DNA from: a virus
Taxonomy: Duplodnaviria > Caudoviricetes
Reading direction: 5' to 3' (one strand)
IMG/VR virus record: IMGVR_UViG_3300012924_000011
Span: 1 to 55,283 of that record
Length of the DNA: 55,283 nucleotides
A model generated the notes under the pieces. The model saw nothing but the letters and a program-made list of their open reading frames with translations, did not search any database and had not been told where the DNA came from. Each line of letters opens with the position of its first letter. Within the stretch, counting starts at the first letter, position 1. The translations under genes were made by a program, and so were the position numbers. This document shows positions 1-55,283 of the stretch, in pieces.

Positions 1-28
1 ATGTGAAATTTTGACCAAGGCGACGATC

Positions 29-499
29 ATGGGGCAACGATACAAAGGGCGGGAACGCGCTTACAAATCGATAGCGGCGGATATCGAGGATTTCGTTGCC
101 ACGTCCGAAAAGCGCATGATCGCATTGATGCGCCAATCAGTCAGCGACGTAATCGACAACGCACAAACACCGACCGGCAAAGGTGGACGTATGCGCGTCG
201 ATACCGGTTTCCTGCGTGCATCGGGACAGGCATCATTGACCGGATTGCCAACCGGACCGAGCATGAAACCGAATGAAGCAACGCGCCATTCAATCGATGA
301 TGGCAACGCGCCGATTGACCAAAGCGTTGAACTTCGCTTGGGCGAATTGAAAATGGGCGCAACATTCTTCTTTGGGTGGACCGCGAATTACGCGAAATAT
401 CGTGAATTATATGACGGCTTTCTCGAAGGCGCATTGATGAATTGGTCACGGATCGTCGCATTCAACACCGACACAATCAGGCAACGGATTAAAAAATGA
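29..499 (+). CDS. Tail completion/neck protein (HK97 gp10-like)
   Basis: Motifs VDTGFLRAS and GWTANYA..RE..DGF; lies directly before the tail terminator; start at ATG 29 chosen over TTG 11. Confidence 0.7.
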   Translation: MGQRYKGRERAYKSIAADIEDFVATSEKRMIALMRQSVSDVIDNAQTPTGKGGRMRVDTGFLRASGQASLTGLPTGPSMKPNEATRHSIDDGNAPIDQSVELRLGELKMGATFFFGWTANYAKYRELYDGFLEGALMNWSRIVAFNTDTIRQRIKK

Positions 500-909
500 G
501 TATCATTGATGATAGCGCCGTCATAGCCGTGCTTCAAGACGGCATCACCGCAGCCGTTGCTGCATCCACCATGCCAACTTTACCGGTGAAATATCTCGGT
601 CGATCATGGACACCACCAAATGAACAACAATGGCTTGAATTAGTGTTCATTCCGAATAACACGAATGATTTTTGGGGCGATGAACAGAATTATCGCGGCA
701 TGTTCCGCATGGTTCTTCATTGGCCGAACGACGATGAAGGTGTGTATCCGCCGTTAGCAGTGCTGAAATCGATCGCGGGTTATTTCACCAAAGATAGGGC
801 CTTGCAAAACGTTCAAATTTATGAGACGCCCAAGCTTGGTGGAGTGCTGGAAAATGGGGCGGAAACGCTCTATCCCGCTAGCCTTCGCTATCAGTCTTAC
901 AGGCTCTAG
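496..909 (+). CDS. Tail terminator-like protein
   Basis: 137 aa, ATGA overlap with upstream gene, position between neck and tail tube genes. Confidence 0.65.
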   Translation: MSIIDDSAVIAVLQDGITAAVAASTMPTLPVKYLGRSWTPPNEQQWLELVFIPNNTNDFWGDEQNYRGMFRMVLHWPNDDEGVYPPLAVLKSIAGYFTKDRALQNVQIYETPKLGGVLENGAETLYPASLRYQSYRL

Positions 910-922
910 GAAGGGTTACACC

Positions 923-1720
923 ATGCGCCATTTGTTCCTCGCTTCGGCACTCGCCCCGGTGTTCCCCGGCGCGTTCTTCAACACCAATTCGGGCGGCAAG
1001 CTGTTTGTCTGTGCCACGCCGCAGCAAACCGATCTCGTCCAAGCGGGCTATGAAGCCCTGACATGGGTTCAGGTGAAGGGTGTCGGCTCACACGGCGAAG
1101 TCGGCAATTCCACGAACATTCTGACCTATGATACGTGGGATACCGATGTCGTGCAAAAGGCGAAGGGCATGACCGACGCCGGATCGCCGGAAATCGAGTT
1201 GGCGCGTGATCCGCTCGATGCCGGTCAGATCATCATGCAAGCCATCGCATTGACCAATTTCAGCTACGCATTCAAGATCGTCAAGAACGATGCCGTGCCG
1301 GGCGGCGCAACCGGCACGATCCGCTACAATCGCGGGCTTGTCGCCGGGCCGAAAGAACCGATGGGGCGGAACGAAGATTTTGACCTCGAAGTCTTCACGC
1401 TCGCGCTGCAACAGCGTCAAATCACCGTCAATCCGGTGAGCGCAGGCAACCCGCCCGTTCTGACCGTCGCACCGACCATCACCGGCACCGCAACCGTCAC
1501 CAGCGTCCTCACGTCCAGCACCGCAACGTTCACCGGCGATGCGACGATTGTGCGTTCCTATCAGTGGTTCGCGGGTGGTGTGCCGATTGCCGGTGCGACC
1601 AACAGCACGTTCGTTCTTACGTCTACGCAGGTCGGCAAGGTCATGACGGTGGAAGTCACCGGGACTAACCTTGCCGGTTCGGCCAAGGGCACTTCGGCAC
1701 CGACTGTCGCGGTCACCTGA
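923..1720 (+). CDS. Major tail tube protein with C-terminal Ig-like domain
   Basis: TNSGGKLFVC...W.QVKGVGSHGE.G...KAKGMTDAG tail-tube pattern; C-terminal PTITGTA...YQW...IAGAT Ig-like module; purine-rich SD before ATG 923. Confidence 0.85.
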   Translation: MRHLFLASALAPVFPGAFFNTNSGGKLFVCATPQQTDLVQAGYEALTWVQVKGVGSHGEVGNSTNILTYDTWDTDVVQKAKGMTDAGSPEIELARDPLDAGQIIMQAIALTNFSYAFKIVKNDAVPGGATGTIRYNRGLVAGPKEPMGRNEDFDLEVFTLALQQRQITVNPVSAGNPPVLTVAPTITGTATVTSVLTSSTATFTGDATIVRSYQWFAGGVPIAGATNSTFVLTSTQVGKVMTVEVTGTNLAGSAKGTSAPTVAVT

Positions 1721-1750
1721 TCGGGATTTTCACAAGGAAGGAATGACTTC

Positions 1751-1936
1751 ATGACGACCAAGGTGACCGTAAGCGTTAATGGGAATTATAAGATTCCCGT
1801 GAAGCGCGGCAATGAACAACCGGTGATCGTGAGCGGTCGCGATCATGACGGCCCCAAGGTGGTCGATTTTTGGCCGACGCATGGTGACGGCGCAGTGTTC
1901 GTCATCGGGCCGGAAGAACCGGACAACGGCGACTAA
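1751..1936 (+). CDS. Small hypothetical protein
   Basis: 61-aa ORF with AAGGAAGGA SD, followed by a terminator. Confidence 0.6.
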   Translation: MTTKVTVSVNGNYKIPVKRGNEQPVIVSGRDHDGPKVVDFWPTHGDGAVFVIGPEEPDNGD

Positions 1937-1966
1937 TCGGGATTTTGACCGGGTTGACAAGTTTGG

Positions 1967-2000
1967 AAGGGCGGCACATTGTTGCCGCCCTTTCTTTTTT
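1967..2000 (+). terminator. Rho-independent terminator
   Basis: AAGGGCGGCA-cattgt-TGCCGCCCTT stem followed by a T run. Confidence 0.8.
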
Positions 2001-2014
2001 CAGGGAATGACCAA

Positions 2015-2455
2015 ATGGCTGATCTTACACTAATTAAGAGCGGTGATCGCATCATCGAAATCACCAATCCCGCAACTGCCGAAAACATCGGCGTGCGGGT
2101 CACGCTCATGTCCATCGATGATGAACGTATGCAGAAAGTCAAGCGTCGGATCACCGACGAACGCTTGCGTTTGGAACAACGCGGGAAAGTCTTCAAGGCT
2201 GAAGAAATCGAAGAGAACAGGAATAACATTCTCTTCACCGCAATGACCCTTTGGGAGTGGTACAACCCGACCGGTAAGACCGGCGACAAGGGTTATGACG
2301 CCGACGCAATGCCATCATTCGACGGCAACGATAAACCCGAATTCAACCGCCGCAACGTAGTCGAAGTATTGACGAAGTTGCCATGGTTTTCCGATCAGGT
2401 GAATGAAGCGGTCGGCGATACGAAGGCTTTTTTCGCGACCTCCAAGCCGATCTAA
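2015..2455 (+). CDS. Tail assembly chaperone (gpG-like)
   Basis: Between tail tube and tape measure genes; ends near a slippery heptamer. Confidence 0.8.
   Translation: MADLTLIKSGDRIIEITNPATAENIGVRVTLMSIDDERMQKVKRRITDERLRLEQRGKVFKAEEIEENRNNILFTAMTLWEWYNPTGKTGDKGYDADAMPSFDGNDKPEFNRRNVVEVLTKLPWFSDQVNEAVGDTKAFFATSKPI
2428..2434 (+). promoter_or_regulatory. Programmed -1 ribosomal frameshift site T TTT TTC
   Basis: In-frame GCT TTT TTC; the -1 frame stays open and joins ORF 2485..2847, the classic gpG/gpGT arrangement. Confidence 0.8.
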
Positions 2456-2484
2456 TCGAGGCGATCCGCGTTCGCGTCCGGTAT

Positions 2485-2847
2485 TTGACACCCGATGAAA
2501 AGGGGCAAACCCGGCGCGAACGCAACGATCAGTTTGGAGAACCAGCGCCGCCCCTGATTGTGCCTCAATCGGGACAATACCTTTGGGAATGGTATTTCGA
2601 CTTAACCGATAGCATCCGACGCATCCGTGATGGCGTCTGCGAACCTTTTCCGCCTAGCGAATATATGGCGTGGCGACACGCTACGGGGAATATTGTCTAT
2701 GCGCACGAATATGCTATCCTGCGTGCCATGGACGGTGCCTACTGCACCGAAATGAACAACGAGCTTGCCGACTATCGCGAACGTGAACGCGCGAAAGCGC
2801 AAGCGGAAGCCGATAGGAATAGTCGTGGCGGGCGTAAGGGGCGCTAG
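2485..2847 (+). CDS. Tail assembly chaperone frameshift extension (gpT-like)
   Basis: YLWEWYFDL...EY.IL.AMD pattern; weak own start; in the -1 frame of the upstream chaperone. Confidence 0.75.
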   Translation: MTPDEKGQTRRERNDQFGEPAPPLIVPQSGQYLWEWYFDLTDSIRRIRDGVCEPFPPSEYMAWRHATGNIVYAHEYAILRAMDGAYCTEMNNELADYRERERAKAQAEADRNSRGGRKGR

Positions 2848-2852
2848 ATCAT

Positions 2853-5800
2853 ATGGATATTGCCCAACTCGGTTTTGCCGTAGACACTGGTGGTCTTAAA
2901 GATGGTAAAGCATCGCTTGATGCGTTGGTGCCCGCTGCCGAACGCGCTGATAAATCATCGGCGAAACTATCCGCAACACTTGCGAAAGTCGATGCATCCG
3001 CAGATAAATTGATGGCGGCGGCAAATGGTCTTTCGTCGGCAGTTGAAAAAATGTCGAGTGTGCTCGATAAGAGCGGTCGGTCGGCAACAACTACCGCAGC
3101 CGCACAAGGTGTCCTTTCAACTGCCGTCAATAAAGTCAGTGTGACGCTCAATGGTGTCACCACCGCTGCCAATGGTGCGCAAACCGCAACAACGGGCGTT
3201 GCCAGTGCGTCCAGTATGGCCACCGGCGCGTTGAATGGCACCGCCGCAGCCGCAGCCGCTACCGGTGCGCAGTTCGAACAACTTGATGCGCATATGATCG
3301 CCTATCGTGCAAACCTTCGTCAAATGAAGGTCGATGCGATGTCCGCAGGCACCGGTACGCAACAACTTGATGCGCATATGATCGCATATCGCAACCATTT
3401 GGACATGGTTGCAACTGGTGCTCGTAAAGCCGGGCAAGCTATTAGGTTTACCGGTCAGGATGGTTTGAACGCTACTCGCCAACTTGCCGATATCGGTGTG
3501 ACGGCGGCAATGGGCATGTCACCGTTCATGATCGCTATTCAGCAAGGCCCGCAGTTGTTGGACATCTTGCAAAATCGCGCCACGCAAACCGGTGCCACCA
3601 TTGGCGCAGTATTCCGGGCGGCAGGCGTTGCCATTTGGACCGCATTAGCTCCATTGCTGCCGTTTATCATTGGGATCGGTGTGGTGATCGGCGTTGTGGC
3701 GGCTGCGTTCGGTCTTGCAAGTCGCAAGATCACCAATGATGTTGGTGACGTGACGAAATCAATGGATTTGTCAACCAATCAAGCTGAAAAGTTGCGCGAC
3801 CATCTTGATCGTCTCAAAGATAAGAAAATCAATGTCGAGGTTACGGGCGGTGATACTTTCAAAGCGTTCTTCAAAACCATCGGTGAGTATATCGGTGGTA
3901 GCGATACCTTCAAGGGGCTTCGCGATGGTTGGAAAGCAACGCTTGATTGGCTGACCGAAAATGGCATCGCATGGGTGAAAATGTCGGTCGGTATCTTTGC
4001 CGGTGGTGTCAATGCCATCTTAGCGACATGGCAGAACTTCCCCGCTGCGATCGGCGATCTACTCATTCAAGCTGCAAACTTCGGTATTGACAGTTTTAAT
4101 GCGTTGATCGTTTGGGTGCAGAACGTCCCGGCGCAAATTGAAGCGTTCTTCAATGCGATCCCGGCTTTCTTTTCGCGCCTATGGTCCAAGGCTGTCAATT
4201 TCGCGCATGATGCGTTGGTGTGGTTGGTCGATAAAGCGGCGGAAGGTGTCAATTACATCAAAGATAATTGGTACAAGCTAATTGTGATCATTCCTTATGC
4301 CATTTATGAAGGTGTCAAGGAAGCGGCGAAGGGTATCAGTTGGTTGATCAATAAAATCATCGAAGGATTGAATAGTCTCGGTGGTCACTTCAAGAACGCC
4401 GACTTCGGTCACTTCGATAATCCGTTCGCCGGTGCCGCTGCCAAGACGACGGCAACCGGGGCAAAGGCGTTCGTGCAAGGTTATAACGCGGCTGGTGATG
4501 CTATTGATCGCTTCGGTGCGCGTTGGGAAGCCAATGCCAAAAAGATCGCGCAACAGCGTGTTCTAACGGCGGTCGGACCGGCTGGCAAAGAGCCTAAGAC
4601 GCCAAAAGGGCCAAAGACTGATGCCGCTAAATTTGAAGATATCGTGACCGGTGCGCAAAACGATATCGCGGTTCAAAAGGCACGCGCCGATGCCGTCCAA
4701 TTGAGCGCCGAAGCTGCGGCGACATTGGAGCAAAAGACCAAGCTGCTAAATGAAGCACAATCGAAGGGGATCACGCTAACCGATGCTATGCGTACCAAGA
4801 TCGATGAACTTGCTGCGGCATATGGCAAGGCAAAGACTGCGGCGGATGAGGCGATTGCATTGAAGGCAATTCTCAAAGGTGCTGATGCTGATATTGCCGG
4901 GCTGCGGTCACAAGCTGAAATGATCGGGTTGGTTGGTCGTCAACTTGCCTATCAAACAGAAATGCAAAAGCTGTTAAACGAAGCCAAGGCAAAAGGTTTG
5001 ACGGTTGATGCTGCGATGCGCTCGCAATTCGAAGGTAAGGCAAATCAATTCGCTGATCAATCGCAGGCCAATGCGCATGATCAGTTTATGAATGATGTTG
5101 CCAAAGGTTCCGAAGAGCGCATGGTGGCGTTGCAGGCTGAAAAAGCGCAGATCGGTCTTAACGCCGATGAAGTCACGCGGTTGCGTATTGAAAATGAATT
5201 GTTGGCGCAAGCGCGTCAAAAGAACATCGATCTTACGCCTGCCGATCTTGCTGCGATTAGTCAGGTTTCGAAGGAACAAGCGGACGTTGAAAACGCCATC
5301 CGTAAAACTCGCGAAGCGCTCGATTTCGCGAAGGATACGGCGAAGGGGTTCTTCAAGGATATCGTTTCCGGTTTGCAGCAAGGCAAAACGCTTTGGCAAA
5401 GCTTCGCCGACGCGGCGGTGAATGCGCTCAACAAGATCATCGATAAACTTTTGGACAAAGCGATTGATGCTGCGATCAATGCGATCTTCAGTGCTATCGG
5501 TGGTTTTTCCGATGGCGGTGTGTTCAGTAGCAGCGGTGTTCAGTTATTTGCCAAAGGTGGCACGTTCACGAATAGCGTAGTCGATAAACCAACCATGTTC
5601 GCGAGCGGCGGTGCGCTTGGTGTCATGGGTGAAGCCGGGCCGGAAGCGATCGTTCCGTTGAAGCGCGGTAGCGACGGAGCACTAGGCGTCCAAATGCATG
5701 GTGCCAATGGTGGCGGGACGATCATCAACGCGCCGGTGACCATTCAGAATGACAATCGAGTGACCGGCGCAGTCAGTTCCGCCGATATCGTCGCGCTGCA

Positions 5801-5891
5801 ACGATCGTCCGCAGAACAAACGAAAGCACAGCTTTCACGAGACATTCCACGTATCATTCAAGAATATCAGCGTGATGGGGCAAGAGTATGA
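2853..5891 (+). CDS. Tape measure protein
   Basis: 1012 aa, Ala-rich; QLADIGV...GMSPFMIAIQQGPQ N-terminal motif; C-terminal FAKGG...GVMGEAGPEAIVPLKR lambda-type motif. Confidence 0.95.
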   Translation: MDIAQLGFAVDTGGLKDGKASLDALVPAAERADKSSAKLSATLAKVDASADKLMAAANGLSSAVEKMSSVLDKSGRSATTTAAAQGVLSTAVNKVSVTLNGVTTAANGAQTATTGVASASSMATGALNGTAAAAAATGAQFEQLDAHMIAYRANLRQMKVDAMSAGTGTQQLDAHMIAYRNHLDMVATGARKAGQAIRFTGQDGLNATRQLADIGVTAAMGMSPFMIAIQQGPQLLDILQNRATQTGATIGAVFRAAGVAIWTALAPLLPFIIGIGVVIGVVAAAFGLASRKITNDVGDVTKSMDLSTNQAEKLRDHLDRLKDKKINVEVTGGDTFKAFFKTIGEYIGGSDTFKGLRDGWKATLDWLTENGIAWVKMSVGIFAGGVNAILATWQNFPAAIGDLLIQAANFGIDSFNALIVWVQNVPAQIEAFFNAIPAFFSRLWSKAVNFAHDALVWLVDKAAEGVNYIKDNWYKLIVIIPYAIYEGVKEAAKGISWLINKIIEGLNSLGGHFKNADFGHFDNPFAGAAAKTTATGAKAFVQGYNAAGDAIDRFGARWEANAKKIAQQRVLTAVGPAGKEPKTPKGPKTDAAKFEDIVTGAQNDIAVQKARADAVQLSAEAAATLEQKTKLLNEAQSKGITLTDAMRTKIDELAAAYGKAKTAADEAIALKAILKGADADIAGLRSQAEMIGLVGRQLAYQTEMQKLLNEAKAKGLTVDAAMRSQFEGKANQFADQSQANAHDQFMNDVAKGSEERMVALQAEKAQIGLNADEVTRLRIENELLAQARQKNIDLTPADLAAISQVSKEQADVENAIRKTREALDFAKDTAKGFFKDIVSGLQQGKTLWQSFADAAVNALNKIIDKLLDKAIDAAINAIFSAIGGFSDGGVFSSSGVQLFAKGGTFTNSVVDKPTMFASGGALGVMGEAGPEAIVPLKRGSDGALGVQMHGANGGGTIINAPVTIQNDNRVTGAVSSADIVALQRSSAEQTKAQLSRDIPRIIQEYQRDGARV

Positions 5892-6577
5892 CGATCAATC
5901 CTAAAGTTTGGTCGTTTCCGTCGTTTCCGATCAGTAAACAACTTTTCGCCGCGTCCGGTGCTGCGTTCGAAGCAGGCATGACAGTTGGCGGTGTTCGCAT
6001 GATCTCGCCCGAACCGGGCGGTCGTGCGTCATTGGAACTTCAACCATCACTCCAAGTCGGCGAATGGCAATATCCCGTGTCAAGTTGGCTTATGTCAAAG
6101 ATCAATGGTGATATCTTTCGCATTCGCTTGGCACCAACGCCGCAAATCGCGACACGTATCAGCGGTGGTGTACCATGGGGCGCGAGTGGTATCTATCCCG
6201 ATAGCCCATGGTCCAATCAAGAGAATTGGGAGGGTGATGTCGTGGCGCAATTTAAAAGCGTTGCGTTTCAAGGTTCAAACACCGTTCAAATCGATATGTC
6301 GTTCTTAGGGCAAATCTTGCAACATGGTCATGTCATTGGTCATGGTGATAATTGCTATATCGTGGACGATATCAGTTACAATAATACCAACAATATGGCG
6401 ACGGTGGTTGTCAATCCACCTTTTCGTAAGAACGTGGCGATCAATGATCTAGCATTGATGCGTCCATTCTTTCTCGGCACCATTTCGAATGGTGATGAAA
6501 TGCGAACGACGTATGACGCCGAAAACGTCGGTTACATTCAGCTTGGTCGCATCAAATTCAATGAAGTGATACTATGA
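5888..6577 (+). CDS. Distal tail protein-like
   Basis: Immediately after the tape measure gene with ATGA coupling; size typical. Confidence 0.55.
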   Translation: MTINPKVWSFPSFPISKQLFAASGAAFEAGMTVGGVRMISPEPGGRASLELQPSLQVGEWQYPVSSWLMSKINGDIFRIRLAPTPQIATRISGGVPWGASGIYPDSPWSNQENWEGDVVAQFKSVAFQGSNTVQIDMSFLGQILQHGHVIGHGDNCYIVDDISYNNTNNMATVVVNPPFRKNVAINDLALMRPFFLGTISNGDEMRTTYDAENVGYIQLGRIKFNEVIL

Positions 6578-7233
6578 GTGACTTTTACTCCGTCCTGAAC
6601 GATTATCTCGGCATGCAAACGGACGTGATGGATATTCGCGCCGTCGTTCGTCGGTGTTGGTTCTATGACTTCACCGACGAACCGGTTTACCTATGGCAAG
6701 GCCAAGGGCGGTTGTTCACAAGCGATGGTCGTGAGTGGTTGGGCACGATCGATGCGAACGGGAGCGACTATCACAAGACACCGCCGATGCAAGATGGTCG
6801 TGATGGATCATCGCCGATCTACAATATGTCGATACCCATTGTTGATTTGCCCGGTGAACCGGCGTTTCAACTATATGAGGAATTGAAGGCCAATCAGTGG
6901 CGTGTCGCCGGGCGCGGTTTGACATGCTATCTCGCGATCTTCAATCAAGGCGAAGCGCTGCGTCCGCAAACGCCGCTTTCGTTCTTCAAAGATTTCACGA
7001 TGTTCAGCCCTCAATTTTCCGAAAAGGTGGACGTTGACAGCAACGGCACGTTGATCAAAAAATATTCAGTCAGTGTCACGGCCAAAGATAATAATTTTGG
7101 TCGATCGAATACGCCGCGCGGCACTTATGCCGATACCATTCAAAAAGAACGTGCCCGGCAACTTGGCGTCACGCTTGATCGTGGTTCCGAATTTCTTGGG
7201 CTGCTCGCGAACCGGACGTATCAGATACCATGA
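6574..7233 (+). CDS. Tail tip/baseplate protein
   Basis: YLWQGQG.L...G.EW.G motif and C-terminal D.G.EF; synteny. Confidence 0.55.
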   Translation: MSDFYSVLNDYLGMQTDVMDIRAVVRRCWFYDFTDEPVYLWQGQGRLFTSDGREWLGTIDANGSDYHKTPPMQDGRDGSSPIYNMSIPIVDLPGEPAFQLYEELKANQWRVAGRGLTCYLAIFNQGEALRPQTPLSFFKDFTMFSPQFSEKVDVDSNGTLIKKYSVSVTAKDNNFGRSNTPRGTYADTIQKERARQLGVTLDRGSEFLGLLANRTYQIP

Positions 7234-7616
7234 CCGATCATGTCGATGCCACGTTGAAATTATGGCGATCCACGCCGTTCCAATACGGCGATAGCGACTG
7301 CATGCTTTCGATCGGTGACTATCTCGCCTCGCGCGACGTCCTAGACGTTACCGGGCGGTTCCGGGGCACCTATGACGATGAAGCGGGCGCGCTGGCACAC
7401 GTGGCGGCCTGCGGCGGTGTCTGCGGCCTCATAAACCTGACCGGGCTGGCACATACGGACGGCCCGGCGCGTGGTGACGTGGTATGCCTGTTTACCGGTG
7501 AATTCGAAGTCGGCGCGATATGCACCGGCGATATGATCGCAGCACGATTGGAACGCGGCGTGATTGAAGTCGATATGCGTTTGGTGACAATCGTTCAAAG
7601 CTGGAAAGTTCCATAA
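7230..7616 (+). CDS. Tail assembly protein, NlpC/P60-like
   Basis: PFQYGDSDC...RGDVV motif typical of tail-associated NlpC/P60-like proteins. Confidence 0.7.
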   Translation: MTDHVDATLKLWRSTPFQYGDSDCMLSIGDYLASRDVLDVTGRFRGTYDDEAGALAHVAACGGVCGLINLTGLAHTDGPARGDVVCLFTGEFEVGAICTGDMIAARLERGVIEVDMRLVTIVQSWKVP

Positions 7617-9721
7617 TGTCGGCAGTCGTGAAGATCATCACCGGGATCGTCATTGTTGTGGTAGCGATCGTTGCCGCACCGTTCACCGGTGGTTTATCGC
7701 TGTATTTGATCCCGGTCGGTCTATCATTGATCGCGCAAGGGATCATGCAATTGATCCAAGGGAACAAAGGCACGTCCGTTGAGGCGGGCAAGGTCAACGT
7801 GCGTCTTGCTGAACCGATCCGTTGGTTAAATGCCGGGATTGCACGACAAGGCGGAGGCGTCCTATTTGCGGAATTCGATAGCGCTGGAAATCTTTGGTAC
7901 CTGATTGTTCACACTGATAGTCAAATGAACAATCGGTTGAAGGTGTTTCTTGACGATATCGAAGTGACCATGGACGGTTCCGGCAATGTGATCACCAATG
8001 AATTTTGCTTGAATGACAAGAACGAGAGTTACACCGGTTCAGGCACTCGTGTTTCCTATTTCCAGATTTGGACGACCACTTACACTGCAACCAATCCAAC
8101 ACCACCCGGCATCGCTGCGTTGATCGCAGCATTTCCGACCAAATGGACGACCGATCACAAACTAGTCGGGACCACCTATAGCGTTATTCGCGGCAAAGCG
8201 ATCAAAGTGGAGGATCGATACAAGGTTTACAAATGGCGTGGTGCATTAGGGCTTGGTGAACCGTCCATTAGCCTTTTGGCAGAATGGGCGCTTGCCTATG
8301 ATCCGCGCGATGTAACGCAGACGCTTGGCGTTAAATCAACATATAAATTCACCCGCAACGCTGCGTTGATTTGGGCATGGTTCCGAACGCATCCATTCGG
8401 GCGCAATAAGACCAATGCGAGCATCAATTGGACGCGTGTTGCTGAGCAAGCCAATGTTTGCGATGAAGTCGTGACCGGGATCAGCGGAACGCAACCGCGA
8501 TATACATGTAGCGGATCGTTCCCGGAAGACATTGAACGATCCGTTTGCGAACAGCAAATCCTAATGTCGATGGATGCGCAATTAGTGTTCGATGGCGATG
8601 GTAAGTCATGGTGTCGAGCGGGCAAATATTACGCACCATCACTGGTCCTTTCACGCAATCGTGACATCATCGCGATGGAGAGTTTGGAAGCGCAGAATGG
8701 TGAAAGCGAGACGCAAGGCGTCATTCTGCGCTATATGGAACCGGATGCGAAATACATTCTTCAACCGGCTGCACCGTGGTATAACCCGCTCTATTATGTA
8801 TCGGGTCAAGCTGCGCAATTCTTGACCGTCGATGTTCCGACCATCGATAATCACAATCAGGCAATGCGCGTTGCGAAAGCAATGGGGATGCGTTCGCAAC
8901 CGCTGCACAAGCTGGCACCGACCACGGGCCTGCGTGGATTGCAAGCCCGGCAAGAACGCGTGATCAATCTCGTCTATGACAATACCTTTGCCGGTGATTA
9001 TGAAATTTATACACCGGTGGAAGTGAATGATGCTGGCGTGTTTTGCCAATTCGGCCTAGTCCCGATTGACGCTGATCGGTTCGATCTATTGCTTGGCGAA
9101 GAGAAGGTGAAACCGGTGTTCACCGACGCATCAACCACCGTAACACCATCACTACCAAGTGCGGTGACCGTTGCGGTGACCAATGGGCGGATCGAAGCGA
9201 ATTTCACGCCGATTGGACGTGATGACGTTCGCTATGAATTCCAATACATCGATACCGCTGCAATCGCCGGTGACAAATGGTCATCCATGGTGGTCGATCC
9301 GGTGTTGAACTTCGCCTATAGCGATGCCATCGCGATCAACGTGTCATATAGTGTGCGCTGGCGCAGCATTACGTCATCGGGCCGCCCATCCGCTTGGTCC
9401 GTGCCAGTAACCACGATAAACACCACAACGTTCGCACCATCGACCAATTTGACCGTAACGGGTGGTGTCGGTCAATGTAGTATTTCGTGGCGCAATTCTG
9501 TCAGCGCCACGTTTGGATACACCAAGACGTTTCGAGGCACGTCCACTACGTTTGGTTCAGCAACACAAGTCGGTAGCGCGCTCGCGGGTGCGCTAGGGCA
9601 ATATCAAGGCTTCACCGATACAGCGTTAACCGCTGGTACCTATTATTATTGGAACGTGTCTTATGACACCAACAATGTCGCGGCGGCACCAACCGGGCCG
9701 GTTCAAGGGATCGTAACATGA
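7616..9721 (+). CDS. Central tail tip/hub protein (gpJ-like) with C-terminal FN3-like domains
   Basis: Hydrophobic N-terminus, YDPR...NAAL motif, beta-rich C-terminus (YSVRWRS...SAWS, GTYYYW). Confidence 0.75.
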   Translation: MSAVVKIITGIVIVVVAIVAAPFTGGLSLYLIPVGLSLIAQGIMQLIQGNKGTSVEAGKVNVRLAEPIRWLNAGIARQGGGVLFAEFDSAGNLWYLIVHTDSQMNNRLKVFLDDIEVTMDGSGNVITNEFCLNDKNESYTGSGTRVSYFQIWTTTYTATNPTPPGIAALIAAFPTKWTTDHKLVGTTYSVIRGKAIKVEDRYKVYKWRGALGLGEPSISLLAEWALAYDPRDVTQTLGVKSTYKFTRNAALIWAWFRTHPFGRNKTNASINWTRVAEQANVCDEVVTGISGTQPRYTCSGSFPEDIERSVCEQQILMSMDAQLVFDGDGKSWCRAGKYYAPSLVLSRNRDIIAMESLEAQNGESETQGVILRYMEPDAKYILQPAAPWYNPLYYVSGQAAQFLTVDVPTIDNHNQAMRVAKAMGMRSQPLHKLAPTTGLRGLQARQERVINLVYDNTFAGDYEIYTPVEVNDAGVFCQFGLVPIDADRFDLLLGEEKVKPVFTDASTTVTPSLPSAVTVAVTNGRIEANFTPIGRDDVRYEFQYIDTAAIAGDKWSSMVVDPVLNFAYSDAIAINVSYSVRWRSITSSGRPSAWSVPVTTINTTTFAPSTNLTVTGGVGQCSISWRNSVSATFGYTKTFRGTSTTFGSATQVGSALAGALGQYQGFTDTALTAGTYYYWNVSYDTNNVAAAPTGPVQGIVT

Positions 9722-10140
9722 TACGTCTTGATAACGTCGTTGGTGCCGAGTATGATCCGGTAACTACCGATGCTGATGCTTATTCGGCTCCTAGCGACCA
9801 AGTCGTGAGTGATCAACAAGCGGCGATCACCGCATTAGAAGCGGCGGTATTAGCATTGGCGAACAAAATTCGCACCATCACTGCGACCACGACATTGGTC
9901 ATTGGTGACAAGACGATCTTAGCGGACGCCACCTCCGCAGCCATTGTAACCAACTTACCAGCCGCAGCATCGACGGTTGGACAAATCATCACCGTGAAGA
10001 AAATCGATGCGAGCGTCAATACGGTGACCATCGATCCCAATGCGTCCGAATTGATCGATGGCGCAACGACCAATGTACTTTCGACGCAATGGGCAAGTTT
10101 AACATTTCAAAGTAATGGAACGTCTTGGTTTATCATTTGA
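9718..10140 (+). CDS. Minor tail/fibre-associated protein
   Basis: Short coiled coil plus LP.A....G....VKK.D...N.VTI...IDG...SNGT.W module common in fibre proteins. Confidence 0.55.
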   Translation: MIRLDNVVGAEYDPVTTDADAYSAPSDQVVSDQQAAITALEAAVLALANKIRTITATTTLVIGDKTILADATSAAIVTNLPAAASTVGQIITVKKIDASVNTVTIDPNASELIDGATTNVLSTQWASLTFQSNGTSWFII

Positions 10141-10166
10141 CGTAGTGTAACTGATTATTCTATACC
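10137..10166 (+). promoter_or_regulatory. Putative sigma70 promoter for the fibre gene
   Basis: TTGACG, then 18 nt, then TATACC in the intergenic gap. Confidence 0.4.
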
Positions 10167-10196
10167 GCCGATAGTTTTACCTAAAGGGGTTTCATC

Positions 10197-12779
10197 ATGT
10201 CCGCACTCGACACAATCCGTGATGCGTTGTTTGGTAATCCACCTGTTGCCGCTTTCAAACCATCGCGTGAAGGTGTTTACACTGCGTTTGGTGAATTGTA
10301 TTCGATAGCGCTATCCGCAATGAACGGTGTTGTGCTCTATACAACGAAAGCGTTGATGGACGCTGACACGACGCGCGCGCCGGGCACGCAAGCACGTGTT
10401 ACGTTCGACTCGACGCCCGCAAACAATAAAAATTACATTCGCAATAGTGCTGGCACGGCATGGGTGACGGATGTTGATTTTTATAATGCGGTTGCTGCGG
10501 TGGTTCAACCGTTGCTCGATCTCTCTCGTAATTGGGCGTCGCTCGCTTCCGGCCCGGTCGATAACACCAACTATCCCGGCATATTGTCTTCGCTGCAATA
10601 TGCGCAGCTTTCCGGTCGATATGCCAATTCCAACACCGACGTTGATGTCACTGGTGGTGCGGCCGGTGAACGTGGTGCGAAATTCCTCGCGGCGCTGTCC
10701 GGCCGTTTCGCCAATGATGCAACGGATGTTCAAGTTTCTGGACAAGCCGACACCACGGCGCGTGGTGCGAAATATTGGTCCTTGCAAGCTGCAATCGCAG
10801 CCGGGGGCCTATCGACGCTTGGTGTCGTTCTTCCTGCGATCCCGGTCGATGCTGCGGTTTTTGCCGAGTTCACGAAGAACAAATATTACAATCAAGGCGC
10901 AACGTCGATCGTTCTCGCTACGTGGTTGAGCAGTTTGTCAGGCACTTTCACCCGTAGCGGTTCATCGACCTATATCAATTCGAGCGGGCTTCGCGTTGCC
11001 GGTACAACCAATACGCCGCGCCCATCTTATAATCCTGTCACCCTTGCGCCGCTTGGGATCATGTATGAAGCGGTAGCTGCCACTCAAATCTTCACCAACA
11101 CCGACGATATCACCACGGTTACATGGCAATTTGCCAATTCAGGCACCGTAAGAACGTCCAATGTTGCGACCGGTCCGGATGGCACAACTAGCGCTGATTT
11201 TCTTAAGCAAGATGCGACCACCGGTATACATGATATGTGGTATCGTGAACCGACCGCCACGATTACGAGCGGTTTGTTTTATGCTTTTCAAGTATGGATG
11301 AAGCCGGGCGGAACGACTAAGATCAATCTATTACCGTATACCGGCATGGGGCTTGGTGGTGTGGTAACCGTGGATTTCACGGCAGGGACCGTGACCGGTA
11401 CGGGTTGGACTATAGAGGCGTGGCAAAACGGGTGGTTTAGGGTTTGGAAATCCAGCACCGCGACCACGACCGGGACTTCAGATGTGCATTTCTACTTGCT
11501 GGATGCGAGTGGATCGAATAGTTTTGCGGGTGATAATACTTCGGGTGTGTATTTCGGCGGCATTCAGTATGAACAGGTTGCTACGGCAGGTGCACCGCCG
11601 ACTTCATATATCCCACGGGTCACTTCGGCTGCTACGCGCGGTGCCGAAGCGTTGACATTCACGATCCCGACCGGCGTAACGAAGTTGACATATACGCTCG
11701 GAAACGGATCATTTGCACCGGTCGCAACTGTTGCACCGGGTGCCTATACAATTCCGGCACTAACTCAGACGTCAATTCAGAGTTTGATTACTGTCGATCT
11801 AGCAGTTGTCGGCTCGCCCGTCCTATCCGTGGCTGGTATGACCGGTGCGGTTATTCTTCTTCAAGCGCATATCGGCGGATTGACGGTAACCAGCACGCCA
11901 ACATTTCAAGGGCTGAATATTACGAACGAGAATATTTCGCTTGGTGGCTCAATTCTCAAGAATATCTCTGCTACCGGTACTTTCCAATGGACCACCGGTG
12001 CGACGGCTCGCACCGACCGCTGTGTTCTCATAGGGTCAGGGGCGGCTAACTCCGTGACCAGCGCTTTCCAGAACAGCGGCCCGATTATCGGAAATGATGC
12101 TGTCAAGAATACGGTCACGCTTGCCACGTCGGTGGTTCTTGGCGATACGGCTGGTGGTAGTAGTCCGCTCGTATCCGGGTCGGTCCTGATCGGTAATGAA
12201 GCCGGAAACGGCCCGTCGATCAGTGGTTCCAATATCATCGGTAATTTGTCCCGCTGTGGCTATACAGGGGCAACCGTGACGCGATGCGATGTCATGGGGC
12301 AAAGTGCCATGCTCAACAACGGTTGCGTTGATACCGTTGCGATTGGTCAATCGGTCGGGCTTGGCATCAATCCGACCGCTGGCAGCACGATCAATCAAAG
12401 TGTTATGCTCGGATCGCAGGCCGGTAAGTTGTCGGGTGGTGCGACGATCACCAATTTGATCCTGATCGGTTACAACATTCAGGCACCGACCGCGACAACG
12501 AGCAATTATATCTCGATCGGTGATGTTTTCGTTGGAAGCATGGCCGGAACCGTACCGGTCTTCACTGTGCAAAAGCCCGGTGGTGCCGCTGCGGCTTTGG
12601 CAGCATCCCAATTCCGTCCCGGTGGTGGAACGCCCATTTGGACGAGTGGAACCGGATCGCCTGAAACGGTGCTGACTGCTCCTATTGGTTCGATGTATAC
12701 GCGCATTGATGGCGGTGCCAATACAACGCTCTACATTAAGGAAAGCGGGGCCGGGAACACGGGTTGGATCGCCAAGTAA
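10197..12779 (+). CDS. Tail fibre / receptor-binding protein
   Basis: 860 aa, Thr/Gly/Ser-rich; TFTRSG...PR...G..YE spike module; Gly-rich beta repeats; C-terminal GSPE.V.TAP.GS.Y.R.DGG...TLY.KESG.GNTGW motif. Confidence 0.85.
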   Translation: MSALDTIRDALFGNPPVAAFKPSREGVYTAFGELYSIALSAMNGVVLYTTKALMDADTTRAPGTQARVTFDSTPANNKNYIRNSAGTAWVTDVDFYNAVAAVVQPLLDLSRNWASLASGPVDNTNYPGILSSLQYAQLSGRYANSNTDVDVTGGAAGERGAKFLAALSGRFANDATDVQVSGQADTTARGAKYWSLQAAIAAGGLSTLGVVLPAIPVDAAVFAEFTKNKYYNQGATSIVLATWLSSLSGTFTRSGSSTYINSSGLRVAGTTNTPRPSYNPVTLAPLGIMYEAVAATQIFTNTDDITTVTWQFANSGTVRTSNVATGPDGTTSADFLKQDATTGIHDMWYREPTATITSGLFYAFQVWMKPGGTTKINLLPYTGMGLGGVVTVDFTAGTVTGTGWTIEAWQNGWFRVWKSSTATTTGTSDVHFYLLDASGSNSFAGDNTSGVYFGGIQYEQVATAGAPPTSYIPRVTSAATRGAEALTFTIPTGVTKLTYTLGNGSFAPVATVAPGAYTIPALTQTSIQSLITVDLAVVGSPVLSVAGMTGAVILLQAHIGGLTVTSTPTFQGLNITNENISLGGSILKNISATGTFQWTTGATARTDRCVLIGSGAANSVTSAFQNSGPIIGNDAVKNTVTLATSVVLGDTAGGSSPLVSGSVLIGNEAGNGPSISGSNIIGNLSRCGYTGATVTRCDVMGQSAMLNNGCVDTVAIGQSVGLGINPTAGSTINQSVMLGSQAGKLSGGATITNLILIGYNIQAPTATTSNYISIGDVFVGSMAGTVPVFTVQKPGGAAAALAASQFRPGGGTPIWTSGTGSPETVLTAPIGSMYTRIDGGANTTLYIKESGAGNTGWIAK

Positions 12780-12801
12780 TTATCAGCAAAAGGATAAATC
12801 G

Positions 12802-13488
12802 ATGGATCGTCTTACGATCAAGCAACTTCAACGTAATATCGGTGTCGCCGATGATGGTGTTTTTGGTCGCAATAGCACAGCGGCGTTGTTCGCCAAGCTA
12901 TCGAACAAACATGCGCTCGCATTGACCAATGCTGATTACGTGGTCGCTGCATCGCGCCTTGGCGTTCCGGTCAATCATATCAAGGGCGTTCGCAAAGTCG
13001 AAGCGCCGCGCGGTCCGTACGATGATGATGGCCGCCCATCGATCCTCTATGAACGGCATAAGTTCCGCAACAACACCAATCCCGTTGGTCGGTTCAACGC
13101 GTCGCATCCCGATCTATCCGGTCCGGCATATGGACCGGGCGGCTATGGGGCGTTCAGCGCTCAATATGCCAAGTTCGCCGCCGCCTGCGCCTTGGACCCG
13201 GAAGCGGCGTTCAGGGCGTGCTCTTGGGGTGCATTTCAGGTGATGGGGGAGAATGCGACGGCGTTGGGCTATGACAGCGCCTATGCCTTCGCCATGACCC
13301 TTGTCGAGGGCGAAGGTGCGCACTTGGATAGCTTCGTTCGCTATGTCGAGGCGAACCACCTTGCCGATAAATTCCGGGCCTGTCGGCCGGGCGATCCGCG
13401 AAGCTGCCAGCTTTTCGTTGCGGGATATAACGGGCCGGGCTATCACCAGTTTGGCTATGACCAAAAGCTTGCCGCTGCGATAGTTTAA
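12802..13488 (+). CDS. Endolysin, N-acetylmuramidase (DUF3380-like) with N-terminal peptidoglycan-binding domain
   Basis: LQR.IGV.DDG.FG.NS binding motif; VE...ILYERHKF...SWGAFQVMGEN...YNGPGY...YD.KL. Confidence 0.92.
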   Translation: MDRLTIKQLQRNIGVADDGVFGRNSTAALFAKLSNKHALALTNADYVVAASRLGVPVNHIKGVRKVEAPRGPYDDDGRPSILYERHKFRNNTNPVGRFNASHPDLSGPAYGPGGYGAFSAQYAKFAAACALDPEAAFRACSWGAFQVMGENATALGYDSAYAFAMTLVEGEGAHLDSFVRYVEANHLADKFRACRPGDPRSCQLFVAGYNGPGYHQFGYDQKLAAAIV

Positions 13489-13493
13489 CAAGG

Positions 13494-13943
13494 ATGAAAG
13501 TCGCCATGGGGGACGTTCCGGGGATTGTGATTTCGAGTATGGAACGTGCCCCATGGGGATGGGTGTTGACGGTCACTGTGATCCTCGCGCTAATCAAGAC
13601 ATGGCCGATTATCCAATTGCAGGTTTTGAACGCTCGCGCTGTTCTTCGTGGTGAAGAGCGCAGCGATCTTCACAACTGCAATGAAAAGGTCAAGGAATTA
13701 GACGGTCGATTGACCGAGACGATCGCACGTGTTCACGCGATTGAAATGAAGCTGTTCGGCACGGTCGCCGCATATCGCATTCTTGAAGCCGATACTGAGT
13801 TGAATTCGCCGGGATCGCCCGCGTTGATCCAAGCGCGCGCGGTGTTTCGCGAAGTTTGGGATACGATGGCCCCCGTTCCGTCCGATATTATGGACATAGT
13901 CGCAAAGGCGAGACGCAATGATGACGCTTTGGGAATATCTTGA
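13494..13943 (+). CDS. Membrane protein of the lysis cassette (holin/antiholin candidate)
   Basis: One N-terminal TM segment plus coiled coil; follows the endolysin. Confidence 0.5.
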   Translation: MKVAMGDVPGIVISSMERAPWGWVLTVTVILALIKTWPIIQLQVLNARAVLRGEERSDLHNCNEKVKELDGRLTETIARVHAIEMKLFGTVAAYRILEADTELNSPGSPALIQARAVFREVWDTMAPVPSDIMDIVAKARRNDDALGIS

Positions 13944-14334
13944 TCGCATTGGGCAACGTCGGGCGAAGATCGCTATCGAGCGGCCCTTGAATATTCGTCT
14001 GTTGGCGAATGTGATCGGTGTTTCATTGGTGTTCGGTTTCCTTGGCGCATTATTCGCGTTGTTCGTCATCCCAATCCCGCGCGGCAACGAACAAATCGTG
14101 ACGTACATGATCGGTCAATTGTCCGGCTTCGCCGGTGGTATCGTATCTTACCACTACACCATGTCTGCCGGTCAAAAAGAGTTGGATGCCAAGCGAGCCG
14201 ACACAACCGGCAAGACGGTCGAAGCTTTGGGGGCGGCGGTCACTGCGCTTGCACCGACGCCAGTTGATCCAAAGCCGACCGCGATCCTTCAACCCGGTGA
14301 AACTGCACAAGCTGCCGAAGAGGAACCGTCATAA
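13918..14334 (+). CDS. Holin candidate (2 TM)
   Basis: Two hydrophobic segments, IP.GNEQ....IG.L......VSY motif. Confidence 0.65.
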   Translation: MMTLWEYLDRIGQRRAKIAIERPLNIRLLANVIGVSLVFGFLGALFALFVIPIPRGNEQIVTYMIGQLSGFAGGIVSYHYTMSAGQKELDAKRADTTGKTVEALGAAVTALAPTPVDPKPTAILQPGETAQAAEEEPS

Positions 14335-14708
14335 TGGGCTTCATCATCACATGGCTGACCGGCAAGGTCGGCGCGACATTCGCAAAGCCGATGCTATTCA
14401 CCGTGATCGCGGTGTTGATCGCGATCATTGTATTCACGTTGGCAAAATGCACCGGTGGTGATAACACCGCGCAACAGCAAGCCACACAAACGACACGATC
14501 CGGCGATGCCATGGCCAATTCGGCATCATCCGCCATCGGGACGGTTGAAAATCGGCATGATGCCGATGCCACCGGCGACGCCGCTGTTGCCGCAACGCAA
14601 GGGAATATCGACAATGCGCAAAATCCCGATGATCTTCGCGGCGCTGTCCTTAACGGCGTGTGCCGGAAAACAAGCCATCGTAATGATCCCGCCTGCAAGG
14701 TGCGCTGA
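14334..14708 (+). CDS. Inner-membrane spanin (Rz-like)
   Basis: N-terminal TM, Ala/Gln-rich periplasmic part, C-terminal Cys pair; overlapped by a lipoprotein gene. Confidence 0.7.
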   Translation: MGFIITWLTGKVGATFAKPMLFTVIAVLIAIIVFTLAKCTGGDNTAQQQATQTTRSGDAMANSASSAIGTVENRHDADATGDAAVAATQGNIDNAQNPDDLRGAVLNGVCRKTSHRNDPACKVR

Positions 14709-14946
14709 TCTTATCCCCAAGGGATGGTCGGACGGCGTACCGGCTGCGGCGGTGCCTGACAATGCCCCGGTGGTCATGGGAGCGCCATTGACACCGCAGA
14801 TCGTTGCCGCGATCATCGCGCCATGGGCAAGCGCCTATGTCGAACAAGATAGTCAGATCGACAAGGCGAATGGACGCACCGCCGACACGATCAGCATTGT
14901 GCGCGAGTGTGAGGCACAAGCCAACGCAGCGCGGCCCGGCAAGTAA
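14614..14946 (+). CDS. Outer-membrane spanin lipoprotein (Rz1-like)
   Basis: MRKIPMIFAALSLTA-C lipobox, Pro-rich, overlaps the 3' end of the Rz-like gene in another frame. Confidence 0.8.
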   Translation: MRKIPMIFAALSLTACAGKQAIVMIPPARCADLIPKGWSDGVPAAAVPDNAPVVMGAPLTPQIVAAIIAPWASAYVEQDSQIDKANGRTADTISIVRECEAQANAARPGK

Positions 14947-14958
14947 CGCCGGGCCGCG
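14930..14958. terminator. Hairpin between convergent genes (probable terminator)
   Basis: CGCGGCCCGGC-aagtaac-GCCGGGCCGCG 11-bp stem. Confidence 0.65.
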
Positions 14959-14965
14959 TCGGCTG

Positions 14966-15337
14966 TTAGTTTGCGCTCGCTTCGTCAAGCGCCGTGATAA
15001 TTTCATCGGCGTCAAAGTCGAACGTGATATCTTCGATATCGTCGGCATTATTCACCGCGTCATAAGCGGTATCGAGCGCCTGAACGGCGGCTTCGATGTT
15101 CTGCCCGCGCTCGGATGCCTGCAACCCTTCCGAAAGATTGTCGAATTTTTCCTGTTCTTCGTCGCGTAGTTCTTCGATCATCGTTGCTGCGTCGGCGAAG
15201 ATGCCTTTATAGTCGCTGATCTTTTCGTTCAGGTCAGCAATCATCGCGTCGATTTCGTCGCGAGCAGTGGCAGCACCTTCGATATCCTTCATGATGATCG
15301 CGATGCGCTTGCGTCCGTCTGCATTCATGGCCGTCAC
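14966..15337 (-). CDS. Acidic coiled-coil hypothetical protein
   Basis: EEQEKFDNL.E.LQ.SERG motif familiar from phage hypotheticals; GGAG SD; downstream of a repeated promoter. Confidence 0.75.
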   Translation of the reverse strand: MTAMNADGRKRIAIIMKDIEGAATARDEIDAMIADLNEKISDYKGIFADAATMIEELRDEEQEKFDNLSEGLQASERGQNIEAAVQALDTAYDAVNNADDIEDITFDFDADEIITALDEASAN

Positions 15338-15355
15338 TCCGTTGTTGGTGTGATC

Positions 15356-15384
15356 GATTTAATGGTCATTGCGATGGTCGTCAA
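15356..15384 (-). promoter_or_regulatory. Repeated early promoter, copy 1
   Basis: TTGACG-accatcgcaatgaccat-TAAATC, 17-nt spacer. Confidence 0.8.
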
Positions 15385-15707
15385 GCGCTAATTGCGATGA
15401 TCATCCAAATAATTTTGTAACCAATGTGCATCGTTTGATCGGCAGTGGTTCCGTACCATTTACGGCCTTTGCCGTAGTCGATCATCGCATGTGCGACCGT
15501 CTCGGCAACACCTATCATCCATTGCCCGGTCACCAGCGCCACGATCCCTCCATGAATCAACGAATGGCACAGTAGCGCGTGAAACCATCCGGATGGATTG
15601 AAATCGGCGCGTTTGGCTTGTGATTGATAGGCATCCTGCAATCCAAAATCGGCGAACGCGTGCCCGGCAATCATAAGGAAGAGCATTTGCCCGGCATGGT
15701 CGATCAT
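15381..15707 (-). CDS. DUF3307-like membrane protein
   Basis: H..ADF.LQ...H..IHG...H..ID..K...DQ..H pattern. Confidence 0.8.
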   Translation of the reverse strand: MIDHAGQMLFLMIAGHAFADFGLQDAYQSQAKRADFNPSGWFHALLCHSLIHGGIVALVTGQWMIGVAETVAHAMIDYGKGRKWYGTTADQTMHIGYKIIWMIIAISA

Positions 15708-15943
15708 GCCTTGTCACCACGATCGGCCATAGCGAGCATGATCAAACATGCATCCCAATGAGTAGCGGCCTTGTAAACAAATTGGCCACCGATCACGTCG
15801 CGACTGTGACGCATCAATCGATCATCGCTTGCGTAATAATCACCAAGTGGCAAGGTCGCTGCGATTTTTGCGGCGCGTTTTTCACGATGTTCGCGATCCA
15901 TGCGAATATGGTCAAGTGTGGTCATCGTCATCGTATCATCCAA
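15704..15943 (-). CDS. Hypothetical protein
   Basis: Overlaps both neighbours in a coupled chain. Confidence 0.55.
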   Translation of the reverse strand: MDDTMTMTTLDHIRMDREHREKRAAKIAATLPLGDYYASDDRLMRHSRDVIGGQFVYKAATHWDACLIMLAMADRGDKA

Positions 15944-18200
15944 TTATCAGTTTTTTCGCCTCTCCGACGTACCAATCATGATTCACGTTGTCAAATCGGA
16001 ATGATCGCGCATCGTTACATTCGGCAATTTTCCAACCGGCTTGAATGGCGGTTTCGGTGTTGCCATATTTCGTCTTGCTCTTCGTGCAAACGCGTTCGTC
16101 CCATATGCCACCTGTTTCGCCCATTACCCGGTCATATTCCGCCTTGGTGATCCGTGGTGCTCGCTTCCATTCGCCGATATTGTGCCCGGCTGGTGGTGGT
16201 CGCACGATGGTCATGTTGCTACCGTTGGTCGCGACGTAATAACGCGTGGTGCCTTGAATGGGGATGCCGCCTAGCAATAGTTGCGCACTGCGATCAGCCT
16301 TCACCCGACACATGAAGTCGAACGGATCGCTATGGGCGCGAATGAACGTGTCGGGATCGATCCCTTGCACCATGGCAGCGACGGCTGCACGCTGGACGAC
16401 CACCGGGTTGAAATCCTTGTACCAGCACGGCGGCGACGCATTGCTGATGCTGTTCGCGTAATCGAGTGGATCAGGATGCCAATAAGCGCCCTTTTGCTTC
16501 AACTTCGCCGGACCGTTGGCTTTGATAATGATCGGATCACAATGGCATCGTTCAGGTGCGCAATGACAGACAAGATCGCGACCCTTTAGTTTGGCCACGT
16601 CCAATGTCGGTAATATCTCTCGTTCAAAGCGATCGCATACTAGATCACGATCGCCGTGTTGGCCGATAATGAACGGATTACCGTAAGGTGATCCACGCCC
16701 GCAATATATTGCGTCATCCGGGGCAGTTCCCGCTCGTATATTGTGTACTCGCGGTAATGTTCCCTCCGCGACATAGTTATTTACGTCTCTAATCCACATT
16801 CTACGATATTCGGCATATTCAAGCTTGAGGCATGTGTAATCCTGCCATTGCCGTTCAATCTCGCGTGCGTGTTCGATCATCGTATTGTGAATGCGATAGG
16901 TGATACCGTCCGTGTTAACCTGTATCATTTGCAGCGTCGGGACGGTTGCCAATCGTTCTGCCAACATGCAAATCATCAACTGCCCATTGATAGGAATGGT
17001 CATCGCATATTTCGGGTCAAGGAATACGCTATGCTTGTTGTTCGATTGCCCCCATGGGCCATTATTGGCGAGTTTCAGTGATGCATTTTCCATTGTTCCC
17101 TTGGCGTATAAATCGCGTTCGGCACTTATTTGAGGATAAGCTATTCTGAATGCATCGCCCAAATGTTCGGGTGCCAATCCGTTGACTTGCGATATGCTAG
17201 GATACAGCGCTTTCACATCAATGTCGTGAATTTCCCAACCATCACCAGCGGCGAAACGCTGGCGTTCAACAGACGCGTGCATGCCGCCCGTACCGAACAC
17301 GAAGGTCAACCCGCCGACGTTCGCGGTGACGCCGGTAAAGACGCCTTTGGTCTTGATCGACGCATCGGGATCGTCAAGGTCATCGGGCGTTAAGATTTGC
17401 CCGCACATGAAGTCTAGGATACGTTGGAATTCGGGATGCGTGAAGTGGATATATGGAAAAATGATATCTGCCAGTGCAATCCGATATCGTGGCGTTTGGC
17501 GCTTTGCCTTTCGCCCTGATGATCGATCATAGCACACGTCGTCACCAAGACGTTCTTCAAACATCTTGGCACCGATTTTCACGTCATTGTAATTGAGCGG
17601 TTCAAGCGGGTGTGTACCAAGCTTGCCGATTAGCCCAATGCGGAAGTTGATTGCGGGTAATGAATAGTGCGCAAATCGCTTGGTTTCGATCACGTCATTG
17701 ACATTGTAATCGATTAGCATCTGGACGTTTTGTGCGCCGACCGGTTGCCCGAATGGAAGCGGGCAATCCATCACATTCGGCGCGCGCATATTGATTTCAA
17801 GCGCTTTGAGACTGGTGCCTTTCGCCTTGTTATCAAAGTGATGGATACTGAACAAATCAATTTGCGGCGTGAACCGATCCCGTTCCCAAATGACGTTCGA
17901 CCAATCGTGAAAATTGTCGGCTAGCGCTCGCGATCGTTCATATATCTGTTCGACAGTCGTGTTAGGATGGGTGAAGATGTAGTGCAGCAATGGATAATCG
18001 AATTTCAGGTTGAAAAACCCGATCATTGGTGTTTGTGTTGATTGCAACCATGTAAGCCATTGCATTAGCGCAAAACGATCGTCCCGATAATGTGATATCT
18101 CCCATGTCGAACGCACGTCGCTATGAAGCATTTCCGCCGTAAGGGTGAAAATGTCAGGAAACGTTTCGCAGTCATAACAAACGGCGTTCGACAGGTCCAT
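15936..18200 (-). CDS. DNA polymerase (family B-like) with 3'-5' exonuclease and an inserted DUF4326-like domain
   Basis: Exonuclease YDCE, FN..FD, YN.ND; polymerase D.DV..LYP, KL..NG.WG, NTDG, RDVNNY, K.KG. Confidence 0.92.
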   Translation of the reverse strand: MDLSNAVCYDCETFPDIFTLTAEMLHSDVRSTWEISHYRDDRFALMQWLTWLQSTQTPMIGFFNLKFDYPLLHYIFTHPNTTVEQIYERSRALADNFHDWSNVIWERDRFTPQIDLFSIHHFDNKAKGTSLKALEINMRAPNVMDCPLPFGQPVGAQNVQMLIDYNVNDVIETKRFAHYSLPAINFRIGLIGKLGTHPLEPLNYNDVKIGAKMFEERLGDDVCYDRSSGRKAKRQTPRYRIALADIIFPYIHFTHPEFQRILDFMCGQILTPDDLDDPDASIKTKGVFTGVTANVGGLTFVFGTGGMHASVERQRFAAGDGWEIHDIDVKALYPSISQVNGLAPEHLGDAFRIAYPQISAERDLYAKGTMENASLKLANNGPWGQSNNKHSVFLDPKYAMTIPINGQLMICMLAERLATVPTLQMIQVNTDGITYRIHNTMIEHAREIERQWQDYTCLKLEYAEYRRMWIRDVNNYVAEGTLPRVHNIRAGTAPDDAIYCGRGSPYGNPFIIGQHGDRDLVCDRFEREILPTLDVAKLKGRDLVCHCAPERCHCDPIIIKANGPAKLKQKGAYWHPDPLDYANSISNASPPCWYKDFNPVVVQRAAVAAMVQGIDPDTFIRAHSDPFDFMCRVKADRSAQLLLGGIPIQGTTRYYVATNGSNMTIVRPPPAGHNIGEWKRAPRITKAEYDRVMGETGGIWDERVCTKSKTKYGNTETAIQAGWKIAECNDARSFRFDNVNHDWYVGEAKKLIIG

Positions 18201-18410
18201 TTAGTATCGCCCGCCTTCCGCGCATTCATCGATGCGCGGCGGTTCATGGATTTTGAAATGTGCACGCACAATCGTAATCGCTCGATTGTACGCGTAAGCA
18301 CGCCCGCGTGCCAATGCTCTACCGGTTTCGGTGGTGAAGATCACCGCTTCATTTGCAGCAAATGCGCGGTTGTTTTCAAGCTTTGCGATCAGTTCATTCA
18401 CGTCATCCAT
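18201..18410 (-). CDS. Hypothetical protein
   Basis: 69-aa ORF with AAGGA SD, abuts the polymerase start. Confidence 0.6.
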   Translation of the reverse strand: MDDVNELIAKLENNRAFAANEAVIFTTETGRALARGRAYAYNRAITIVRAHFKIHEPPRIDECAEGGRY

Positions 18411-18429
18411 GTGATCAGTCCTTCAAATG

Positions 18430-18465
18430 AAAACGACGTGCCATCGATTAGAATGGCACGTCGTC
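18430..18465 (-). terminator. Rho-independent terminator after SSB
   Basis: ACGACGTGCCAT / ATGGCACGTCGT stem followed by TTTT on the minus strand. Confidence 0.7.
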
Positions 18466-18538
18466 ATCAAGCCAACAATTGATGCATAATCCGCCAGTGT
18501 CGAACTTGGTCAATGGCCGCCCCCCACACTGGCGGCAA

Positions 18539-19549
18539 TTATCGAGGGGGCATCATACCCGGCTGCATCGGTTGAGGCTGCGGCGCGTATTGGGGTTGCA
18601 TGGCAGGCTGCGCCGGTGCCATCATCGGTTGACCGGGTGGCGGTGCATACTGCGGCTGCATGACAGGTTGAGGCGCATAGCCCGGCTGTGGCGCGTACTG
18701 CGGTTGACCAGCATTGGCGACGAAATCCGGCGCGGGGGCAGGCAAGCCGGGCTGCGCCGGTGCCATCATTTGAGGCTGTTGATAGACCGGGGCGGGCTGC
18801 ATGACCGGTTGAGGCGCATAGACGGACGCAGGGGCCGCATAGCCCGGCTGTGGCGCGTATTGCGGTTGACCGGGTTGCATGCCCATGCCGGGCATCCCGA
18901 CGCCGCCCGGTTGACCGATCGGTGTAGCGCTCGCACCGGCCGGAAGCTGATGCTGTTGCCCCTTGAACATCGTCATGGGATCGGCACCACCTTGTGCGAT
19001 GATTTCGGTTCCATAACCGACGAAATCGACGCCTTCCGGATTGATGTAAAGGCTTGGTGTTTCGGTGCGATCGGTCGGGACGTTGACCTTGCACGTTGCG
19101 CCGATCGATACGTAATCGCCGGTCCTGATCGCATCGGCGGGCAATTGATTGTACTTCGTGCCGTCCCATTTGAACAGGCCGGGTGCCTTCAACTCTGTGC
19201 CATATGTCAAAACATAGCAACCGGCATAACCCTCGCGAAGGTTATAAGGTTTGCCCTGATCATCAAGGCCGTCGCCATCGACATATTTCCACGCGAACTT
19301 CGGCGGTGTGGTCGGTTGACCGTTTGATTGTGCTGTTGCTGGATAGGCGGTTGCGGCCTCTTGGCAAAGAACAGGCCAGATATATTGTTGAAACGTCGCT
19401 TTGTCATACGCGACGCCAAACGTCCAAGCTTGGCGCGGTTGACCTTGTGTGTTCAACTTCGGTTGCTTGGTGTTGCGGTCGGTAACGGCGCGGGGCTTCA
19501 AAGGATGCCCCCAAACCAAACGACCAACGGGTGCCGTAAATTCAATCAT
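18539..19549 (-). CDS. Single-stranded DNA-binding protein with a long Pro/Gln-rich tail
   Basis: PVGRLVWG...DGD...REGYAG...I..GDYV......LYINP..V.FVGYG.EI pattern of phage SSBs; AGGAG SD; lies between the Cas4-like nuclease and polymerase. Confidence 0.75.
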   Translation of the reverse strand: MIEFTAPVGRLVWGHPLKPRAVTDRNTKQPKLNTQGQPRQAWTFGVAYDKATFQQYIWPVLCQEAATAYPATAQSNGQPTTPPKFAWKYVDGDGLDDQGKPYNLREGYAGCYVLTYGTELKAPGLFKWDGTKYNQLPADAIRTGDYVSIGATCKVNVPTDRTETPSLYINPEGVDFVGYGTEIIAQGGADPMTMFKGQQHQLPAGASATPIGQPGGVGMPGMGMQPGQPQYAPQPGYAAPASVYAPQPVMQPAPVYQQPQMMAPAQPGLPAPAPDFVANAGQPQYAPQPGYAPQPVMQPQYAPPPGQPMMAPAQPAMQPQYAPQPQPMQPGMMPPR

Positions 19550-19550
19550 G

Positions 19551-20630
19551 TCAGTTGCTCCTATTGAACAGTTTTTGAGCACGCTTGTCAGCGCTAGCAC
19601 GCACCAGCTTGACACCGGTGATCGGGCGTTCAGTCAGCGCATCGAAAACAGCTTGCGAGCCGCCCCGGCGCTTGAATTCAGCGGGCGTGATCATGCCCGG
19701 CTTGGTGCAGTCGATCCCGCTCGCTATGGTCAATGCGGTTGATGTTATACCTGCCTTGAAACGTGTGTTGGCATATTGCGTCTCTGCGCCATAGCCGGGG
19801 ATCACCGCGCCGCTCTTCAATCGATATGCTGCCATTTCCTCAAGGGCGGTCAATCTGGACGATAGCGTTGCTTGCGCGGTGCGCAGCGTATCCAGTTCGA
19901 AGGCGACAACATCGTTGGTCAATTCGTCGCTGAATTGCAATGTGGTCGCATCGATCGCATTCATGCTTGCCGCGCGCGCTGCCGGGCAACTGGCGAGCGC
20001 ATGGCATCGGCGGCACCACGCAAGCCCGGTGCGCAACTCATCCGTTGGATTGGAAAGCGTTTGATCGATTTGACGATAGTAATCCATCAACTCGAAATAA
20101 CTGATCCGCCATTCACGAACTTTGCCGTCCGAATGGTGCGGTCGTGGTTGATGAATGCGAAGAACGATGTTGGCAGCGCTGGTACCGCTCGCGATCAATG
20201 TGCCAATGGCATGGGCGATCAACGTCCAATTCATTTCAGGCTCAACAGGTGTCCAACCATATTTGAAATCATCAATGGTCAACGTATCGGTCGTCGGGTC
20301 AAACTTGCGATGATCGCAGCGCGCTCGTACTTCCCATGTCGATCCTGCAAATGACGTATCGACTTCCATTTCGCCGCAGTCGAGCGACATTAAATAATTA
20401 TAGACATGATCCGCCATTTCAGCGGTCATGATCACGCCGTTAGTATGTTTCATGTTGATCAGTGAATTTAGATCAGCGCCATTGAATGCGGTTGTCGCCA
20501 TCCAATGGGCAGCGATGCCTTCATCACGACCGATTTGTTCGATCGTCTCGCGTGGAAACGCTGCCACCATGTTGCGACTACCGTTGCAATTCATCAATCG
20601 TGGCAAATTGTCAGCGGTAATCGTAAGCAT
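19551..20630 (-). CDS. Cas4-like PD-(D/E)xK exonuclease (DUF2800-like)
   Basis: C.GS, EG..AH, D...DDFKYG, IHQPR, C..C.....CP motifs. Confidence 0.85.
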   Translation of the reverse strand: MLTITADNLPRLMNCNGSRNMVAAFPRETIEQIGRDEGIAAHWMATTAFNGADLNSLINMKHTNGVIMTAEMADHVYNYLMSLDCGEMEVDTSFAGSTWEVRARCDHRKFDPTTDTLTIDDFKYGWTPVEPEMNWTLIAHAIGTLIASGTSAANIVLRIHQPRPHHSDGKVREWRISYFELMDYYRQIDQTLSNPTDELRTGLAWCRRCHALASCPAARAASMNAIDATTLQFSDELTNDVVAFELDTLRTAQATLSSRLTALEEMAAYRLKSGAVIPGYGAETQYANTRFKAGITSTALTIASGIDCTKPGMITPAEFKRRGGSQAVFDALTERPITGVKLVRASADKRAQKLFNRSN

Positions 20631-20791
20631 GATTGGTTCACCCGGCACGGTTCGAACGTGCGTTTCAACAGTCAAAGGGTCGCGTCCTACCTGCTAGACG
20701 ACAGGTGAAAAGTGCCGGTATCATCCACGCCACCGGCAAGACGTAGCAGATCAGCGCATACGGGGAGAGGATCGCATGCGCTGATCGGATA

Positions 20792-21592
20792 TCAGCCCCA
20801 ACGACCATCACGCTGCATCAATTGCGCAGCATAGGTGATCATTTGCGGATTGTTCGCGATGTCAGTGATTGCGGACAGCGGGCCGAAACCGTGCGGTGCG
20901 AATGCATCGCTGATTTCCTTCGTGATGCCCGCCAGATAATCAGCGTGAACCAACGGCGCACCAGCACCGTCGCGCTTCGACATTTGTCCGGAAAGATGCT
21001 GCATGAATTGCGCAAAATCGAGCGTGCCGGTTGCCTGCGCAACCGTGGCGACGGTTGCGGGATCGGGCTGTTGCATGATCGGCTCGGGCGCAGGCATCAT
21101 CGGGATCGGCGCGGGCATGGGCTGCGGCATCATTGCGACCGGGGCGGCCATTACCGGCATGGGCTGCGGCTGCATCGGTTGCGCAATCGGCATCGGAACG
21201 GGCTGCATCACCGGCATGGGCGCTGGCATTTGCATCGGGACGGGCTGAACGACGCTCGCGCGCAACTGCGCCTCGATCGCTGCCAGTTCTTCGCCCTTCG
21301 GGCCACCGCGCTTGCCGGTCCATGTGCCATCGGCCTTGACGGTCTTGGTGCTGGCATGGATACGTTCGTCCCACGGCAGGCCGCCACTATCGATCGCAGG
21401 TGCATTGACGTTCACCGGGCCGCCATCATCGTCACCGTCGCCACCAGCGCCGGGCATGGGCATCATCGGGACGGGCGGGGCGTTCGGCATCGGGGGCGTG
21501 AAGCCCGCGCTTGCGCCATCGGGCAAACTGGCAAGCACCATCGCAAGGACCGATGCGCTTCCCTTGATCGTCAAGGTCAATTCCATAATCAT
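20792..21592 (-). CDS. Hypothetical replication-module protein with Pro/Met/Gln-rich regions
   Basis: D..GLPWDERIHAS.K....DG.W..KRG core; AGGAG SD. Confidence 0.75.
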   Translation of the reverse strand: MIMELTLTIKGSASVLAMVLASLPDGASAGFTPPMPNAPPVPMMPMPGAGGDGDDDGGPVNVNAPAIDSGGLPWDERIHASTKTVKADGTWTGKRGGPKGEELAAIEAQLRASVVQPVPMQMPAPMPVMQPVPMPIAQPMQPQPMPVMAAPVAMMPQPMPAPIPMMPAPEPIMQQPDPATVATVAQATGTLDFAQFMQHLSGQMSKRDGAGAPLVHADYLAGITKEISDAFAPHGFGPLSAITDIANNPQMITYAAQLMQRDGRWG

Positions 21593-21623
21593 ACTCCTAC
21601 CGGGGTGAAAAATCGGTGATTAT

Positions 21624-21652
21624 GTGCTAGACGCTTGGAATGGGATATGCAA
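21624..21652 (-). promoter_or_regulatory. Putative promoter of the replication operon
   Basis: TTGCAT-17 nt-TAGCAC on the minus strand, back to back with TTGACA at 21661 on the plus strand. Confidence 0.45.
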
Positions 21653-21695
21653 ACGAAAATTTGACATAGCGGCTAATTTTTGGGACAGACCAGAT

Positions 21696-22319
21696 ATGAC
21701 AGATTTCACCATTCCATGCGACACGATCGCTCGTTTGTCGCGTATCCTCACCGTCGAAAGCACTGAGCCAACCATATGGTTCCGTTCGATCCGCATTGAT
21801 CACGGTATCGCGCTCGCGACAAACCGTGTGGTAATGGCGGTGGAAAAGATCAACAGCGATACGAATGATGGTGTGATCCATATCATCGCTGATCAAGCGC
21901 TTATCACGCAGTGCGCTAGCGAAGCGCCATTCAAAAGCATGTTGACGATTACGGTGAATGAATTACTGCAATATGCTGTCGCTAAAACGACGCTCGGTTA
22001 CGTTCATCCCGGTAATTGCGTCGTGTGGTCCAATGAACCCAATGATTTCGATCGTTGGCGTTCGATAATCGATTTGACCCGCGAACCGGCAATAAAGCCG
22101 TCTGGTGGTATGTATTGGAGCGCAGAAAATATCGCGAACCTTGCCGCCGCCAGCCCATCCGGTCGATTGGTGTTCGAAGAAATTATTGATTGCACCGGCG
22201 CACGACCGACTATTGTTCGAGACGTGAACGATTATGAATGGTTCGGTATCTTCCAACCGTTCACGCGCGGCGATGGTTCATATAGCCCGGCAACCTTACC
22301 ATCATGGATGACGCGATGA
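21696..22319 (+). CDS. Hypothetical protein, weakly beta-clamp-like
   Basis: First gene of the + operon; ALATNRVVMAV resembles the clamp AVATDGHRLA strand; function uncertain. Confidence 0.5.
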   Translation: MTDFTIPCDTIARLSRILTVESTEPTIWFRSIRIDHGIALATNRVVMAVEKINSDTNDGVIHIIADQALITQCASEAPFKSMLTITVNELLQYAVAKTTLGYVHPGNCVVWSNEPNDFDRWRSIIDLTREPAIKPSGGMYWSAENIANLAAASPSGRLVFEEIIDCTGARPTIVRDVNDYEWFGIFQPFTRGDGSYSPATLPSWMTR

Positions 22320-22735
22320 TCCCGATTGTGTGCCAAACAAAGCATGATCCTGATGCCGGGACGTATGGTGATTGCATGCGTGCTTGTATCGCATCGATCC
22401 TCGAATTCGCGCCGGATCGGGTGCCGCACTTCATGCACGACAATTGCGATCCGATGGAAGCCAATCAACGAATGGTCAAATGGTTGGCGCATTACGGTTA
22501 TGCACCATTCGTGATCAATTGCGGCGGTGAAGATACCTTCGCCGATATTCTCGCTTACATGGGTGAACAAAACCCGACGACATATTACATGGTATTCGGT
22601 CGCACCGAATATGAAGATCATGTTGTTGTCTGCCGTGGCGGTGAATTAGCGCATGATCCGGCTTGGTATTGGTCACCGCTGATCGGTCCCGGTTCAACTG
22701 GTGCATGGGCGATTATGGTAATCGCACGTTCATGA
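22316..22735 (+). CDS. Putative papain-fold (C39-like) cysteine peptidase
   Basis: Q...GDC.RAC.AS.L, H-V-V-V and HDP in the Cys-His-Asp order of C39 peptidases. Confidence 0.55.
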   Translation: MIPIVCQTKHDPDAGTYGDCMRACIASILEFAPDRVPHFMHDNCDPMEANQRMVKWLAHYGYAPFVINCGGEDTFADILAYMGEQNPTTYYMVFGRTEYEDHVVVCRGGELAHDPAWYWSPLIGPGSTGAWAIMVIARS

Positions 22736-24384
22736 TCCTTCGGCCCGATCAGGATGACTTAGACCGCCAGATTGAAGCATCGATTGCGGCGGGCAATCGG
22801 AACGTGTTGGCAGTGTTGCCAACGGGCGGCGGTAAATCTGTGATCATGTCGCATCGCGTGTTGCGCAAGCATCTAATGGGCACCGTTCAGGTGGTCGGTG
22901 CGCATCGTGTCGAGTTGGTCGGGCAAATGTCGATGCACATTGCCGGGCGCGGTATCCCACATAGGATCATAGCCCCCAAGAATATCGTTTCGCAAATCGT
23001 TGCCGAACATCGCGCTAATTTCAATGGTAAATCGTTCATCAATCCAGATAGCATTTGCGCGGTCGCTGCGGTTCAGACATGTAATGCGCGCATTAGTGAA
23101 TTACGTAGTTGGGCCGGTCAAGTCGAACGCTGGAAACTTGATGAAGCGCACCACGCCTTGAAGTTGAACCAATGGGGCAATTGGACTGGTATGTTCGCCA
23201 ATGCGTTCGGCGAAGGTTATACTGCCTCGCCTCAACGTGCGGACGGTGCGGGACTAGGTCGTCATCATGATGGTGTTTTTGATGATATGGTGATCGGCCC
23301 GACGATGCGCGAGTTGATCGATATGGGCGCACTGTCCGATTATCAAATCGTGTGCCCGACCAGTGACCTTGATATGGATGAAGGCGACGTTGCGCCATCG
23401 GGTGATTACAGCCCGAAAAAGATGCGCGAGAAGGCCAAGAAATCGCATATCGTCGGCGACGTTGTTCAGGAATATATTCGTTGGGCATATGGTAAGCGAA
23501 CAATCGTGTTTGCGACCGACGTTGATACGGCCAGTAAGATCGCTTTAGGATTTAACGAAATCGGCATCACTGCCGTTGCATTGGATGGCACAAGCGATCC
23601 AACTTATCGTCGCGAAATGATCCGACGTTTCCGACTCGGTCTCATCACCGTGCTTGTCAACGTTGATCTATTCGATGAAGGGTTTGACGTTCCGGCCGTT
23701 GAATGCGTGATCATGGCTCGCCCAACCGCGTCGTTGGCAAAATACCTTCAAATGTTCGGTCGCGCGCTGCGTGTGATGTTCGGCAAGCTTTATGGTTTGA
23801 TCATCGATATGGTCAGCAATTGGAAGCGCCACGGTTTGCCCGACAAACCGCATAATTGGATACTGGATCGCCGCGACAAGCGAGGCAAGAGCGCGCCCGA
23901 TCCCGAAGATATCCCGTTGACCGCGTGCCGATCATGCAGCCGTCCATATGAACGCTTCCACATTTGCTGCCCATATTGCGGCGCGATGCCGCCCCTACCC
24001 GATCCTGCTAGCCGCACGCTGCTACAGATCGACGGTGACTTGATGCTGCTCGATACCGCCCGGCTAGCCGCGATGCGCGCCGCGACGGTGCTGGAAAGCC
24101 CGGCAAGCGCTGCGATGCGTGCCGGGATGGCAGCGGGGCCTGCGGCGGGTGCTGGCATGGCCAATCGTCAAATGGAAAAACACCAAGCGCAACAGCGCTT
24201 GAAAGATGCCTTTGCGCAATATGCAGGCATTCAACGTTTCAAAGGTCGTGACGATCGCGAGACGCACAAGCGAATATATTTCGGGTTAGGACAAATGACA
24301 ATGTTGGACGCTTTGAGCGTTGAACGGTCGCGCGCTGACTATGAAGTGCTAGCGGCCAAGGTCGAAGGGTGGTGCGTGTTATGA
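22732..24384 (+). CDS. Superfamily 2 helicase with C-terminal Zn finger
   Basis: PTGGGKS, DEAHH, TASP.R.DG, LFDEGFDVP, QMFGRALR; C..C...C..C. Confidence 0.95.
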   Translation: MILRPDQDDLDRQIEASIAAGNRNVLAVLPTGGGKSVIMSHRVLRKHLMGTVQVVGAHRVELVGQMSMHIAGRGIPHRIIAPKNIVSQIVAEHRANFNGKSFINPDSICAVAAVQTCNARISELRSWAGQVERWKLDEAHHALKLNQWGNWTGMFANAFGEGYTASPQRADGAGLGRHHDGVFDDMVIGPTMRELIDMGALSDYQIVCPTSDLDMDEGDVAPSGDYSPKKMREKAKKSHIVGDVVQEYIRWAYGKRTIVFATDVDTASKIALGFNEIGITAVALDGTSDPTYRREMIRRFRLGLITVLVNVDLFDEGFDVPAVECVIMARPTASLAKYLQMFGRALRVMFGKLYGLIIDMVSNWKRHGLPDKPHNWILDRRDKRGKSAPDPEDIPLTACRSCSRPYERFHICCPYCGAMPPLPDPASRTLLQIDGDLMLLDTARLAAMRAATVLESPASAAMRAGMAAGPAAGAGMANRQMEKHQAQQRLKDAFAQYAGIQRFKGRDDRETHKRIYFGLGQMTMLDALSVERSRADYEVLAAKVEGWCVL

Positions 24385-24749
24385 CCGTCTATGTTGACGA
24401 TATGAGTGCTCCATTTGGTCGAACGATCATGTGTCATTGTTGGGCAGATACGCGCGATGAATTGTTCGCAATGATGCGAGTGATCGGTGTGCAATTGAAG
24501 TGGTTTCAACGACCCGATGGTGATTGTGAATTCGGTATGTCGGCTAGTTGGGAACATTTTGACATTGCGTGGTCGAAGCGAGCGCTTGCGGTAAAAGCCG
24601 GTGCGGTTGAAGTTAGTCAATTCATCATGGCTGAACACGCCAATAAACAGAATTTCAAGAAAGCGGTGCAAAGATCACAATGGGAAACTGCCGCTAGATG
24701 TTTAAGGTTGATGTCATTGGCCGCACAATGTGAAGAGCGACGCCGATGA
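24381..24749 (+). CDS. DUF4031-like protein
   Basis: MTVYVDD......MCH..AD..DEL..M...IG....WFQ...HFDI...KR..A...GA. Confidence 0.8.
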   Translation: MTVYVDDMSAPFGRTIMCHCWADTRDELFAMMRVIGVQLKWFQRPDGDCEFGMSASWEHFDIAWSKRALAVKAGAVEVSQFIMAEHANKQNFKKAVQRSQWETAARCLRLMSLAAQCEERRR

Positions 24750-25090
24750 CCAACGTATTCGTCTTTGGATCGAACCTAGCCGGGCGGCATGGTAAGGGAT
24801 CAGCGCTTGAAGCGCGGTTGAACCATGGCGCGATTACCGGGATCGGTTGGGGGCGGCAAGGTAACAGCTATGCGATCCCGACAAAGGATTTCGTGATGCA
24901 GCGATTGCCATTGTCGATGATCGAATATTTCGTTGACGTGTTCCTCGATCATGCCCGTGCAAATCCCGGCGATCACTTTCAAGTCGTCCCGATTGGTTGC
25001 GGGCTTGCCGGTTACAAGTCGAAACAGATTGCGCCGTTCTTCGATTATTGCCCGAAGAATATTCAACTACCGTTGCAATTTATATATTGA
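24746..25090 (+). CDS. Macro-domain-like phage protein
   Basis: VFVFGSNLAGRHG.G.A...G.QG.SYAIPT...IGCGLAGY. Confidence 0.75.
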   Translation: MTNVFVFGSNLAGRHGKGSALEARLNHGAITGIGWGRQGNSYAIPTKDFVMQRLPLSMIEYFVDVFLDHARANPGDHFQVVPIGCGLAGYKSKQIAPFFDYCPKNIQLPLQFIY

Positions 25091-25098
25091 AAGGACGA

Positions 25099-25584
25099 AT
25101 GATGATCATTGCAGGAATTGGCTCACGCGTGACGCCGATGGATGTTCTGATGCAAATCGAACAGGTCGGTATGCAATGCGCCATGCGTGGCATTCGTGGG
25201 CGCAGTGGTGGTGCCGATGGCGCTGATACGGCATTCGCTCGTGGTTATGGTGTGATCAATCCGCTGTTGCTGAAAATCTATCTCGGTAAGGTTGGGCATT
25301 ATATCGAGTGGCAACAACACGCGGCGCACTATCATCCCAATTGGGCAGCGTGTGACGAGAACGCGCGTAAGCTTCACGCTCGCAATAGCGCGATCATGCT
25401 TGGTGATAGCCCGATTAGCGCGCCTGAGCCGGTTGGCGCGGTCGTGTGTTGGACGGAAGGCGCGGCGATCAAAGGCGGCACCGGGCAATCATTGCGTGTC
25501 GCTGCGGCCTATAATATCCCGGTGTTCAATCTTGCCATTGCCGGTGCGGTTGCTAGCTTTTGGAGTTGGATCGATGGCAAGTGA
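25099..25584 (+). CDS. SLOG/DprA-like nucleotide-binding protein
   Basis: AGIGSR.TP...RSGGA.GAD.AF...ARN....LG...GGTGQ..R.A....IPVFNL. Confidence 0.8.
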   Translation: MMIIAGIGSRVTPMDVLMQIEQVGMQCAMRGIRGRSGGADGADTAFARGYGVINPLLLKIYLGKVGHYIEWQQHAAHYHPNWAACDENARKLHARNSAIMLGDSPISAPEPVGAVVCWTEGAAIKGGTGQSLRVAAAYNIPVFNLAIAGAVASFWSWIDGK

Positions 25585-25969
25585 AAGCGTCGTTTCGCAA
25601 GGCGCTCGGCTGGCAATGGCACAGCTTGGTGGACTGCCCATGCGCAATAATGTTGGTGTCACCGTCGATGAAACCGGGCGGCATATTCGCTATGGGTTGA
25701 TGAACGCGAGCAAACAGGAGAATGATAAATTTAAATCGTCCGATATCATCGGGCCAGTCCCGATCATCATTCAATCGCACCACGTTGGCAAATTGCTAGG
25801 TGTCATGTCGGTATTCGAAGCAAAACACTCAGGATGGCACATGACACCCGGTGATGCTCGCGCCGCAGCGCAGTTGCGTTTTATCGAATTAATGCGTAGC
25901 GTCGGCGCTATCGGGGGCTTCGTCACCGATCCTGCCCAAGTTGCTCAATACGTGGATGCGTTTCGATGA
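25574..25969 (+). CDS. VRR-NUC-like nuclease
   Basis: SE..V...RNNVG......R.IRYGL...SSDIIG...E.K......Q..F........G..GF. Confidence 0.8.
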   Translation: MASESVVSQGARLAMAQLGGLPMRNNVGVTVDETGRHIRYGLMNASKQENDKFKSSDIIGPVPIIIQSHHVGKLLGVMSVFEAKHSGWHMTPGDARAAAQLRFIELMRSVGAIGGFVTDPAQVAQYVDAFR

Positions 25970-26265
25970 CCGATTTGACACATGGCCAGCGCACACGCGC
26001 AACGATCCTCACGACCGGGCTGGTGCTTTGGCGTGACGATCCGGCGACGGTCAGCGCGCGCAAGATCGGGCAACGGCTCGGCATGACACATGGTGCGATC
26101 CTGCATTATTTCGCCAATGCAGCCGCCATGCGCGATGCCATCGCCGCCGAAGCGATCAGGACGGGCGATGCCGTCGTTGTGCCCATGTTGATCGCTACTC
26201 GCCATCCCGCCGCCGCCACGCTGTCAAGCGGTGATCGGCGGCGGTATATGGCGGCGGGTTGTTAG
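25966..26265 (+). CDS. TetR-like helix-turn-helix protein
   Basis: R..IL..G..L......VSARKIG.RLG.T.GAI..YF. Confidence 0.7.
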   Translation: MTDLTHGQRTRATILTTGLVLWRDDPATVSARKIGQRLGMTHGAILHYFANAAAMRDAIAAEAIRTGDAVVVPMLIATRHPAAATLSSGDRRRYMAAGC

Positions 26266-26453
26266 TCGCCGCGTTCAAGCGAACGCTTCAAGGCGTCAAC
26301 GTCGGTAAATAGCTCGCTGCGGCAACCGGCATTGGCACGATAGAAAAACCGTCCGATGTTATCTTTTTCGATCTTACCGAACGTGCGGCCTTCGAACTTG
26401 ACGATGCAGACAACACTTTTCATGGTGCTGTCATGGTAAGTGATTTTCGACAT
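26262..26453 (-). CDS. Small early hypothetical protein
   Basis: GGAG SD, directly downstream of promoter copy 2. Confidence 0.7.
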   Translation of the reverse strand: MSKITYHDSTMKSVVCIVKFEGRTFGKIEKDNIGRFFYRANAGCRSELFTDVDALKRSLERGD

Positions 26454-26480
26454 ATCGGTCACTCCGTTGTTGGTGTGATC

Positions 26481-26509
26481 GCTCTAATGGTCATTGCGAT
26501 GGTTGTCAA
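26481..26509 (-). promoter_or_regulatory. Repeated early promoter, copy 2
   Basis: TTGACA-accatcgcaatgaccat-TAGAGC. Confidence 0.8.
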
Positions 26510-26512
26510 ACG

Positions 26513-26746
26513 CTAATTGCGATAATATGCTTCAAGCCAATCACCGCACATATTGTCAGCGTAGCGGTTGCGCATGGTGGTCGCATCGCCGATTGCGACG
26601 GGTTGATCATAAATCCATAGCGTGTGCGTGCCATCGTCCGCGCATGTCAGTGTGACCATACCCCGGCACATGCCGACCAAGCGACACGTCCGGTCGATCC
26701 CGATCCGTTTGAACCATGGCGGGCCGTCGTCGCGCTTAGCCGCCAC
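26513..26746 (-). CDS. Hypothetical protein
   Basis: Member of a coupled minus-strand ORF chain. Confidence 0.5.
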   Translation of the reverse strand: MAAKRDDGPPWFKRIGIDRTCRLVGMCRGMVTLTCADDGTHTLWIYDQPVAIGDATTMRNRYADNMCGDWLEAYYRN

Positions 26747-26936
26747 TGATCATGTCGAGCAATATGGTTTCCAATATGATCGCGCGCCATGCTGGCATGA
26801 TCCCGCAAGGTGTCATCGTGCTATCCGAAGTGAAATTGCGATCACGGATCGTGCAGACCGCTTTGGCAACTTCAGCAACCGGGCCATGATCTGGAACCGC
26901 CATTGTAGCGTTATATGCTTCACTCAGAATGTTCAC
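26736..26936 (-). CDS. Hypothetical protein
   Basis: GTG start overlapping the upstream stop (GTGA); GAGG SD. Confidence 0.5.
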   Translation of the reverse strand: MNILSEAYNATMAVPDHGPVAEVAKAVCTIRDRNFTSDSTMTPCGIMPAWRAIILETILLDMISGG

Positions 26937-27202
26937 GGGTGTTCCTCGCCTTCGCTCACCGGCCAACGTGCGCCGCATGCACAAGCGTATTCGTCGCTTT
27001 CCTGCCGGACGGCGTGTTTCGGTTCGATAAACAACGGCCCCGGTTTATCACGTGTGATCAATTCGGGCATGATCGGCACCAATGGTGTGTCGGTATCGTT
27101 CAATGCCCGTGCGATCCGTTCAGCGGCACCGGTTGATATAGCGTCGGCATAATGATGCCCGTCGCGTAATACCTCTTTGCCTAGGCTGGTGTAAAATAGC
27201 AT
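26933..27202 (-). CDS. Hypothetical protein with C-terminal CAC motif
   Basis: Coupled ORF chain. Confidence 0.55.
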   Translation of the reverse strand: MLFYTSLGKEVLRDGHHYADAISTGAAERIARALNDTDTPLVPIMPELITRDKPGPLFIEPKHAVRQESDEYACACGARWPVSEGEEHP

Positions 27203-27204
27203 AG

Positions 27205-27459
27205 TCAACCCTTTCGCCATGCACCATCATTGAGTTGTCGCCATATGCGCATTTTGTTGGCGGTTTGCCGGGCTTCGATGACTTGCGTCATATCCGAAGT
27301 TGGTCGCTTGCCCCACGAAATCTCATCTTCGCGATCGTCTGCCCAACGCTCAACCAATTCGGGCGCTTTTGGATCGCGCGCGAGCAAGACGAACATTGGC
27401 TCTTCATCAAGCGCTTTGGCAAAGCATCCGTCACGCAATTCGGTTAGTTTCGTGCCCAT
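27205..27459 (-). CDS. Conserved phage hypothetical protein
   Basis: A...EPMFVLLARDP.AP.LV..WA motif; GGAG SD. Confidence 0.75.
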   Translation of the reverse strand: MGTKLTELRDGCFAKALDEEPMFVLLARDPKAPELVERWADDREDEISWGKRPTSDMTQVIEARQTANKMRIWRQLNDGAWRKG

Positions 27460-27461
27460 GA

Positions 27462-27746
27462 TTAATTCACTCCCAATGCGTTCAACACGCGCCAATCATC
27501 GTCATTCGGCAAATGATCAACGATATAATAGCGAATGCCCATGATGATAAGTGGACTAAGCGGGCGTTCGCGTTTATGTCGGTGTTGGTAGTTATACGAT
27601 TGAATGAGTTCAGCCATACTATGGTATGTTATTTCAACAGTGATGATATTGCGCGCCTGTTCACCGCTCAACCATTTGCCGTGTTCGGAAATTTGCAACG
27701 ACGCCAAAGCGTCCATTGCAGCGATAACTGCCGGGTGGCTTTTCAA
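27462..27746 (-). CDS. Hypothetical protein
   Basis: TTG start overlapping the upstream stop; AAGGA SD. Confidence 0.5.
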   Translation of the reverse strand: MKSHPAVIAAMDALASLQISEHGKWLSGEQARNIITVEITYHSMAELIQSYNYQHRHKRERPLSPLIIMGIRYYIVDHLPNDDDWRVLNALGVN

Positions 27747-27940
27747 TCGATGTCCTTCACGATGGTCAGAGTGGTGATCTCGACAATACGCACGTGCGTT
27801 CCCTTGCTCGCAAGGTCATCGCGTAAGCGCTTTGCGGCGTCGACGCTGTCAGCGGTTTGCACCGTCCGACCACCGACGCTGATCACATGATATTCCAGCT
27901 TGGGAAACATCATGTCCGGTTCGATTTCAATTTTCATCAT
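27743..27940 (-). CDS. Hypothetical protein
   Basis: ATGA coupling. Confidence 0.55.
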   Translation of the reverse strand: MMKIEIEPDMMFPKLEYHVISVGGRTVQTADSVDAAKRLRDDLASKGTHVRIVEITTLTIVKDID

Positions 27941-28134
27941 TCCATCCCCGTCATGCGCCGGACCTGTTCGGTTTGAAGCGTAACCTTCAACCGTTCAGCA
28001 TCGGTCATCTTATCGAGGATCGGGCGGCTGATCCGTTCGGTGATGATCGCGGTAAATGCGAACCAGCCACTGAAAAGCGCGATGCACAAGGCACCGCCGA
28101 TCATGTCAATCATTCGAACAACTCCCGTTTCCAT
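27937..28134 (-). CDS. Small membrane protein
   Basis: One hydrophobic segment; coupled chain. Confidence 0.5.
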   Translation of the reverse strand: METGVVRMIDMIGGALCIALFSGWFAFTAIITERISRPILDKMTDAERLKVTLQTEQVRRMTGME

Positions 28135-28376
28135 TGGTCAAGATCATCCTCCCATGTGCCCATGGCGGTGATACGGATCAATTCCTTATTGCGGACAAAG
28201 GTAAAATTGAGTTTGCGACCGTCGCGGCCCAAACTGATCAACGCGGCGCGGTTGGCAAATCGCAGTTCGATACCTGCAAGGTGTTCGGTCGCTGTTTCGA
28301 GCGCCGCATTAGTCACGTCCAACTGCGCTTGAAGCGTTGTCGCCATGTCGCGCCAGTAGCTTTCACGTTTAAACAT
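28110..28376 (-). CDS. Hypothetical protein
   Basis: Coupled chain; N-terminal coiled coil. Confidence 0.55.
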   Translation of the reverse strand: MFKRESYWRDMATTLQAQLDVTNAALETATEHLAGIELRFANRAALISLGRDGRKLNFTFVRNKELIRITAMGTWEDDLDQWKRELFE

Positions 28377-28542
28377 TCTGCGTATCCAACCATTCGTAAT
28401 AATCCGGCCAGTCGCTTTCAGCGTCGCCGGTGAGCCATGCGGTTAGAAATTCGCGTTCCTGCCCGTCTTGATTCTCATACAGGACCCATGCGATCGCTTG
28501 GTTCGCTGTTCCGTGATCGGTACGTTGCGGCTTAGCCATCAT
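28369..28542 (-). CDS. Small acidic hypothetical protein (not in ORF track)
   Basis: Read manually: MMAKPQRTDHGTANQAIAWV...DWPDYYEWLDTQNV, 57 aa, AAGGA SD. Confidence 0.6.
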   Translation of the reverse strand: MMAKPQRTDHGTANQAIAWVLYENQDGQEREFLTAWLTGDAESDWPDYYEWLDTQNV

Positions 28543-28661
28543 TGGTCATCCTTCTATTCATCGTCGGTTATAATGATCCCACGGCGGGGCGCAAGATTTA
28601 TTTCCGCTTTTTTCACAATCGAGCCTTGACCGGGCCGCACCGGCGCGACTATCCATAGCGC

Positions 28662-28859
28662 ATGTTGTTTCCCGACCCGCAATCTAACCCATTGTTGAAC
28701 CTTACAAAATATGCGAAACGAATGGGTTTGACCACCCGTGCCGTCCGCTATCAGCTTGCGCAAGGCCGATGCCTTGTCGCACCGATAGCCGGTGCACGTC
28801 CGGTCAAATGGCGGGTTTCGGACGTGGAAGCATTCCTTGCGCCGGTTGACGTCAAATGA
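28662..28859 (+). CDS. Excisionase/AlpA-like HTH protein
   Basis: L....YA..MG.T..AV......G.....P......KW..SDVEAFL; preceded by TTGACC...TATCCA. Confidence 0.65.
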   Translation: MLFPDPQSNPLLNLTKYAKRMGLTTRAVRYQLAQGRCLVAPIAGARPVKWRVSDVEAFLAPVDVK

Positions 28860-31243
28860 CCACGACGGGGGGGCAGGATTTCAACGCAGTATGGTCGTTT
28901 ATCGGCGCGTTCGCCGGTGATCCGAATACCGCAACGATCGACTGGCGCGCGATCCACGATACCGATAAGCAAGTTCCCGCGCATGCGCGTCGTGGTACGT
29001 TGCATGAATGGTGGTCATGGTTGTGTCAAATGAACGATGTCGGTTACGGTATCTTCGCCAATATCAATGCGCTTGATGGTCGTGGTCGCGATCTTGCGAA
29101 CGTCCATTATATCCGTGCACATTACGTCGACTTGGATAACCTGTCTGCTCGGCAGAATTACGATCGCGCTGCGGCTGCATATCCCGCGCCATCATTTGGC
29201 GTGCTATCGTCCATCCTCTATGATGACGCGACTGGTCAATCGCGTGAGAAGCATCACGTTTATTGGCCGGTGCAGCCGTATCAAGGCAACGACCGTTTCG
29301 AGTTGATTCAGCGCAAGCTTCGCCAAGTGTTTGATGGTGACAAATCGATCATCGATCCGACACGGGTTATGCGCGTGCCGGGCACATGGCATCGTAAAGA
29401 CCCGACCCGTCCGCACCTAGTGTCATGCGAAGCTTTGCCCGGTTATGGTCAAGTGACCACTATCGAAGCACTTGAAGCTGCGCTTATGTCGGTAAATGTG
29501 ATCGATGGTGGCGCGGGTGTTCGCCATGAATTGGGTGAAACGTCACTTGCCGCGCCATCGCTCGATTGGCTAAACCGTGCGCTTGAATTGTGCGATCCAA
29601 ATGAATTGACACGCGGCGAATGGATCGCGATGACCAGTGCGGTCAAACAAGCCGGTTGGACGCTTACCGATCCCGATACACTTTTCATCATGTGGTCGGC
29701 GTGGTGCGCTCGATACGGTGCAAACGATGTTGGTGAAAATGCCAAGCAATGGCATTCGATCCGCAATACCGAATTAGGTTGGCCATCGATCTTGCACCGC
29801 GTGCCGTCGCTCAAGGCAACGATGTTGTTCGGGCCGAAAGATGGCCAGCCGGTGCCCGCCAGCAACGATCAGGGCGATCAGCCACAATCGGCGGGCGCTG
29901 CGCCACCACCCATGCCTGAACCACCACCGCTCGATTGCAGTGGCGAATTCTTGACGCACCTTGAACAGCAACAATGGTTCAAAGGCTGCTATGCTATCGA
30001 GAAGTTCGGCGAAATCATGACGCCGAAAGGTCGGTTCATGGGCGCGACCAAATTCAACATGGCCTATGGTGGTAAGAAATTTATCATCGATGGTATGGGC
30101 AAGACGGTCAATGAAGCATGGCAAGCTGCAACGCGGTCAACGCTTTGGACGATCCCGAAAGTCGATCACATTCGGTTTTTGCCTGAACGATCATTTGGTG
30201 AAATCGTTGAAGATCAACTTGGTCGGCGCGGTGTCAATACCTATATCCCGGTGAAGATACGCACGCTAGCCGGTGACGTGACGCCGTTCACTCGCAATAT
30301 GGAAGTGATGATACCGAATGAGAATGATCGCAACATCATCTATGCTTATCTCGCGCATAATGTGAAGTTCCCCGGCCGCAAGATACGTTGGGCACCAATG
30401 ATCCAATCAACGGAGGGCGTCGGCAAAGGCTTCCTGATGGAAGCAATGGAAGCGATCATTGGTGAAATGTATTGCTATAGCCCTAAAGCGCAAGAATTGG
30501 TCAATAGCGGATCGACATTCAACGCTTGGATGCGCTCAAAATTGTTGATCGTCGTCAATGAAATCAAGGTGGACGAACGTCGCGAGTTGATCGAAATTCT
30601 TAAGCCCATGATCACTGACAAACGCGTCGAAATTCAATCCAAGGGTATCGACCAAGAAATGGAAGACAACCCGGCGAATTGGATATTTTTTAGCAACTTC
30701 AAGGATGCGATCCCGGTCAATCAAAATGGTCGGCGTTACGCCATCTTCTATAGCGCCATTCAATCCAAAGCTGATCTGATTGCGCATGGAATGGGTGATG
30801 CGTATTTCGTCAATCTGTTCAAATGGCTCTATGGCGATGGTGCTGCCATCATCGCCGATTGGCTAATGCGTCATCCGATCACTACTGATGACATGCCGGG
30901 CACCGCGCCTGAGACATCATCGACGCCGTCCGCAATTGCGATCAGCCGATCGCCGGTTGAACGTATGATCCTTGAAGCGGTTGAGGATGCCCTGCCGGGC
31001 TTCCGTCATGGGTGGATCAGCGCGACGATGGTGGCCAATCGGATCAGGACCACCGGCACTGTTCGTGGCGGCAACATGGCACCGAACACGATCGCGGCGA
31101 TCTTAGAGAACATGGGCTATCATCCTCTAGGACGGGCACCACGCCCGTTCTTCCAAGAGGATCGGGAAAGCCGCCCCTATCTGTTCTACTTCGGTGGTTG
31201 GGCAGACGTGGCAGGCTATGGCCGTGCGCAGGGTTGGGAATAG
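28856..31243 (+). CDS. Primase-helicase (RepB-like primase, PriCT-like domain, SF3/D5-like helicase)
   Basis: YVDLD, H.YW, D..RVMRVPG.WH.K; W......A.K...WS.W PriCT-like part; Walker A EGVGKG, VVNE, SN, RRY. Confidence 0.9.
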   Translation: MTTTGGQDFNAVWSFIGAFAGDPNTATIDWRAIHDTDKQVPAHARRGTLHEWWSWLCQMNDVGYGIFANINALDGRGRDLANVHYIRAHYVDLDNLSARQNYDRAAAAYPAPSFGVLSSILYDDATGQSREKHHVYWPVQPYQGNDRFELIQRKLRQVFDGDKSIIDPTRVMRVPGTWHRKDPTRPHLVSCEALPGYGQVTTIEALEAALMSVNVIDGGAGVRHELGETSLAAPSLDWLNRALELCDPNELTRGEWIAMTSAVKQAGWTLTDPDTLFIMWSAWCARYGANDVGENAKQWHSIRNTELGWPSILHRVPSLKATMLFGPKDGQPVPASNDQGDQPQSAGAAPPPMPEPPPLDCSGEFLTHLEQQQWFKGCYAIEKFGEIMTPKGRFMGATKFNMAYGGKKFIIDGMGKTVNEAWQAATRSTLWTIPKVDHIRFLPERSFGEIVEDQLGRRGVNTYIPVKIRTLAGDVTPFTRNMEVMIPNENDRNIIYAYLAHNVKFPGRKIRWAPMIQSTEGVGKGFLMEAMEAIIGEMYCYSPKAQELVNSGSTFNAWMRSKLLIVVNEIKVDERRELIEILKPMITDKRVEIQSKGIDQEMEDNPANWIFFSNFKDAIPVNQNGRRYAIFYSAIQSKADLIAHGMGDAYFVNLFKWLYGDGAAIIADWLMRHPITTDDMPGTAPETSSTPSAIAISRSPVERMILEAVEDALPGFRHGWISATMVANRIRTTGTVRGGNMAPNTIAAILENMGYHPLGRAPRPFFQEDRESRPYLFYFGGWADVAGYGRAQGWE

Positions 31244-31477
31244 CGGCCTGACATTCGAGCAGGCTGTACGGTTTGGTTGCCGTAGCGATATTCCTTGCGA
31301 ACATCGTCGCAGTGCGACCCGAACGATGCTCTTACTTTTCGGACCTATCCGGCGAACCGGGATCATTGCCGTGCCGCTGCATGTCAGCCGGTAAACCGAC
31401 TGTGAAGCCCAATGCCAAAGTATTAGACACCGGGGGCGTTCGATCCGTGTGATCGATTTTGACCGGGGTGTCAAACG

Positions 31478-31519
31478 AAAAATGGCCGGGGCGCATGCTC
31501 TGATCATTGCGCCCCGGCC
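31478..31519 (-). terminator. Rho-independent terminator
   Basis: GGCCGGGGCGCA / TGCGCCCCGGCC 12-bp stem with a T run on the minus strand. Confidence 0.75.
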
Positions 31520-31688
31520 GGTTCTATCTGAATTTTGCGCGACATGTTTGAAGCGGCATCCTCACGCGTTTCGCCGCTCCGCAGCTAGCCATATTCCGGT
31601 TGTCGCGCACGACGAATATCGATCATCATCAAATCTCCTGATAGGAGGGGAGGGAGGCTAGCCGATCATTTGGGATCGATCAAGCCTG

Positions 31689-32219
31689 CTAGATCACCAC
31701 GTTGAACAAATGATCGAGGCTGTTCAAATCATCGTCGGTGCCGTGCTCGATCATATTGCCGACAGCATGTGCAAATTGCGGCGAATAGACCCCGCTGAAT
31801 ATGGCCGTCATCAACGTTGCGCGAATTTTGGCGGCGCGGGCCGTGTTGGCCTCGGCCAGTTCGCGTGCCCGGCGCTCGATTTCGGACGTGTTGTGTGCGT
31901 CGACAAACGCATTGATCGCGTCATGATTGATGCCGCTGATCGTGCCGAGATTGAGAGCCGCCATGACATGGTTAATTGCGTTAGCGTTTACCAAAACGTC
32001 CATGTTTTTGGTCTTCTTATATCGCTCACCGAAATTGATGAGGTTGCGATAGAGCGTTAGGCCAAGTTCCCATGTTGTGCCATCGTGTTGCGGGCGTACC
32101 CATATATGGTAGCGGAATTCGCCCGCCTCGAAATCGATGGTACAGTTGCTGCGATATGCGTTGGTATTGCTGCATGCCGAAATGTGGCAGTTGGTGATAT
32201 TTTTGATCGCGATAGCCAT
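31689..32219 (-). CDS. Hypothetical protein
   Basis: 176 aa; AAGGA SD; TAATG coupling. Confidence 0.7.
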   Translation of the reverse strand: MAIAIKNITNCHISACSNTNAYRSNCTIDFEAGEFRYHIWVRPQHDGTTWELGLTLYRNLINFGERYKKTKNMDVLVNANAINHVMAALNLGTISGINHDAINAFVDAHNTSEIERRARELAEANTARAAKIRATLMTAIFSGVYSPQFAHAVGNMIEHGTDDDLNSLDHLFNVVI

Positions 32220-32401
32220 TAATCGTCCTTTCCATCAAGAAACGCCTGTGCATCTTCGTCAACACCAATCCCGTATTGGGGACCGATAGTTTTCCAGAAT
32301 TTGCCACTGATATGCGCGTTCACATTGCCCCATTTGGTGGTACGGATTGACCGTTTACCTTTCCGTGTTTCCTTGGTGGCATTCGGAACGTAAAAGCGCA
32401 T
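32219..32401 (-). CDS. Small basic hypothetical protein
   Basis: GGAG SD, downstream of promoter copy 3. Confidence 0.7.
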   Translation of the reverse strand: MRFYVPNATKETRKGKRSIRTTKWGNVNAHISGKFWKTIGPQYGIGVDEDAQAFLDGKDD

Positions 32402-32474
32402 ATCGATCACTCCATTCGTTGTGATGATCGCTCTAATGGTCGTTGCGATGGTCGTCAAGCGTTATTTTCGTCTC
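32399..32474. repeat. 76-bp exact direct repeat, copy A (promoter, RBS and ATG)
   Basis: Identical to 53124..53199 by direct comparison. Confidence 0.9.
32430..32458 (-). promoter_or_regulatory. Repeated early promoter, copy 3
   Basis: TTGACG-accatcgcaacgaccat-TAGAGC. Confidence 0.8.
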
Positions 32475-32569
32475 AGGCGAATGATCAAGGTGATGATCAC
32501 CAACACCACGAGCAACCAGAATGCGCCGGGATCGATTGGCTTGATTTCTATGAACGCAATGCGATCCAT
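32462..32569 (-). CDS. 35-aa single-pass membrane peptide (not in ORF track)
   Basis: MDRIAFIEIKPIDPGAFWLLVVLVIITLIIRLRRK: hydrophobic core plus basic tail; AAGG SD. Confidence 0.55.
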   Translation of the reverse strand: MDRIAFIEIKPIDPGAFWLLVVLVIITLIIRLRRK

Positions 32570-32742
32570 TTTTCGCCTTTCCGGGTGAAACGATAGGATG
32601 GTTCGGGCTTGGTGCTAATCGGTTTGGGTAATCGCTCGATATAGCCATGATCGATCAGCGCCGTCGCCGTCACGTGGAGTATCTTGCAATGACCGGCAGT
32701 CTTGTCGATCCGCGTCATGGCGGCGTTTTGGTTGCTAGTCAT
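32548..32742 (-). CDS. Small winged-helix-like hypothetical protein
   Basis: TA.ALI..GYIE...Y.FT.KG pattern. Confidence 0.5.
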   Translation of the reverse strand: MTSNQNAAMTRIDKTAGHCKILHVTATALIDHGYIERLPKPISTKPEPSYRFTRKGEKWIALRS

Positions 32743-33101
32743 CGTTGAGCGGCTTGAACCAACAGCTTAAGCGCGTGATCCATCCCGGCTTGAACCGCCT
32801 TGATAACTTCATCGGGATGACCGCCGCATAGCTCGATCGTTCTGGCGTTCTTGTCGAAACGTATCTCCAAAAACTTGGAGCCTGAACCGATCCGGATGCT
32901 GCCGTTCGGACCGGCTTGGACGTGCGGGCCGATGACGACAATATCCCTGATGTTTCGATCTATGTGCTCGCTCACTGCATAATCGCCAATGATGACGCTA
33001 TAGCTTAGATTGAACGGATAGGGCGGGCGACCAAGCATCCGGTTGATCAGGCGCATGATCGTAAATCGCATTTTGGTCAGAAACCATTTGAAGTCTCGCA
33101 T
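32739..33101 (-). CDS. Hypothetical protein
   Basis: GGAGG SD before ATG 33101. Confidence 0.6.
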   Translation of the reverse strand: MRDFKWFLTKMRFTIMRLINRMLGRPPYPFNLSYSVIIGDYAVSEHIDRNIRDIVVIGPHVQAGPNGSIRIGSGSKFLEIRFDKNARTIELCGGHPDEVIKAVQAGMDHALKLLVQAAQR

Positions 33102-33127
33102 TATATCCTCCATATTCACTGTTAATG

Positions 33128-33880
33128 TTAATCCGCTCGCCAATGTGTTGCCACGTCGTGCGAGACGCGCACCCGGCGATATGCTTCGCAGACGCACCGG
33201 GCCTGCGATATCGCGTCGTCTAGGGCGTTGTGGGCGGTGCCGTGGTTGAATTGCTGCATGAACATGCTGTGATCGCCGACATTGGCCATGTCGAAGGCGG
33301 TGCGGGTATCGCGAGGCGCTCGGTAGTGCCACGGCACTGGCAGGCCGCATGCGTCATAGGCGGCGGCCAGAATGGGCGGATCGAACGCCGGGCCGTGCGA
33401 CCATAGGTTTACATCATCGGGGATACGCCTGTCACGGTCGTTGGAATCATACATGTCACCAGCCGACCCGCGCAACCAATCAGCAAATTGGATCAATGCG
33501 ATCCGCAGTTCTACCGGGTTGGCGAACGCCTCTTGTGCTTCGGCGCTTTGGTCATTCCACCACGCGACGGTTTCGGGATCACGTTGCAACGGGTATTTGT
33601 AATCGATCAAAGTTGGATCATTGAAGTGAATTCGATACGCCATCATTTCACGGTCCGATAGAACCGGGTTATCGGTTGCGATATAAAATTCTGCGGTTGC
33701 GTCGGTGCGTGTGTTCAGACAATCGGAACAGTCGTGGAGTGTACCGCTGTTGCATGACGGACATGGCTTGCCGACGATCCCGGTGATCGGATCGAATAGC
33801 GTTGCGCCAATGCTGCGAAGATCGAAACCGGGCTTTTTGCCCCATGTTTCGATATCAGCCATTACGTTAATGCGGGTCAT
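33128..33880 (-). CDS. DEDDh 3'-5' exonuclease (Rv2179c-like) with an inserted Cys4 segment
   Basis: M.DIET.G...SIGA; T..WW..Q; W.HG..FD..IL; RDTRT; HNALDDA..QA. Confidence 0.88.
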   Translation of the reverse strand: MTRINVMADIETWGKKPGFDLRSIGATLFDPITGIVGKPCPSCNSGTLHDCSDCLNTRTDATAEFYIATDNPVLSDREMMAYRIHFNDPTLIDYKYPLQRDPETVAWWNDQSAEAQEAFANPVELRIALIQFADWLRGSAGDMYDSNDRDRRIPDDVNLWSHGPAFDPPILAAAYDACGLPVPWHYRAPRDTRTAFDMANVGDHSMFMQQFNHGTAHNALDDAISQARCVCEAYRRVRVSHDVATHWRAD

Positions 33881-33914
33881 TTTTCATCACCTTTCCATCT
33901 TAGCGATTAAGTTT

Positions 33915-34106
33915 TCACTGTGACGATACGGTTTCCATCGCAAGGATGCCTTCAAGACGTACACGCCAATATTCTTGTGTGCCGCCCGTTGGTGGTTTGC
34001 GATAAAAGATCAGCCAACCGTCTACTTCGCAAAACGTATCAGCCTCGACCATGCGTTGAGGTTGACCATATTTTACTTCAATGCGAAATGTGGTCATTTT
34101 TATCAC
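33915..34106 (-). CDS. Hypothetical protein
   Basis: AGGTG SD; minus-strand chain. Confidence 0.5.
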   Translation of the reverse strand: MIKMTTFRIEVKYGQPQRMVEADTFCEVDGWLIFYRKPPTGGTQEYWRVRLEGILAMETVSSQ

Positions 34107-34410
34107 CTTTCGATTGCATTGCGATCAGGTGATCACCAATAAGCGGACAATGACTTTCGAAGCCATATCCGCCGTTGATCCCTTCGATGGTGATATTACC
34201 GCAAGCAATCTGTGCATTGCGGTAGCTCGGCTTGGCACGGGCAAGGCAAAGCTGCAAATCGCGCTCTAACCATCCTTGAATATGCATGTACGCTGCGAGC
34301 GTGTTCGGACGGAATGGGTTGGTTCCGTTCGGTCCCTTGTCGCGACATAGCGCGCCGGTCTTACGCCACGCGTCAAGCTGATCGATCGTTTCTTGTTCGG
34401 TCATTTCCAT
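34078..34410 (-). CDS. Hypothetical protein
   Basis: AGGAG SD. Confidence 0.55.
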   Translation of the reverse strand: MEMTEQETIDQLDAWRKTGALCRDKGPNGTNPFRPNTLAAYMHIQGWLERDLQLCLARAKPSYRNAQIACGNITIEGINGGYGFESHCPLIGDHLIAMQSKGDKNDHISH

Positions 34411-34556
34411 CGCTCCTGTAATATTGGATGGCTGATATTGATCGTGCAAATTAAATTGCGTTTTGGCGGTATGCCGATGTAGAGCGCATGACGCGGACCG
34501 ATCGTTCGCCAGCCTGCGTCATTCATCGCTCGGCAACGCCCAAGCGTGTCTTGAAT

Positions 34557-34895
34557 TCAACCACGGGGGCCGCCTCCCATGTCGTTGAGCGCCTGCGCTA
34601 GGCACACGTCAACCGATGCTGCACGGTAGTCACGATCTTCCCAATTGGTCCAATCGGCGTTGATCGTAACGCACTCCTGATCATTGAGTGTGTCGGGATC
34701 ATCATTCGGTTGATGGATGCTGATCGATGTTGCGATCCCTGCATTGCGTAGTTGGTCGATCATGCGCCAACGGTTGGCGTCATTAGCATCGTTGATGCTA
34801 CGGATCGCCAAATCTTTGAGGGTCGCCCACATGATCCATGTGGCGACGCCTAGCCCGGCGCATGATGCTAACGGGCCGATCCATTGCATGGTCAT
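34557..34895 (-). CDS. Hypothetical protein with N-terminal hydrophobic segment
   Basis: ATGA coupling; AAGGA SD. Confidence 0.6.
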   Translation of the reverse strand: MTMQWIGPLASCAGLGVATWIMWATLKDLAIRSINDANDANRWRMIDQLRNAGIATSISIHQPNDDPDTLNDQECVTINADWTNWEDRDYRAASVDVCLAQALNDMGGGPRG

Positions 34896-35395
34896 CGTGC
34901 ATCCTTTGTCTTGTATGTCAGCTTGATCCCTTTCACGTGATCAAGCTTGCGGTTCATGTGAAGCGATATGGCGGCTTGAGAACAGCCTAGCGCTCGTGCG
35001 GCTTCGGCCTGCGATGCGAATTCGCGGCCGTCGCTGGCAAGTATCGCCCGGTTCGATCCGAACACGTTATAGCCGTGGACATTGCACCGTGGCATCGCCG
35101 GGAACGATCGCATGTGTCGGACGGCGGCGTTGAATGCTTCCGTCTGATCCTGCGTCGTCATGACGATCCTGATCAGCACGCCGGGGTTAAGCGCGGCAAG
35201 ATCGCACCAATCGCTGTTGTTGCGCGCCTCTCTCATTTCGAACACGTCGGAAAGGTTGCACGTGGCGATATAGATCAATTCAGGCGGTGTACCCGGTAAT
35301 CCCGTCTGCATGTAATGCTCGTATACGCACCATTCGTCACCGATGGCGTTGACGTTGTTCACGATCACATTGATATCTTGCTTGGTGATGGTCAT
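34892..35395 (-). CDS. Degenerate GIY-YIG-like protein with C-terminal NUMOD1-like HTH
   Basis: CVY.H...IYIA, late E and CN; EFASQAEAARALGCSQAAIS. Confidence 0.55.
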   Translation of the reverse strand: MTITKQDINVIVNNVNAIGDEWCVYEHYMQTGLPGTPPELIYIATCNLSDVFEMREARNNSDWCDLAALNPGVLIRIVMTTQDQTEAFNAAVRHMRSFPAMPRCNVHGYNVFGSNRAILASDGREFASQAEAARALGCSQAAISLHMNRKLDHVKGIKLTYKTKDAR

Positions 35396-35688
35396 TTGTG
35401 ATCCTTATCGATATTGTGTTGTTCGCGGATCGCTTCAAATCGAGCACGATGCGGTCGCGTTACACCTAGACATTCCCGGCCCGCCGATTGGCGACACTTT
35501 GGGCACGATATGGAAAGAGGGTTTATTGCTATCGTTGAACACCGGAAGCGATGTTCTAGAATTGCGCGTTCTTCGAATATGAAACCAGATAGTCCGCGAT
35601 GTTGCGGACGTATGCGGTGGTCCATCACTGGCACCCATTGGATCAGGATTGCCGATGACCAATCATCATGTGGATCGTCAACGTCCAT
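35392..35688 (-). CDS. Hypothetical Zn-finger protein
   Basis: CP.C....G..C.......H..R motif. Confidence 0.5.
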   Translation of the reverse strand: MDVDDPHDDWSSAILIQWVPVMDHRIRPQHRGLSGFIFEERAILEHRFRCSTIAINPLSISCPKCRQSAGRECLGVTRPHRARFEAIREQHNIDKDHK

Positions 35689-35917
35689 TGGGGCACCCTA
35701 TTGCGTGTCTGTGGTGGTCGGTCGTTCGACAATAGCGGCATAGCACTGGCACATGTGTAACGAACGACGGAGGAGGCTGTAATTCCTCCATGATGGTGAT
35801 GTTGCTCACTGTGCCGCCGCTTAGGATCGTATCGATGATCAATGGTCGAAATCGTTTCCCATCGTGAGATACGCCGGGGATCAGCCCTAGTGGCCATTCG
35901 TCGCACGGATCGTTCAT
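35678..35917 (-). CDS. Hypothetical protein with C-terminal Cys/His motif
   Basis: C..C......H..GCP; chain context. Confidence 0.5.
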   Translation of the reverse strand: MNDPCDEWPLGLIPGVSHDGKRFRPLIIDTILSGGTVSNITIMEELQPPPSFVTHVPVLCRYCRTTDHHRHAIGCPNGR

Positions 35918-35918
35918 A

Positions 35919-36107
35919 TCATCGTGATCCTAGCGTCTGATTGATCGTGACGGTCAACACGCTGCCATCGTCATATTCGACGTTAAAGGCCATGCCGTTC
36001 GGTACGCAATGGTCGTGCGATATGGTGGCGTTGAGCGCCGATGACAGTTTTGCGCGGATCATTCGGCTGAGGATCGGCAGGCTATGTGGCTCGGGTGGTT
36101 TGGGCAT
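35919..36107 (-). CDS. Hypothetical protein
   Basis: AAAGGA SD. Confidence 0.55.
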   Translation of the reverse strand: MPKPPEPHSLPILSRMIRAKLSSALNATISHDHCVPNGMAFNVEYDDGSVLTVTINQTLGSR

Positions 36108-36159
36108 TATCTATCCTTTCAATCCCGCGCTTCCTGCCATGGCGTCGGCGGGCTGTCAA

Positions 36160-36490
36160 TAGCTTATATTAGTGATTGCTCAATACTCGGTCGAGCGGTA
36201 ATTATGGTAATTTGGGGCATTTTATCATAATTACCATAATTTACCATAATTAGCGATGATTATAAATTATGGTAATTATGATAAAATATAAGCGAATTGG
36301 TAATTGTATAACCAATAATCACATTTACCTATAGAGACAGACTCGATCAATAACTAATAATAAGTAATATAACAAACTAATATTGAGTATAATAAGTTAT
36401 TGATCGAGTCTGAGAGTATGGGAAAAATTGGTTATATACTTATAATGCGATATAACCAATTATAACCTAGCCGTGATAATTATCATCGGG
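36160..36490. other. AT-rich non-coding region with three inverted repeats; putative replication origin
   Basis: No ORF; strongly AT-rich; IRs at 36219-36243/36263-36287, 36338-36355/36395-36412 and 36426-36437/36450-36461; repeated ATTACCATAAT units. Confidence 0.6.
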
Positions 36491-36494
36491 CAAC

Positions 36495-36524
36495 AAAAAG
36501 CCCGTCCGAATTAACGAACGGGCC
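36495..36524 (-). terminator. Rho-independent terminator
   Basis: GCCCGT...ACGGGC stem with TTTTT on the minus strand. Confidence 0.7.
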
Positions 36525-36545
36525 ATGATTTGGCGGTGGTGATAA

Positions 36546-36749
36546 TTATCGATTGTGAACACACTCATTCGCGCCGATTTCGAAAGGCGCTTGACCGTAT
36601 TGAACAGGCTCGGTGCTAAGCATCGTGATCGTCCGGTCGCGGATCACATAGGGTCTTGCTTTCGGTAACGATGCGATTGCTTTTTCAACACCTTCAACAT
36701 CTTCGTCACTGCGACGATTGATCACGCTGGTCATATACCAAACAGTCAT
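36546..36749 (-). CDS. Small early hypothetical protein
   Basis: GGAG SD, downstream of promoter copy 4. Confidence 0.6.
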   Translation of the reverse strand: MTVWYMTSVINRRSDEDVEGVEKAIASLPKARPYVIRDRTITMLSTEPVQYGQAPFEIGANECVHNR

Positions 36750-36776
36750 TTTGATCACTCCGTTAATGTGATGGTT

Positions 36777-36805
36777 GTTCTAATGGTCGTTGCGATGGTT
36801 GTCAA
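36777..36805 (-). promoter_or_regulatory. Repeated early promoter, copy 4
   Basis: TTGACA-accatcgcaacgaccat-TAGAAC. Confidence 0.8.
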
Positions 36806-36986
36806 CAATGTATTTGACGCACTCGGCAAAGCTGGTGGCGGTGCCGAAGATAAATCGGACTGGCGGCGTCCAACGCACATACCAACGATGCCCGGTGCGA
36901 TCCTGCCAACACGTGCCCGCTAGATCGTTGCCGATCCACACGTCAAAGCCGTCAAGGTGCTGTAGCGGGATCAGGATAGATGCCAC
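36780..36986 (-). CDS. Hypothetical protein
   Basis: GTG start after GAGGGG; ends inside promoter copy 4. Confidence 0.5.
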   Translation of the reverse strand: MASILIPLQHLDGFDVWIGNDLAGTCWQDRTGHRWYVRWTPPVRFIFGTATSFAECVKYIVDNHRNDH

Positions 36987-37303
36987 GGCCAACCCCTCTT
37001 GATACAAATTCGCATGGCGGCTCTTACATCCTCGCGATCAGGGTTGCCACGTGCTGTCGCTGTGATCCGTTCTTTGTGCGTTGGTGGTCGTAATTCGCCA
37101 GCATCGCACAATCGATCATATTCGGTGCGTAGGGCTGTGCGTCGATTCGCTAACGCTTGGTTGCGTTCGCCTAGCGATTGCATCTTGTCGCGCCAGTTGG
37201 CCCGCCCGATGTGCCCGGCTGGTGAATGCATCCCGGCATCACCGAAAGATTGGCGGCTGGCACCTTGTGCCGCCGCCCAATCCTCAAAGTTGATGACGAT
37301 CAT
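36971..37303 (-). CDS. Hypothetical protein
   Basis: ATGA coupling. Confidence 0.65.
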   Translation of the reverse strand: MIVINFEDWAAAQGASRQSFGDAGMHSPAGHIGRANWRDKMQSLGERNQALANRRTALRTEYDRLCDAGELRPPTHKERITATARGNPDREDVRAAMRICIKRGWPWHLS

Positions 37304-37590
37304 AGGGCCGTGATCATGCCGGTGTGTGCGGTGAACGCCTCGCGCAAGCCGTCCGCATGCACGCTGTCAACATGATAGGTCGGTGCGCAGTCGATGCCGC
37401 GAAGGCGGTAAAATTGCACCGTATAGGTGTCATCGCCGTTAAGCGTGATTTTGACCATGTTTGACTTGCTGGCGTTGCGACCGAAACGGAAGGTCAGCGA
37501 ACGCTCGCCCATGACGAACGACTTAGCACCGGTCATGCTGGTGAAACGGTTGCCGCCAAGTTGTGCGATGATCGTGGTTGCGATGGTCAT
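37300..37590 (-). CDS. Conserved phage hypothetical protein
   Basis: A.TI..QLGG..F..MTGAK...N.V.I.L...DTY.V.F...TG..T.L motif; GGAG SD. Confidence 0.8.
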   Translation of the reverse strand: MTIATTIIAQLGGNRFTSMTGAKSFVMGERSLTFRFGRNASKSNMVKITLNGDDTYTVQFYRLRGIDCAPTYHVDSVHADGLREAFTAHTGMITAL

Positions 37591-37617
37591 CTAGGTCACT
37601 CCGTTGTCGTTATGATC

Positions 37618-37646
37618 CTAATAATGGTCGTTGCGATGGTCGTCAA
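37618..37646 (-). promoter_or_regulatory. Repeated early promoter, copy 5
   Basis: TTGACG-accatcgcaacgaccat-TATTAG. Confidence 0.8.
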
Positions 37647-38004
37647 GCGTTAATTGCAGCATTTCCGCAGCTTTGAGCGCAATCGCTTTGCTGATTGGAT
37701 CATTGGCATGGTTGAATAGTTCGATTAGATGCATCAATTCATCATCGGTAAACGACGGTGGTGTTAATCGCTTTGGCTGGCATGCCAATCGAGCGGCTTG
37801 TCGTTCTTGCAGGTTTGGCTTGTTGCGATGAATACGTGTTTGAATAGCATCGATCCGTTGCTTCATCGTAAGGCCGACGTACATTTGCGCTCGTTTGCCG
37901 CGCATCAAATGATTATGAATTTCGTCACGTTCTTTATGCCATGCATAGCCAAAAGGTTGCCCGGCAACATCATCGTATCCGCGCCCTAGATAGCTTTCGG
38001 TCAT
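37618..38004 (-). CDS. Hypothetical protein
   Basis: ATGA coupling; ends inside promoter copy 5. Confidence 0.6.
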   Translation of the reverse strand: MTESYLGRGYDDVAGQPFGYAWHKERDEIHNHLMRGKRAQMYVGLTMKQRIDAIQTRIHRNKPNLQERQAARLACQPKRLTPPSFTDDELMHLIELFNHANDPISKAIALKAAEMLQLTLDDHRNDHY

Positions 38005-38303
38005 GATGGTTCTCGCACAAACGGATAAGGCTCGATCACATAACCAATCCATTGGTCGTCAACAGCCCGCACAAGGTCAAGACGTCCCGGTGGTAGTGGT
38101 TTGCCATTATTGGTGGCGATGGTGAGTTTGGTCACGCCATAGGCCGCGAAGGCAAAGCGAGGATCGTCAAGCTTGACGCATGCGTGACTGACAGCGGGCA
38201 CCATATTAGCCGCTTCGGACATGGTGGCGAACGGACCGACAAGCCATGCCGTGCGCTGCGCATTCCCGTCGCGCGCTGTCACGTAATAGCCTGTTCGCAT
38301 CAT
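38001..38303 (-). CDS. Hypothetical protein
   Basis: YYVT.RD......L.GPF.T..EA......DP...F..YG pattern; AAGGA SD. Confidence 0.7.
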   Translation of the reverse strand: MMRTGYYVTARDGNAQRTAWLVGPFATMSEAANMVPAVSHACVKLDDPRFAFAAYGVTKLTIATNNGKPLPPGRLDLVRAVDDQWIGYVIEPYPFVREPS

Positions 38304-38305
38304 GA

Positions 38306-38593
38306 TTAGGTGCTTTCCTTCGCGTTCAGTGCATCGCAGATAAATTTCAACGTGTCGGTCACGCCGGGCGACGGTGTATCGAAGAATTCGGACACGATCA
38401 AGAACGCACAGCGCATGCTGTTTTGCGTCGCTTGGTGATAGATCGTGTCATCATCGTTATGGGTGAAGCGTTGGTGCGCCCGGCAATGTGGGCAAGGTTC
38501 ATCACGCAGGATCGCGCGTTTGCATTTAGGGCAAAGATTGAATGGCGCTTCAACCTGATTGTTCGTTGGCTTAGCACGCTTGGTCATGATCAC
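38306..38593 (-). CDS. Hypothetical Zn-ribbon protein
   Basis: CPKC...CPHC; GAGG SD. Confidence 0.6.
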   Translation of the reverse strand: MIMTKRAKPTNNQVEAPFNLCPKCKRAILRDEPCPHCRAHQRFTHNDDDTIYHQATQNSMRCAFLIVSEFFDTPSPGVTDTLKFICDALNAKEST

Positions 38594-39087
38594 ATATCCT
38601 CATTGCCGATCAACGGATAAGCAACGCCGAACAACGCGTGCATTGATCCGCAGTTCGGACATTTCTTTCCGACGCCCGCGATGGACCAAGGAAATGCCCA
38701 AAAGCGGTTATCGCAGAATGGACATTCGATTTCAACACGTCGTCTGCCCATTTCGCTGATCACACGTCCGGTGGTCTTGTAAGGGCGTTGTGCATTCTCG
38801 CTGCGGTTGTGCTCACCTTTGGTGATGAATGGCACCTTGACCGTGCGTGGTGCAATCACTGGTACGATCGCTGCGTCATCAAACATGTGTTGCAATTGCG
38901 AACGAATGTTGTCGAGCAATTGCGTCGTCGTTATGCTCGTATCGGTTTTTCCATATTTGCCGGTGTGGCAATTATAATGACGATAATCACCCGGTTTAGG
39001 GCCGCTCTTGCCACCGTCACCACGTGCGCCATATTGCGCAGTCTTGCCGTGAATGACGGCACCGCCGCAGATGTCACATGTGGTCAT
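38590..39087 (-). CDS. Hypothetical Zn-finger protein
   Basis: C..C...H..C and CPFC...CPNC; GGAG SD. Confidence 0.7.
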   Translation of the reverse strand: MTTCDICGGAVIHGKTAQYGARGDGGKSGPKPGDYRHYNCHTGKYGKTDTSITTTQLLDNIRSQLQHMFDDAAIVPVIAPRTVKVPFITKGEHNRSENAQRPYKTTGRVISEMGRRRVEIECPFCDNRFWAFPWSIAGVGKKCPNCGSMHALFGVAYPLIGNEDM

Positions 39088-39260
39088 TAGTAAAACTCCG
39101 ATTGATTGGCTTTGCGACCGGCGATCAATGCTGCGGCTTCGGTCTTGAAGCGACGCGCACGGACTAGTTTGTCACAGAGTACCTTGTTGCCGCGATACGC
39201 GAACCAAAAATCATCGGCTGAACCAACGGTGGTAAAGCGGGCGGTTGTTTCGGTTTCCAT
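39087..39260 (-). CDS. 57-aa hypothetical protein, probably leaderless (not in ORF track)
   Basis: METETTARFTTVGSADDFWFAYRG...SEFY; ATG 6 nt after the -10 of promoter copy 6; TAATG coupling downstream. Confidence 0.6.
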   Translation of the reverse strand: METETTARFTTVGSADDFWFAYRGNKVLCDKLVRARRFKTEAAALIAGRKANQSEFY

Positions 39261-39266
39261 ATGATC

Positions 39267-39295
39267 GCTCTAATGGTCGTTGCGATGGTCGTCAA
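39267..39295 (-). promoter_or_regulatory. Repeated early promoter, copy 6
   Basis: TTGACG-accatcgcaacgaccat-TAGAGC. Confidence 0.8.
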
Positions 39296-39333
39296 GCGCT
39301 ATTTCATGTTGATCGATAAATTATCACCACGCG

Positions 39334-39363
39334 TTGACCGGCTAGCGCTGTCAAGGCTATATC
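39334..39363 (+). promoter_or_regulatory. Putative promoter of the packaging operon
   Basis: TTGACC-18 nt-TATATC, 7 nt before the terS ATG. Confidence 0.5.
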
Positions 39364-39370
39364 TGACCAT

Positions 39371-40000
39371 ATGAACGCGTTGACCACCATCGGCTTTGCC
39401 AGTGCCTACCGGCAGCTTCGGCCCGCTGAGAAGGTCTATGTAGACGCGTATGTTGCCGATACCGAACGCACAGCGGCGCGCAATGGCGAGCGGATCAGCT
39501 TGGCGCTTCATCGCGCGATCCCGGCGCAAATCATCGAACAGTCGCGCGGCATGCTCGATATCCCGCTTGTGCGTGCCGCCATCGCTGAACGGATCAACGA
39601 TCTCGCGGCATCGTCCGAATTGACTGTGCATCGTGTTGTAAAAGAGTTGATGGCAATCGCCTTTTCCAGCGTTGGCGACTACATGCAAATCGGCGAAGAT
39701 GGCATGCCGTATTTCGATCTTGCCCGATGCACGCCCGAACAGTTGAGCGCGATCAAGAGCATCGAATTCGAACAAACGGGTGGCGATGGTGGCTTTTCCC
39801 GCCCGACCAAGAGCAAGTTCAAGTTCGTCTTGCATGATAAGTTGGGTGGCATCGATAAACTTGCGACCTATATGGGCATGCTAGAGCGCGACAACCCGCA
39901 TTGGCGGCAAGATCAGCCGCGCCCGATTGGTCAATCGTTACCCGGTGCTGCTACCAATGATGACGCTGCGAATGCCTATGCTCAAATGATCAATGGATGA
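39371..40000 (+). CDS. terS: Terminase small subunit
   Basis: L..P.V.AAI.E...RVV.EL..IAFS...DY...K..L.DK...L..YMGM; upstream of terL. Confidence 0.85.
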   Translation: MNALTTIGFASAYRQLRPAEKVYVDAYVADTERTAARNGERISLALHRAIPAQIIEQSRGMLDIPLVRAAIAERINDLAASSELTVHRVVKELMAIAFSSVGDYMQIGEDGMPYFDLARCTPEQLSAIKSIEFEQTGGDGGFSRPTKSKFKFVLHDKLGGIDKLATYMGMLERDNPHWRQDQPRPIGQSLPGAATNDDAANAYAQMING

Positions 40001-40227
40001 CTGATATGCGCGTAATATCGAATGAATTGCATGGTGATCCTAATGCCGCTGCGCAAATTCGTGAGATTGCCGATTTGGTTGAAAGCGGTGCTGTTCGTGA
40101 TATCGTGATTGTGTATGATAATCGCAAAGAGAAGCATTTAGCTAGTTGGGGTGAATTCAGCGATCGTTGGCGGTTGCTTGGTGCGATCGAGTACGCCAAG
40201 AAACACATATTTAACGGTATGGGGTAG
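39997..40227 (+). CDS. Hypothetical protein between terS and terL
   Basis: Coupled to both neighbours; LLGAIE..K motif. Confidence 0.6.
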   Translation: MTDMRVISNELHGDPNAAAQIREIADLVESGAVRDIVIVYDNRKEKHLASWGEFSDRWRLLGAIEYAKKHIFNGMG

Positions 40228-41957
40228 TGTTCTTCGCCGATAACGCCGATCTATTCGAACCATCGGTAGTTATCGCGCCGATGGTCAAGTCATGGAAGCC
40301 TGTCGCACTCGCACACGATCAATGGCCTCCCGATTATCGTGGTGCCTATGCTTGGCGTATCGAGCAATTGACCAAGCTTCGCGGTGATGCTGCGTTGTTG
40401 CGATCGGCAAAAGCTTATTATTCGACGCGCCCCGCTGAATTCATCATGCATTGGATGGACACCTATAACCCGCGCAAGTCGGGCAATAAATGGGTGCCGT
40501 TCATATTCTTCATGAAGCAAGCGGAATTCATCACGTTTCTTGAAGAGTTGGACCGTGATCAAGAGAATGGTCTAGTCGAGAAGTGTCGCGATATCGGCGC
40601 AACGTGGCTGGCATGTGCTTATTCAGTGTGGAAATGGTTGTTTTCGTCCGATGATGCGACCGGTTGGGGATCGCGCGAGCAAGACTTAGTCGATAAAATC
40701 GGTGATCCTGACAGTATCTTCGAAAAGATGCGTTTGCTGATCAAGCGATTGCCCAATATTTGGTTACCGGAAGGCTTCAAGACGCGTGATCATGCGACGT
40801 TCATGAAGCTGATCAATCCTGATAATGGCGCGAATATCACCGGTGATATCGGTGATAATATCGGTCGTGGTGGACGTAAGGCGCGCGTGTTCAAGGATGA
40901 AAGCGCGCATTGGAAACGACCTGAACTAGCCGAAGCTGCACTTGGCGATAATACTAATGTTCAAATTGATATGTCGTCGGTGAATGGATTGGGCAACGTG
41001 TTCCATCGCCGTCGCGAAAGCGGTGTTGATTGGCAAGTCGGCGCGGTGATTGAAGCGGGCATGGTGCGTGTGTTCGTGTTCGATTGGCGCGATCACCCTG
41101 AAAAAAATCAAGCATGGTATGATCAGCGCAAAGCCAAAGCTGAGCGTGAAGGCATGCAGCATATATTTGCGCAAGAGGTTGATCGCAATTATAGCGCCGC
41201 TGTTCAAAACACGATCATTCCTTACGAATGGCTGCAAGCGTGCATCGATGCGCATTTGAAGGTGCCGTGTCTGCGTGTGCCGCCACCGAACGTGTGGATG
41301 GCGGGGCTTGATATCGCCGATGAAGGTCAGGACCGTAATGCGCAAGCGCTGCGTCAATGGATCATCTTGCGTAAGATTGAAGAATGGGGCGAGCGTGATC
41401 CCGGTGCGACGGCGCGCAAGTCGATCGCGATGGTCCGTCATATCAAAGGTATCAAAGTTCAATATGATAGCATCGGTGTCGGTTCAAACGTAAAATCGGA
41501 ATACAATCGACTGTGTGATGAAAAGGTTATCACTCCCCAAATCATTCAATATGTGGCGTGGAACGCTGGTGCTAAAGTCGTCAATCCATACGATCGCATC
41601 ATTCCGAATGATGATGAGAGTTTGTATAATCGCGACTTCTATCAGAACTTCAAAGCCCAAGCGTGGTGGTCGTTCCGTGCTCGTTGCTATAAAACGTTCA
41701 TGGCGATCACCCAAGACGCCGTTTATCCGGCCGATGATTTAGTCAGCTTCGACAGCGAGGGTCTCGGTGCCGAGTTGTATCCGCTCTTGAAGGAACTGGC
41801 GCAGTCTGTCAGTAAGCCAAGCGCAGGATTGAAAACAATGGTCGATAAAACTCCGGAAGGCACTAAAAGCCCGAACAAAGCGGATGCGACGATCATGGCG
41901 TATTTTCCGGCACCGGAAGAACATGGCTATGCGGTTAGTGGTGGATATTCAGGATGA
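40227..41957 (+). CDS. terL: Terminase large subunit
   Basis: EK.RD.GATW, GRGGR..R.F.DE.AH, SS.NG..N.F; nuclease GLD.ADEG.D, YDSIGVG, SPN.ADA. Confidence 0.93.
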   Translation: MFFADNADLFEPSVVIAPMVKSWKPVALAHDQWPPDYRGAYAWRIEQLTKLRGDAALLRSAKAYYSTRPAEFIMHWMDTYNPRKSGNKWVPFIFFMKQAEFITFLEELDRDQENGLVEKCRDIGATWLACAYSVWKWLFSSDDATGWGSREQDLVDKIGDPDSIFEKMRLLIKRLPNIWLPEGFKTRDHATFMKLINPDNGANITGDIGDNIGRGGRKARVFKDESAHWKRPELAEAALGDNTNVQIDMSSVNGLGNVFHRRRESGVDWQVGAVIEAGMVRVFVFDWRDHPEKNQAWYDQRKAKAEREGMQHIFAQEVDRNYSAAVQNTIIPYEWLQACIDAHLKVPCLRVPPPNVWMAGLDIADEGQDRNAQALRQWIILRKIEEWGERDPGATARKSIAMVRHIKGIKVQYDSIGVGSNVKSEYNRLCDEKVITPQIIQYVAWNAGAKVVNPYDRIIPNDDESLYNRDFYQNFKAQAWWSFRARCYKTFMAITQDAVYPADDLVSFDSEGLGAELYPLLKELAQSVSKPSAGLKTMVDKTPEGTKSPNKADATIMAYFPAPEEHGYAVSGGYSG

Positions 41958-42247
41958 CCAACATAACACGTAAGATTACACCAGCGCAAGAAAAGGCGCT
42001 TGAATGGTTTGACCGCAAGGGCGGGACCGGCGTGTTCACCAAGGATGGCAGCGCGGTCATTGCGGGCGGTGATCAAGGTTCATTCACTCGCGCCACGTGG
42101 ATCGCCTTGCGCGATGCTCTACGCGTCACCATCAACGGCACGCGGTTAACAAGTTTGACCAACGGTGCAATGGGCGCACCAATTGCCCGCAACCCGTCCG
42201 AACCATTCGCACATGGTATGATCAACGCATTGCCGGGGGCTGAATGA
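41954..42247 (+). CDS. Hypothetical protein
   Basis: ATGA coupling to terL and portal. Confidence 0.6.
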   Translation: MTNITRKITPAQEKALEWFDRKGGTGVFTKDGSAVIAGGDQGSFTRATWIALRDALRVTINGTRLTSLTNGAMGAPIARNPSEPFAHGMINALPGAE

Positions 42248-43980
42248 TGACCACCATTCGCACGATCAGCGCAGTTTATCCCGTCGCGTTCGACACCGGC
42301 TATATACCGACTACGGTGGAAGCCGTTCAAGCGGCGAAGATCGGCACGACGCGTCTTGAAAACGACGTGATGTTGAAGCGCTCGCCTGATAGCGCCGCCA
42401 TGCTCGATTATTGGGATTTGACCGACAACATTGTCGATGGGATCGGCGCGCTTCGCCTCGCTGGTGAAAAGTGGATGCCCAAGTTCGCCGATGAACAGGA
42501 CAAGGATTATCAATTTCGCCTGAAATCGACCAAGTTGACCAATGTCTACCGCGACACCGTTGAAGGGTTGGCATCGAAGCCGTTTCAACAAGAGGTTGAT
42601 TTGATCGAAGGTGACGACAATGGCACCAAGATCATCGTTCCCGATGCGATCAAGGAATTCACCGAAAACGTCGATGGTAGCGGCAATAATCTGACCATCT
42701 TCGCCGGTGCAACGTTTTTCAATGGGATCAATAGTGCGGTTGATTGGATTTTTGTCGATCATCCGCCTGCTGATCCGACAATTCGCACTCAGGCGGAGGA
42801 AAAAGCGGCATCGATCCGCCCATATTGGTCACATGTGCTCGGCCGTAACGTGCTTGAGCCGCGATCCAAGATGATCGGTGGCAAAGAGGTTATCACATAC
42901 GTTCGTTTGTTCGAACCGGGCCGACCCGATCATGTTCGCGTGTTCGAACGCGGCGACGACGGTATTGTGCGTTGGGAGTTGTTTGAGAAAACCACCAATT
43001 GGCGCGATATGGAAGGCGGTCAAACGCAATTCTTTCCAGTGCAGGGTGATGGCGGCGCAGGCGTGGTGACCATCGGTGTGATCCCGCTGGTGCCATTCAT
43101 CACCGGACGGCGCGACGGTCGCACGTTCAAACTATTTCCGGCAATGCGCGATGCCGCTGATCTTCAGATTGAGTTGTATCTGCAAGAAAGCGCATTGAAA
43201 TGGAATAAGCAACTTGGCGCTTATTCCATGCTCACCGGCGATGGTGTGAAACCACAAATGGAAGCCGATGGTACAACACCGAAAAAGATCGCGACCGGGC
43301 CGGGACGTGTGCTCTACGCACCAAGCGACGGTAATGGCAACAGCGGATCATGGAAGTTCATTCAGCCCGACGCTCAAGTCATGAAATTCCTTGCCGATGA
43401 CGTGAAAGAGACGATCGCACAGTTGCGCGAGTTAGGGCGGCAACCCTTGACCGCACAGTCGGGCAATCTGACAGTTATCACCACTGCCGTTGCGGCTGGT
43501 AAGGCAAAGAGTGCTGTTGCCGCATGGGCATTGATGCTGAAGGATGCGTTAGAGAACGCCATGTCCATCACCGCCAAATGGATGGCGATGAACGATTACA
43601 AGCCGAAGATTTATGTTTACACCGAGTTTGACGAATTCCTTGACGGCAAGGATTTGGACACCTTGGACGCTGATCGGGATCGAGGCGATATCTCGCAAGA
43701 GACATTGTGGGAAGAAAAGAAGCGTCGTGGTGTTTACGGATCGGAATTCACCGCCGATCGCGAGCGTGAACGACTTGATGAAGAGGAACAAGCATTGCTC
43801 GCCAAACAACCCAATGACGGCGGGTTGGACGGTACGGGCACCGGCGACGTGATCCCGCCACCAGCGCCGGGAACGCCGGGCCGTAATTTGCCGATGAACA
43901 ACGGCCTTGGTAAAATCACCCCGGCCAAGGAACCGGTCAAGTCGAAGTCACGTACACCGAATTTGGCACTGCCAACCTGA
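42244..43980 (+). CDS. Portal protein (DUF4055-like)
   Basis: Position after terL; P...E....Y..RL, N.DG.G..L..F, VD.P...RPY, G.IP.V, G.IS.ET..EE..RRG. Confidence 0.9.
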   Translation: MMTTIRTISAVYPVAFDTGYIPTTVEAVQAAKIGTTRLENDVMLKRSPDSAAMLDYWDLTDNIVDGIGALRLAGEKWMPKFADEQDKDYQFRLKSTKLTNVYRDTVEGLASKPFQQEVDLIEGDDNGTKIIVPDAIKEFTENVDGSGNNLTIFAGATFFNGINSAVDWIFVDHPPADPTIRTQAEEKAASIRPYWSHVLGRNVLEPRSKMIGGKEVITYVRLFEPGRPDHVRVFERGDDGIVRWELFEKTTNWRDMEGGQTQFFPVQGDGGAGVVTIGVIPLVPFITGRRDGRTFKLFPAMRDAADLQIELYLQESALKWNKQLGAYSMLTGDGVKPQMEADGTTPKKIATGPGRVLYAPSDGNGNSGSWKFIQPDAQVMKFLADDVKETIAQLRELGRQPLTAQSGNLTVITTAVAAGKAKSAVAAWALMLKDALENAMSITAKWMAMNDYKPKIYVYTEFDEFLDGKDLDTLDADRDRGDISQETLWEEKKRRGVYGSEFTADRERERLDEEEQALLAKQPNDGGLDGTGTGDVIPPPAPGTPGRNLPMNNGLGKITPAKEPVKSKSRTPNLALPT

Positions 43981-44020
43981 TCCCGATGCAGCACCGGGGA
44001 TTGTGCTGCACCATGCCCGC

Positions 44021-44060
44021 GATTGGATGATCAAAGGCGCAATGGGGTGGATGCCCTAAA
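44021..44060 (+). promoter_or_regulatory. Twin GGAU-loop hairpin leader element, copy 1 (scaffold)
   Basis: 34/40 identical to 45639..45678; abuts the scaffold SD. Confidence 0.7.
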
Positions 44061-44070
44061 GGAAATGAAC

Positions 44071-44907
44071 ATGCGTAAGACCAAAACTTTGATCGCATTG
44101 ATGACCACCGCGATCTTTCCCGTCGCCTTCGAAACCGGATCGCCCGGTTGGAAAAAGGATGCCGAGGGCAAGCTTGTGCTCGATGCCGAGGGTAATCCGA
44201 TCTTCGTCAACACGGCTGGCGTGGAACAATCGGTGAAAGGTGATACGATTACCAACCTTTCATCCGAAGCGAAGGGCCATCGCACCGCCAAGGAAACCGC
44301 CGAAGCGGCGCTTGCCAAATACAAGACGACCGATGGCAAGATGATCGATCCGGAAATCGCCGCCAAGGCGATCGAGACGGTCGGTAAGATCGACGCCAAG
44401 CAATTGATGGACACTGGCAAAGTCGAAGAATTGACCAACAACATCAAAGCGGGTTTCACCGTGCAGTTGACGGAAAAAGATGCCGCGTTGACCAAGGCGA
44501 ATGAGACGATCAACGGCATGAAGATCGACGGTGTGTTCAAGGGCAGCGAATTTATCGCCGACCGGGTTGCCATGCCGCGCGATTTCTTCGAAGCCGCAAT
44601 GCGGTCGAACTTCAAGGTCGAAGATGACGGCAAGATCGGCGCGTATGATCGCAGCGGCAATCGGCTGATGTCCAAAAAGAATGCCGGTGAATTCGCCGAT
44701 CCCAACGAAGCACTTGAATTGCTCGTTGAAATGCATCCGCAGAAAGATACGATCCTCAAGGCGAGCGGTGCAGGTGGATCGGGCAATAACGGCGGCGGCG
44801 GCGCACGTGGTGCTGGTCGGACGATGAAGCGCGACGATTTCCTTGCGCTTTCCCCGGCCGATCAATCAACGATCGCAACGAAGGGTGAAACGCAGATTGT
44901 CGATTGA
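44071..44907 (+). CDS. Capsid scaffolding protein (DUF6651-like)
   Basis: G.P.FV...G.E....I..L..EAK.HR; F..S.FI...F...FKVE.G...AYD..GN...S....GE.A...EALE.LV..HP.KD.ILK.SG..GSG. Confidence 0.85.
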   Translation: MRKTKTLIALMTTAIFPVAFETGSPGWKKDAEGKLVLDAEGNPIFVNTAGVEQSVKGDTITNLSSEAKGHRTAKETAEAALAKYKTTDGKMIDPEIAAKAIETVGKIDAKQLMDTGKVEELTNNIKAGFTVQLTEKDAALTKANETINGMKIDGVFKGSEFIADRVAMPRDFFEAAMRSNFKVEDDGKIGAYDRSGNRLMSKKNAGEFADPNEALELLVEMHPQKDTILKASGAGGSGNNGGGGARGAGRTMKRDDFLALSPADQSTIATKGETQIVD

Positions 44908-44923
44908 CGGTTAGATCGCCGGG

Positions 44924-45127
44924 CTAGCTCGGTTGATCTCCATGGCCCGCCGCGTTGGTCATTACGCGGCGGGCCATGTTGCGTTTAAGCCATTGCCTCG
45001 CTTGGATCGCACGATAAGCTTGCAATCGACCTAACCCCGGCAATCGAGATTGTTCCGCCTCAATCGCTTCGTCTGTGATGAACATGATGATCGCTCCTAT
45101 GGTTGTTGCGATCATCATGCCCGGCAC
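44924..45127 (-). CDS. Small hypothetical protein, antisense inside the head operon
   Basis: AGGAG SD near 45095-45099 suggests a start near 45088. Confidence 0.5.
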   Translation of the reverse strand: MPGMMIATTIGAIIMFITDEAIEAEQSRLPGLGRLQAYRAIQARQWLKRNMARRVMTNAAGHGDQPS

Positions 45128-45141
45128 GTCTTAACGAATGG

Positions 45142-45426
45142 TTAAAGAAAGCAACCCTCGCAAACGTCCATTTTGACGCCCGTGATACTTTCGATGCGAA
45201 CCGCTTCCGCGTCGGCTTTGATTTTCATCGCAGCCTTGCCCGTTTCATCGATCGTTTGATATTGAAAATACTGTTGGGTTTTAATCCCGGCAGATTTCAA
45301 TATAGCACGTTCTCTATCACGTCGTTCGCGTTGATCCTTGGTGGTTTCGTCTTTGGTCGCTTTATAGCAAACCGAGACGGACCAATGCGCACGTGATGGA
45401 TCGCCGCCAAAGAATGATTTGGTCAT
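45142..45426 (-). CDS. Hypothetical protein, antisense inside the head operon
   Basis: GGAGA SD; driven by the left arm of the IR promoter. Confidence 0.65.
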   Translation of the reverse strand: MTKSFFGGDPSRAHWSVSVCYKATKDETTKDQRERRDRERAILKSAGIKTQQYFQYQTIDETGKAAMKIKADAEAVRIESITGVKMDVCEGCFL

Positions 45427-45477
45427 CGTCATATCTCCAATGTCAAAGAGCGCGTCGGTTAAATCTGACCGACTTGA

Positions 45478-45584
45478 CGATAATAGCACATTAATTCCCG
45501 ATGGTCAAGCCCTTAAATTTGCGATGATCGTTGCGATGGTCGCATTGATGGTCTTGACCATCGGGAATTAATGTGCTATTATCG
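45478..45584. promoter_or_regulatory. Divergent identical promoters forming a perfect 32-bp inverted repeat
   Basis: Arms 45478-45509 and 45553-45584, each reading outward TTGACC-atcgggaattaatgtgc-TATTAT. Confidence 0.85.
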
Positions 45585-45638
45585 CCGGAACCGCTTGACC
45601 AACTGCGCCATCTTGAATTATGCAGTTGGCTTGCCGAT

Positions 45639-45678
45639 GGTTGGATGACCGGGGGCGCAACGGGGTGGATGCCCTAAA
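45639..45678 (+). promoter_or_regulatory. Twin GGAU-loop hairpin leader element, copy 2 (capsid)
   Basis: Near copy of 44021..44060 with a compensatory stem change. Confidence 0.7.
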
Positions 45679-45710
45679 CCGTTTTCAATTCCAGCCAATG
45701 AGGCATTCAA

Positions 45711-46970
45711 ATGATCACTCTCGGTACGGGCCGTAACATGCGGCTGATCCTTGCGGCGGGCGTTGCCCCCGCGATCCTTTCCCATTCGTCGGTCGGTTAT
45801 GCGAATACGCTGACTGCGCTGATCCCCGATATCTATGCGGCGTTGAACGTCGTTTCGCGCGAACTGGTCGGCTTCATCCCGTCCGCAATGCGCGCGCCGG
45901 GCGTCGAACGCGCGGCGGTCGGCCAATCGGTGAAAATCCCTTCCGTTGGCGTGCAGACGGCGCAGGATAACGTACCTGCCATGCAGGTGCCGACCCCGCC
46001 CGACAACACCTTTGCCACCGGTTCGATGGCGATCACGAAATCGCGGTTGGTGCCGTTCGGTTTCACCGGCGAAGAGCAAAGGGCGCTCAACACCGGTGGT
46101 CCCGGCTATCTGACTTCGCGCGGCATGATCATCGCCGAAGCGTTGCGCGCGTTGACCAACGAAATCGAGCGCGACCTTGCCGTCGAAGCGGCGGCAAACG
46201 CCAGTCGTGCCTATGGCACCGCAGGCACCACGCCGTTCGCCACTGCCAACGAGCTTTCCGATCTCGCGCAAATCAAGAAAATCCTCGATGACAATGGCGC
46301 GCCAGACGGCGGCTTGCGATCGTTGGTGCTGAACACCAGCGCGGGCGCGAACCTGATCACCGTGAAGAACCTCACGCGGGTCAACGAAGCGGGCACGCAA
46401 ATGACGCTTCGGCAGGGCGAGTTGCTCGATATCTTCGGCTTCTCGATCAAGCAAACCGGGCAGGCCGTTTCGCACACGAAGGGCACCGGCGCAGCACCGA
46501 CCACCAACGCAGCCGGGTATGCGGTCGGTGCGACGGTGATTACGCTGGCAGCGGCATCGACCGGCACGTTGACGGCGGGCGAAGTCATCCAGTTCGCGGG
46601 CGATCCCAACAAGTATCTGATCGCACCGGCTGGTGGTGATACCGACGTATCCAACGGCGGTACGATCACCATTGCAAAGCCGGGCCTGCAACAGGCGATC
46701 CCGGCTGCGGCGACGCTGATCACGTTGGCGAACACCTATGCCGCCAACGTCGGCTTCTCGGCAAACGCACTGCAAATCGCGATGCGTCCGCCCGCGACGC
46801 CGGAAGAGGGTGACCTTGCGGTTGACCGCATGCTGATCACCGATCCGCGTTCTGGTGTCACGTTCGAATTCGCGATCTATCTCGGCTTCGGCATGGTTCG
46901 CTATCAGGTCGCGCTGGCGTGGGGCGTGAAGGCGGTCAAGCCGGAACATATTGCTTTGCTTTTGGGATGA
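45711..46970 (+). CDS. Major capsid protein (P22 coat-like)
   Basis: ANTL..LIP.IY.AL.VVSRELVGFIP...L.DNGAP...LRQG.L.D..GF...TDPRSG..FE...Y......Y.V.LAWGVKAVKPEH.ALLLG. Confidence 0.93.
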   Translation: MITLGTGRNMRLILAAGVAPAILSHSSVGYANTLTALIPDIYAALNVVSRELVGFIPSAMRAPGVERAAVGQSVKIPSVGVQTAQDNVPAMQVPTPPDNTFATGSMAITKSRLVPFGFTGEEQRALNTGGPGYLTSRGMIIAEALRALTNEIERDLAVEAAANASRAYGTAGTTPFATANELSDLAQIKKILDDNGAPDGGLRSLVLNTSAGANLITVKNLTRVNEAGTQMTLRQGELLDIFGFSIKQTGQAVSHTKGTGAAPTTNAAGYAVGATVITLAAASTGTLTAGEVIQFAGDPNKYLIAPAGGDTDVSNGGTITIAKPGLQQAIPAAATLITLANTYAANVGFSANALQIAMRPPATPEEGDLAVDRMLITDPRSGVTFEFAIYLGFGMVRYQVALAWGVKAVKPEHIALLLG

Positions 46971-47041
46971 TTTCGGCTTTAGCTGATTGACACCCCCAAC
47001 ATTCCCGGTCATAACGTCGTCAAATGGCGGAGTGACCGGGA

Positions 47042-47677
47042 ATGGATTGGATCACGATTAAACCCTATCTTTACCGATGGGGGCACATGATGGATCGTTG
47101 TTATGATCCTGATCATCCGATGTTTCCCCGTTATGGTGGACGCGGTATAAAAGTTTGCGACGAATGGCATAATTTTGCCACATATGCGGTTCAATTGCCT
47201 GCCGGTTACTTTGATAAGGCGCACCTTGATCGCATTGATAATGATGGCGATTACGAGCCGCAAAACGTTCGTTGGGTTTCAGCGTTAGAAAATCATAATA
47301 ATCGAGCCGATCATTTTCGAATTGAATATGATGGGAGAACGCAAAACCTTTCACAATGGGCACGTGAATTGAATATCAACATCGCAACGCTTCATACTCG
47401 CTTGGCCGTGTGGGATTGGCCTGTTGAACGTGCTTTTGAAACACCGCCGTTAGATGCTGCACAACGAATGTTAGTCGCGCGAACGAAGCGATATGAAGGG
47501 CACGTTAAGAAAATCAATTTAACATCAAGGACGCATCGCAAAGTTATCTATGACGGTCGAATGGTGACGTTGACTGAATTGTCTAAAATTTGCGGTGTAT
47601 CCGTAAAACTGCTCTATAAGCGGATATTCGAAAGGGGATGGCCCATCGAAAAAGCCGTTATCATCAATAAAACCTAA
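47042..47677 (+). CDS. Free-standing HNH homing endonuclease
   Basis: W..M..RC......YGGRGI.VC.EW..F...LDRIDNDG.YEP.N.RW.....N.NN; two C-terminal repeated DNA-binding modules; AT-richer than flanks. Confidence 0.9.
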   Translation: MDWITIKPYLYRWGHMMDRCYDPDHPMFPRYGGRGIKVCDEWHNFATYAVQLPAGYFDKAHLDRIDNDGDYEPQNVRWVSALENHNNRADHFRIEYDGRTQNLSQWARELNINIATLHTRLAVWDWPVERAFETPPLDAAQRMLVARTKRYEGHVKKINLTSRTHRKVIYDGRMVTLTELSKICGVSVKLLYKRIFERGWPIEKAVIINKT

Positions 47678-47704
47678 ATGTTTTCAACGTGTGGAGTGAC
47701 CAAG

Positions 47705-48163
47705 ATGAAGCATTTTCTTTTTGCATCGGTGGCGTCGGTGATCGTATCGGCGTTTTCGTCGGACGCGCCGTTGGAAACGGTGACGGTTGTTGGCGAGGAT
47801 GGCAATCCGCTGCGCATCAACAAATCGGACTATGTCGCCGATCAAGCCGATGGTGGCGCGAAGCTGTGGACGCTTCACGATGATCCCGCGCCGCAAGCCG
47901 ATGGTGGCGGTGTTGCGTTCGCATTGCCCCCCGGTATCACTCAACCCGCCGCCCCGGCTGCGCCTGATTTTTCCGATGCCGTCGCGCCGCCTGCGCCGTC
48001 GATCGGTCAAAAGCTGGTGCAAAAGGACGGTCGCAAGTTCTTCGTCGTGGTCGCGGCGGAAGGCGGCGCTTTCCCCAAGTTGACCGATACGCCGGGGATC
48101 GATGAAAAGGGCTATGCGACCGACAAGGAAGCATGGGACGCCATCATGGCGCTGCCATCCTAA
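47705..48163 (+). CDS. Hypothetical head-region protein
   Basis: GGAG SD; G....IN.SDY motif seen in genes next to capsid genes. Confidence 0.65.
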   Translation: MKHFLFASVASVIVSAFSSDAPLETVTVVGEDGNPLRINKSDYVADQADGGAKLWTLHDDPAPQADGGGVAFALPPGITQPAAPAAPDFSDAVAPPAPSIGQKLVQKDGRKFFVVVAAEGGAFPKLTDTPGIDEKGYATDKEAWDAIMALPS

Positions 48164-48200
48164 CCGGCTAGCCCTAGACCGGGCTGTCATGCTAGGAACG

Positions 48201-48232
48201 GGGCGGCGGGGCAACTTGCCGCCCTTTTCTTT
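48201..48232 (+). terminator. Rho-independent terminator
   Basis: GGGCGGC...GCCGCCC stem followed by TTTTCTTT. Confidence 0.75.
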
Positions 48233-48244
48233 GGAGCGATCCCT

Positions 48245-48751
48245 ATGGCCGATATCTATGGCACTGCGGCGGGTTTCCGTCTCTATCACATTGCACGTGG
48301 TCGATCGGTGATCAATTATACCGATGACGTTGAATTGAATGCTGCGTTGCTAGTGTCGTCCGAATGGGTTGATGCCAAATTTCGCGTATCGTTCGGTGGC
48401 ACGAAGGTTGGTCAACGTGCCCAAATTCGTGAGTGGCCACGCAACGGTGCAATGGATCGTGATTGCTATTCGATCCCGGCCGATAGCGTTCCGGTGGAAG
48501 CCAATAACGCGACATATGAAGCGGCGTTGCGTGAATTCAATTCACCGGGTGCTCTTTCCGTCGATTGGACACCGAACAAATATAAACGCGTGTCGGTCGA
48601 TGGTGCGATCAGCGCTGAATATGCTAACTTCGGTGCAGCGAGCGATATCCAAACGGAATTCGCGATCATCGAACAAATCATCGCACCGATCCTGACCGGT
48701 CATGGCGGTGGCAATCTGTCGTCGCTTTCCGGCCGGATCAGCCGCGTATGA
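48245..48751 (+). CDS. Head-tail adaptor (DnaT-like phage family)
   Basis: Y..ARG...AL...S.W.D....G......Q..EWPR......IP..V..A.YE.A; V.GAI..EY. Confidence 0.8.
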   Translation: MADIYGTAAGFRLYHIARGRSVINYTDDVELNAALLVSSEWVDAKFRVSFGGTKVGQRAQIREWPRNGAMDRDCYSIPADSVPVEANNATYEAALREFNSPGALSVDWTPNKYKRVSVDGAISAEYANFGAASDIQTEFAIIEQIIAPILTGHGGGNLSSLSGRISRV

Positions 48752-48794
48752 AAAAGGGCGCTGCATCGGGGGGGGTGATGCAGCGCCCTTCCTT
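48751..48794. terminator. Bidirectional terminator
   Basis: AAGGGCGCTGCATC / GATGCAGCGCCCTT stem between convergent genes, with an A run on the left. Confidence 0.8.
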
Positions 48795-48846
48795 CGTGCC
48801 CAGCGCATGGGGGCATGCGCGCCGGGATCGTGCCGCTATCGCCGGA

Positions 48847-49326
48847 TCAGGCTTCGCGGAACACCAGCACCGTCGAACCGTCCAGTTCGGTGCCCTTGAT
48901 CGCCTTGAACAGGTCGCCATTCTTGGCCACGTCGAAAGCGGCGAAACGCTTGCCGGCGACCTTCTCCGGCTCCGTGGTCGGCGAACGGCCGACAACGACA
49001 CCTTCGGCGTTCTTCATTTCGATCGTCTTGTAGATGACGTTACCGGCATCGTCGGTCTTGTTCACCATCCCCTTGCGGTTGGCATTGCTGATGATCGAGG
49101 AAAGCGACTTGGCGTCACGGTTCTTGACGCCGAACGCATCGCCGACGTTGGTGAGCGTATCGAAGGGAAAAATCGACGTGCTGCCGCGCTTGCTTTCGCG
49201 CTTCGGCATGGCGATGCCCGACACGACGGCGGTAAGCTGCGGTTCGATACGCGGCTTGGCGGCGGGCGGCGCGCTGGCGAATGCGACGGGGATCACGGCA
49301 TTGGTCGGAAGCGAAAAATTGCGCAT
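48847..49326 (-). CDS. Hypothetical, probably DNA-binding, protein with PVAF leader
   Basis: AAGGA SD; P.R...RG....FPF..L..VGD.F.V motif; own promoter (copy 7). Confidence 0.7.
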   Translation of the reverse strand: MRNFSLPTNAVIPVAFASAPPAAKPRIEPQLTAVVSGIAMPKRESKRGSTSIFPFDTLTNVGDAFGVKNRDAKSLSSIISNANRKGMVNKTDDAGNVIYKTIEMKNAEGVVVGRSPTTEPEKVAGKRFAAFDVAKNGDLFKAIKGTELDGSTVLVFREA

Positions 49327-49375
49327 GGTCATTTCCTTGTTGCTATAGCCCCACAATCGGCGGGTGCTTCGGTTA

Positions 49376-49404
49376 TCTCTAATGATCGTTCAAACGGTCG
49401 TCAA
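49376..49404 (-). promoter_or_regulatory. Repeated early promoter, copy 7 (divergent spacer)
   Basis: TTGACG-accgtttgaacgatcat-TAGAGA. Confidence 0.7.
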
Positions 49405-49422
49405 TAGGGTGGAGTGAATTTT

Positions 49423-49812
49423 ATGGTGACGATCTATCAGGAGTTGAAGGGTGTGGCATCCGAATTGCTCGCTCAATTCGATCAAAAGGAACCCGGTGAT
49501 GCAAACCCTGCGAGCAATGGCATCTATTATGTTCGTGTCGTGCCCGGTAGTGGCCCTGCCGCTAACCCCGGCCCATCGGTCGAAACGCCGTTCAAGGTGG
49601 ACGCCACGGCGCGTGGCGTATCGTTTCGCTACATCGACAATAAAAGTGTCGTGGCGTCCGATCTTCAAATTACGCATGCCGTGCACCCCGGTTTCGTTCC
49701 CGACGAAAAGGGGTTTGTGCTGATCGACGGTGTCCGGCATAAGGTTATCAGAGCGATCCGTAAGCCCGCCGCTGGTACGCCGGTTGCATATACTCTTGTC
49801 ATAAGGAAATAA
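49423..49812 (+). CDS. Head closure / head-tail joining protein
   Basis: A..LL..F.Q...GV...YID...V...D......IDG....I......PAAG..V.Y....R. Confidence 0.75.
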   Translation: MVTIYQELKGVASELLAQFDQKEPGDANPASNGIYYVRVVPGSGPAANPGPSVETPFKVDATARGVSFRYIDNKSVVASDLQITHAVHPGFVPDEKGFVLIDGVRHKVIRAIRKPAAGTPVAYTLVIRK

Positions 49813-49815
49813 GCG

Positions 49816-49926
49816 ATGACTTGGGATAATGATGCAACATGGAGTGATGGCGGAACGTGGGATGATCCGTTCATTCGACTATGGTCCAACCTAATGGTTT
49901 GGGACAATGGGTTTTGGTGGAATTGA
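49816..49926 (+). CDS. 36-aa Trp/Asp-rich peptide (not in ORF track)
   Basis: MTWDNDATWSDGGTWDDPFIRLWSNLMVWDNGFWWN; AAGGA SD; fills the gap exactly. Confidence 0.55.
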   Translation: MTWDNDATWSDGGTWDDPFIRLWSNLMVWDNGFWWN

Positions 49927-49927
49927 C

Positions 49928-51004
49928 ATGACACCACGCCAACAACTTGACGCGCTGATCGATCTATTCGCGCCGCAAATTCGAATTGCATTTCTAGCGG
50001 CAATTCAGGATATCGTTGATAACGCGATCCTGAACCAAGTGATTGAGGCGATCGATCAGGGTGATGTTGAAAAAGCATTCATTGTGCTTGGTTTTTCAAC
50101 AGCGGCGATGCGCCCATTAACTGCCGTGATTGAAACAGCCTATGAACAAGGCGGTGTCATGACCGGACGCACGTTCCCGAAATATTTGAATACATATAGC
50201 GGTCGTGCTGTATTCCGTTTCGACGTTCGCAATAGTCGGGCTGAAGCCTATTTGCGTGACAAGTCGTCCCAATTGGTGAGCCGGATCGCCGATGATACGC
50301 GTGTCAATATTCGCAATACGTTGACGATCGGCATGCAGGACGGTCGCAATCCTCGCAATGTGGCGCTCGACATCATCGGCCGTATCGATCCTGTCACCAA
50401 ACAACGCGTCGGCGGGATCGTCGGGCTGACAACACAACAAGAGACATGGGCGCGTAACGTTCGTAACAAGTTAAACGATACGGCTGATTGGTTGGAACGT
50501 GAGCGTTTGGCGCATCCGACCGCACGACCAACGGCTGAAAGTCACCCGTATTTCAGTTATGAAATGCGCGACAAACGTTTCGATCGCACGGTTGCTACGG
50601 CGATCCGCGACGGTAAAGCATTGCCGAGCGATGTAGTTGAAAAGTTGGTGCTGCGCTATAAAGACAACGCATTGAAGCTTCGTGGCGAAATGATTGCTCG
50701 CACCGAAGCACTTCAATCACTGAACGCGTCCGAATATGAAGCGATCAAGCAAGCGGTTGCAACCGGGGCGGTCAATGAAAGCGCTGTTCAGCGCGAATGG
50801 GATAGCGCCGGTGATAAGCGTGTTCGATACACTCACCGTAAAATGAATGGTCAACGTGTTGGTCTTGATGAACCGTTCAAGTCGCCAAGCGGTGCGCTGA
50901 TGATGCATCCGGGCGATACGTCGTTGGGTGCCGGTGCGGACGAAGTTGTTGCTTGTCGGTGTCGCGTCCGCTCCGTGATCGATTGGCTGCAAGACTTAGA
51001 TTGA
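49928..51004 (+). CDS. Head morphogenesis / minor capsid protein (Mu gpF / SPP1 gp7-like)
   Basis: R.EMIARTE...W.SAGD.RVR.TH..MNGQ.V..DEPF..P.G..MMHPGD...A.E...CRC. Confidence 0.88.
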   Translation: MTPRQQLDALIDLFAPQIRIAFLAAIQDIVDNAILNQVIEAIDQGDVEKAFIVLGFSTAAMRPLTAVIETAYEQGGVMTGRTFPKYLNTYSGRAVFRFDVRNSRAEAYLRDKSSQLVSRIADDTRVNIRNTLTIGMQDGRNPRNVALDIIGRIDPVTKQRVGGIVGLTTQQETWARNVRNKLNDTADWLERERLAHPTARPTAESHPYFSYEMRDKRFDRTVATAIRDGKALPSDVVEKLVLRYKDNALKLRGEMIARTEALQSLNASEYEAIKQAVATGAVNESAVQREWDSAGDKRVRYTHRKMNGQRVGLDEPFKSPSGALMMHPGDTSLGAGADEVVACRCRVRSVIDWLQDLD

Positions 51005-51083
51005 GGCGGGCATGCACCACATATCCCGCCTTGAACGACGGGATATGTGGCACCGCAACGCGGGCACTTGTCATAGCTAGCCA

Positions 51084-51506
51084 TTATGGCGCTTCCACCA
51101 TGCCCGCTGCCTTCAAGATGGCGATCACGACGCCAACGTGTCGCTCCCGGCCTTTCTTGTTGGTCAAGGCTGCATGGCTTGCCGCAGCCTGAACGCATGT
51201 CGCGACCATCGCCGCGTCAAACGTCGGCTTGGGCATCGTCTCGCCTTCCGGGGGATCACCGACGAACACGGCAATCGGCGGGTGCTGCGGCGCGAGCAAC
51301 TGAACGATGACGTTGCCACCGGCGTTCAGTGCTGCCAATTCGTCGGGCTGCGGCGTCCACGCGGTTTGCATGCATGGGCATTCTTGCTGAATGCCAGTGT
51401 CAAAAACGGTGGTGAAGTGGACCGCAAGACCCTTGAAGCCCTGTTCGCGACCGATTACCTTGATCCGATCCTTGTCACCGGGTGGCACTGCATTTTGCAT
51501 CGTCAA
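51084..51506 (-). CDS. Conserved hypothetical protein
   Basis: M.TAW.P..DEL..LNAGG...V......HPP motif. Confidence 0.7.
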   Translation of the reverse strand: MTMQNAVPPGDKDRIKVIGREQGFKGLAVHFTTVFDTGIQQECPCMQTAWTPQPDELAALNAGGNVIVQLLAPQHPPIAVFVGDPPEGETMPKPTFDAAMVATCVQAAASHAALTNKKGRERHVGVVIAILKAAGMVEAP

Positions 51507-51772
51507 TCCTTTGCTGCGTTAAATCTGATTGTATGCATTAGTTTGCGGCAAACGTCAAAACGAATGCCTTTGGTCGCGCTGTCTTTGATCCCGTCATCGA
51601 ACATGATACGCAATCGTGGATCGATGGCAGCGATCATGTCGGGATAGGTCTTGCGCTGCTCGTCCGATGCCCAAACCATGCACCGGCCAACAATATAAGC
51701 GTCTGCGGCTTGGCTTTCGGTGATCGTCTGCGTTGCGGCGCTCGCCAATGCGATAGCAATGATCAACATCAT
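51503..51772 (-). CDS. Hypothetical protein with signal-peptide-like N-terminus
   Basis: MMLIIAIALASAA; ATGA coupling; GAGG SD. Confidence 0.6.
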   Translation of the reverse strand: MMLIIAIALASAATQTITESQAADAYIVGRCMVWASDEQRKTYPDMIAAIDPRLRIMFDDGIKDSATKGIRFDVCRKLMHTIRFNAAKD

Positions 51773-52869
51773 TCAATCCTCTTAATTTTGATCGGTAAGC
51801 CTTCCGGTTCGATCAATGGTAAAATCGACATAGGATCGTCGGTCAAACGCGATGCGTGTATACCAAAAATCTGCGGAATGTAAAACTCATTCATTGCGGT
51901 CGGGTGCTCTTCGGTGAATGCCTTGCTGATCAATCCACGATTATCATCACTCACATGACATTCGGGTACGCAGCCCTTGGCCGCGAAGAAAAAGCGCCGA
52001 CTGAATGATGGATGACCGAGTGCGAACGTGATATCGAGTAAGTTCAAGCGTTCATGCGCTTCCTTGATCCGTACCGCTAATTGAGCTTGCGGGCTGTAAT
52101 CATGCGAATGCAGTGTTGTCGCAACAGCGATCACTTCGCATCGATATCCCTCGCGTTCTAACAGATCGATCATTCCGGCGATGATCAATGCGCGAAAGGT
52201 TGCGACCGATGCGCCGATGCCGCGCCACATAATCGTTTGGACGAATAAGCGAATGTTGCGGTGGCCGGGCTGGCGCGTTCGTCTGATCATATGTCGGGGA
52301 TCGCTCGACAACATGCGCCCGACGTTCACCGTGCCGCCTGCCATGCTGTGGAAGCGACGTTTCGACTGTGCTGCATCTACGGTTAGCTTGCCGGTAATGC
52401 CCATGCCGTCCATCCAACCGTTGCGCGCCAGATCGAGCGTGTGCGCCATGTCGGCGGTTCCGGCAAATTCGGCATATTCTTCATCGTCTTTCCAGCCGAC
52501 CGCACTGCGGCACTGATCGAATTCGCTAGGACGTGACAGCCCGGCGATATAATCAGCGAACATGCGCAGGCTGCTAAAGCCGAAAAACGCCGTAGGGTCT
52601 TGATCTTCGAAATAGTTGAAGAATGATCGATCATCGCCGAAATGCTGCGTTGGTGGTTGCACTGATGGCGTTGGCGTTATTACGTCGCGATCCGCTCGCC
52701 ACGTCGGTTCACTCGACATAACGAACACGCCGACAAGCTTGTTCAGCGCGGCAATTTGGTCGTTGTCGAGAAAGTGGAATTGCCAGTTGCGATCAGCGTT
52801 CGACCATCGTCCGCCCATTGATTTGAACAATTCGCGATGGTCGAATGTGCGCCCGGTGACGGTGATCAT
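51769..52869 (-). CDS. vWA-like partner of a MoxR-type ATPase
   Basis: AGG..NV...L..DP..M...R...I...ID.LE..G.R.E.....K.....L.L....F.L.HP...RR..F. Confidence 0.6.
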   Translation of the reverse strand: MITVTGRTFDHRELFKSMGGRWSNADRNWQFHFLDNDQIAALNKLVGVFVMSSEPTWRADRDVITPTPSVQPPTQHFGDDRSFFNYFEDQDPTAFFGFSSLRMFADYIAGLSRPSEFDQCRSAVGWKDDEEYAEFAGTADMAHTLDLARNGWMDGMGITGKLTVDAAQSKRRFHSMAGGTVNVGRMLSSDPRHMIRRTRQPGHRNIRLFVQTIMWRGIGASVATFRALIIAGMIDLLEREGYRCEVIAVATTLHSHDYSPQAQLAVRIKEAHERLNLLDITFALGHPSFSRRFFFAAKGCVPECHVSDDNRGLISKAFTEEHPTAMNEFYIPQIFGIHASRLTDDPMSILPLIEPEGLPIKIKRIE

Positions 52870-53126
52870 TTGACGAAGCGGCGTTCAATTTCGTCTAAGA
52901 TTGGCGTCAACCAATTTTGACGATAGAGCCGTGTCTGATCGCGGCAAAATTTATCGATTTCCGGCGAACAAGTCTGTGTTATCCAACCGGGTTTGAATGT
53001 TATTTCATCGCCGTCATAGTGACCGACCGCGAAGCTTTCAAGATTGGCATATTTACGCGCTTCGCGCATTAATTTCGCGTTGGTCCACCGATCCGGATGA
53101 GGTGAACCATCATTGTAACGTGCCAT
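52866..53126 (-). CDS. Small early hypothetical protein
   Basis: Start codon lies inside the 76-bp repeat; GGAG SD. Confidence 0.7.
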   Translation of the reverse strand: MARYNDGSPHPDRWTNAKLMREARKYANLESFAVGHYDGDEITFKPGWITQTCSPEIDKFCRDQTRLYRQNWLTPILDEIERRFVK

Positions 53127-53199
53127 ATCGATCACTCCATTCGTTGTGATGATCGCTCTAATGGTCGTTGCGATGGTCGTCAAGCGTTATTTTCGTCTC
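53124..53199. repeat. 76-bp exact direct repeat, copy B (contains promoter copy 8, 53155-53183)
   Basis: Identical to 32399..32474. Confidence 0.9.
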
Positions 53200-53460
53200 G
53201 ATTGTCGTCGCAGCTTCGTTGCCGAAAACTTGCGAGGCGGATATCGTCCCTGATGGTCGGCAACAATATGGTGCGCCGCCATCAACGAATGATTGATTTG
53301 GCAACCAACCACGAATGATAGCATCGATCGCCTCCGCACGAGAGGCGGTGCGTTCAAATGCGCCATAGCCTTGATTGTGACTTTGATACGCGTCGATAAG
53401 CCGTTCCAGTTTGGCCAAATTGGCAAGTGCGACAAGATCAAAGGAAAAATTGTTATCCAT
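53158..53460 (-). CDS. Hypothetical protein
   Basis: TAATG coupling; ends at the TAG in the promoter -10. Confidence 0.5.
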   Translation of the reverse strand: MDNNFSFDLVALANLAKLERLIDAYQSHNQGYGAFERTASRAEAIDAIIRGWLPNQSFVDGGAPYCCRPSGTISASQVFGNEAATTIETKITLDDHRNDH

Positions 53461-53627
53461 TACCGTTTCCGATTATCCGATGGCGCGAATACGCCGATTG
53501 CCATAAGAATAAGACCGCCGATTGCGGGCAATTGATTATCGGTTATGATGCTACCGACCAGCATGAAACTTGCGCCGGTGCCAACAACAAAGCCGATGGC
53601 TCTGTCTCCACTCCAATGATGTTTCAT
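53460..53627 (-). CDS. Small 2-TM membrane protein
   Basis: Two hydrophobic segments; AGGTGG SD. Confidence 0.55.
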   Translation of the reverse strand: MKHHWSGDRAIGFVVGTGASFMLVGSIITDNQLPAIGGLILMAIGVFAPSDNRKR

Positions 53628-53631
53628 TTTA

Positions 53632-53859
53632 CTACCACCTAAATGTGCTGATCCATCCAAGATGCGAATCAGCCTTTTCGCGCAATTCCTTCGGCTCGAT
53701 CCCGGCCATCATATATGTGCGAAGCCGATCTTCGACTTCAGAATGCTTGGGATAAGGCGGTCCGTTGGTGGAAATCATCCTTCCATTATCTTCACATAGA
53801 TCGAGCAATGATTTTCGCATCGCATCGATTTCCGACAAGGTATATTTGCGCTCAGTCAT
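53632..53859 (-). CDS. Hypothetical protein
   Basis: R.Y.L.EID.MR...EDRLRTYM.AG..P.EL; GGAGG SD. Confidence 0.65.
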   Translation of the reverse strand: MTERKYTLSEIDAMRKSLLDLCEDNGRMISTNGPPYPKHSEVEDRLRTYMMAGIEPKELREKADSHLGWISTFRW

Positions 53860-54130
53860 TATCGCCCGCCTCCACAAACTCAAGATCGCCGGTTGCAACC
53901 CAAGCCGGGCCATTTTCCAAGCCGCCACGCGGGGCATTGCCGTTGATCGTTCGAACGGTCCACGCATGTTCGCCGACGTAAATCGTGCTATCTTCCGGCC
54001 CGATATCCCATCCCGGCGAAACAATAAGTTCAGCGCCGTCGAATGGTTCCATTTCCGGCTTCACGGCCCATCCATCACCGCGCCTGATACGAAAGATAGC
54101 CTTGCGATAATATGTCATGGCTCGATCCAT
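53852..54130 (-). CDS. Hypothetical protein
   Basis: Downstream of promoter copy 9; Y.GE..W...P.WVATGDL motif. Confidence 0.65.
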   Translation of the reverse strand: MDRAMTYYRKAIFRIRRGDGWAVKPEMEPFDGAELIVSPGWDIGPEDSTIYVGEHAWTVRTINGNAPRGGLENGPAWVATGDLEFVEAGDND

Positions 54131-54144
54131 TTGTTGTCGTGATC

Positions 54145-54173
54145 GCTCTAATGGTCATTGCGACGGTCGTCAA
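54145..54173 (-). promoter_or_regulatory. Repeated early promoter, copy 9
   Basis: TTGACG-accgtcgcaatgaccat-TAGAGC. Confidence 0.8.
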
Positions 54174-55249
54174 GCGTTGATTTTATCGCGGTCCTTGCCG
54201 TTCATTCCCTTAAAGAGATAAATCTCTTCCACAACATCCCAATCGATCCCGATGGACAATGCCGCTGCGCCCATGGCGATTGCGCGGGTGCTGACTACGT
54301 GACGAATGTGTTTGTCGTTGACGATCTTGCGCACTTCCCAAACGCGTTCAAGCCATCGGTCATTTGACCCGGCGAACATGCGTTCAAGGTTCAGGTCATA
54401 GCCAACGTCAATCACTGCGAAACGATCGAGACTAGCCGCGTCCAATTCGTTGCGCCCGACATAGAGACGATCAGCCCCGGTGCCGAATGTATTGGCGGTG
54501 GCGATCATCCTGAAATCAGGATGGCGCATGATCGGTGCAGGCATATCGGGAAAGTTGCAATATCCATTGGCAAGCGCGCTATTTGCGGCAAGCAAGGCGT
54601 TTGCGTCCCACGCGTCGATTTCATCGGCGATCCATACGCCCCCTTTTTCATAAGCGTGACGAAACGGCGTATCATGATATTTGCCATGGCCATCAACGAA
54701 ACCGATCAGTTCATGCGTGTCATTGATGGTGCTGGTGATATAGAATTGTAATTGTAGCGCTAGGGCTGTGTGTTCGCCGATGGTCGTTTTGCCGCAACCG
54801 GCTGGACCAACCAACATGATCGCATGCCCGATGCTGGCAATTTTGATCACCAATTCGGTGCGATAATGAACCGTTGCATTGATCATCACCGATCCGCGCG
54901 GTGATAAAACTTCAAGCTGGCGTGGCGGGATCGCAGTAATCAATGCGTGACATTCTTCACGCGCGAGATAGCGCACCAATTCTTCATCGGGGAACCGCCC
55001 CTGTGGCATGGCCGCCAAGGTGTCCATGATCGCTTGTGCGGTCGCGCGCTGTACGTCTGAAGGGGTTTCCGGCCCGGCGCTGGCGTGATAGAGATTGGCA
55101 AGGTCAACCGCCGACATGGCGTGAACCGCGAGCGGATCATAGCCTGATATCAACGCCCATTCGGTCAGATAGGGCTTGTCATCCGGAACCATGATATAGG
55201 TGTGCGGATCGCCAAGGCGCTGATAGAGGAAATTGAGGCGGAGCGTCAT
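54170..55249 (-). CDS. MoxR/CbbQ-type AAA+ ATPase
   Basis: Walker A GPAGCGKT, Walker B IADEID, HPDFR.IATANT.G.G....Y.GRN.LDAA.LDRF, VSTR. Confidence 0.9.
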   Translation of the reverse strand: MTLRLNFLYQRLGDPHTYIMVPDDKPYLTEWALISGYDPLAVHAMSAVDLANLYHASAGPETPSDVQRATAQAIMDTLAAMPQGRFPDEELVRYLAREECHALITAIPPRQLEVLSPRGSVMINATVHYRTELVIKIASIGHAIMLVGPAGCGKTTIGEHTALALQLQFYITSTINDTHELIGFVDGHGKYHDTPFRHAYEKGGVWIADEIDAWDANALLAANSALANGYCNFPDMPAPIMRHPDFRMIATANTFGTGADRLYVGRNELDAASLDRFAVIDVGYDLNLERMFAGSNDRWLERVWEVRKIVNDKHIRHVVSTRAIAMGAAALSIGIDWDVVEEIYLFKGMNGKDRDKINA

Positions 55250-55283
55250 TGTGATCGCATAACCAATCACCAATACCGATGCA

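Follow-up and report, generated by a model that had tools for sequence, protein, structure and literature searches.

What is a complete DUF4326 domain doing inside the DNA polymerase of a soil phage: is it a working part of the enzyme, or a guest that lodged in a tolerant loop? The question arises in a stretch of caudoviral DNA of 55,283 nucleotides (IMG/VR record IMGVR_UViG_3300012924_000011, positions 1 to 55,283; hereafter the window), in which an original prediction, made from the letters alone, placed about 80 extra residues of DUF4326 type in frame between two polymerase motifs. The features of the gene and of its product, designated P0001, are collected in Table 1.

Table 1. Features of the P0001 gene in the window; coordinates are window positions, residues are those of P0001
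Feature	Coordinates	Strand	Basis or remark
Complete gene for P0001, a family B DNA polymerase of 754 aa	15936..18200	-	ORF; phrog_1252; AF2 and Foldseek
Residues 1-479: putative exonuclease part, motifs A/B/C and closing strand RDVNNYVAE	16764..18200	-	Columns invariant in A1 and A5; 9°N alignment; model
Motif A DIDVKALYPS (326-335); motif B KLANNGPWG (376-384); motif C NTDG (429-432)			P0001 residues
Strand RDVNNYVAE, residues 471-479; predicted model strands E460-472 and E475-480			Last polymerase segment before the insert
Insert G480-K566, 87 aa: DUF4326 domain and linkers (~3 residues N-terminal, 4 C-terminal)	16503..16763	-	Alignments, phrog_464, AF2
Pfam DUF4326 (PF14216) match, residues 492-557	16530..16727	-	E 8.5e-16
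Cys-rich loop C545-H-C547-A-P549-E-R551-C552-H553	16542..16568	-	Candidate active site (C-X5-R) or metal site
Strand LKQKGAYW (567-574), where the polymerase resumes right after the insert	16479..16502	-	Alignments; predicted model strand E567-570
Polymerase C-terminal part, residues 575-754 and stop codon	15936..16478	-	phrog_15833, pLDDT > 89

The nature of the recipient has to be settled before that of the insert. In the PHROGs collection, phrog_1252 ('DNA polymerase') matches P0001 in two stretches (E 5.6e-143), and phrog_15833, also labelled 'DNA polymerase', matches residues 593-753 (E 1.5e-29). The AF2 model of the full-length protein has a pLDDT of 90.7, and a Foldseek search with it leads to archaeal PolB and pol alpha (E ~5e-13). 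When a profile of 102 relatives is aligned with residues 400-586 of the 9°N polymerase, motifs A, B and C (of the types DxxSLYPS, KxxxNxxYG and xTDG) fall into register in order, at a whole-sequence E of 0.0089, which is weak. Pfam PF00136 is recorded for four relatives (P0080, P0148, P0153 and P0163) and gives no match to P0001 itself at E <= 1; neither does a phmmer search of PDB sequences at that threshold. The ordered motifs A, B and C, together with the PolB fold, identify P0001 as a family B DNA polymerase. Four nearly invariant acidic residues, D10, E12, D68 and D169 (102-sequence alignment A5), may represent the Exo I-III motifs of a 3'-5' exonuclease, a reading that is our own. In the strand that follows the insert, K568 and G571 are invariant in A5, while K570 and Y573 never vary in the 14-sequence alignment A1 and are at least 90% conserved in A5; by pattern and position, the hairpin after motif C probably carries the KxY-type tyrosine (Y476) of the palm-thumb junction. 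A PHROGs scan of the 87 other ORFs in the 55-kb genome found a primase, a helicase and exonucleases, and no second DNA polymerase. Since P0001 is the sole DNA polymerase found in the genome and keeps all family-invariant motifs, the chimera must replicate the phage.

Alignment with 13 relatives bounds the extra segment by the strands RDVNNYVAE and LKQKGAYW. Where P0001 carries its insert, the relatives have a five-residue hairpin turn of consensus DTKGK, so that the net gain is 82 residues, close to the 80 or so first claimed; the predicted interval, 16515-16755, falls inside the aligned segment. That a complete DUF4326 domain sits in frame within a phage family B DNA polymerase is confirmed by Pfam (PF14216, E 8.5e-16; 58.8 bits, the cut-off being 25; match over positions 7-80 of an 82-position model) and by phrog_464 (E 2.6e-26), while PADLOC and NCBIfam gave no match for the insert or for P0001 as a whole. 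A six-frame search finds this as the single DUF4326 copy in the genome (16527-16727, minus strand, 62.3 bits). Stand-alone homologues of 82-83 aa run from MPRV to KAN, and the insert corresponds to one such protein without its first Met; it is 72-75% identical to stand-alone DUF4326 proteins of 82-107 aa. The supposition that the two polymerase motifs lie close together in related enzymes also held. The spacing from DVNNY to KxKGxY, measured in 151 of the 163 polymerases collected (the other 12 do not contain the regex anchors), amounts to 9 aa in 120 of them and to 16 aa in another 22; six have 7-15 aa, and only three have 88-91 aa. Aligning the closest polymerases, a check proposed along with the original prediction, placed the insertion ends at G480 and K566.

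Two trivial explanations can be weighed at this point. The metagenomic origin of the record invites the suspicion of an artefact of assembly or gene calling, for instance a chimeric contig, the more so as the sole sequencing run found to contain the stretch is probably its own source. Yet the same architecture recurs at the same site in P0002 (751 aa) and P0005 (a 430-aa fragment), which come from other contigs and sources; the frame is open through both junctions; and one contig of that run spans the whole gene with zero differences. No contig of the run skips the insert, a comparison in which contigs are blind to rare variants. We regard the probability of an artefact as negligible. The second explanation, that an intein, intron or other removed element is missing from the mature polymerase, has in its favour that an in-frame insertion in a conserved polymerase region is a classic intein location. 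Known mini-inteins, however, are far larger than the 87 residues found here. Pfam detects no Hint or intein family in P0001 at E <= 1, the insert begins with G480-T-L instead of a Cys or Ser nucleophile, and it ends K-A-N562-G-P-A-K566 before L567, so that the only Asn near the end precedes Gly and a His-Asn pair in front of Cys, Ser or Thr is absent. The lack of intein termini had been noticed at the outset and stands. Rfam, searched over positions 15800-18400, reports neither an intron nor any further RNA family at E <= 1, and the segment is an open, conserved protein domain that is predicted to fold with confidence. An intein or intron identity is accordingly close to refuted, and removal of the segment from the mature enzyme by any such route is very improbable.

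The architecture is rare. Searches of 5.8 billion protein clusters brought up just two more polymerases that carry it, P0002 and P0005, both at this site. The 150 matches listed from a 50%-identity representative library include no polymerase-length protein, which provides no measure of how frequent insert-bearing polymerases are. P0001 itself is absent among the matches listed in that library; an insert-less cluster representative is presumed.

Its occurrence is sporadic. The nearest relative, P0003, is 82% identical to P0001 and has a clean empty site. In a tree of 60 sequences the insert-bearing polymerases occupy three separately supported clades, requiring at least three changes, and an AU test rejects their monophyly (delta lnL 412, p-AU 8.6e-5); movement or precise loss of the insert is therefore required. 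For the inserts, trees of DUF4326 (83-93 columns) neither reject nor demonstrate a single origin (p-AU 0.41), and the end branch of the P0001 insert is longer than the median (0.44 versus 0.23). The three inserts are 60-71% identical to one another, a divergence that matches that of their hosts. In P0001 the flank at residues 441-479 shares 82% identity with the insert-less P0003, and the flank at 567-600 shares 94%; the corresponding values against the insert-bearing P0002 are 72% and 74%, so that no co-conversion around the insert is visible in these protein-level comparisons. At the DNA level, the nearest relative compared (P0006, locus L016) has 72% nucleotide identity and is too diverged to reveal co-conversion tracts or junction microhomology. 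Five related phage records contain no DUF4326 anywhere, and none occurs near 24 loci of the polymerase family within the DNA covered. Relatives that do without the domain indicate, at the level of sequence, that it is dispensable for this polymerase family.

These observations bear on an alternative in which the insert would be, above all, a passenger gene, selfish or neutral, with no role in replication, residing in a permissive loop at a hot spot of recombination or homing. It would have spread, or been precisely lost, by recombination in the conserved flanks, perhaps aided by a trans-acting homing endonuclease whose target the insert disrupts. The separate clades, the empty site in the nearest relatives and the related phages without any DUF4326 all speak for such a history. 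So does codon usage: GC at third codon positions (GC3) is 41.4% in the insert against 56.7% in the rest of the gene, lower than in all 494 non-overlapping 87-codon windows of the gene, which fits a foreign origin. The earlier description of the segment as AT-richer is correct for third positions only, overall GC being 51.0% in the insert and 50.2% in the remainder of the gene. Further support comes from Yersinia phage fEV-1, in which a 191-aa ORF at the same turn splits the polymerase and matches homing-endonuclease families (phrog_314, E 4e-11; phrog_7168, E 1.4e-10). On the other side, Pfam and PHROGs find only DUF4326 families in the insert, with no nuclease (LAGLIDADG, HNH, GIY-YIG and others) or recombinase domain, and the flanks show no co-conversion, on protein-level evidence. 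A functionless passenger should decay, yet inserts that differ at 29-40% of positions keep all invariant residues. Finally, site-specific selfish spread leaves unexplained the N-terminal, neighbouring-gene and family A linkages described below. On balance, we consider a mere passenger unlikely.

A related idea, to which we give a slim chance, joins mobility to function: the insert would be a mobile in-frame gene with neither intein nor nuclease, situated at a turn targeted by homing endonucleases and retained as a working domain in the mature enzyme. By destroying the recognition site of the endonuclease it would confer immunity, and it would be copied into empty alleles whenever the endonuclease of a co-infecting phage cuts them. 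Such a cycle would jointly explain why three unrelated lineages share the identical site, why their closest relatives have it empty, why codon usage looks foreign and why fEV-1 has its ORF at that turn. The original prediction had raised the prospect of a new kind of mobile in-frame domain. What survives of this is the non-monophyly, with its demand for movement or precise loss; the missing nuclease and the missing protein-level co-conversion of the flanks go against it.

Structure prediction, which had also been proposed as a check, gave the expected fold. Modelled alone with AF2, the insert reaches a pLDDT of 96.3 and matches DUF4326 models of BFVD (19 at E <= 1e-3, best TM 0.94), which are themselves predicted and not solved structures. 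Within the full-length model its pLDDT is only 52-65, because only three sequences covered the insert in the alignment. A mixed alignment of polymerases and short DUF4326 proteins (A4) was discarded, as MAFFT scattered the short proteins and placed none at the insert. As modelled, then, the inserted domain folds independently, and it keeps every invariant DUF4326 residue. The family signature consists of the Arg of GRGS, the Asn of GNPF, the Arg of G-x-R-D and the pattern C-x-C-x-P-x-x-C-H, all of which the insert contains. Every position kept in at least 115 of 119 aligned family members is present (R502, N508, R518, C545, C547, P549, C552 and H553), and the two other polymerase inserts, 60-69% identical to that of P0001, also retain each of them. 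Conservation is complete for C545, P549 and C552 (119 of 119) and nearly so for C547 and H553 (117), while R551, the Arg of a candidate C-X5-R, is kept in only 65.

In the predicted structure the Cys-rich loop lies between a strand (543-545) and a helix (554-562). Comparison with solved structures is less telling: Foldseek of the domain against the PDB gave no match at E <= 0.001, and a search of PDB sequences with the DUF4326 profile gave only a chance match, to a designed repeat protein. In the VIA comparison with PDB folds the top score goes to the RapZ C-terminal domain (Z 4.6 over 79-80 aligned residues), and 31 of the 42 PDB chains at Z >= 2 are of Cys-phosphatase fold (PTP/DUSP) by title, at Z 2.2-2.9; according to the tool's own warning, values of Z below 8 may reflect merely a common arrangement. 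A rhodanese/Cys-phosphatase-like fold and an enzymatic role have been predicted for DUF4326 in PMC9503650, which cites the supporting analysis as 'in preparation'. The papers found to mention DUF4326 offer annotation or prediction, with biochemical activity reported for none of its members, and in that on the rhodanese-phosphatase superfamily in biological conflicts we found no paper dedicated to DUF4326.

The same residues could be read differently. The domain may be functional and non-catalytic, a Cys/His metal-binding module for DNA, for a nucleotide-derived signal or for a partner, that regulates or anchors the polymerase much as lineage-specific polymerase loops bind processivity factors. 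The retention of C545, C547, C552 and H553 in 117-119 of 119 proteins, when the Arg of C-X5-R is found in 65, would suit a metal site. A binding role would also agree with the top PDB fold match, to the ligand- and RNA-binding C-terminal domain of RapZ, and with the frequent fusion of DUF4326 to SLOG-type domains, which PMC9503650 treats as nucleotide-sensing. However, Asn508 (invariant) together with Arg502 and Arg518 (nearly so) points to a pocket for a substrate in preference to a structural knot, and the published analysis (PMC9503650) predicts an enzyme. We hold this alternative to be rather improbable.

DUF4326 is repeatedly and independently linked to polymerases. In the polymerase family of P0001 itself, P0013 has an N-terminal DUF4326 domain (one contig, with an in-frame Met at the usual polymerase start), and at locus L076 the end of a DUF4326 gene (97 aa) lies 1 nt upstream of the start codon, ATG, of a polymerase of 677 aa from the same family. 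A complex prediction for the L076 polymerase and its DUF4326 neighbour (score 0.01, mark 0.32) counts neither for nor against their pairing. Fusions of an N-terminal DUF4326 to a family A polymerase are found in PolA of Sphingobium phage Lacusarx, in four of 40 IMG/VR loci (the Lacusarx record and L041-L043) and in one of 80 DUF4326 loci from bacterial genomes. A polymerase ORF lies no more than 4 kb from DUF4326 in four further loci of the 40, and an annotated DNA polymerase no more than 3 kb away in three of ten phage records chosen by rank and genus. Most DUF4326 genes have no neighbouring polymerase (32 of the 40 IMG/VR loci, 79 of the 80 bacterial and seven of the ten ranked phage records). 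The other fusion partners, seen among 30 longer DUF4326 proteins, are enzymes of replication or repair and domains connected with NAD/ADP-ribose: UDG, a PIF1 helicase, a 5'-3' exonuclease, a P-loop kinase, Macro and, in four cases, SLOG-type domains; a separate search also found NADAR and UDG fusions. Fusion of DUF4326 to DNA replication components has been described previously (PMC7824862). The family is broad: 3357 representatives match the insert at E <= 0.001, 559 phage records have a match, and members also occur in giant viruses, archaeal viruses and bacteria. The original suggestion of an accessory activity tethered to the replisome is supported in general terms by the P0013 fusion, the abutting gene at L076 and the family A fusions; the narrower idea that it handles ADP-ribosylated DNA or counters DarTG would be a conjecture.

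We therefore favour a functional, polymerase-coupled module, which we judge to be the probable explanation. In this view a small DUF4326 gene would have been captured whole, from its second codon through to the final ones, and in frame at the tip of a beta-hairpin, the one after motif C of a family B replicative polymerase. The site is tolerant: two other loop length classes occur there and, in fEV-1, the chain is even broken. The captured domain would act as a dispensable accessory catalytic module, predicted to lie beside the DNA-binding cleft. The likeliest chemistry would be to strip a phosphate, or a group of phosphoribosyl type, from DNA ends, from template lesions or from ADP-ribose-derived adducts that would otherwise stall synthesis; this chemistry is put first because of the published rhodanese/Cys-phosphatase-like fold and the C545-X5-R551 loop between strand and helix. 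A Cys-phosphatase-type activity that cleans ends or adducts is, in that specific form, a tentative proposal, and we infer the catalytic activity as such, its target and the advantage of tethering.

Set against known systems, the insert is a full-length member of the DUF4326 family (PF14216; PHROG 464; phage label 'T4 NrdA.1-like') with the same predicted fold. Known members stand alone or are fused at a terminus, whereas this one is internal, with both ends joined to the polymerase hairpin. The N-terminal fusions to polymerases (Lacusarx, L041-L043 and P0013) likewise place DUF4326 and a replicative polymerase on one polypeptide and belong to the same DUF4326 subclade (56-72% identity). They are end-to-end, however, and the loss of a stop codon suffices to create them; the P0001 insert is internal, beside the primer-binding region, which fixes the place of the domain. 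Inteins and homing-endonuclease insertions share its sporadic, non-monophyletic occurrence at one exact conserved site of an essential gene, the split polymerase of fEV-1 bearing a homing-endonuclease ORF at the very same hairpin turn. In contrast to those elements, the insert has no Hint domain, splicing residues or nuclease and, judged by its sequence, is retained in the mature enzyme.

The thioredoxin-binding loop of T7 DNA polymerase and the TPR1 and TPR2 segments of phi29 polymerase are lineage-specific loop insertions that give new properties. They too are extra surface-loop segments of the polymerase domain, absent from relatives; unlike DUF4326, they are not independent, widespread, enzyme-like domains that exist as separate genes. 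The predicted order of strand, Cys loop (C-X5-R in the insert) and helix resembles that of Cys-dependent phosphatases of the PTP/DUSP and rhodanese fold and of end-healing enzymes such as polynucleotide kinase-phosphatase, with weak fold similarity to many DUSP/PTP chains, and DUF4326 proteins have kinases, ligases, nucleases and polymerases as fusion partners or neighbours. Compared with these enzymes, DUF4326 is much smaller (~80 aa), the similarity falls below any safe threshold, and the Arg is not conserved across the family.

This soil phage chimera, in a rare layout, ties the DUF4326 family physically to DNA replication. It serves as a strong 'Rosetta stone' clue, to which the adjacent gene and the N-terminal fusion within this polymerase family add weight, and suggests that the substrate of DUF4326 is met at the replication fork. 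A single protein that can be compared with and without the domain on blocked or modified DNA offers an easy experimental handle. The locus further shows, in clean form, how an entire gene can persist within an essential enzyme as one of its internal domains, at a position that mobile elements exploit as well, and it bears on how polymerases acquire accessory functions.

The DNA polymerase of the window, P0001, carries a DUF4326 domain in frame. This had been the central claim of the original prediction, and it is borne out both by a Pfam match well over the cut-off and by an alignment with 13 relatives, in which the segments corresponding to the insert flanks RDVNNYVAE and LKQKGAYW are joined by a turn of five residues. 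The domain occurs once in the genome. Stand-alone homologues are 82-83 residues long, spanning MPRV to KAN, and the insert matches their whole length from residue 2. Aligned in this way, the linkers around the domain would comprise about three residues before and four after, the old turn D-T-K/G-K having become, roughly, G-T-L, domain, G-P-A-K. The accompanying claim that the segment is AT-richer did not hold for total GC content (51.0% in the insert versus 50.2% in the rest of the gene); only GC3 is lower (41.4% versus 56.7%), lower than in any of the 494 non-overlapping 87-codon stretches into which the gene was divided for comparison.

Positions of the insert, its polymerase and other features
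Feature	Sequence	Position	Strand	Evidence
P0001 polymerase, 754 residues	window	15936..18200	minus	ORF
Insert, 87 aa	window	16503..16763 (P0001 G480-K566)	minus	alignment with 13 relatives
DUF4326 (PF14216) match	P0001	residues 492-557	minus	Pfam, E 8.5e-16, 58.8 bits (cut-off 25)
Motif C	window	16905-16916 (P0001 residues 429-432)	minus	
Gp2.5-like protein	window	18539-19615	minus	phrog_7011, E 1.2e-53
HNH endonuclease ORF	window	47042-47674	plus	phrog_3377, E 4.6e-55
367-aa ORF	window	54170-55273	minus	phrog_249, E 1.3e-57
Split polymerase, Yersinia phage fEV-1	L005 (LT992259.1)	1462-4114		
DUF4326 gene beside polymerase	L076 (IMG/VR contig)	3956-6805		
486-aa open frame	L055 (IMG/VR contig)	3623-5080		

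With a CheckV completeness of 100%, the window represents an entire phage genome (about 55 kb), in which a PHROGs scan of 87 ORFs recognized structural genes of the siphovirus type along with a replication module; no second DNA polymerase was found by that scan. P0001 is a family B DNA polymerase, because it matches phrog_1252 'DNA polymerase' (E 5.6e-143, in two stretches with the middle skipped), its AlphaFold2 model (102 relatives, mean pLDDT 90.7) matches archaeal PolB and pol alpha in Foldseek (E about 5e-13), and motifs A, B and C in a profile of its relatives align to residues 400-586 of the 9°N polymerase. The closest polymerases from named phages, those of Rhizobium phages RHph_X2_24 and P106B, are 54-55% identical. 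Motif C usually contains two aspartates; here it reads N-T-D-G, with a single Asp, and is invariant in 102 family sequences. Just upstream of the polymerase lies a Gp2.5-like ssDNA-binding/annealing protein with a long, repetitive C-terminal tail rich in Pro, Gln, Tyr and Ala. A free-standing HNH endonuclease ORF amid the head/connector genes may be a homing element in its own right, and a 367-aa ORF matching 'porphyrin biosynthesis', with a weaker match to an ATPase family, is an auxiliary gene of a kind unusual in phages this size.

The flanks of the insert are modelled as beta-strands (residues 475-480 and 567-570), which therefore places it at the tip of a hairpin. By pattern, Y476 would be the tyrosine of a KxY-type motif, just past the end of the 9°N alignment, and the insert would thus lie where palm and thumb meet, close to the primer strand, the HMM alignment ending eight residues short of the site. 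Of 163 collected polymerases, 151 could be scored for the spacing between the two flank anchors, DVNNY and KxKGxY, while 12 had no match to the anchor patterns; it was 9 residues in 120, 16 in 22, 7-15 in six and 88-91 in three. A second natural length class of the hairpin has a Pro-rich turn of 12 residues (PVTPPGQNEPP type) and occurs in 22 of the 151 (P0008, P0009, P0018 and 19 more); even where DUF4326 is absent, therefore, the loop varies. Other identities for the insert were rejected. It is not an intein, having no Hint domain, Gly at position 1, no His-Asn followed by Cys/Ser/Thr and a length of only 87 residues; nor is it an intron or other known RNA element, Rfam having given no match; and an assembly artefact is ruled out because two further contigs, of different origin, show the same layout.

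A set of 5.8 billion protein clusters was searched twice by word index with the junction region at the centre of the query, and 120 of 1489 and 120 of 171 matches were listed. Among the matches that each search listed, DUF4326 was found at this site, besides P0001, only in P0002 (751 aa) and in a 430-aa fragment, P0005, and at the N-terminus only in P0013 (785 aa), a polymerase of the same PolB family; PF14216 was absent from the other 116 listed in each. The best 120 of 135 matches in a shorter-protein search were all stand-alone DUF4326 proteins (81-303 aa), none extending into polymerase flanks. A tree was built from the first 60 polymerases of the 163 after deletion of the insert columns. 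In it the hosts of the three inserts fall in three separately supported clades, so that at least three changes are required; they are not one clade, and an AU test rejected grouping them (delta lnL 412, p 8.6e-5). P0003, the nearest relative of P0001 at 82% identity, has an empty turn. The P0001 flanks track P0003 rather than P0002 (residues 441-479, 82% versus 72% identical; residues 567-600, 94% versus 74%), so co-converted flanks are not visible at the protein level.

Identity among the three inserts is 60-71%, a divergence about equal to that of their hosts, and free-standing DUF4326 genes, at 72-75% identity, match the window insert no less closely than the other inserts do. All three inserts begin V-H-N and end A-N-G-P plus a basic residue, and a three-residue deletion is common to P0002 and P0005. 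Forcing the three together in a DUF4326 tree costs 8.6 lnL (p 0.41), so that the tree is compatible with a single origin as well as with two. Whether there was one insert origin or two, the domain has repeatedly entered or left the site with precision, implying recombination within conserved flanks. It is not needed by the polymerase family, because it was found nowhere in five related phage records (two of them complete genomes) and was absent from 24 polymerase-family loci (up to 10 kb on each side, several duplicated between collections) in a survey that detected its positive controls.

The same turn is a target elsewhere. In fEV-1 the polymerase occupies two ORFs broken exactly there, the first ending just past ...RDVNNYIAV and the second beginning MKIKRKGAY, so even a break in the chain is tolerated at the turn. 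Between the halves lies a 191-aa ORF, annotated as hypothetical, with homing-endonuclease matches (phrog_314, E 4e-11; phrog_7168, E 1.4e-10), so conserved flanks attract homing elements. The DUF4326 insert may have spread, or been protected, via homing-type events. The main rival reading, in our judgement an unlikely one, holds that the insert is a passenger present owing to a permissive, recombination-prone homing site; against homing-type spread, Pfam and PHROGs revealed no nuclease of the insert's own.

The DUF4326 subclade of the insert is tied to polymerases in several independent ways. The N-terminal domain of P0013 shares 82% identity with a free-standing gene and so was probably captured separately. 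The domain is fused to a family A polymerase in four of the 40 subclade loci from IMG/VR, among them Sphingobium phage Lacusarx (N-terminal fusion), and in one of 80 bacterial-genome loci. Four further IMG/VR loci of the 40 have a polymerase ORF at most 4 kb away, and primase/helicase genes abut DUF4326 in about five more. Fusion or adjacency was seen in four of six phage records, chosen partly by annotation; among ten further records taken by rank, one per genus, an annotated DNA polymerase lies within 3 kb in three, a DprA-like gene in two and an RNA ligase in one. The majority of DUF4326 genes do not adjoin a polymerase. Fusion partners in 30 longer DUF4326 proteins comprise UDG, 5'-3' exonuclease, PIF1 helicase, P-loop kinase, Macro and four SLOG-type domains, and NADAR and UDG fusions were among the matches listed in the shorter-protein search, in agreement with a passage of PMC7824862 reporting DUF4326 fused to Macro, SLOG and NADAR and, separately, to replication or R-M components. 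Fusion to replication proteins in general is thus already in print; none of the literature passages on DUF4326 that were consulted describes its insertion within a polymerase.

A further tie within the PolB family of P0001 is seen in L076. There the stop codon of a 97-aa DUF4326 gene is separated by 1 nt from the start codon (ATG) of a polymerase of 677 aa with the short turn, and a 168-aa endonuclease VII/HNH-type ORF follows directly downstream (phrog_2633, E 4.7e-35). Other arrangements were also observed. The L055 frame joins an HNH-endonuclease-like piece, DUF4326 and an N4-like RNA polymerase piece, and is either a three-part fusion or a read-through of adjacent genes. P0171 (352 aa) has three tandem DUF4326 domains (Pfam, three stretches, E 4.2e-60). 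Many RefSeq phage records (for example NC_042013.1, NC_041929.1 and NC_042115.1) name DUF4326 genes 'ribonucleotide reductase NrdA-like', a label that seems to have spread from the older 'T4 NrdA.1-like protein' and is misleading, since the proteins are only 82-92 aa.

Folded alone (118 homologues), the insert is predicted as two helices and three short strands (pLDDT 96.3), and in BFVD it matches models of viral DUF4326 proteins, 19 at E <= 1e-3. Against solved structures Foldseek gave no match at E <= 0.001; an exhaustive aligner returned the RapZ C-terminal domain (Z 4.6), and PTP/DUSP-fold phosphatases made up 31 of 42 chains with Z >= 2 (all Z 2.2-2.9). This modelled likeness, far too weak to stand alone, echoes a passage of PMC9503650 placing DUF4326 in the rhodanese-phosphatase superfamily. 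N508, C545, P549 and C552 are kept in 119 of 119 aligned family members, R518, C547 and H553 in 117, R502 in 115 and R551 in 65; the insert keeps every one. The loop C545-X5-R551 is placed with a strand on one side and a helix on the other, like the Cys loop of Cys-phosphatases. Given the low conservation of R551, a metal site of the Cys3-His type would be an alternative to a phosphatase-type loop.

The best-supported explanation, and in our judgement a reasonably probable one, is that the DUF4326 insert would be an accessory module, enzyme-like and dispensable, held on the replicase at a hairpin adjoining the primer-binding region. Its putative chemistry is a more tentative matter, the leading guess being that it might clean DNA ends or ADP-ribose-derived adducts by a Cys-dependent, phosphatase-type reaction.

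What the first reader, a model, noticed from the sequence alone, without database searches (positions are those of the whole stretch)
42244..49326. Shared cleavable-looking N-terminal leader ('PVAF' motif) on portal, scaffold, capsid, tail tube and two other proteins
Seen: six unrelated proteins start with a 16-30 aa basic-then-hydrophobic extension ending in small-aromatic. Portal MMTTIRTISAVYPVAF|DTG (42244-42291); scaffold MRKTKTLIALMTTAIFPVAF|ETG (44071-44130); tail tube MRHLFLASALAPVFPGAF|FNT (923-976); minus-strand gene MRNFSLPTNAVIPVAF|ASA (49326-49279); head-region protein MKHFLFASVASVIVSAF|SSD (47705-47755); capsid MITLGTGRNMRLILAAGVAPAILSHSSVGY|ANTL (45711-45800). The Ala codon of PVAF differs (GCG/GCC/GCA), which fits selection on the peptide rather than a DNA repeat. 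Recalled: homologues of this capsid family usually begin M-ANTL, and no in-frame start sits at ANTL here. I recognised no prohead protease gene. Established precedents: host Prp cleaving the N-terminal extension of Staphylococcus phage 80alpha capsid and scaffold; the T4 capsid-targeting sequence cleaved by gp21. Inference: a common processing, licensing or targeting tag that covers head, tail and an early-promoter gene, which I do not know to be described for this phage type.
Basis: partly seen in the sequence, partly recalled or inferred. Interest (0 to 1): 0.92.

Follow-up and report, generated by a model that had tools for sequence, protein, structure and literature searches.

The report
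Shared N-terminal leader on phage virion proteins
Up to six unrelated proteins of this rhizobial-type phage begin with the same kind of short leader ending in alanine-phenylalanine/tyrosine, most likely a removable propeptide whose processing enzyme is unknown.

Summary
All six N-termini read as stated. Homologues in 11 related phage genomes carry analogous leaders: Met, Lys/Arg, an uncharged Ala/Leu/Thr/Ser run, often Pro at P4, Ala/Gly at P2 and Phe/Tyr at P1 (48 leaders). In large databases, 119 of 120 scaffold homologues and 115 of 120 tail-tube homologues have the extension. The 5 leaderless tubes, and the leaderless capsids of other clades, start with Met exactly at the P1 position. Leader-bearing capsids form one clade (SH-aLRT 99.7). 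The leader end co-varies within genomes (0 of 5000 permutations).

Best reading: a cleavable propeptide cut after Phe/Tyr by one site-specific endopeptidase. This is the logic of the staphylococcal Prp/80alpha system, but membership fails. No Prp gene was found in the window or in 21 host-lineage genomes, and host L27 has no extension. I found no prohead protease. Cleavage itself is inferred, not shown. A uniform Sec signal is unlikely: portal leaders are weakly hydrophobic, and scaffold sites break the -3/-1 rule.

One phage Cys/His protein (22304-22735) is only a weak enzyme candidate. Structure and complex predictions could not be run.

The parts
42244..42291 (+). Leader of the portal protein (16 aa, ends PVAF); gene 42244-43980, DUF4055
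   Evidence: Translation. Pfam DUF4055. Portal leaders in 8 of 10 related genomes with a complete portal N-terminus. They are weakly hydrophobic (mean max 8-residue KD 1.03).
44071..44130 (+). Leader of the scaffolding protein (20 aa, ends PVAF); gene 44071-44907, DUF6651 / phrog_206
   Evidence: 119 of 120 database homologues carry the extension: P1 F101/Y14, P2 A110, P4 P51, P1' E58/D40.
45711..45800 (+). Leader of the P22-type major capsid protein (30 aa from 45711, or 21 aa from the Met at 45738; ends VGY before ANTL); gene to 46970
   Evidence: Leaderless relatives start M-ANTL. GAGG lies 7 nt upstream of 45711. The 12 leader-bearing capsids form one clade.
923..976 (+). Leader of the tail tube / major tail protein (18 aa, ends PGAF); gene 923-1720, phrog_158
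   Evidence: 115 of 120 homologues have the extension (P1 F89/Y17/H7, P2 A101, P4 P62). 5 of 120 start with M at the P1 position.
49279..49326 (-). Leader of a 159-aa minus-strand protein (16 aa, ends PVAF); gene 48847-49326, DUF7303 / phrog_7597
   Evidence: The leader is present in 6 related genomes, is a variant without the aromatic in 1, and is absent in 3. No conserved catalytic-type residues.
47705..47755 (+). Leader of a 152-aa head-region protein of unknown family (17 aa, ends VSAF); gene 47705-48163
   Evidence: Homologues in G001, G002, G004 and L014 carry the leader followed directly by Met. Those in G003, X2_24 and L068 lack it.
22304..22735 (+). 143-aa Cys/His protein (phrog_5845, no Pfam): weak candidate for the leader-processing enzyme; context only
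   Evidence: Present in 8 of 8 leader-bearing genomes with enough sequence and in 0 of 5 leaderless capsid relatives searched. It also occurs in the leaderless phages Me-ZS1, AXL_3 and Mallos. The family has 3306 cluster representatives.

Best explanation
The leader is an N-terminal propeptide shared by the main self-assembling virion proteins: scaffold and capsid always, portal and tail tube usually, two small proteins sometimes. One site-specific endopeptidase recognises a basic start, an acid-free Ala/Leu/Thr/Ser run and a (Pro)-x-Ala/Gly-Phe/Tyr end. It cuts after the aromatic residue, giving the same mature N-terminus that leaderless relatives obtain from their start codon. The uncut leader probably holds the subunits back, or routes them to a common chaperone or assembly site, until they are processed. 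Shown: the tag, its conservation, its junction, its single origin on the capsid and its within-genome covariation. Inferred: cleavage, the cut position and the timing. The enzyme is unidentified. I think a host enzyme somewhat more likely than a phage one.
For: (1) The junction matches the homologues' starts: M|ANTL capsids, 5 of 120 tubes with M|ANTN-type starts, leaderless scaffolds starting M-KLKLD a few residues further in, and head-region homologues with Met directly after the aromatic. (2) In two unrelated families, information peaks at P2 (3.6-3.8 bits, Ala) and P1 (3.3-3.5 bits, Phe/Tyr), with Pro at P4 (51 of 119 and 62 of 115), while P1' differs by family: E/D in scaffolds, A/F/V in tubes. 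That pattern is a site defined from the leader side. (3) Acidic residues are absent from the last 14 leader residues in 118 of 119 scaffolds and 113 of 115 tubes. (4) Within-genome covariation at P5-P2 is 1.655 identities against a null of 1.085 (sd 0.072), reached by 0 of 5000 permutations. Genome G002 has Gly at P2 in 6 of 6 leaders against 2 of 42 elsewhere (Fisher 2.3e-6), and it uses mixed Gly codons. This points to one trans-acting reader. (5) Precedent read in passages: host Prp cuts F|A and removes 13-14 residues from 80alpha capsid and scaffold; the motif also sits on the phi13 major tail protein; leaderless L27 orthologues start with M at that position. (6) Leaders have been gained and lost protein by protein, for example only scaffold and capsid in L012/L013. 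That fits a portable module.
Against: There is no protein-level evidence of cleavage. The P106B paper, which may hold virion mass spectrometry, is not held, and supplements are closed. I found no protease: 40 ORF products against Pfam, 30 against PHROGs, and no match to the Prp, C39 or S78 models. In 80alpha, cleavage is dispensable for capsid protein and scaffold, so a shared tag need not act through cleavage. Same-codon use among within-genome leader pairs is in excess (95 of 205 against 71 expected). Identical 12-mers occur at leader ends in the window and in P106B. Copying between genes, or codon bias of late genes, could therefore explain part of the covariation without any trans factor. 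P1 and P2 in the 48-leader table were partly fixed by my junction rule. The alignment-based counts are free of that rule.
Confidence: 0.5

Rival explanations
1. The leader is an uncleaved, or only unspecifically trimmed, handling tag. It would be a common binding peptide for a chaperone or an AAA+ unfoldase adaptor (its start resembles the ClpX N-terminal motif Met-basic-hydrophobic x3, recalled). Such a tag would coordinate folding, stoichiometry or turnover of unassembled subunits.
For: Residue 2 is K/R in 30 of 48 leaders against 3 of 76 other genes. The composition is hydrophobic and free of acidic residues. The 80alpha authors propose a common chaperone, and find the scaffold N-terminus essential while its cleavage is not.
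Against: This reading does not explain why P2/P1 are the most conserved positions. It also does not explain why leaderless homologues start exactly at P1. Some 415 hydrophobic peptides per capsid, plus those on the tube, would have to be accommodated (inference).
Confidence: 0.2
2. The leaders are Sec/SRP-type signal or membrane-association peptides. They would bring the assembly proteins to the inner membrane, or export them, with signal peptidase I cutting at A-x-A-like sites.
For: There is a basic start and a hydrophobic core; 29 of 48 leaders have a maximum 8-residue KD of 2.0 or more. Tubes often read A-F-A|N (P1' is A in 81 of 115). Small Cys-rich phage proteins in P106B and X2_24 have look-alike N-termini that may be true signals.
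Against: 16 of 48 leaders have a maximum KD below 1.6, and the portal mean is 1.03 with uncharged runs of 4-11 residues. Scaffold sites break the -3/-1 rule (rule recalled) in either register: Pro at -3 in 51 of 119 if cut A|F, and E/D at -1 in 98 of 119 if cut one residue later. Tubes have F or V at that -1 position in 32 of 115. DNA packaging and head and tail assembly are cytoplasmic (established knowledge).
Confidence: 0.1
3. The processing enzyme is phage-encoded: the 143-aa Cys/His protein at 22304-22735 (phrog_5845) acts as a small papain- or C39-like leader peptidase.
For: It is present in 8 of 8 leader-bearing genomes with enough sequence and in 0 of 5 leaderless capsid relatives searched. 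G22-D23-C24 are invariant, and H14, H42, H106 and H117 are nearly invariant, over 46 diverse members. An Atlas lead points to a cluster in which 11% of members carry Peptidase_C39. G002, the genome with Gly at P2, lacks the Trp that is invariant in the 22-member alignment A2 next to H117 (a single case).
Against: The family has 3306 cluster representatives. It also occurs in phages whose virion proteins have no leader: Me-ZS1, AXL_3 and Mallos. There is no Pfam, C39 or PDB sequence match. It sits in the replication module beside a clamp-like gene and the helicase. The association with the leader counts as one evolutionary event, because the clade is monophyletic. The Cys/His pattern could equally bind a metal.
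Confidence: 0.12
4. Artefact: the true starts lie downstream and the likeness is a DNA repeat or a chance hydrophobic reading.
For: CCCGTCGCNTTC recurs at three leader ends. In four head-region homologues a Met follows the aromatic directly, so a downstream start is possible there.
Against: There is no start codon between the leader Met and the conserved N-arm in the capsids. Shine-Dalgarno-like runs lie before the leader Met. The peptide is conserved with divergent DNA in 119 of 120 scaffolds and 115 of 120 tubes. The Gly codons in G002 are mixed.
Confidence: 0.03

Closest known systems
Prp (phage-related ribosomal protease) with L27 and the 80alpha capsid and scaffold proteins in Staphylococcus aureus
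   Same: A short N-terminal extension shared by non-homologous virion proteins. The cut is placed after Phe with a small residue next. Orthologues without the extension start with Met at that position. The motif is also reported on a major tail protein (phi13). No phage prohead protease is involved (passages).
   Different: The motif differs: basic start, Ala/Leu/Thr run, P-x-A-F/Y, instead of (D/N)LQ(F/L)F|A. The hosts are alphaproteobacteria-type. No Peptidase_Prp was found in the window or in 21 host-lineage genomes. L27 has no extension in 4 of 4 genomes. Up to six proteins carry the tag here, including portal and tube in most relatives. No host substrate is known.
Phage-encoded prohead proteases that trim several head proteins (P2 gpO, T4 gp21, HK97 gp4; recalled)
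   Same: Portal, scaffold and capsid N-termini are removed at a common site type during head maturation.
   Different: I found no such protease gene. The tail tube and non-head proteins carry the tag. The capsid is P22-type with a separate scaffold, a class that as a rule is not cleaved (recalled).
Sec signal peptides cut by signal peptidase I
   Same: Basic n-region, hydrophobic core, small residue near the end; some tube and DUF7303 leaders would pass as signals by eye.
   Different: Portal leaders are too short and too polar. Scaffold sites violate the -3/-1 rule. The cargo consists of cytoplasmic assembly proteins.
Mitochondrial presequences cut by MPP, with Icp55 removing one aromatic residue (recalled, not tested)
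   Same: N-terminal, net positive, acid-free, rich in Ala/Leu/Ser/Thr. Arg lies two residues before the aromatic in 27 of 119 scaffolds (P3), as in the R-3 pattern.
   Different: Most leaders have no Arg at P3. The basic residues are clustered at the start rather than spread along an amphipathic helix. No enzyme link was tested.

Membership tests
Prp / L27-type processing system | A Peptidase_Prp (PF04327) gene in host or phage | tested here: not met
   No match at E<=10 in the window. 0 of 21 genomes (G005, host of a leader-bearing prophage, plus 20 relatives) at E<=0.001, while the control rang in B. subtilis, T. maritima and L. lactis.
Prp / L27-type processing system | Host ribosomal protein L27 with an N-terminal extension bearing the same motif | tested here: not met
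   L27 starts MAHKKAGG directly after the start codon in 4 of 4 genomes where it was found (5 searched).
Prp / L27-type processing system | Leader motif (D/N)LQ(F/L)F|A(S/H)KK | tested here: not met
   The leader consensus here is P-x-A-[FY] after an Ala/Leu/Thr/Ser run. Only the aromatic P1 is shared.
Prp / L27-type processing system | Orthologues without the extension begin with Met at the P1 position | tested here: met
   Capsids start M|ANTL. 5 of 120 tubes start with Met at P1.
Prp / L27-type processing system | Experimentally shown cleavage of the virion proteins | not testable with these tools
   Needs N-terminal sequencing or mass spectrometry. The P106B paper is not held.
Sec signal peptide / signal peptidase I substrate | Hydrophobic core long and hydrophobic enough in all members | tested here: not met
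   16 of 48 leaders have a maximum 8-residue KD below 1.6. The portal mean is 1.03, and the longest uncharged run is as short as 3-8 residues in several. The threshold is recalled, not calibrated.
Sec signal peptide / signal peptidase I substrate | Small residues at -3 and -1 of the cut | tested here: not met
   Scaffolds have Pro at -3 in 51 of 119 for a cut before the aromatic, and E/D at -1 in 98 of 119 for a cut one residue after it. Many tubes (A-F-A|N) do fit.
Prohead-protease-dependent head maturation (HK97 S78 type and others) | A prohead protease gene in the genome | tested here: not met
   PF04586 gave no match in the window, G001, G002, G003 or G006. No peptidase family appeared among 40 ORF products against Pfam. 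Only weak PHROG 'head maturation protease' rows (5e-9, 9e-8) lie under a 1e-105 head-morphogenesis (MuF) match. 43 of 82 predicted genes were not scanned against Pfam.
C39 double-glycine leader peptidase | Peptidase_C39 domain and a Gly-Gly cut site | tested here: not met
   PF03412 gave no match at E<=10 in 5 genomes. The leaders end A/G-F/Y, not G-G. The only lead is an Atlas cluster with C39 in 11% of its members.

The most novel reading that the evidence does not exclude
Rhizobia-type hosts, or these phages, possess a still unknown site-specific endopeptidase that reads a basic, acid-free leader ending (P)-x-A-F/Y. It would be a Gram-negative functional counterpart of Prp. The phage clade has recruited it to license up to six assembling proteins: scaffold, capsid, portal, tail tube and two others. 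If host-encoded, it should have unknown cellular substrates. The presequence-like composition, and Arg two residues before the aromatic in about a quarter of scaffolds, leave open an MPP/Icp55-like two-step processing in the bacterial lineage related to mitochondria.
Probability: 0.3. Interest if true: 0.85.

Novelty: new variant of a known kind. Interest (0 to 1): 0.72.

Why it matters
Outside the Firmicutes Prp system, no case is known to me in which many unrelated virion proteins share one N-terminal propeptide, and none that includes the portal. Six literature searches (Prp control) found no description for this phage group. The tag marks a large environmental clade: the searches found 412 scaffold and 798 tube homologues at E<=1e-10, and of the best 120 listed and examined in each family, 119 scaffolds and 115 tubes carry it. 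It predicts a missing protease, or another reader, that can be looked for in culturable, harmless hosts (Rhizobium gallicum with P106B, Sinorhizobium americanum with X2_24). It would also correct gene-start and mature-protein annotation for hundreds of phage proteins. Finally, it offers a simple system for asking why self-assembling proteins are made as pro-forms.

Tried and rejected
(1) Host Prp mimicry is rejected on gene content and on the L27 N-termini.

(2) Prohead protease, C39 and other peptidase families: nothing found.

(3) DUF7303 protein as a self-processing protease: its alignment shows no conserved Cys/His/Ser pattern.

(4) phrog_5845-like protein: profile searches against PDB sequences and Pfam gave nothing. 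The family turned out to be very large and is also present in leaderless phages. I kept it only as a weak candidate.

(5) Independent lineages with Gly at P2, wanted to test covariation with that protein: the searches with P0075 and P0046 gave no usable genomes.

(6) A position-weight matrix of the leader could not separate real leaders from Ala-rich spurious ORFs. No complete list of leader-bearing genes per genome is therefore claimed.

No fold search was possible.

(8) Complex prediction of the candidate with scaffold residues 1-45 never entered the queue. It gives no verdict.

The P106B paper is not held, and paper supplements are closed, so published virion proteomics may bear on the cleavage claim unseen.

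(10) Long hydrophobic stretches upstream of ANTL in Burkholderiales and Verrucomicrobia prophage capsid frames seem to be a different matter. Their scaffolds are leaderless and GTG/TTG starts near ANTL are possible. I did not pursue them.

Full report
WHAT THE WINDOW IS. The window is a complete 55,283-base virus record. Its head genes are about 65% identical in DNA to the Rhizobium siphoviruses vB_RglS_P106B and RHph_X2_24, genus Rigallicvirus.

A crude codon-usage gene call gives 82 genes. Pfam and PHROGs name the following:
- large terminase (40227-41957)
- DUF4055 portal (42244-43980)
- DUF6651 scaffold (44071-44907)
- P22-type coat (45711-46970)
- an HNH endonuclease (47042-47677)
- adaptor Ad1 (48245-48751)
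- head closure Hc1 (49414-49812)
- a MuF-type head-morphogenesis protein (49907-51004)
- Neck1, tail terminator, major tail protein (923-1720), chaperone, tape measure and tip proteins
- a T7-like replication module

THE OBSERVATION. The Ala codons of the three PVAF ends differ: GCG, GCC and GCA. Purine-rich Shine-Dalgarno-like runs precede the leader Met. A second Met at 45738 would give 21 residues.

No ATG, GTG or TTG lies between the leader Met and the conserved ANTL N-arm, here or in the relatives, so the leader must be translated.

A post hoc rule is met by 8 of 82 genes: the six plus 5888-6577 and 31689-32219, both probably chance. Shuffled N-termini give a mean of 1.45, and 0 of 2000 shuffles reached 8.

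RELATIVES. The independent test is that homologues carry the tag with different sequences. I compared twelve genomes or fragments: the window, P106B, X2_24, the IMG/VR records G001-G004, L006, L010/11, L012/13 and L014, and a prophage in MAG G005 (L068/L089). Together they hold 48 leaders of 10-36 residues.

By protein, the leader is found as follows:
- Scaffold: 10 of 10 genomes.
- Capsid: 10 of 11. L006 has the extension but Gly at P1.
- Tube: 9 of 10. L012/13 start M-ADTL.
- Portal: 8 of 10.
- DUF7303 protein: present in 6, a variant in 1, absent in 3.
- Head-region protein: present in 5, absent in at least 3.

In the 48 leaders P1 is F31/Y15/H2 and P2 is A40/G8. These two positions were partly fixed by my junction rule. 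Residue 2 is K/R in 30 of 48 leaders against 3 of 76 other window genes.

Rule-free counts come from database homologues aligned to the window protein:
- Scaffolds: 119 of 120 have an extension of at least 9 residues before the junction column. P1 is F101/Y14, P2 is A110, P4 is Pro in 51.
- Tubes: 115 of 120 have the extension. P1 is F89/Y17/H7, P2 is A101, P4 is Pro in 62.
- Acidic residues are missing from the last 14 leader residues in 118 of 119 scaffolds and 113 of 115 tubes.

The five leaderless tubes start with Met exactly at the P1 position. So do capsids outside the clade (M-ANTL), in viral contigs, prophages and phages of Acinetobacter, Caulobacter, Paraglaciecola, Pasteurella, Microcystis and others.

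In a quick maximum-likelihood tree of 67 capsids, the 12 leader-bearing ones are one side of a branch with SH-aLRT 99.7. Their sister, a Nitrosomonadaceae MAG prophage, is leaderless. The careful tree search did not finish.

WHAT THE PATTERN SAYS. Information content peaks at P2 and P1, with a secondary peak at P4, in two unrelated protein families. P1' follows each family's own mature sequence: E/D in scaffolds, A/F/V in tubes. That is what a processing site defined from the leader side looks like.

The leader end also co-varies within genomes. Mean identities at P5-P2 between different proteins of one genome are 1.655 against a null of 1.085 (sd 0.072) when genome labels are permuted within families; 0 of 5000 permutations reached the observed value. 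G002 has Gly at P2 in 6 of 6 leaders against 2 of 42 elsewhere. This argues for one reader per phage-host pair.

Two caveats apply. First, part of the likeness is at nucleotide level:
- CCCGTCGCNTTC occurs only at the three PVAF ends.
- CCC is used at all four P4 prolines although it is 20% of Pro codons.
- P106B shares one 12-mer at three leader ends.
- The same codon is used at 95 of 205 identical residues against 71 expected (the pairs are not independent, and late-gene codon bias could contribute).

Leader modules may therefore also spread between genes by copying. Against pure copying, the Gly codons of G002 are mixed: GGC three times, GGT twice, GGG once. Second, the clade is one lineage, so clade-wide associations count as one evolutionary event.

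MECHANISM. I commit to a cleavable propeptide cut after F/Y by one site-specific endopeptidase (confidence 0.5). The closest system is Prp in Firmicutes. According to passages I read, Prp cuts F|A and removes 13-14 residues from the 80alpha capsid and scaffold proteins. L27, capsid and scaffold share the motif, which also occurs on the capsid protein of phage 80 and on the phi13 major tail protein. L27 of species without the extension starts with Met at that position. The same paper shows that cleavage itself is dispensable while the scaffold leader is essential. Function may therefore lie in the uncut tag.

Membership in the Prp system fails:
- No Peptidase_Prp was found in the window or in 21 genomes around the host of a leader-bearing prophage.
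- L27 has no extension in 4 of 4 genomes where it was found.
- The motif is different.

I found no phage prohead protease either. However, 43 of the 82 predicted genes, mostly small ones, were not scanned against Pfam.

RIVALS. A uniform Sec signal is unlikely. 16 of 48 leaders have a maximum 8-residue Kyte-Doolittle mean below 1.6, and portal leaders average 1.03. Scaffold sites break the -3/-1 rule in either register, although many tube leaders (A-F-A|N) would pass.

An uncleaved chaperone or degron tag remains possible (0.2).

A phage Cys/His protein at 22304-22735 is present in all 8 leader-bearing genomes with enough sequence, and in none of 5 leaderless capsid relatives. Against it, the family has 3306 cluster representatives. 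It also occurs in phages whose virion proteins have no leader. It has no Pfam or PDB sequence relative and lies in the replication module. I give it 0.12.

Neither the structure prediction nor the complex prediction could be run.

PRIOR DESCRIPTION. Searches of the held library found no description of this tag (search listings and abstracts only). These covered the two Rhizobium phages, N-terminal propeptides on portal, capsid and tube, N-terminal extensions in Rhizobium phages, and signal peptides on capsid, portal and scaffold proteins. The P106B paper (Microbiology 2015) is not held, and supplements are closed. Virion proteomics that bear on cleavage may therefore exist unseen.

VERDICT. 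This is a real, strongly conserved, clade-wide feature, and a new variant of the Prp-type shared propeptide. It sits in a Gram-negative phage lineage, has a different motif, covers more proteins and has no known enzyme. Cleavage is inferred and directly testable in harmless, culturable hosts.

Noticed in passing
window 45480-45508 (-) and 45554-45582 (+): Two identical promoter-like sites (TTGACC, 17 nt, TATTAT, with TG) face away from each other. One lies upstream of the capsid gene, the other upstream of the minus-strand ORF 45142-45489.
   Followed up: no
window 47042-47677 (+): An HNH endonuclease gene (phrog_3377, 4.6e-55) sits between the capsid gene and the head-region protein. It is absent from G001-G003 and P106B, so it is probably a homing insertion.
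   Followed up: partly
window 22304-22735 (+): A 143-aa protein of a very large, unnamed, mostly viral family: 3306 cluster representatives, invariant G-D-C, several near-invariant His. Its function is unknown, and its start overlaps the end of the upstream clamp-like gene 21624-22319 by 16 nt.
   Followed up: partly
G002 (L082) 19741-20706: The gp2.5-like ssDNA-binding protein of this relative may carry a 13-residue leader ending TAY. Its orthologues start directly at the conserved domain. An internal Met makes this ambiguous.
   Followed up: partly
L046, L058, L063, L066, L070, L015, L038, L039, L043, L049 (capsid frames): In Burkholderiales and Verrucomicrobia prophages the open frame upstream of ANTL runs 50-70 residues with membrane-like hydrophobic stretches and no ATG at ANTL. 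Where a scaffold homologue was found (the Burkholderiales loci L046, L058, L063, L066, L070) it is leaderless. GTG/TTG starts or overlapping small genes are possible.
   Followed up: no
P106B (L090) 43291-43509 (-); X2_24 (L002) 529-837 (-): Small Cys-containing proteins whose N-termini resemble the leaders (ending AAF or TAF before A). They may be true secreted proteins.
   Followed up: no
window 20634-20708 (-): A tRNA-Gln (anticodon TTG) overlaps the 5' end (start region) of the predicted minus-strand exonuclease ORF 19551-20675, so that ORF probably starts further downstream.
   Followed up: no
window 51769-52869 (-) and 54170-55273 (-): A DUF7192 protein and a CobS/MoxR-like AAA ATPase (phrog_249) form a pair. 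The pair is present in G001 and P106B but not in G002 or G003.
   Followed up: no
window 44941-44978 (+): A strong terminator-like hairpin (15 pairs, 12 G-C) lies just after the scaffold gene.
   Followed up: no
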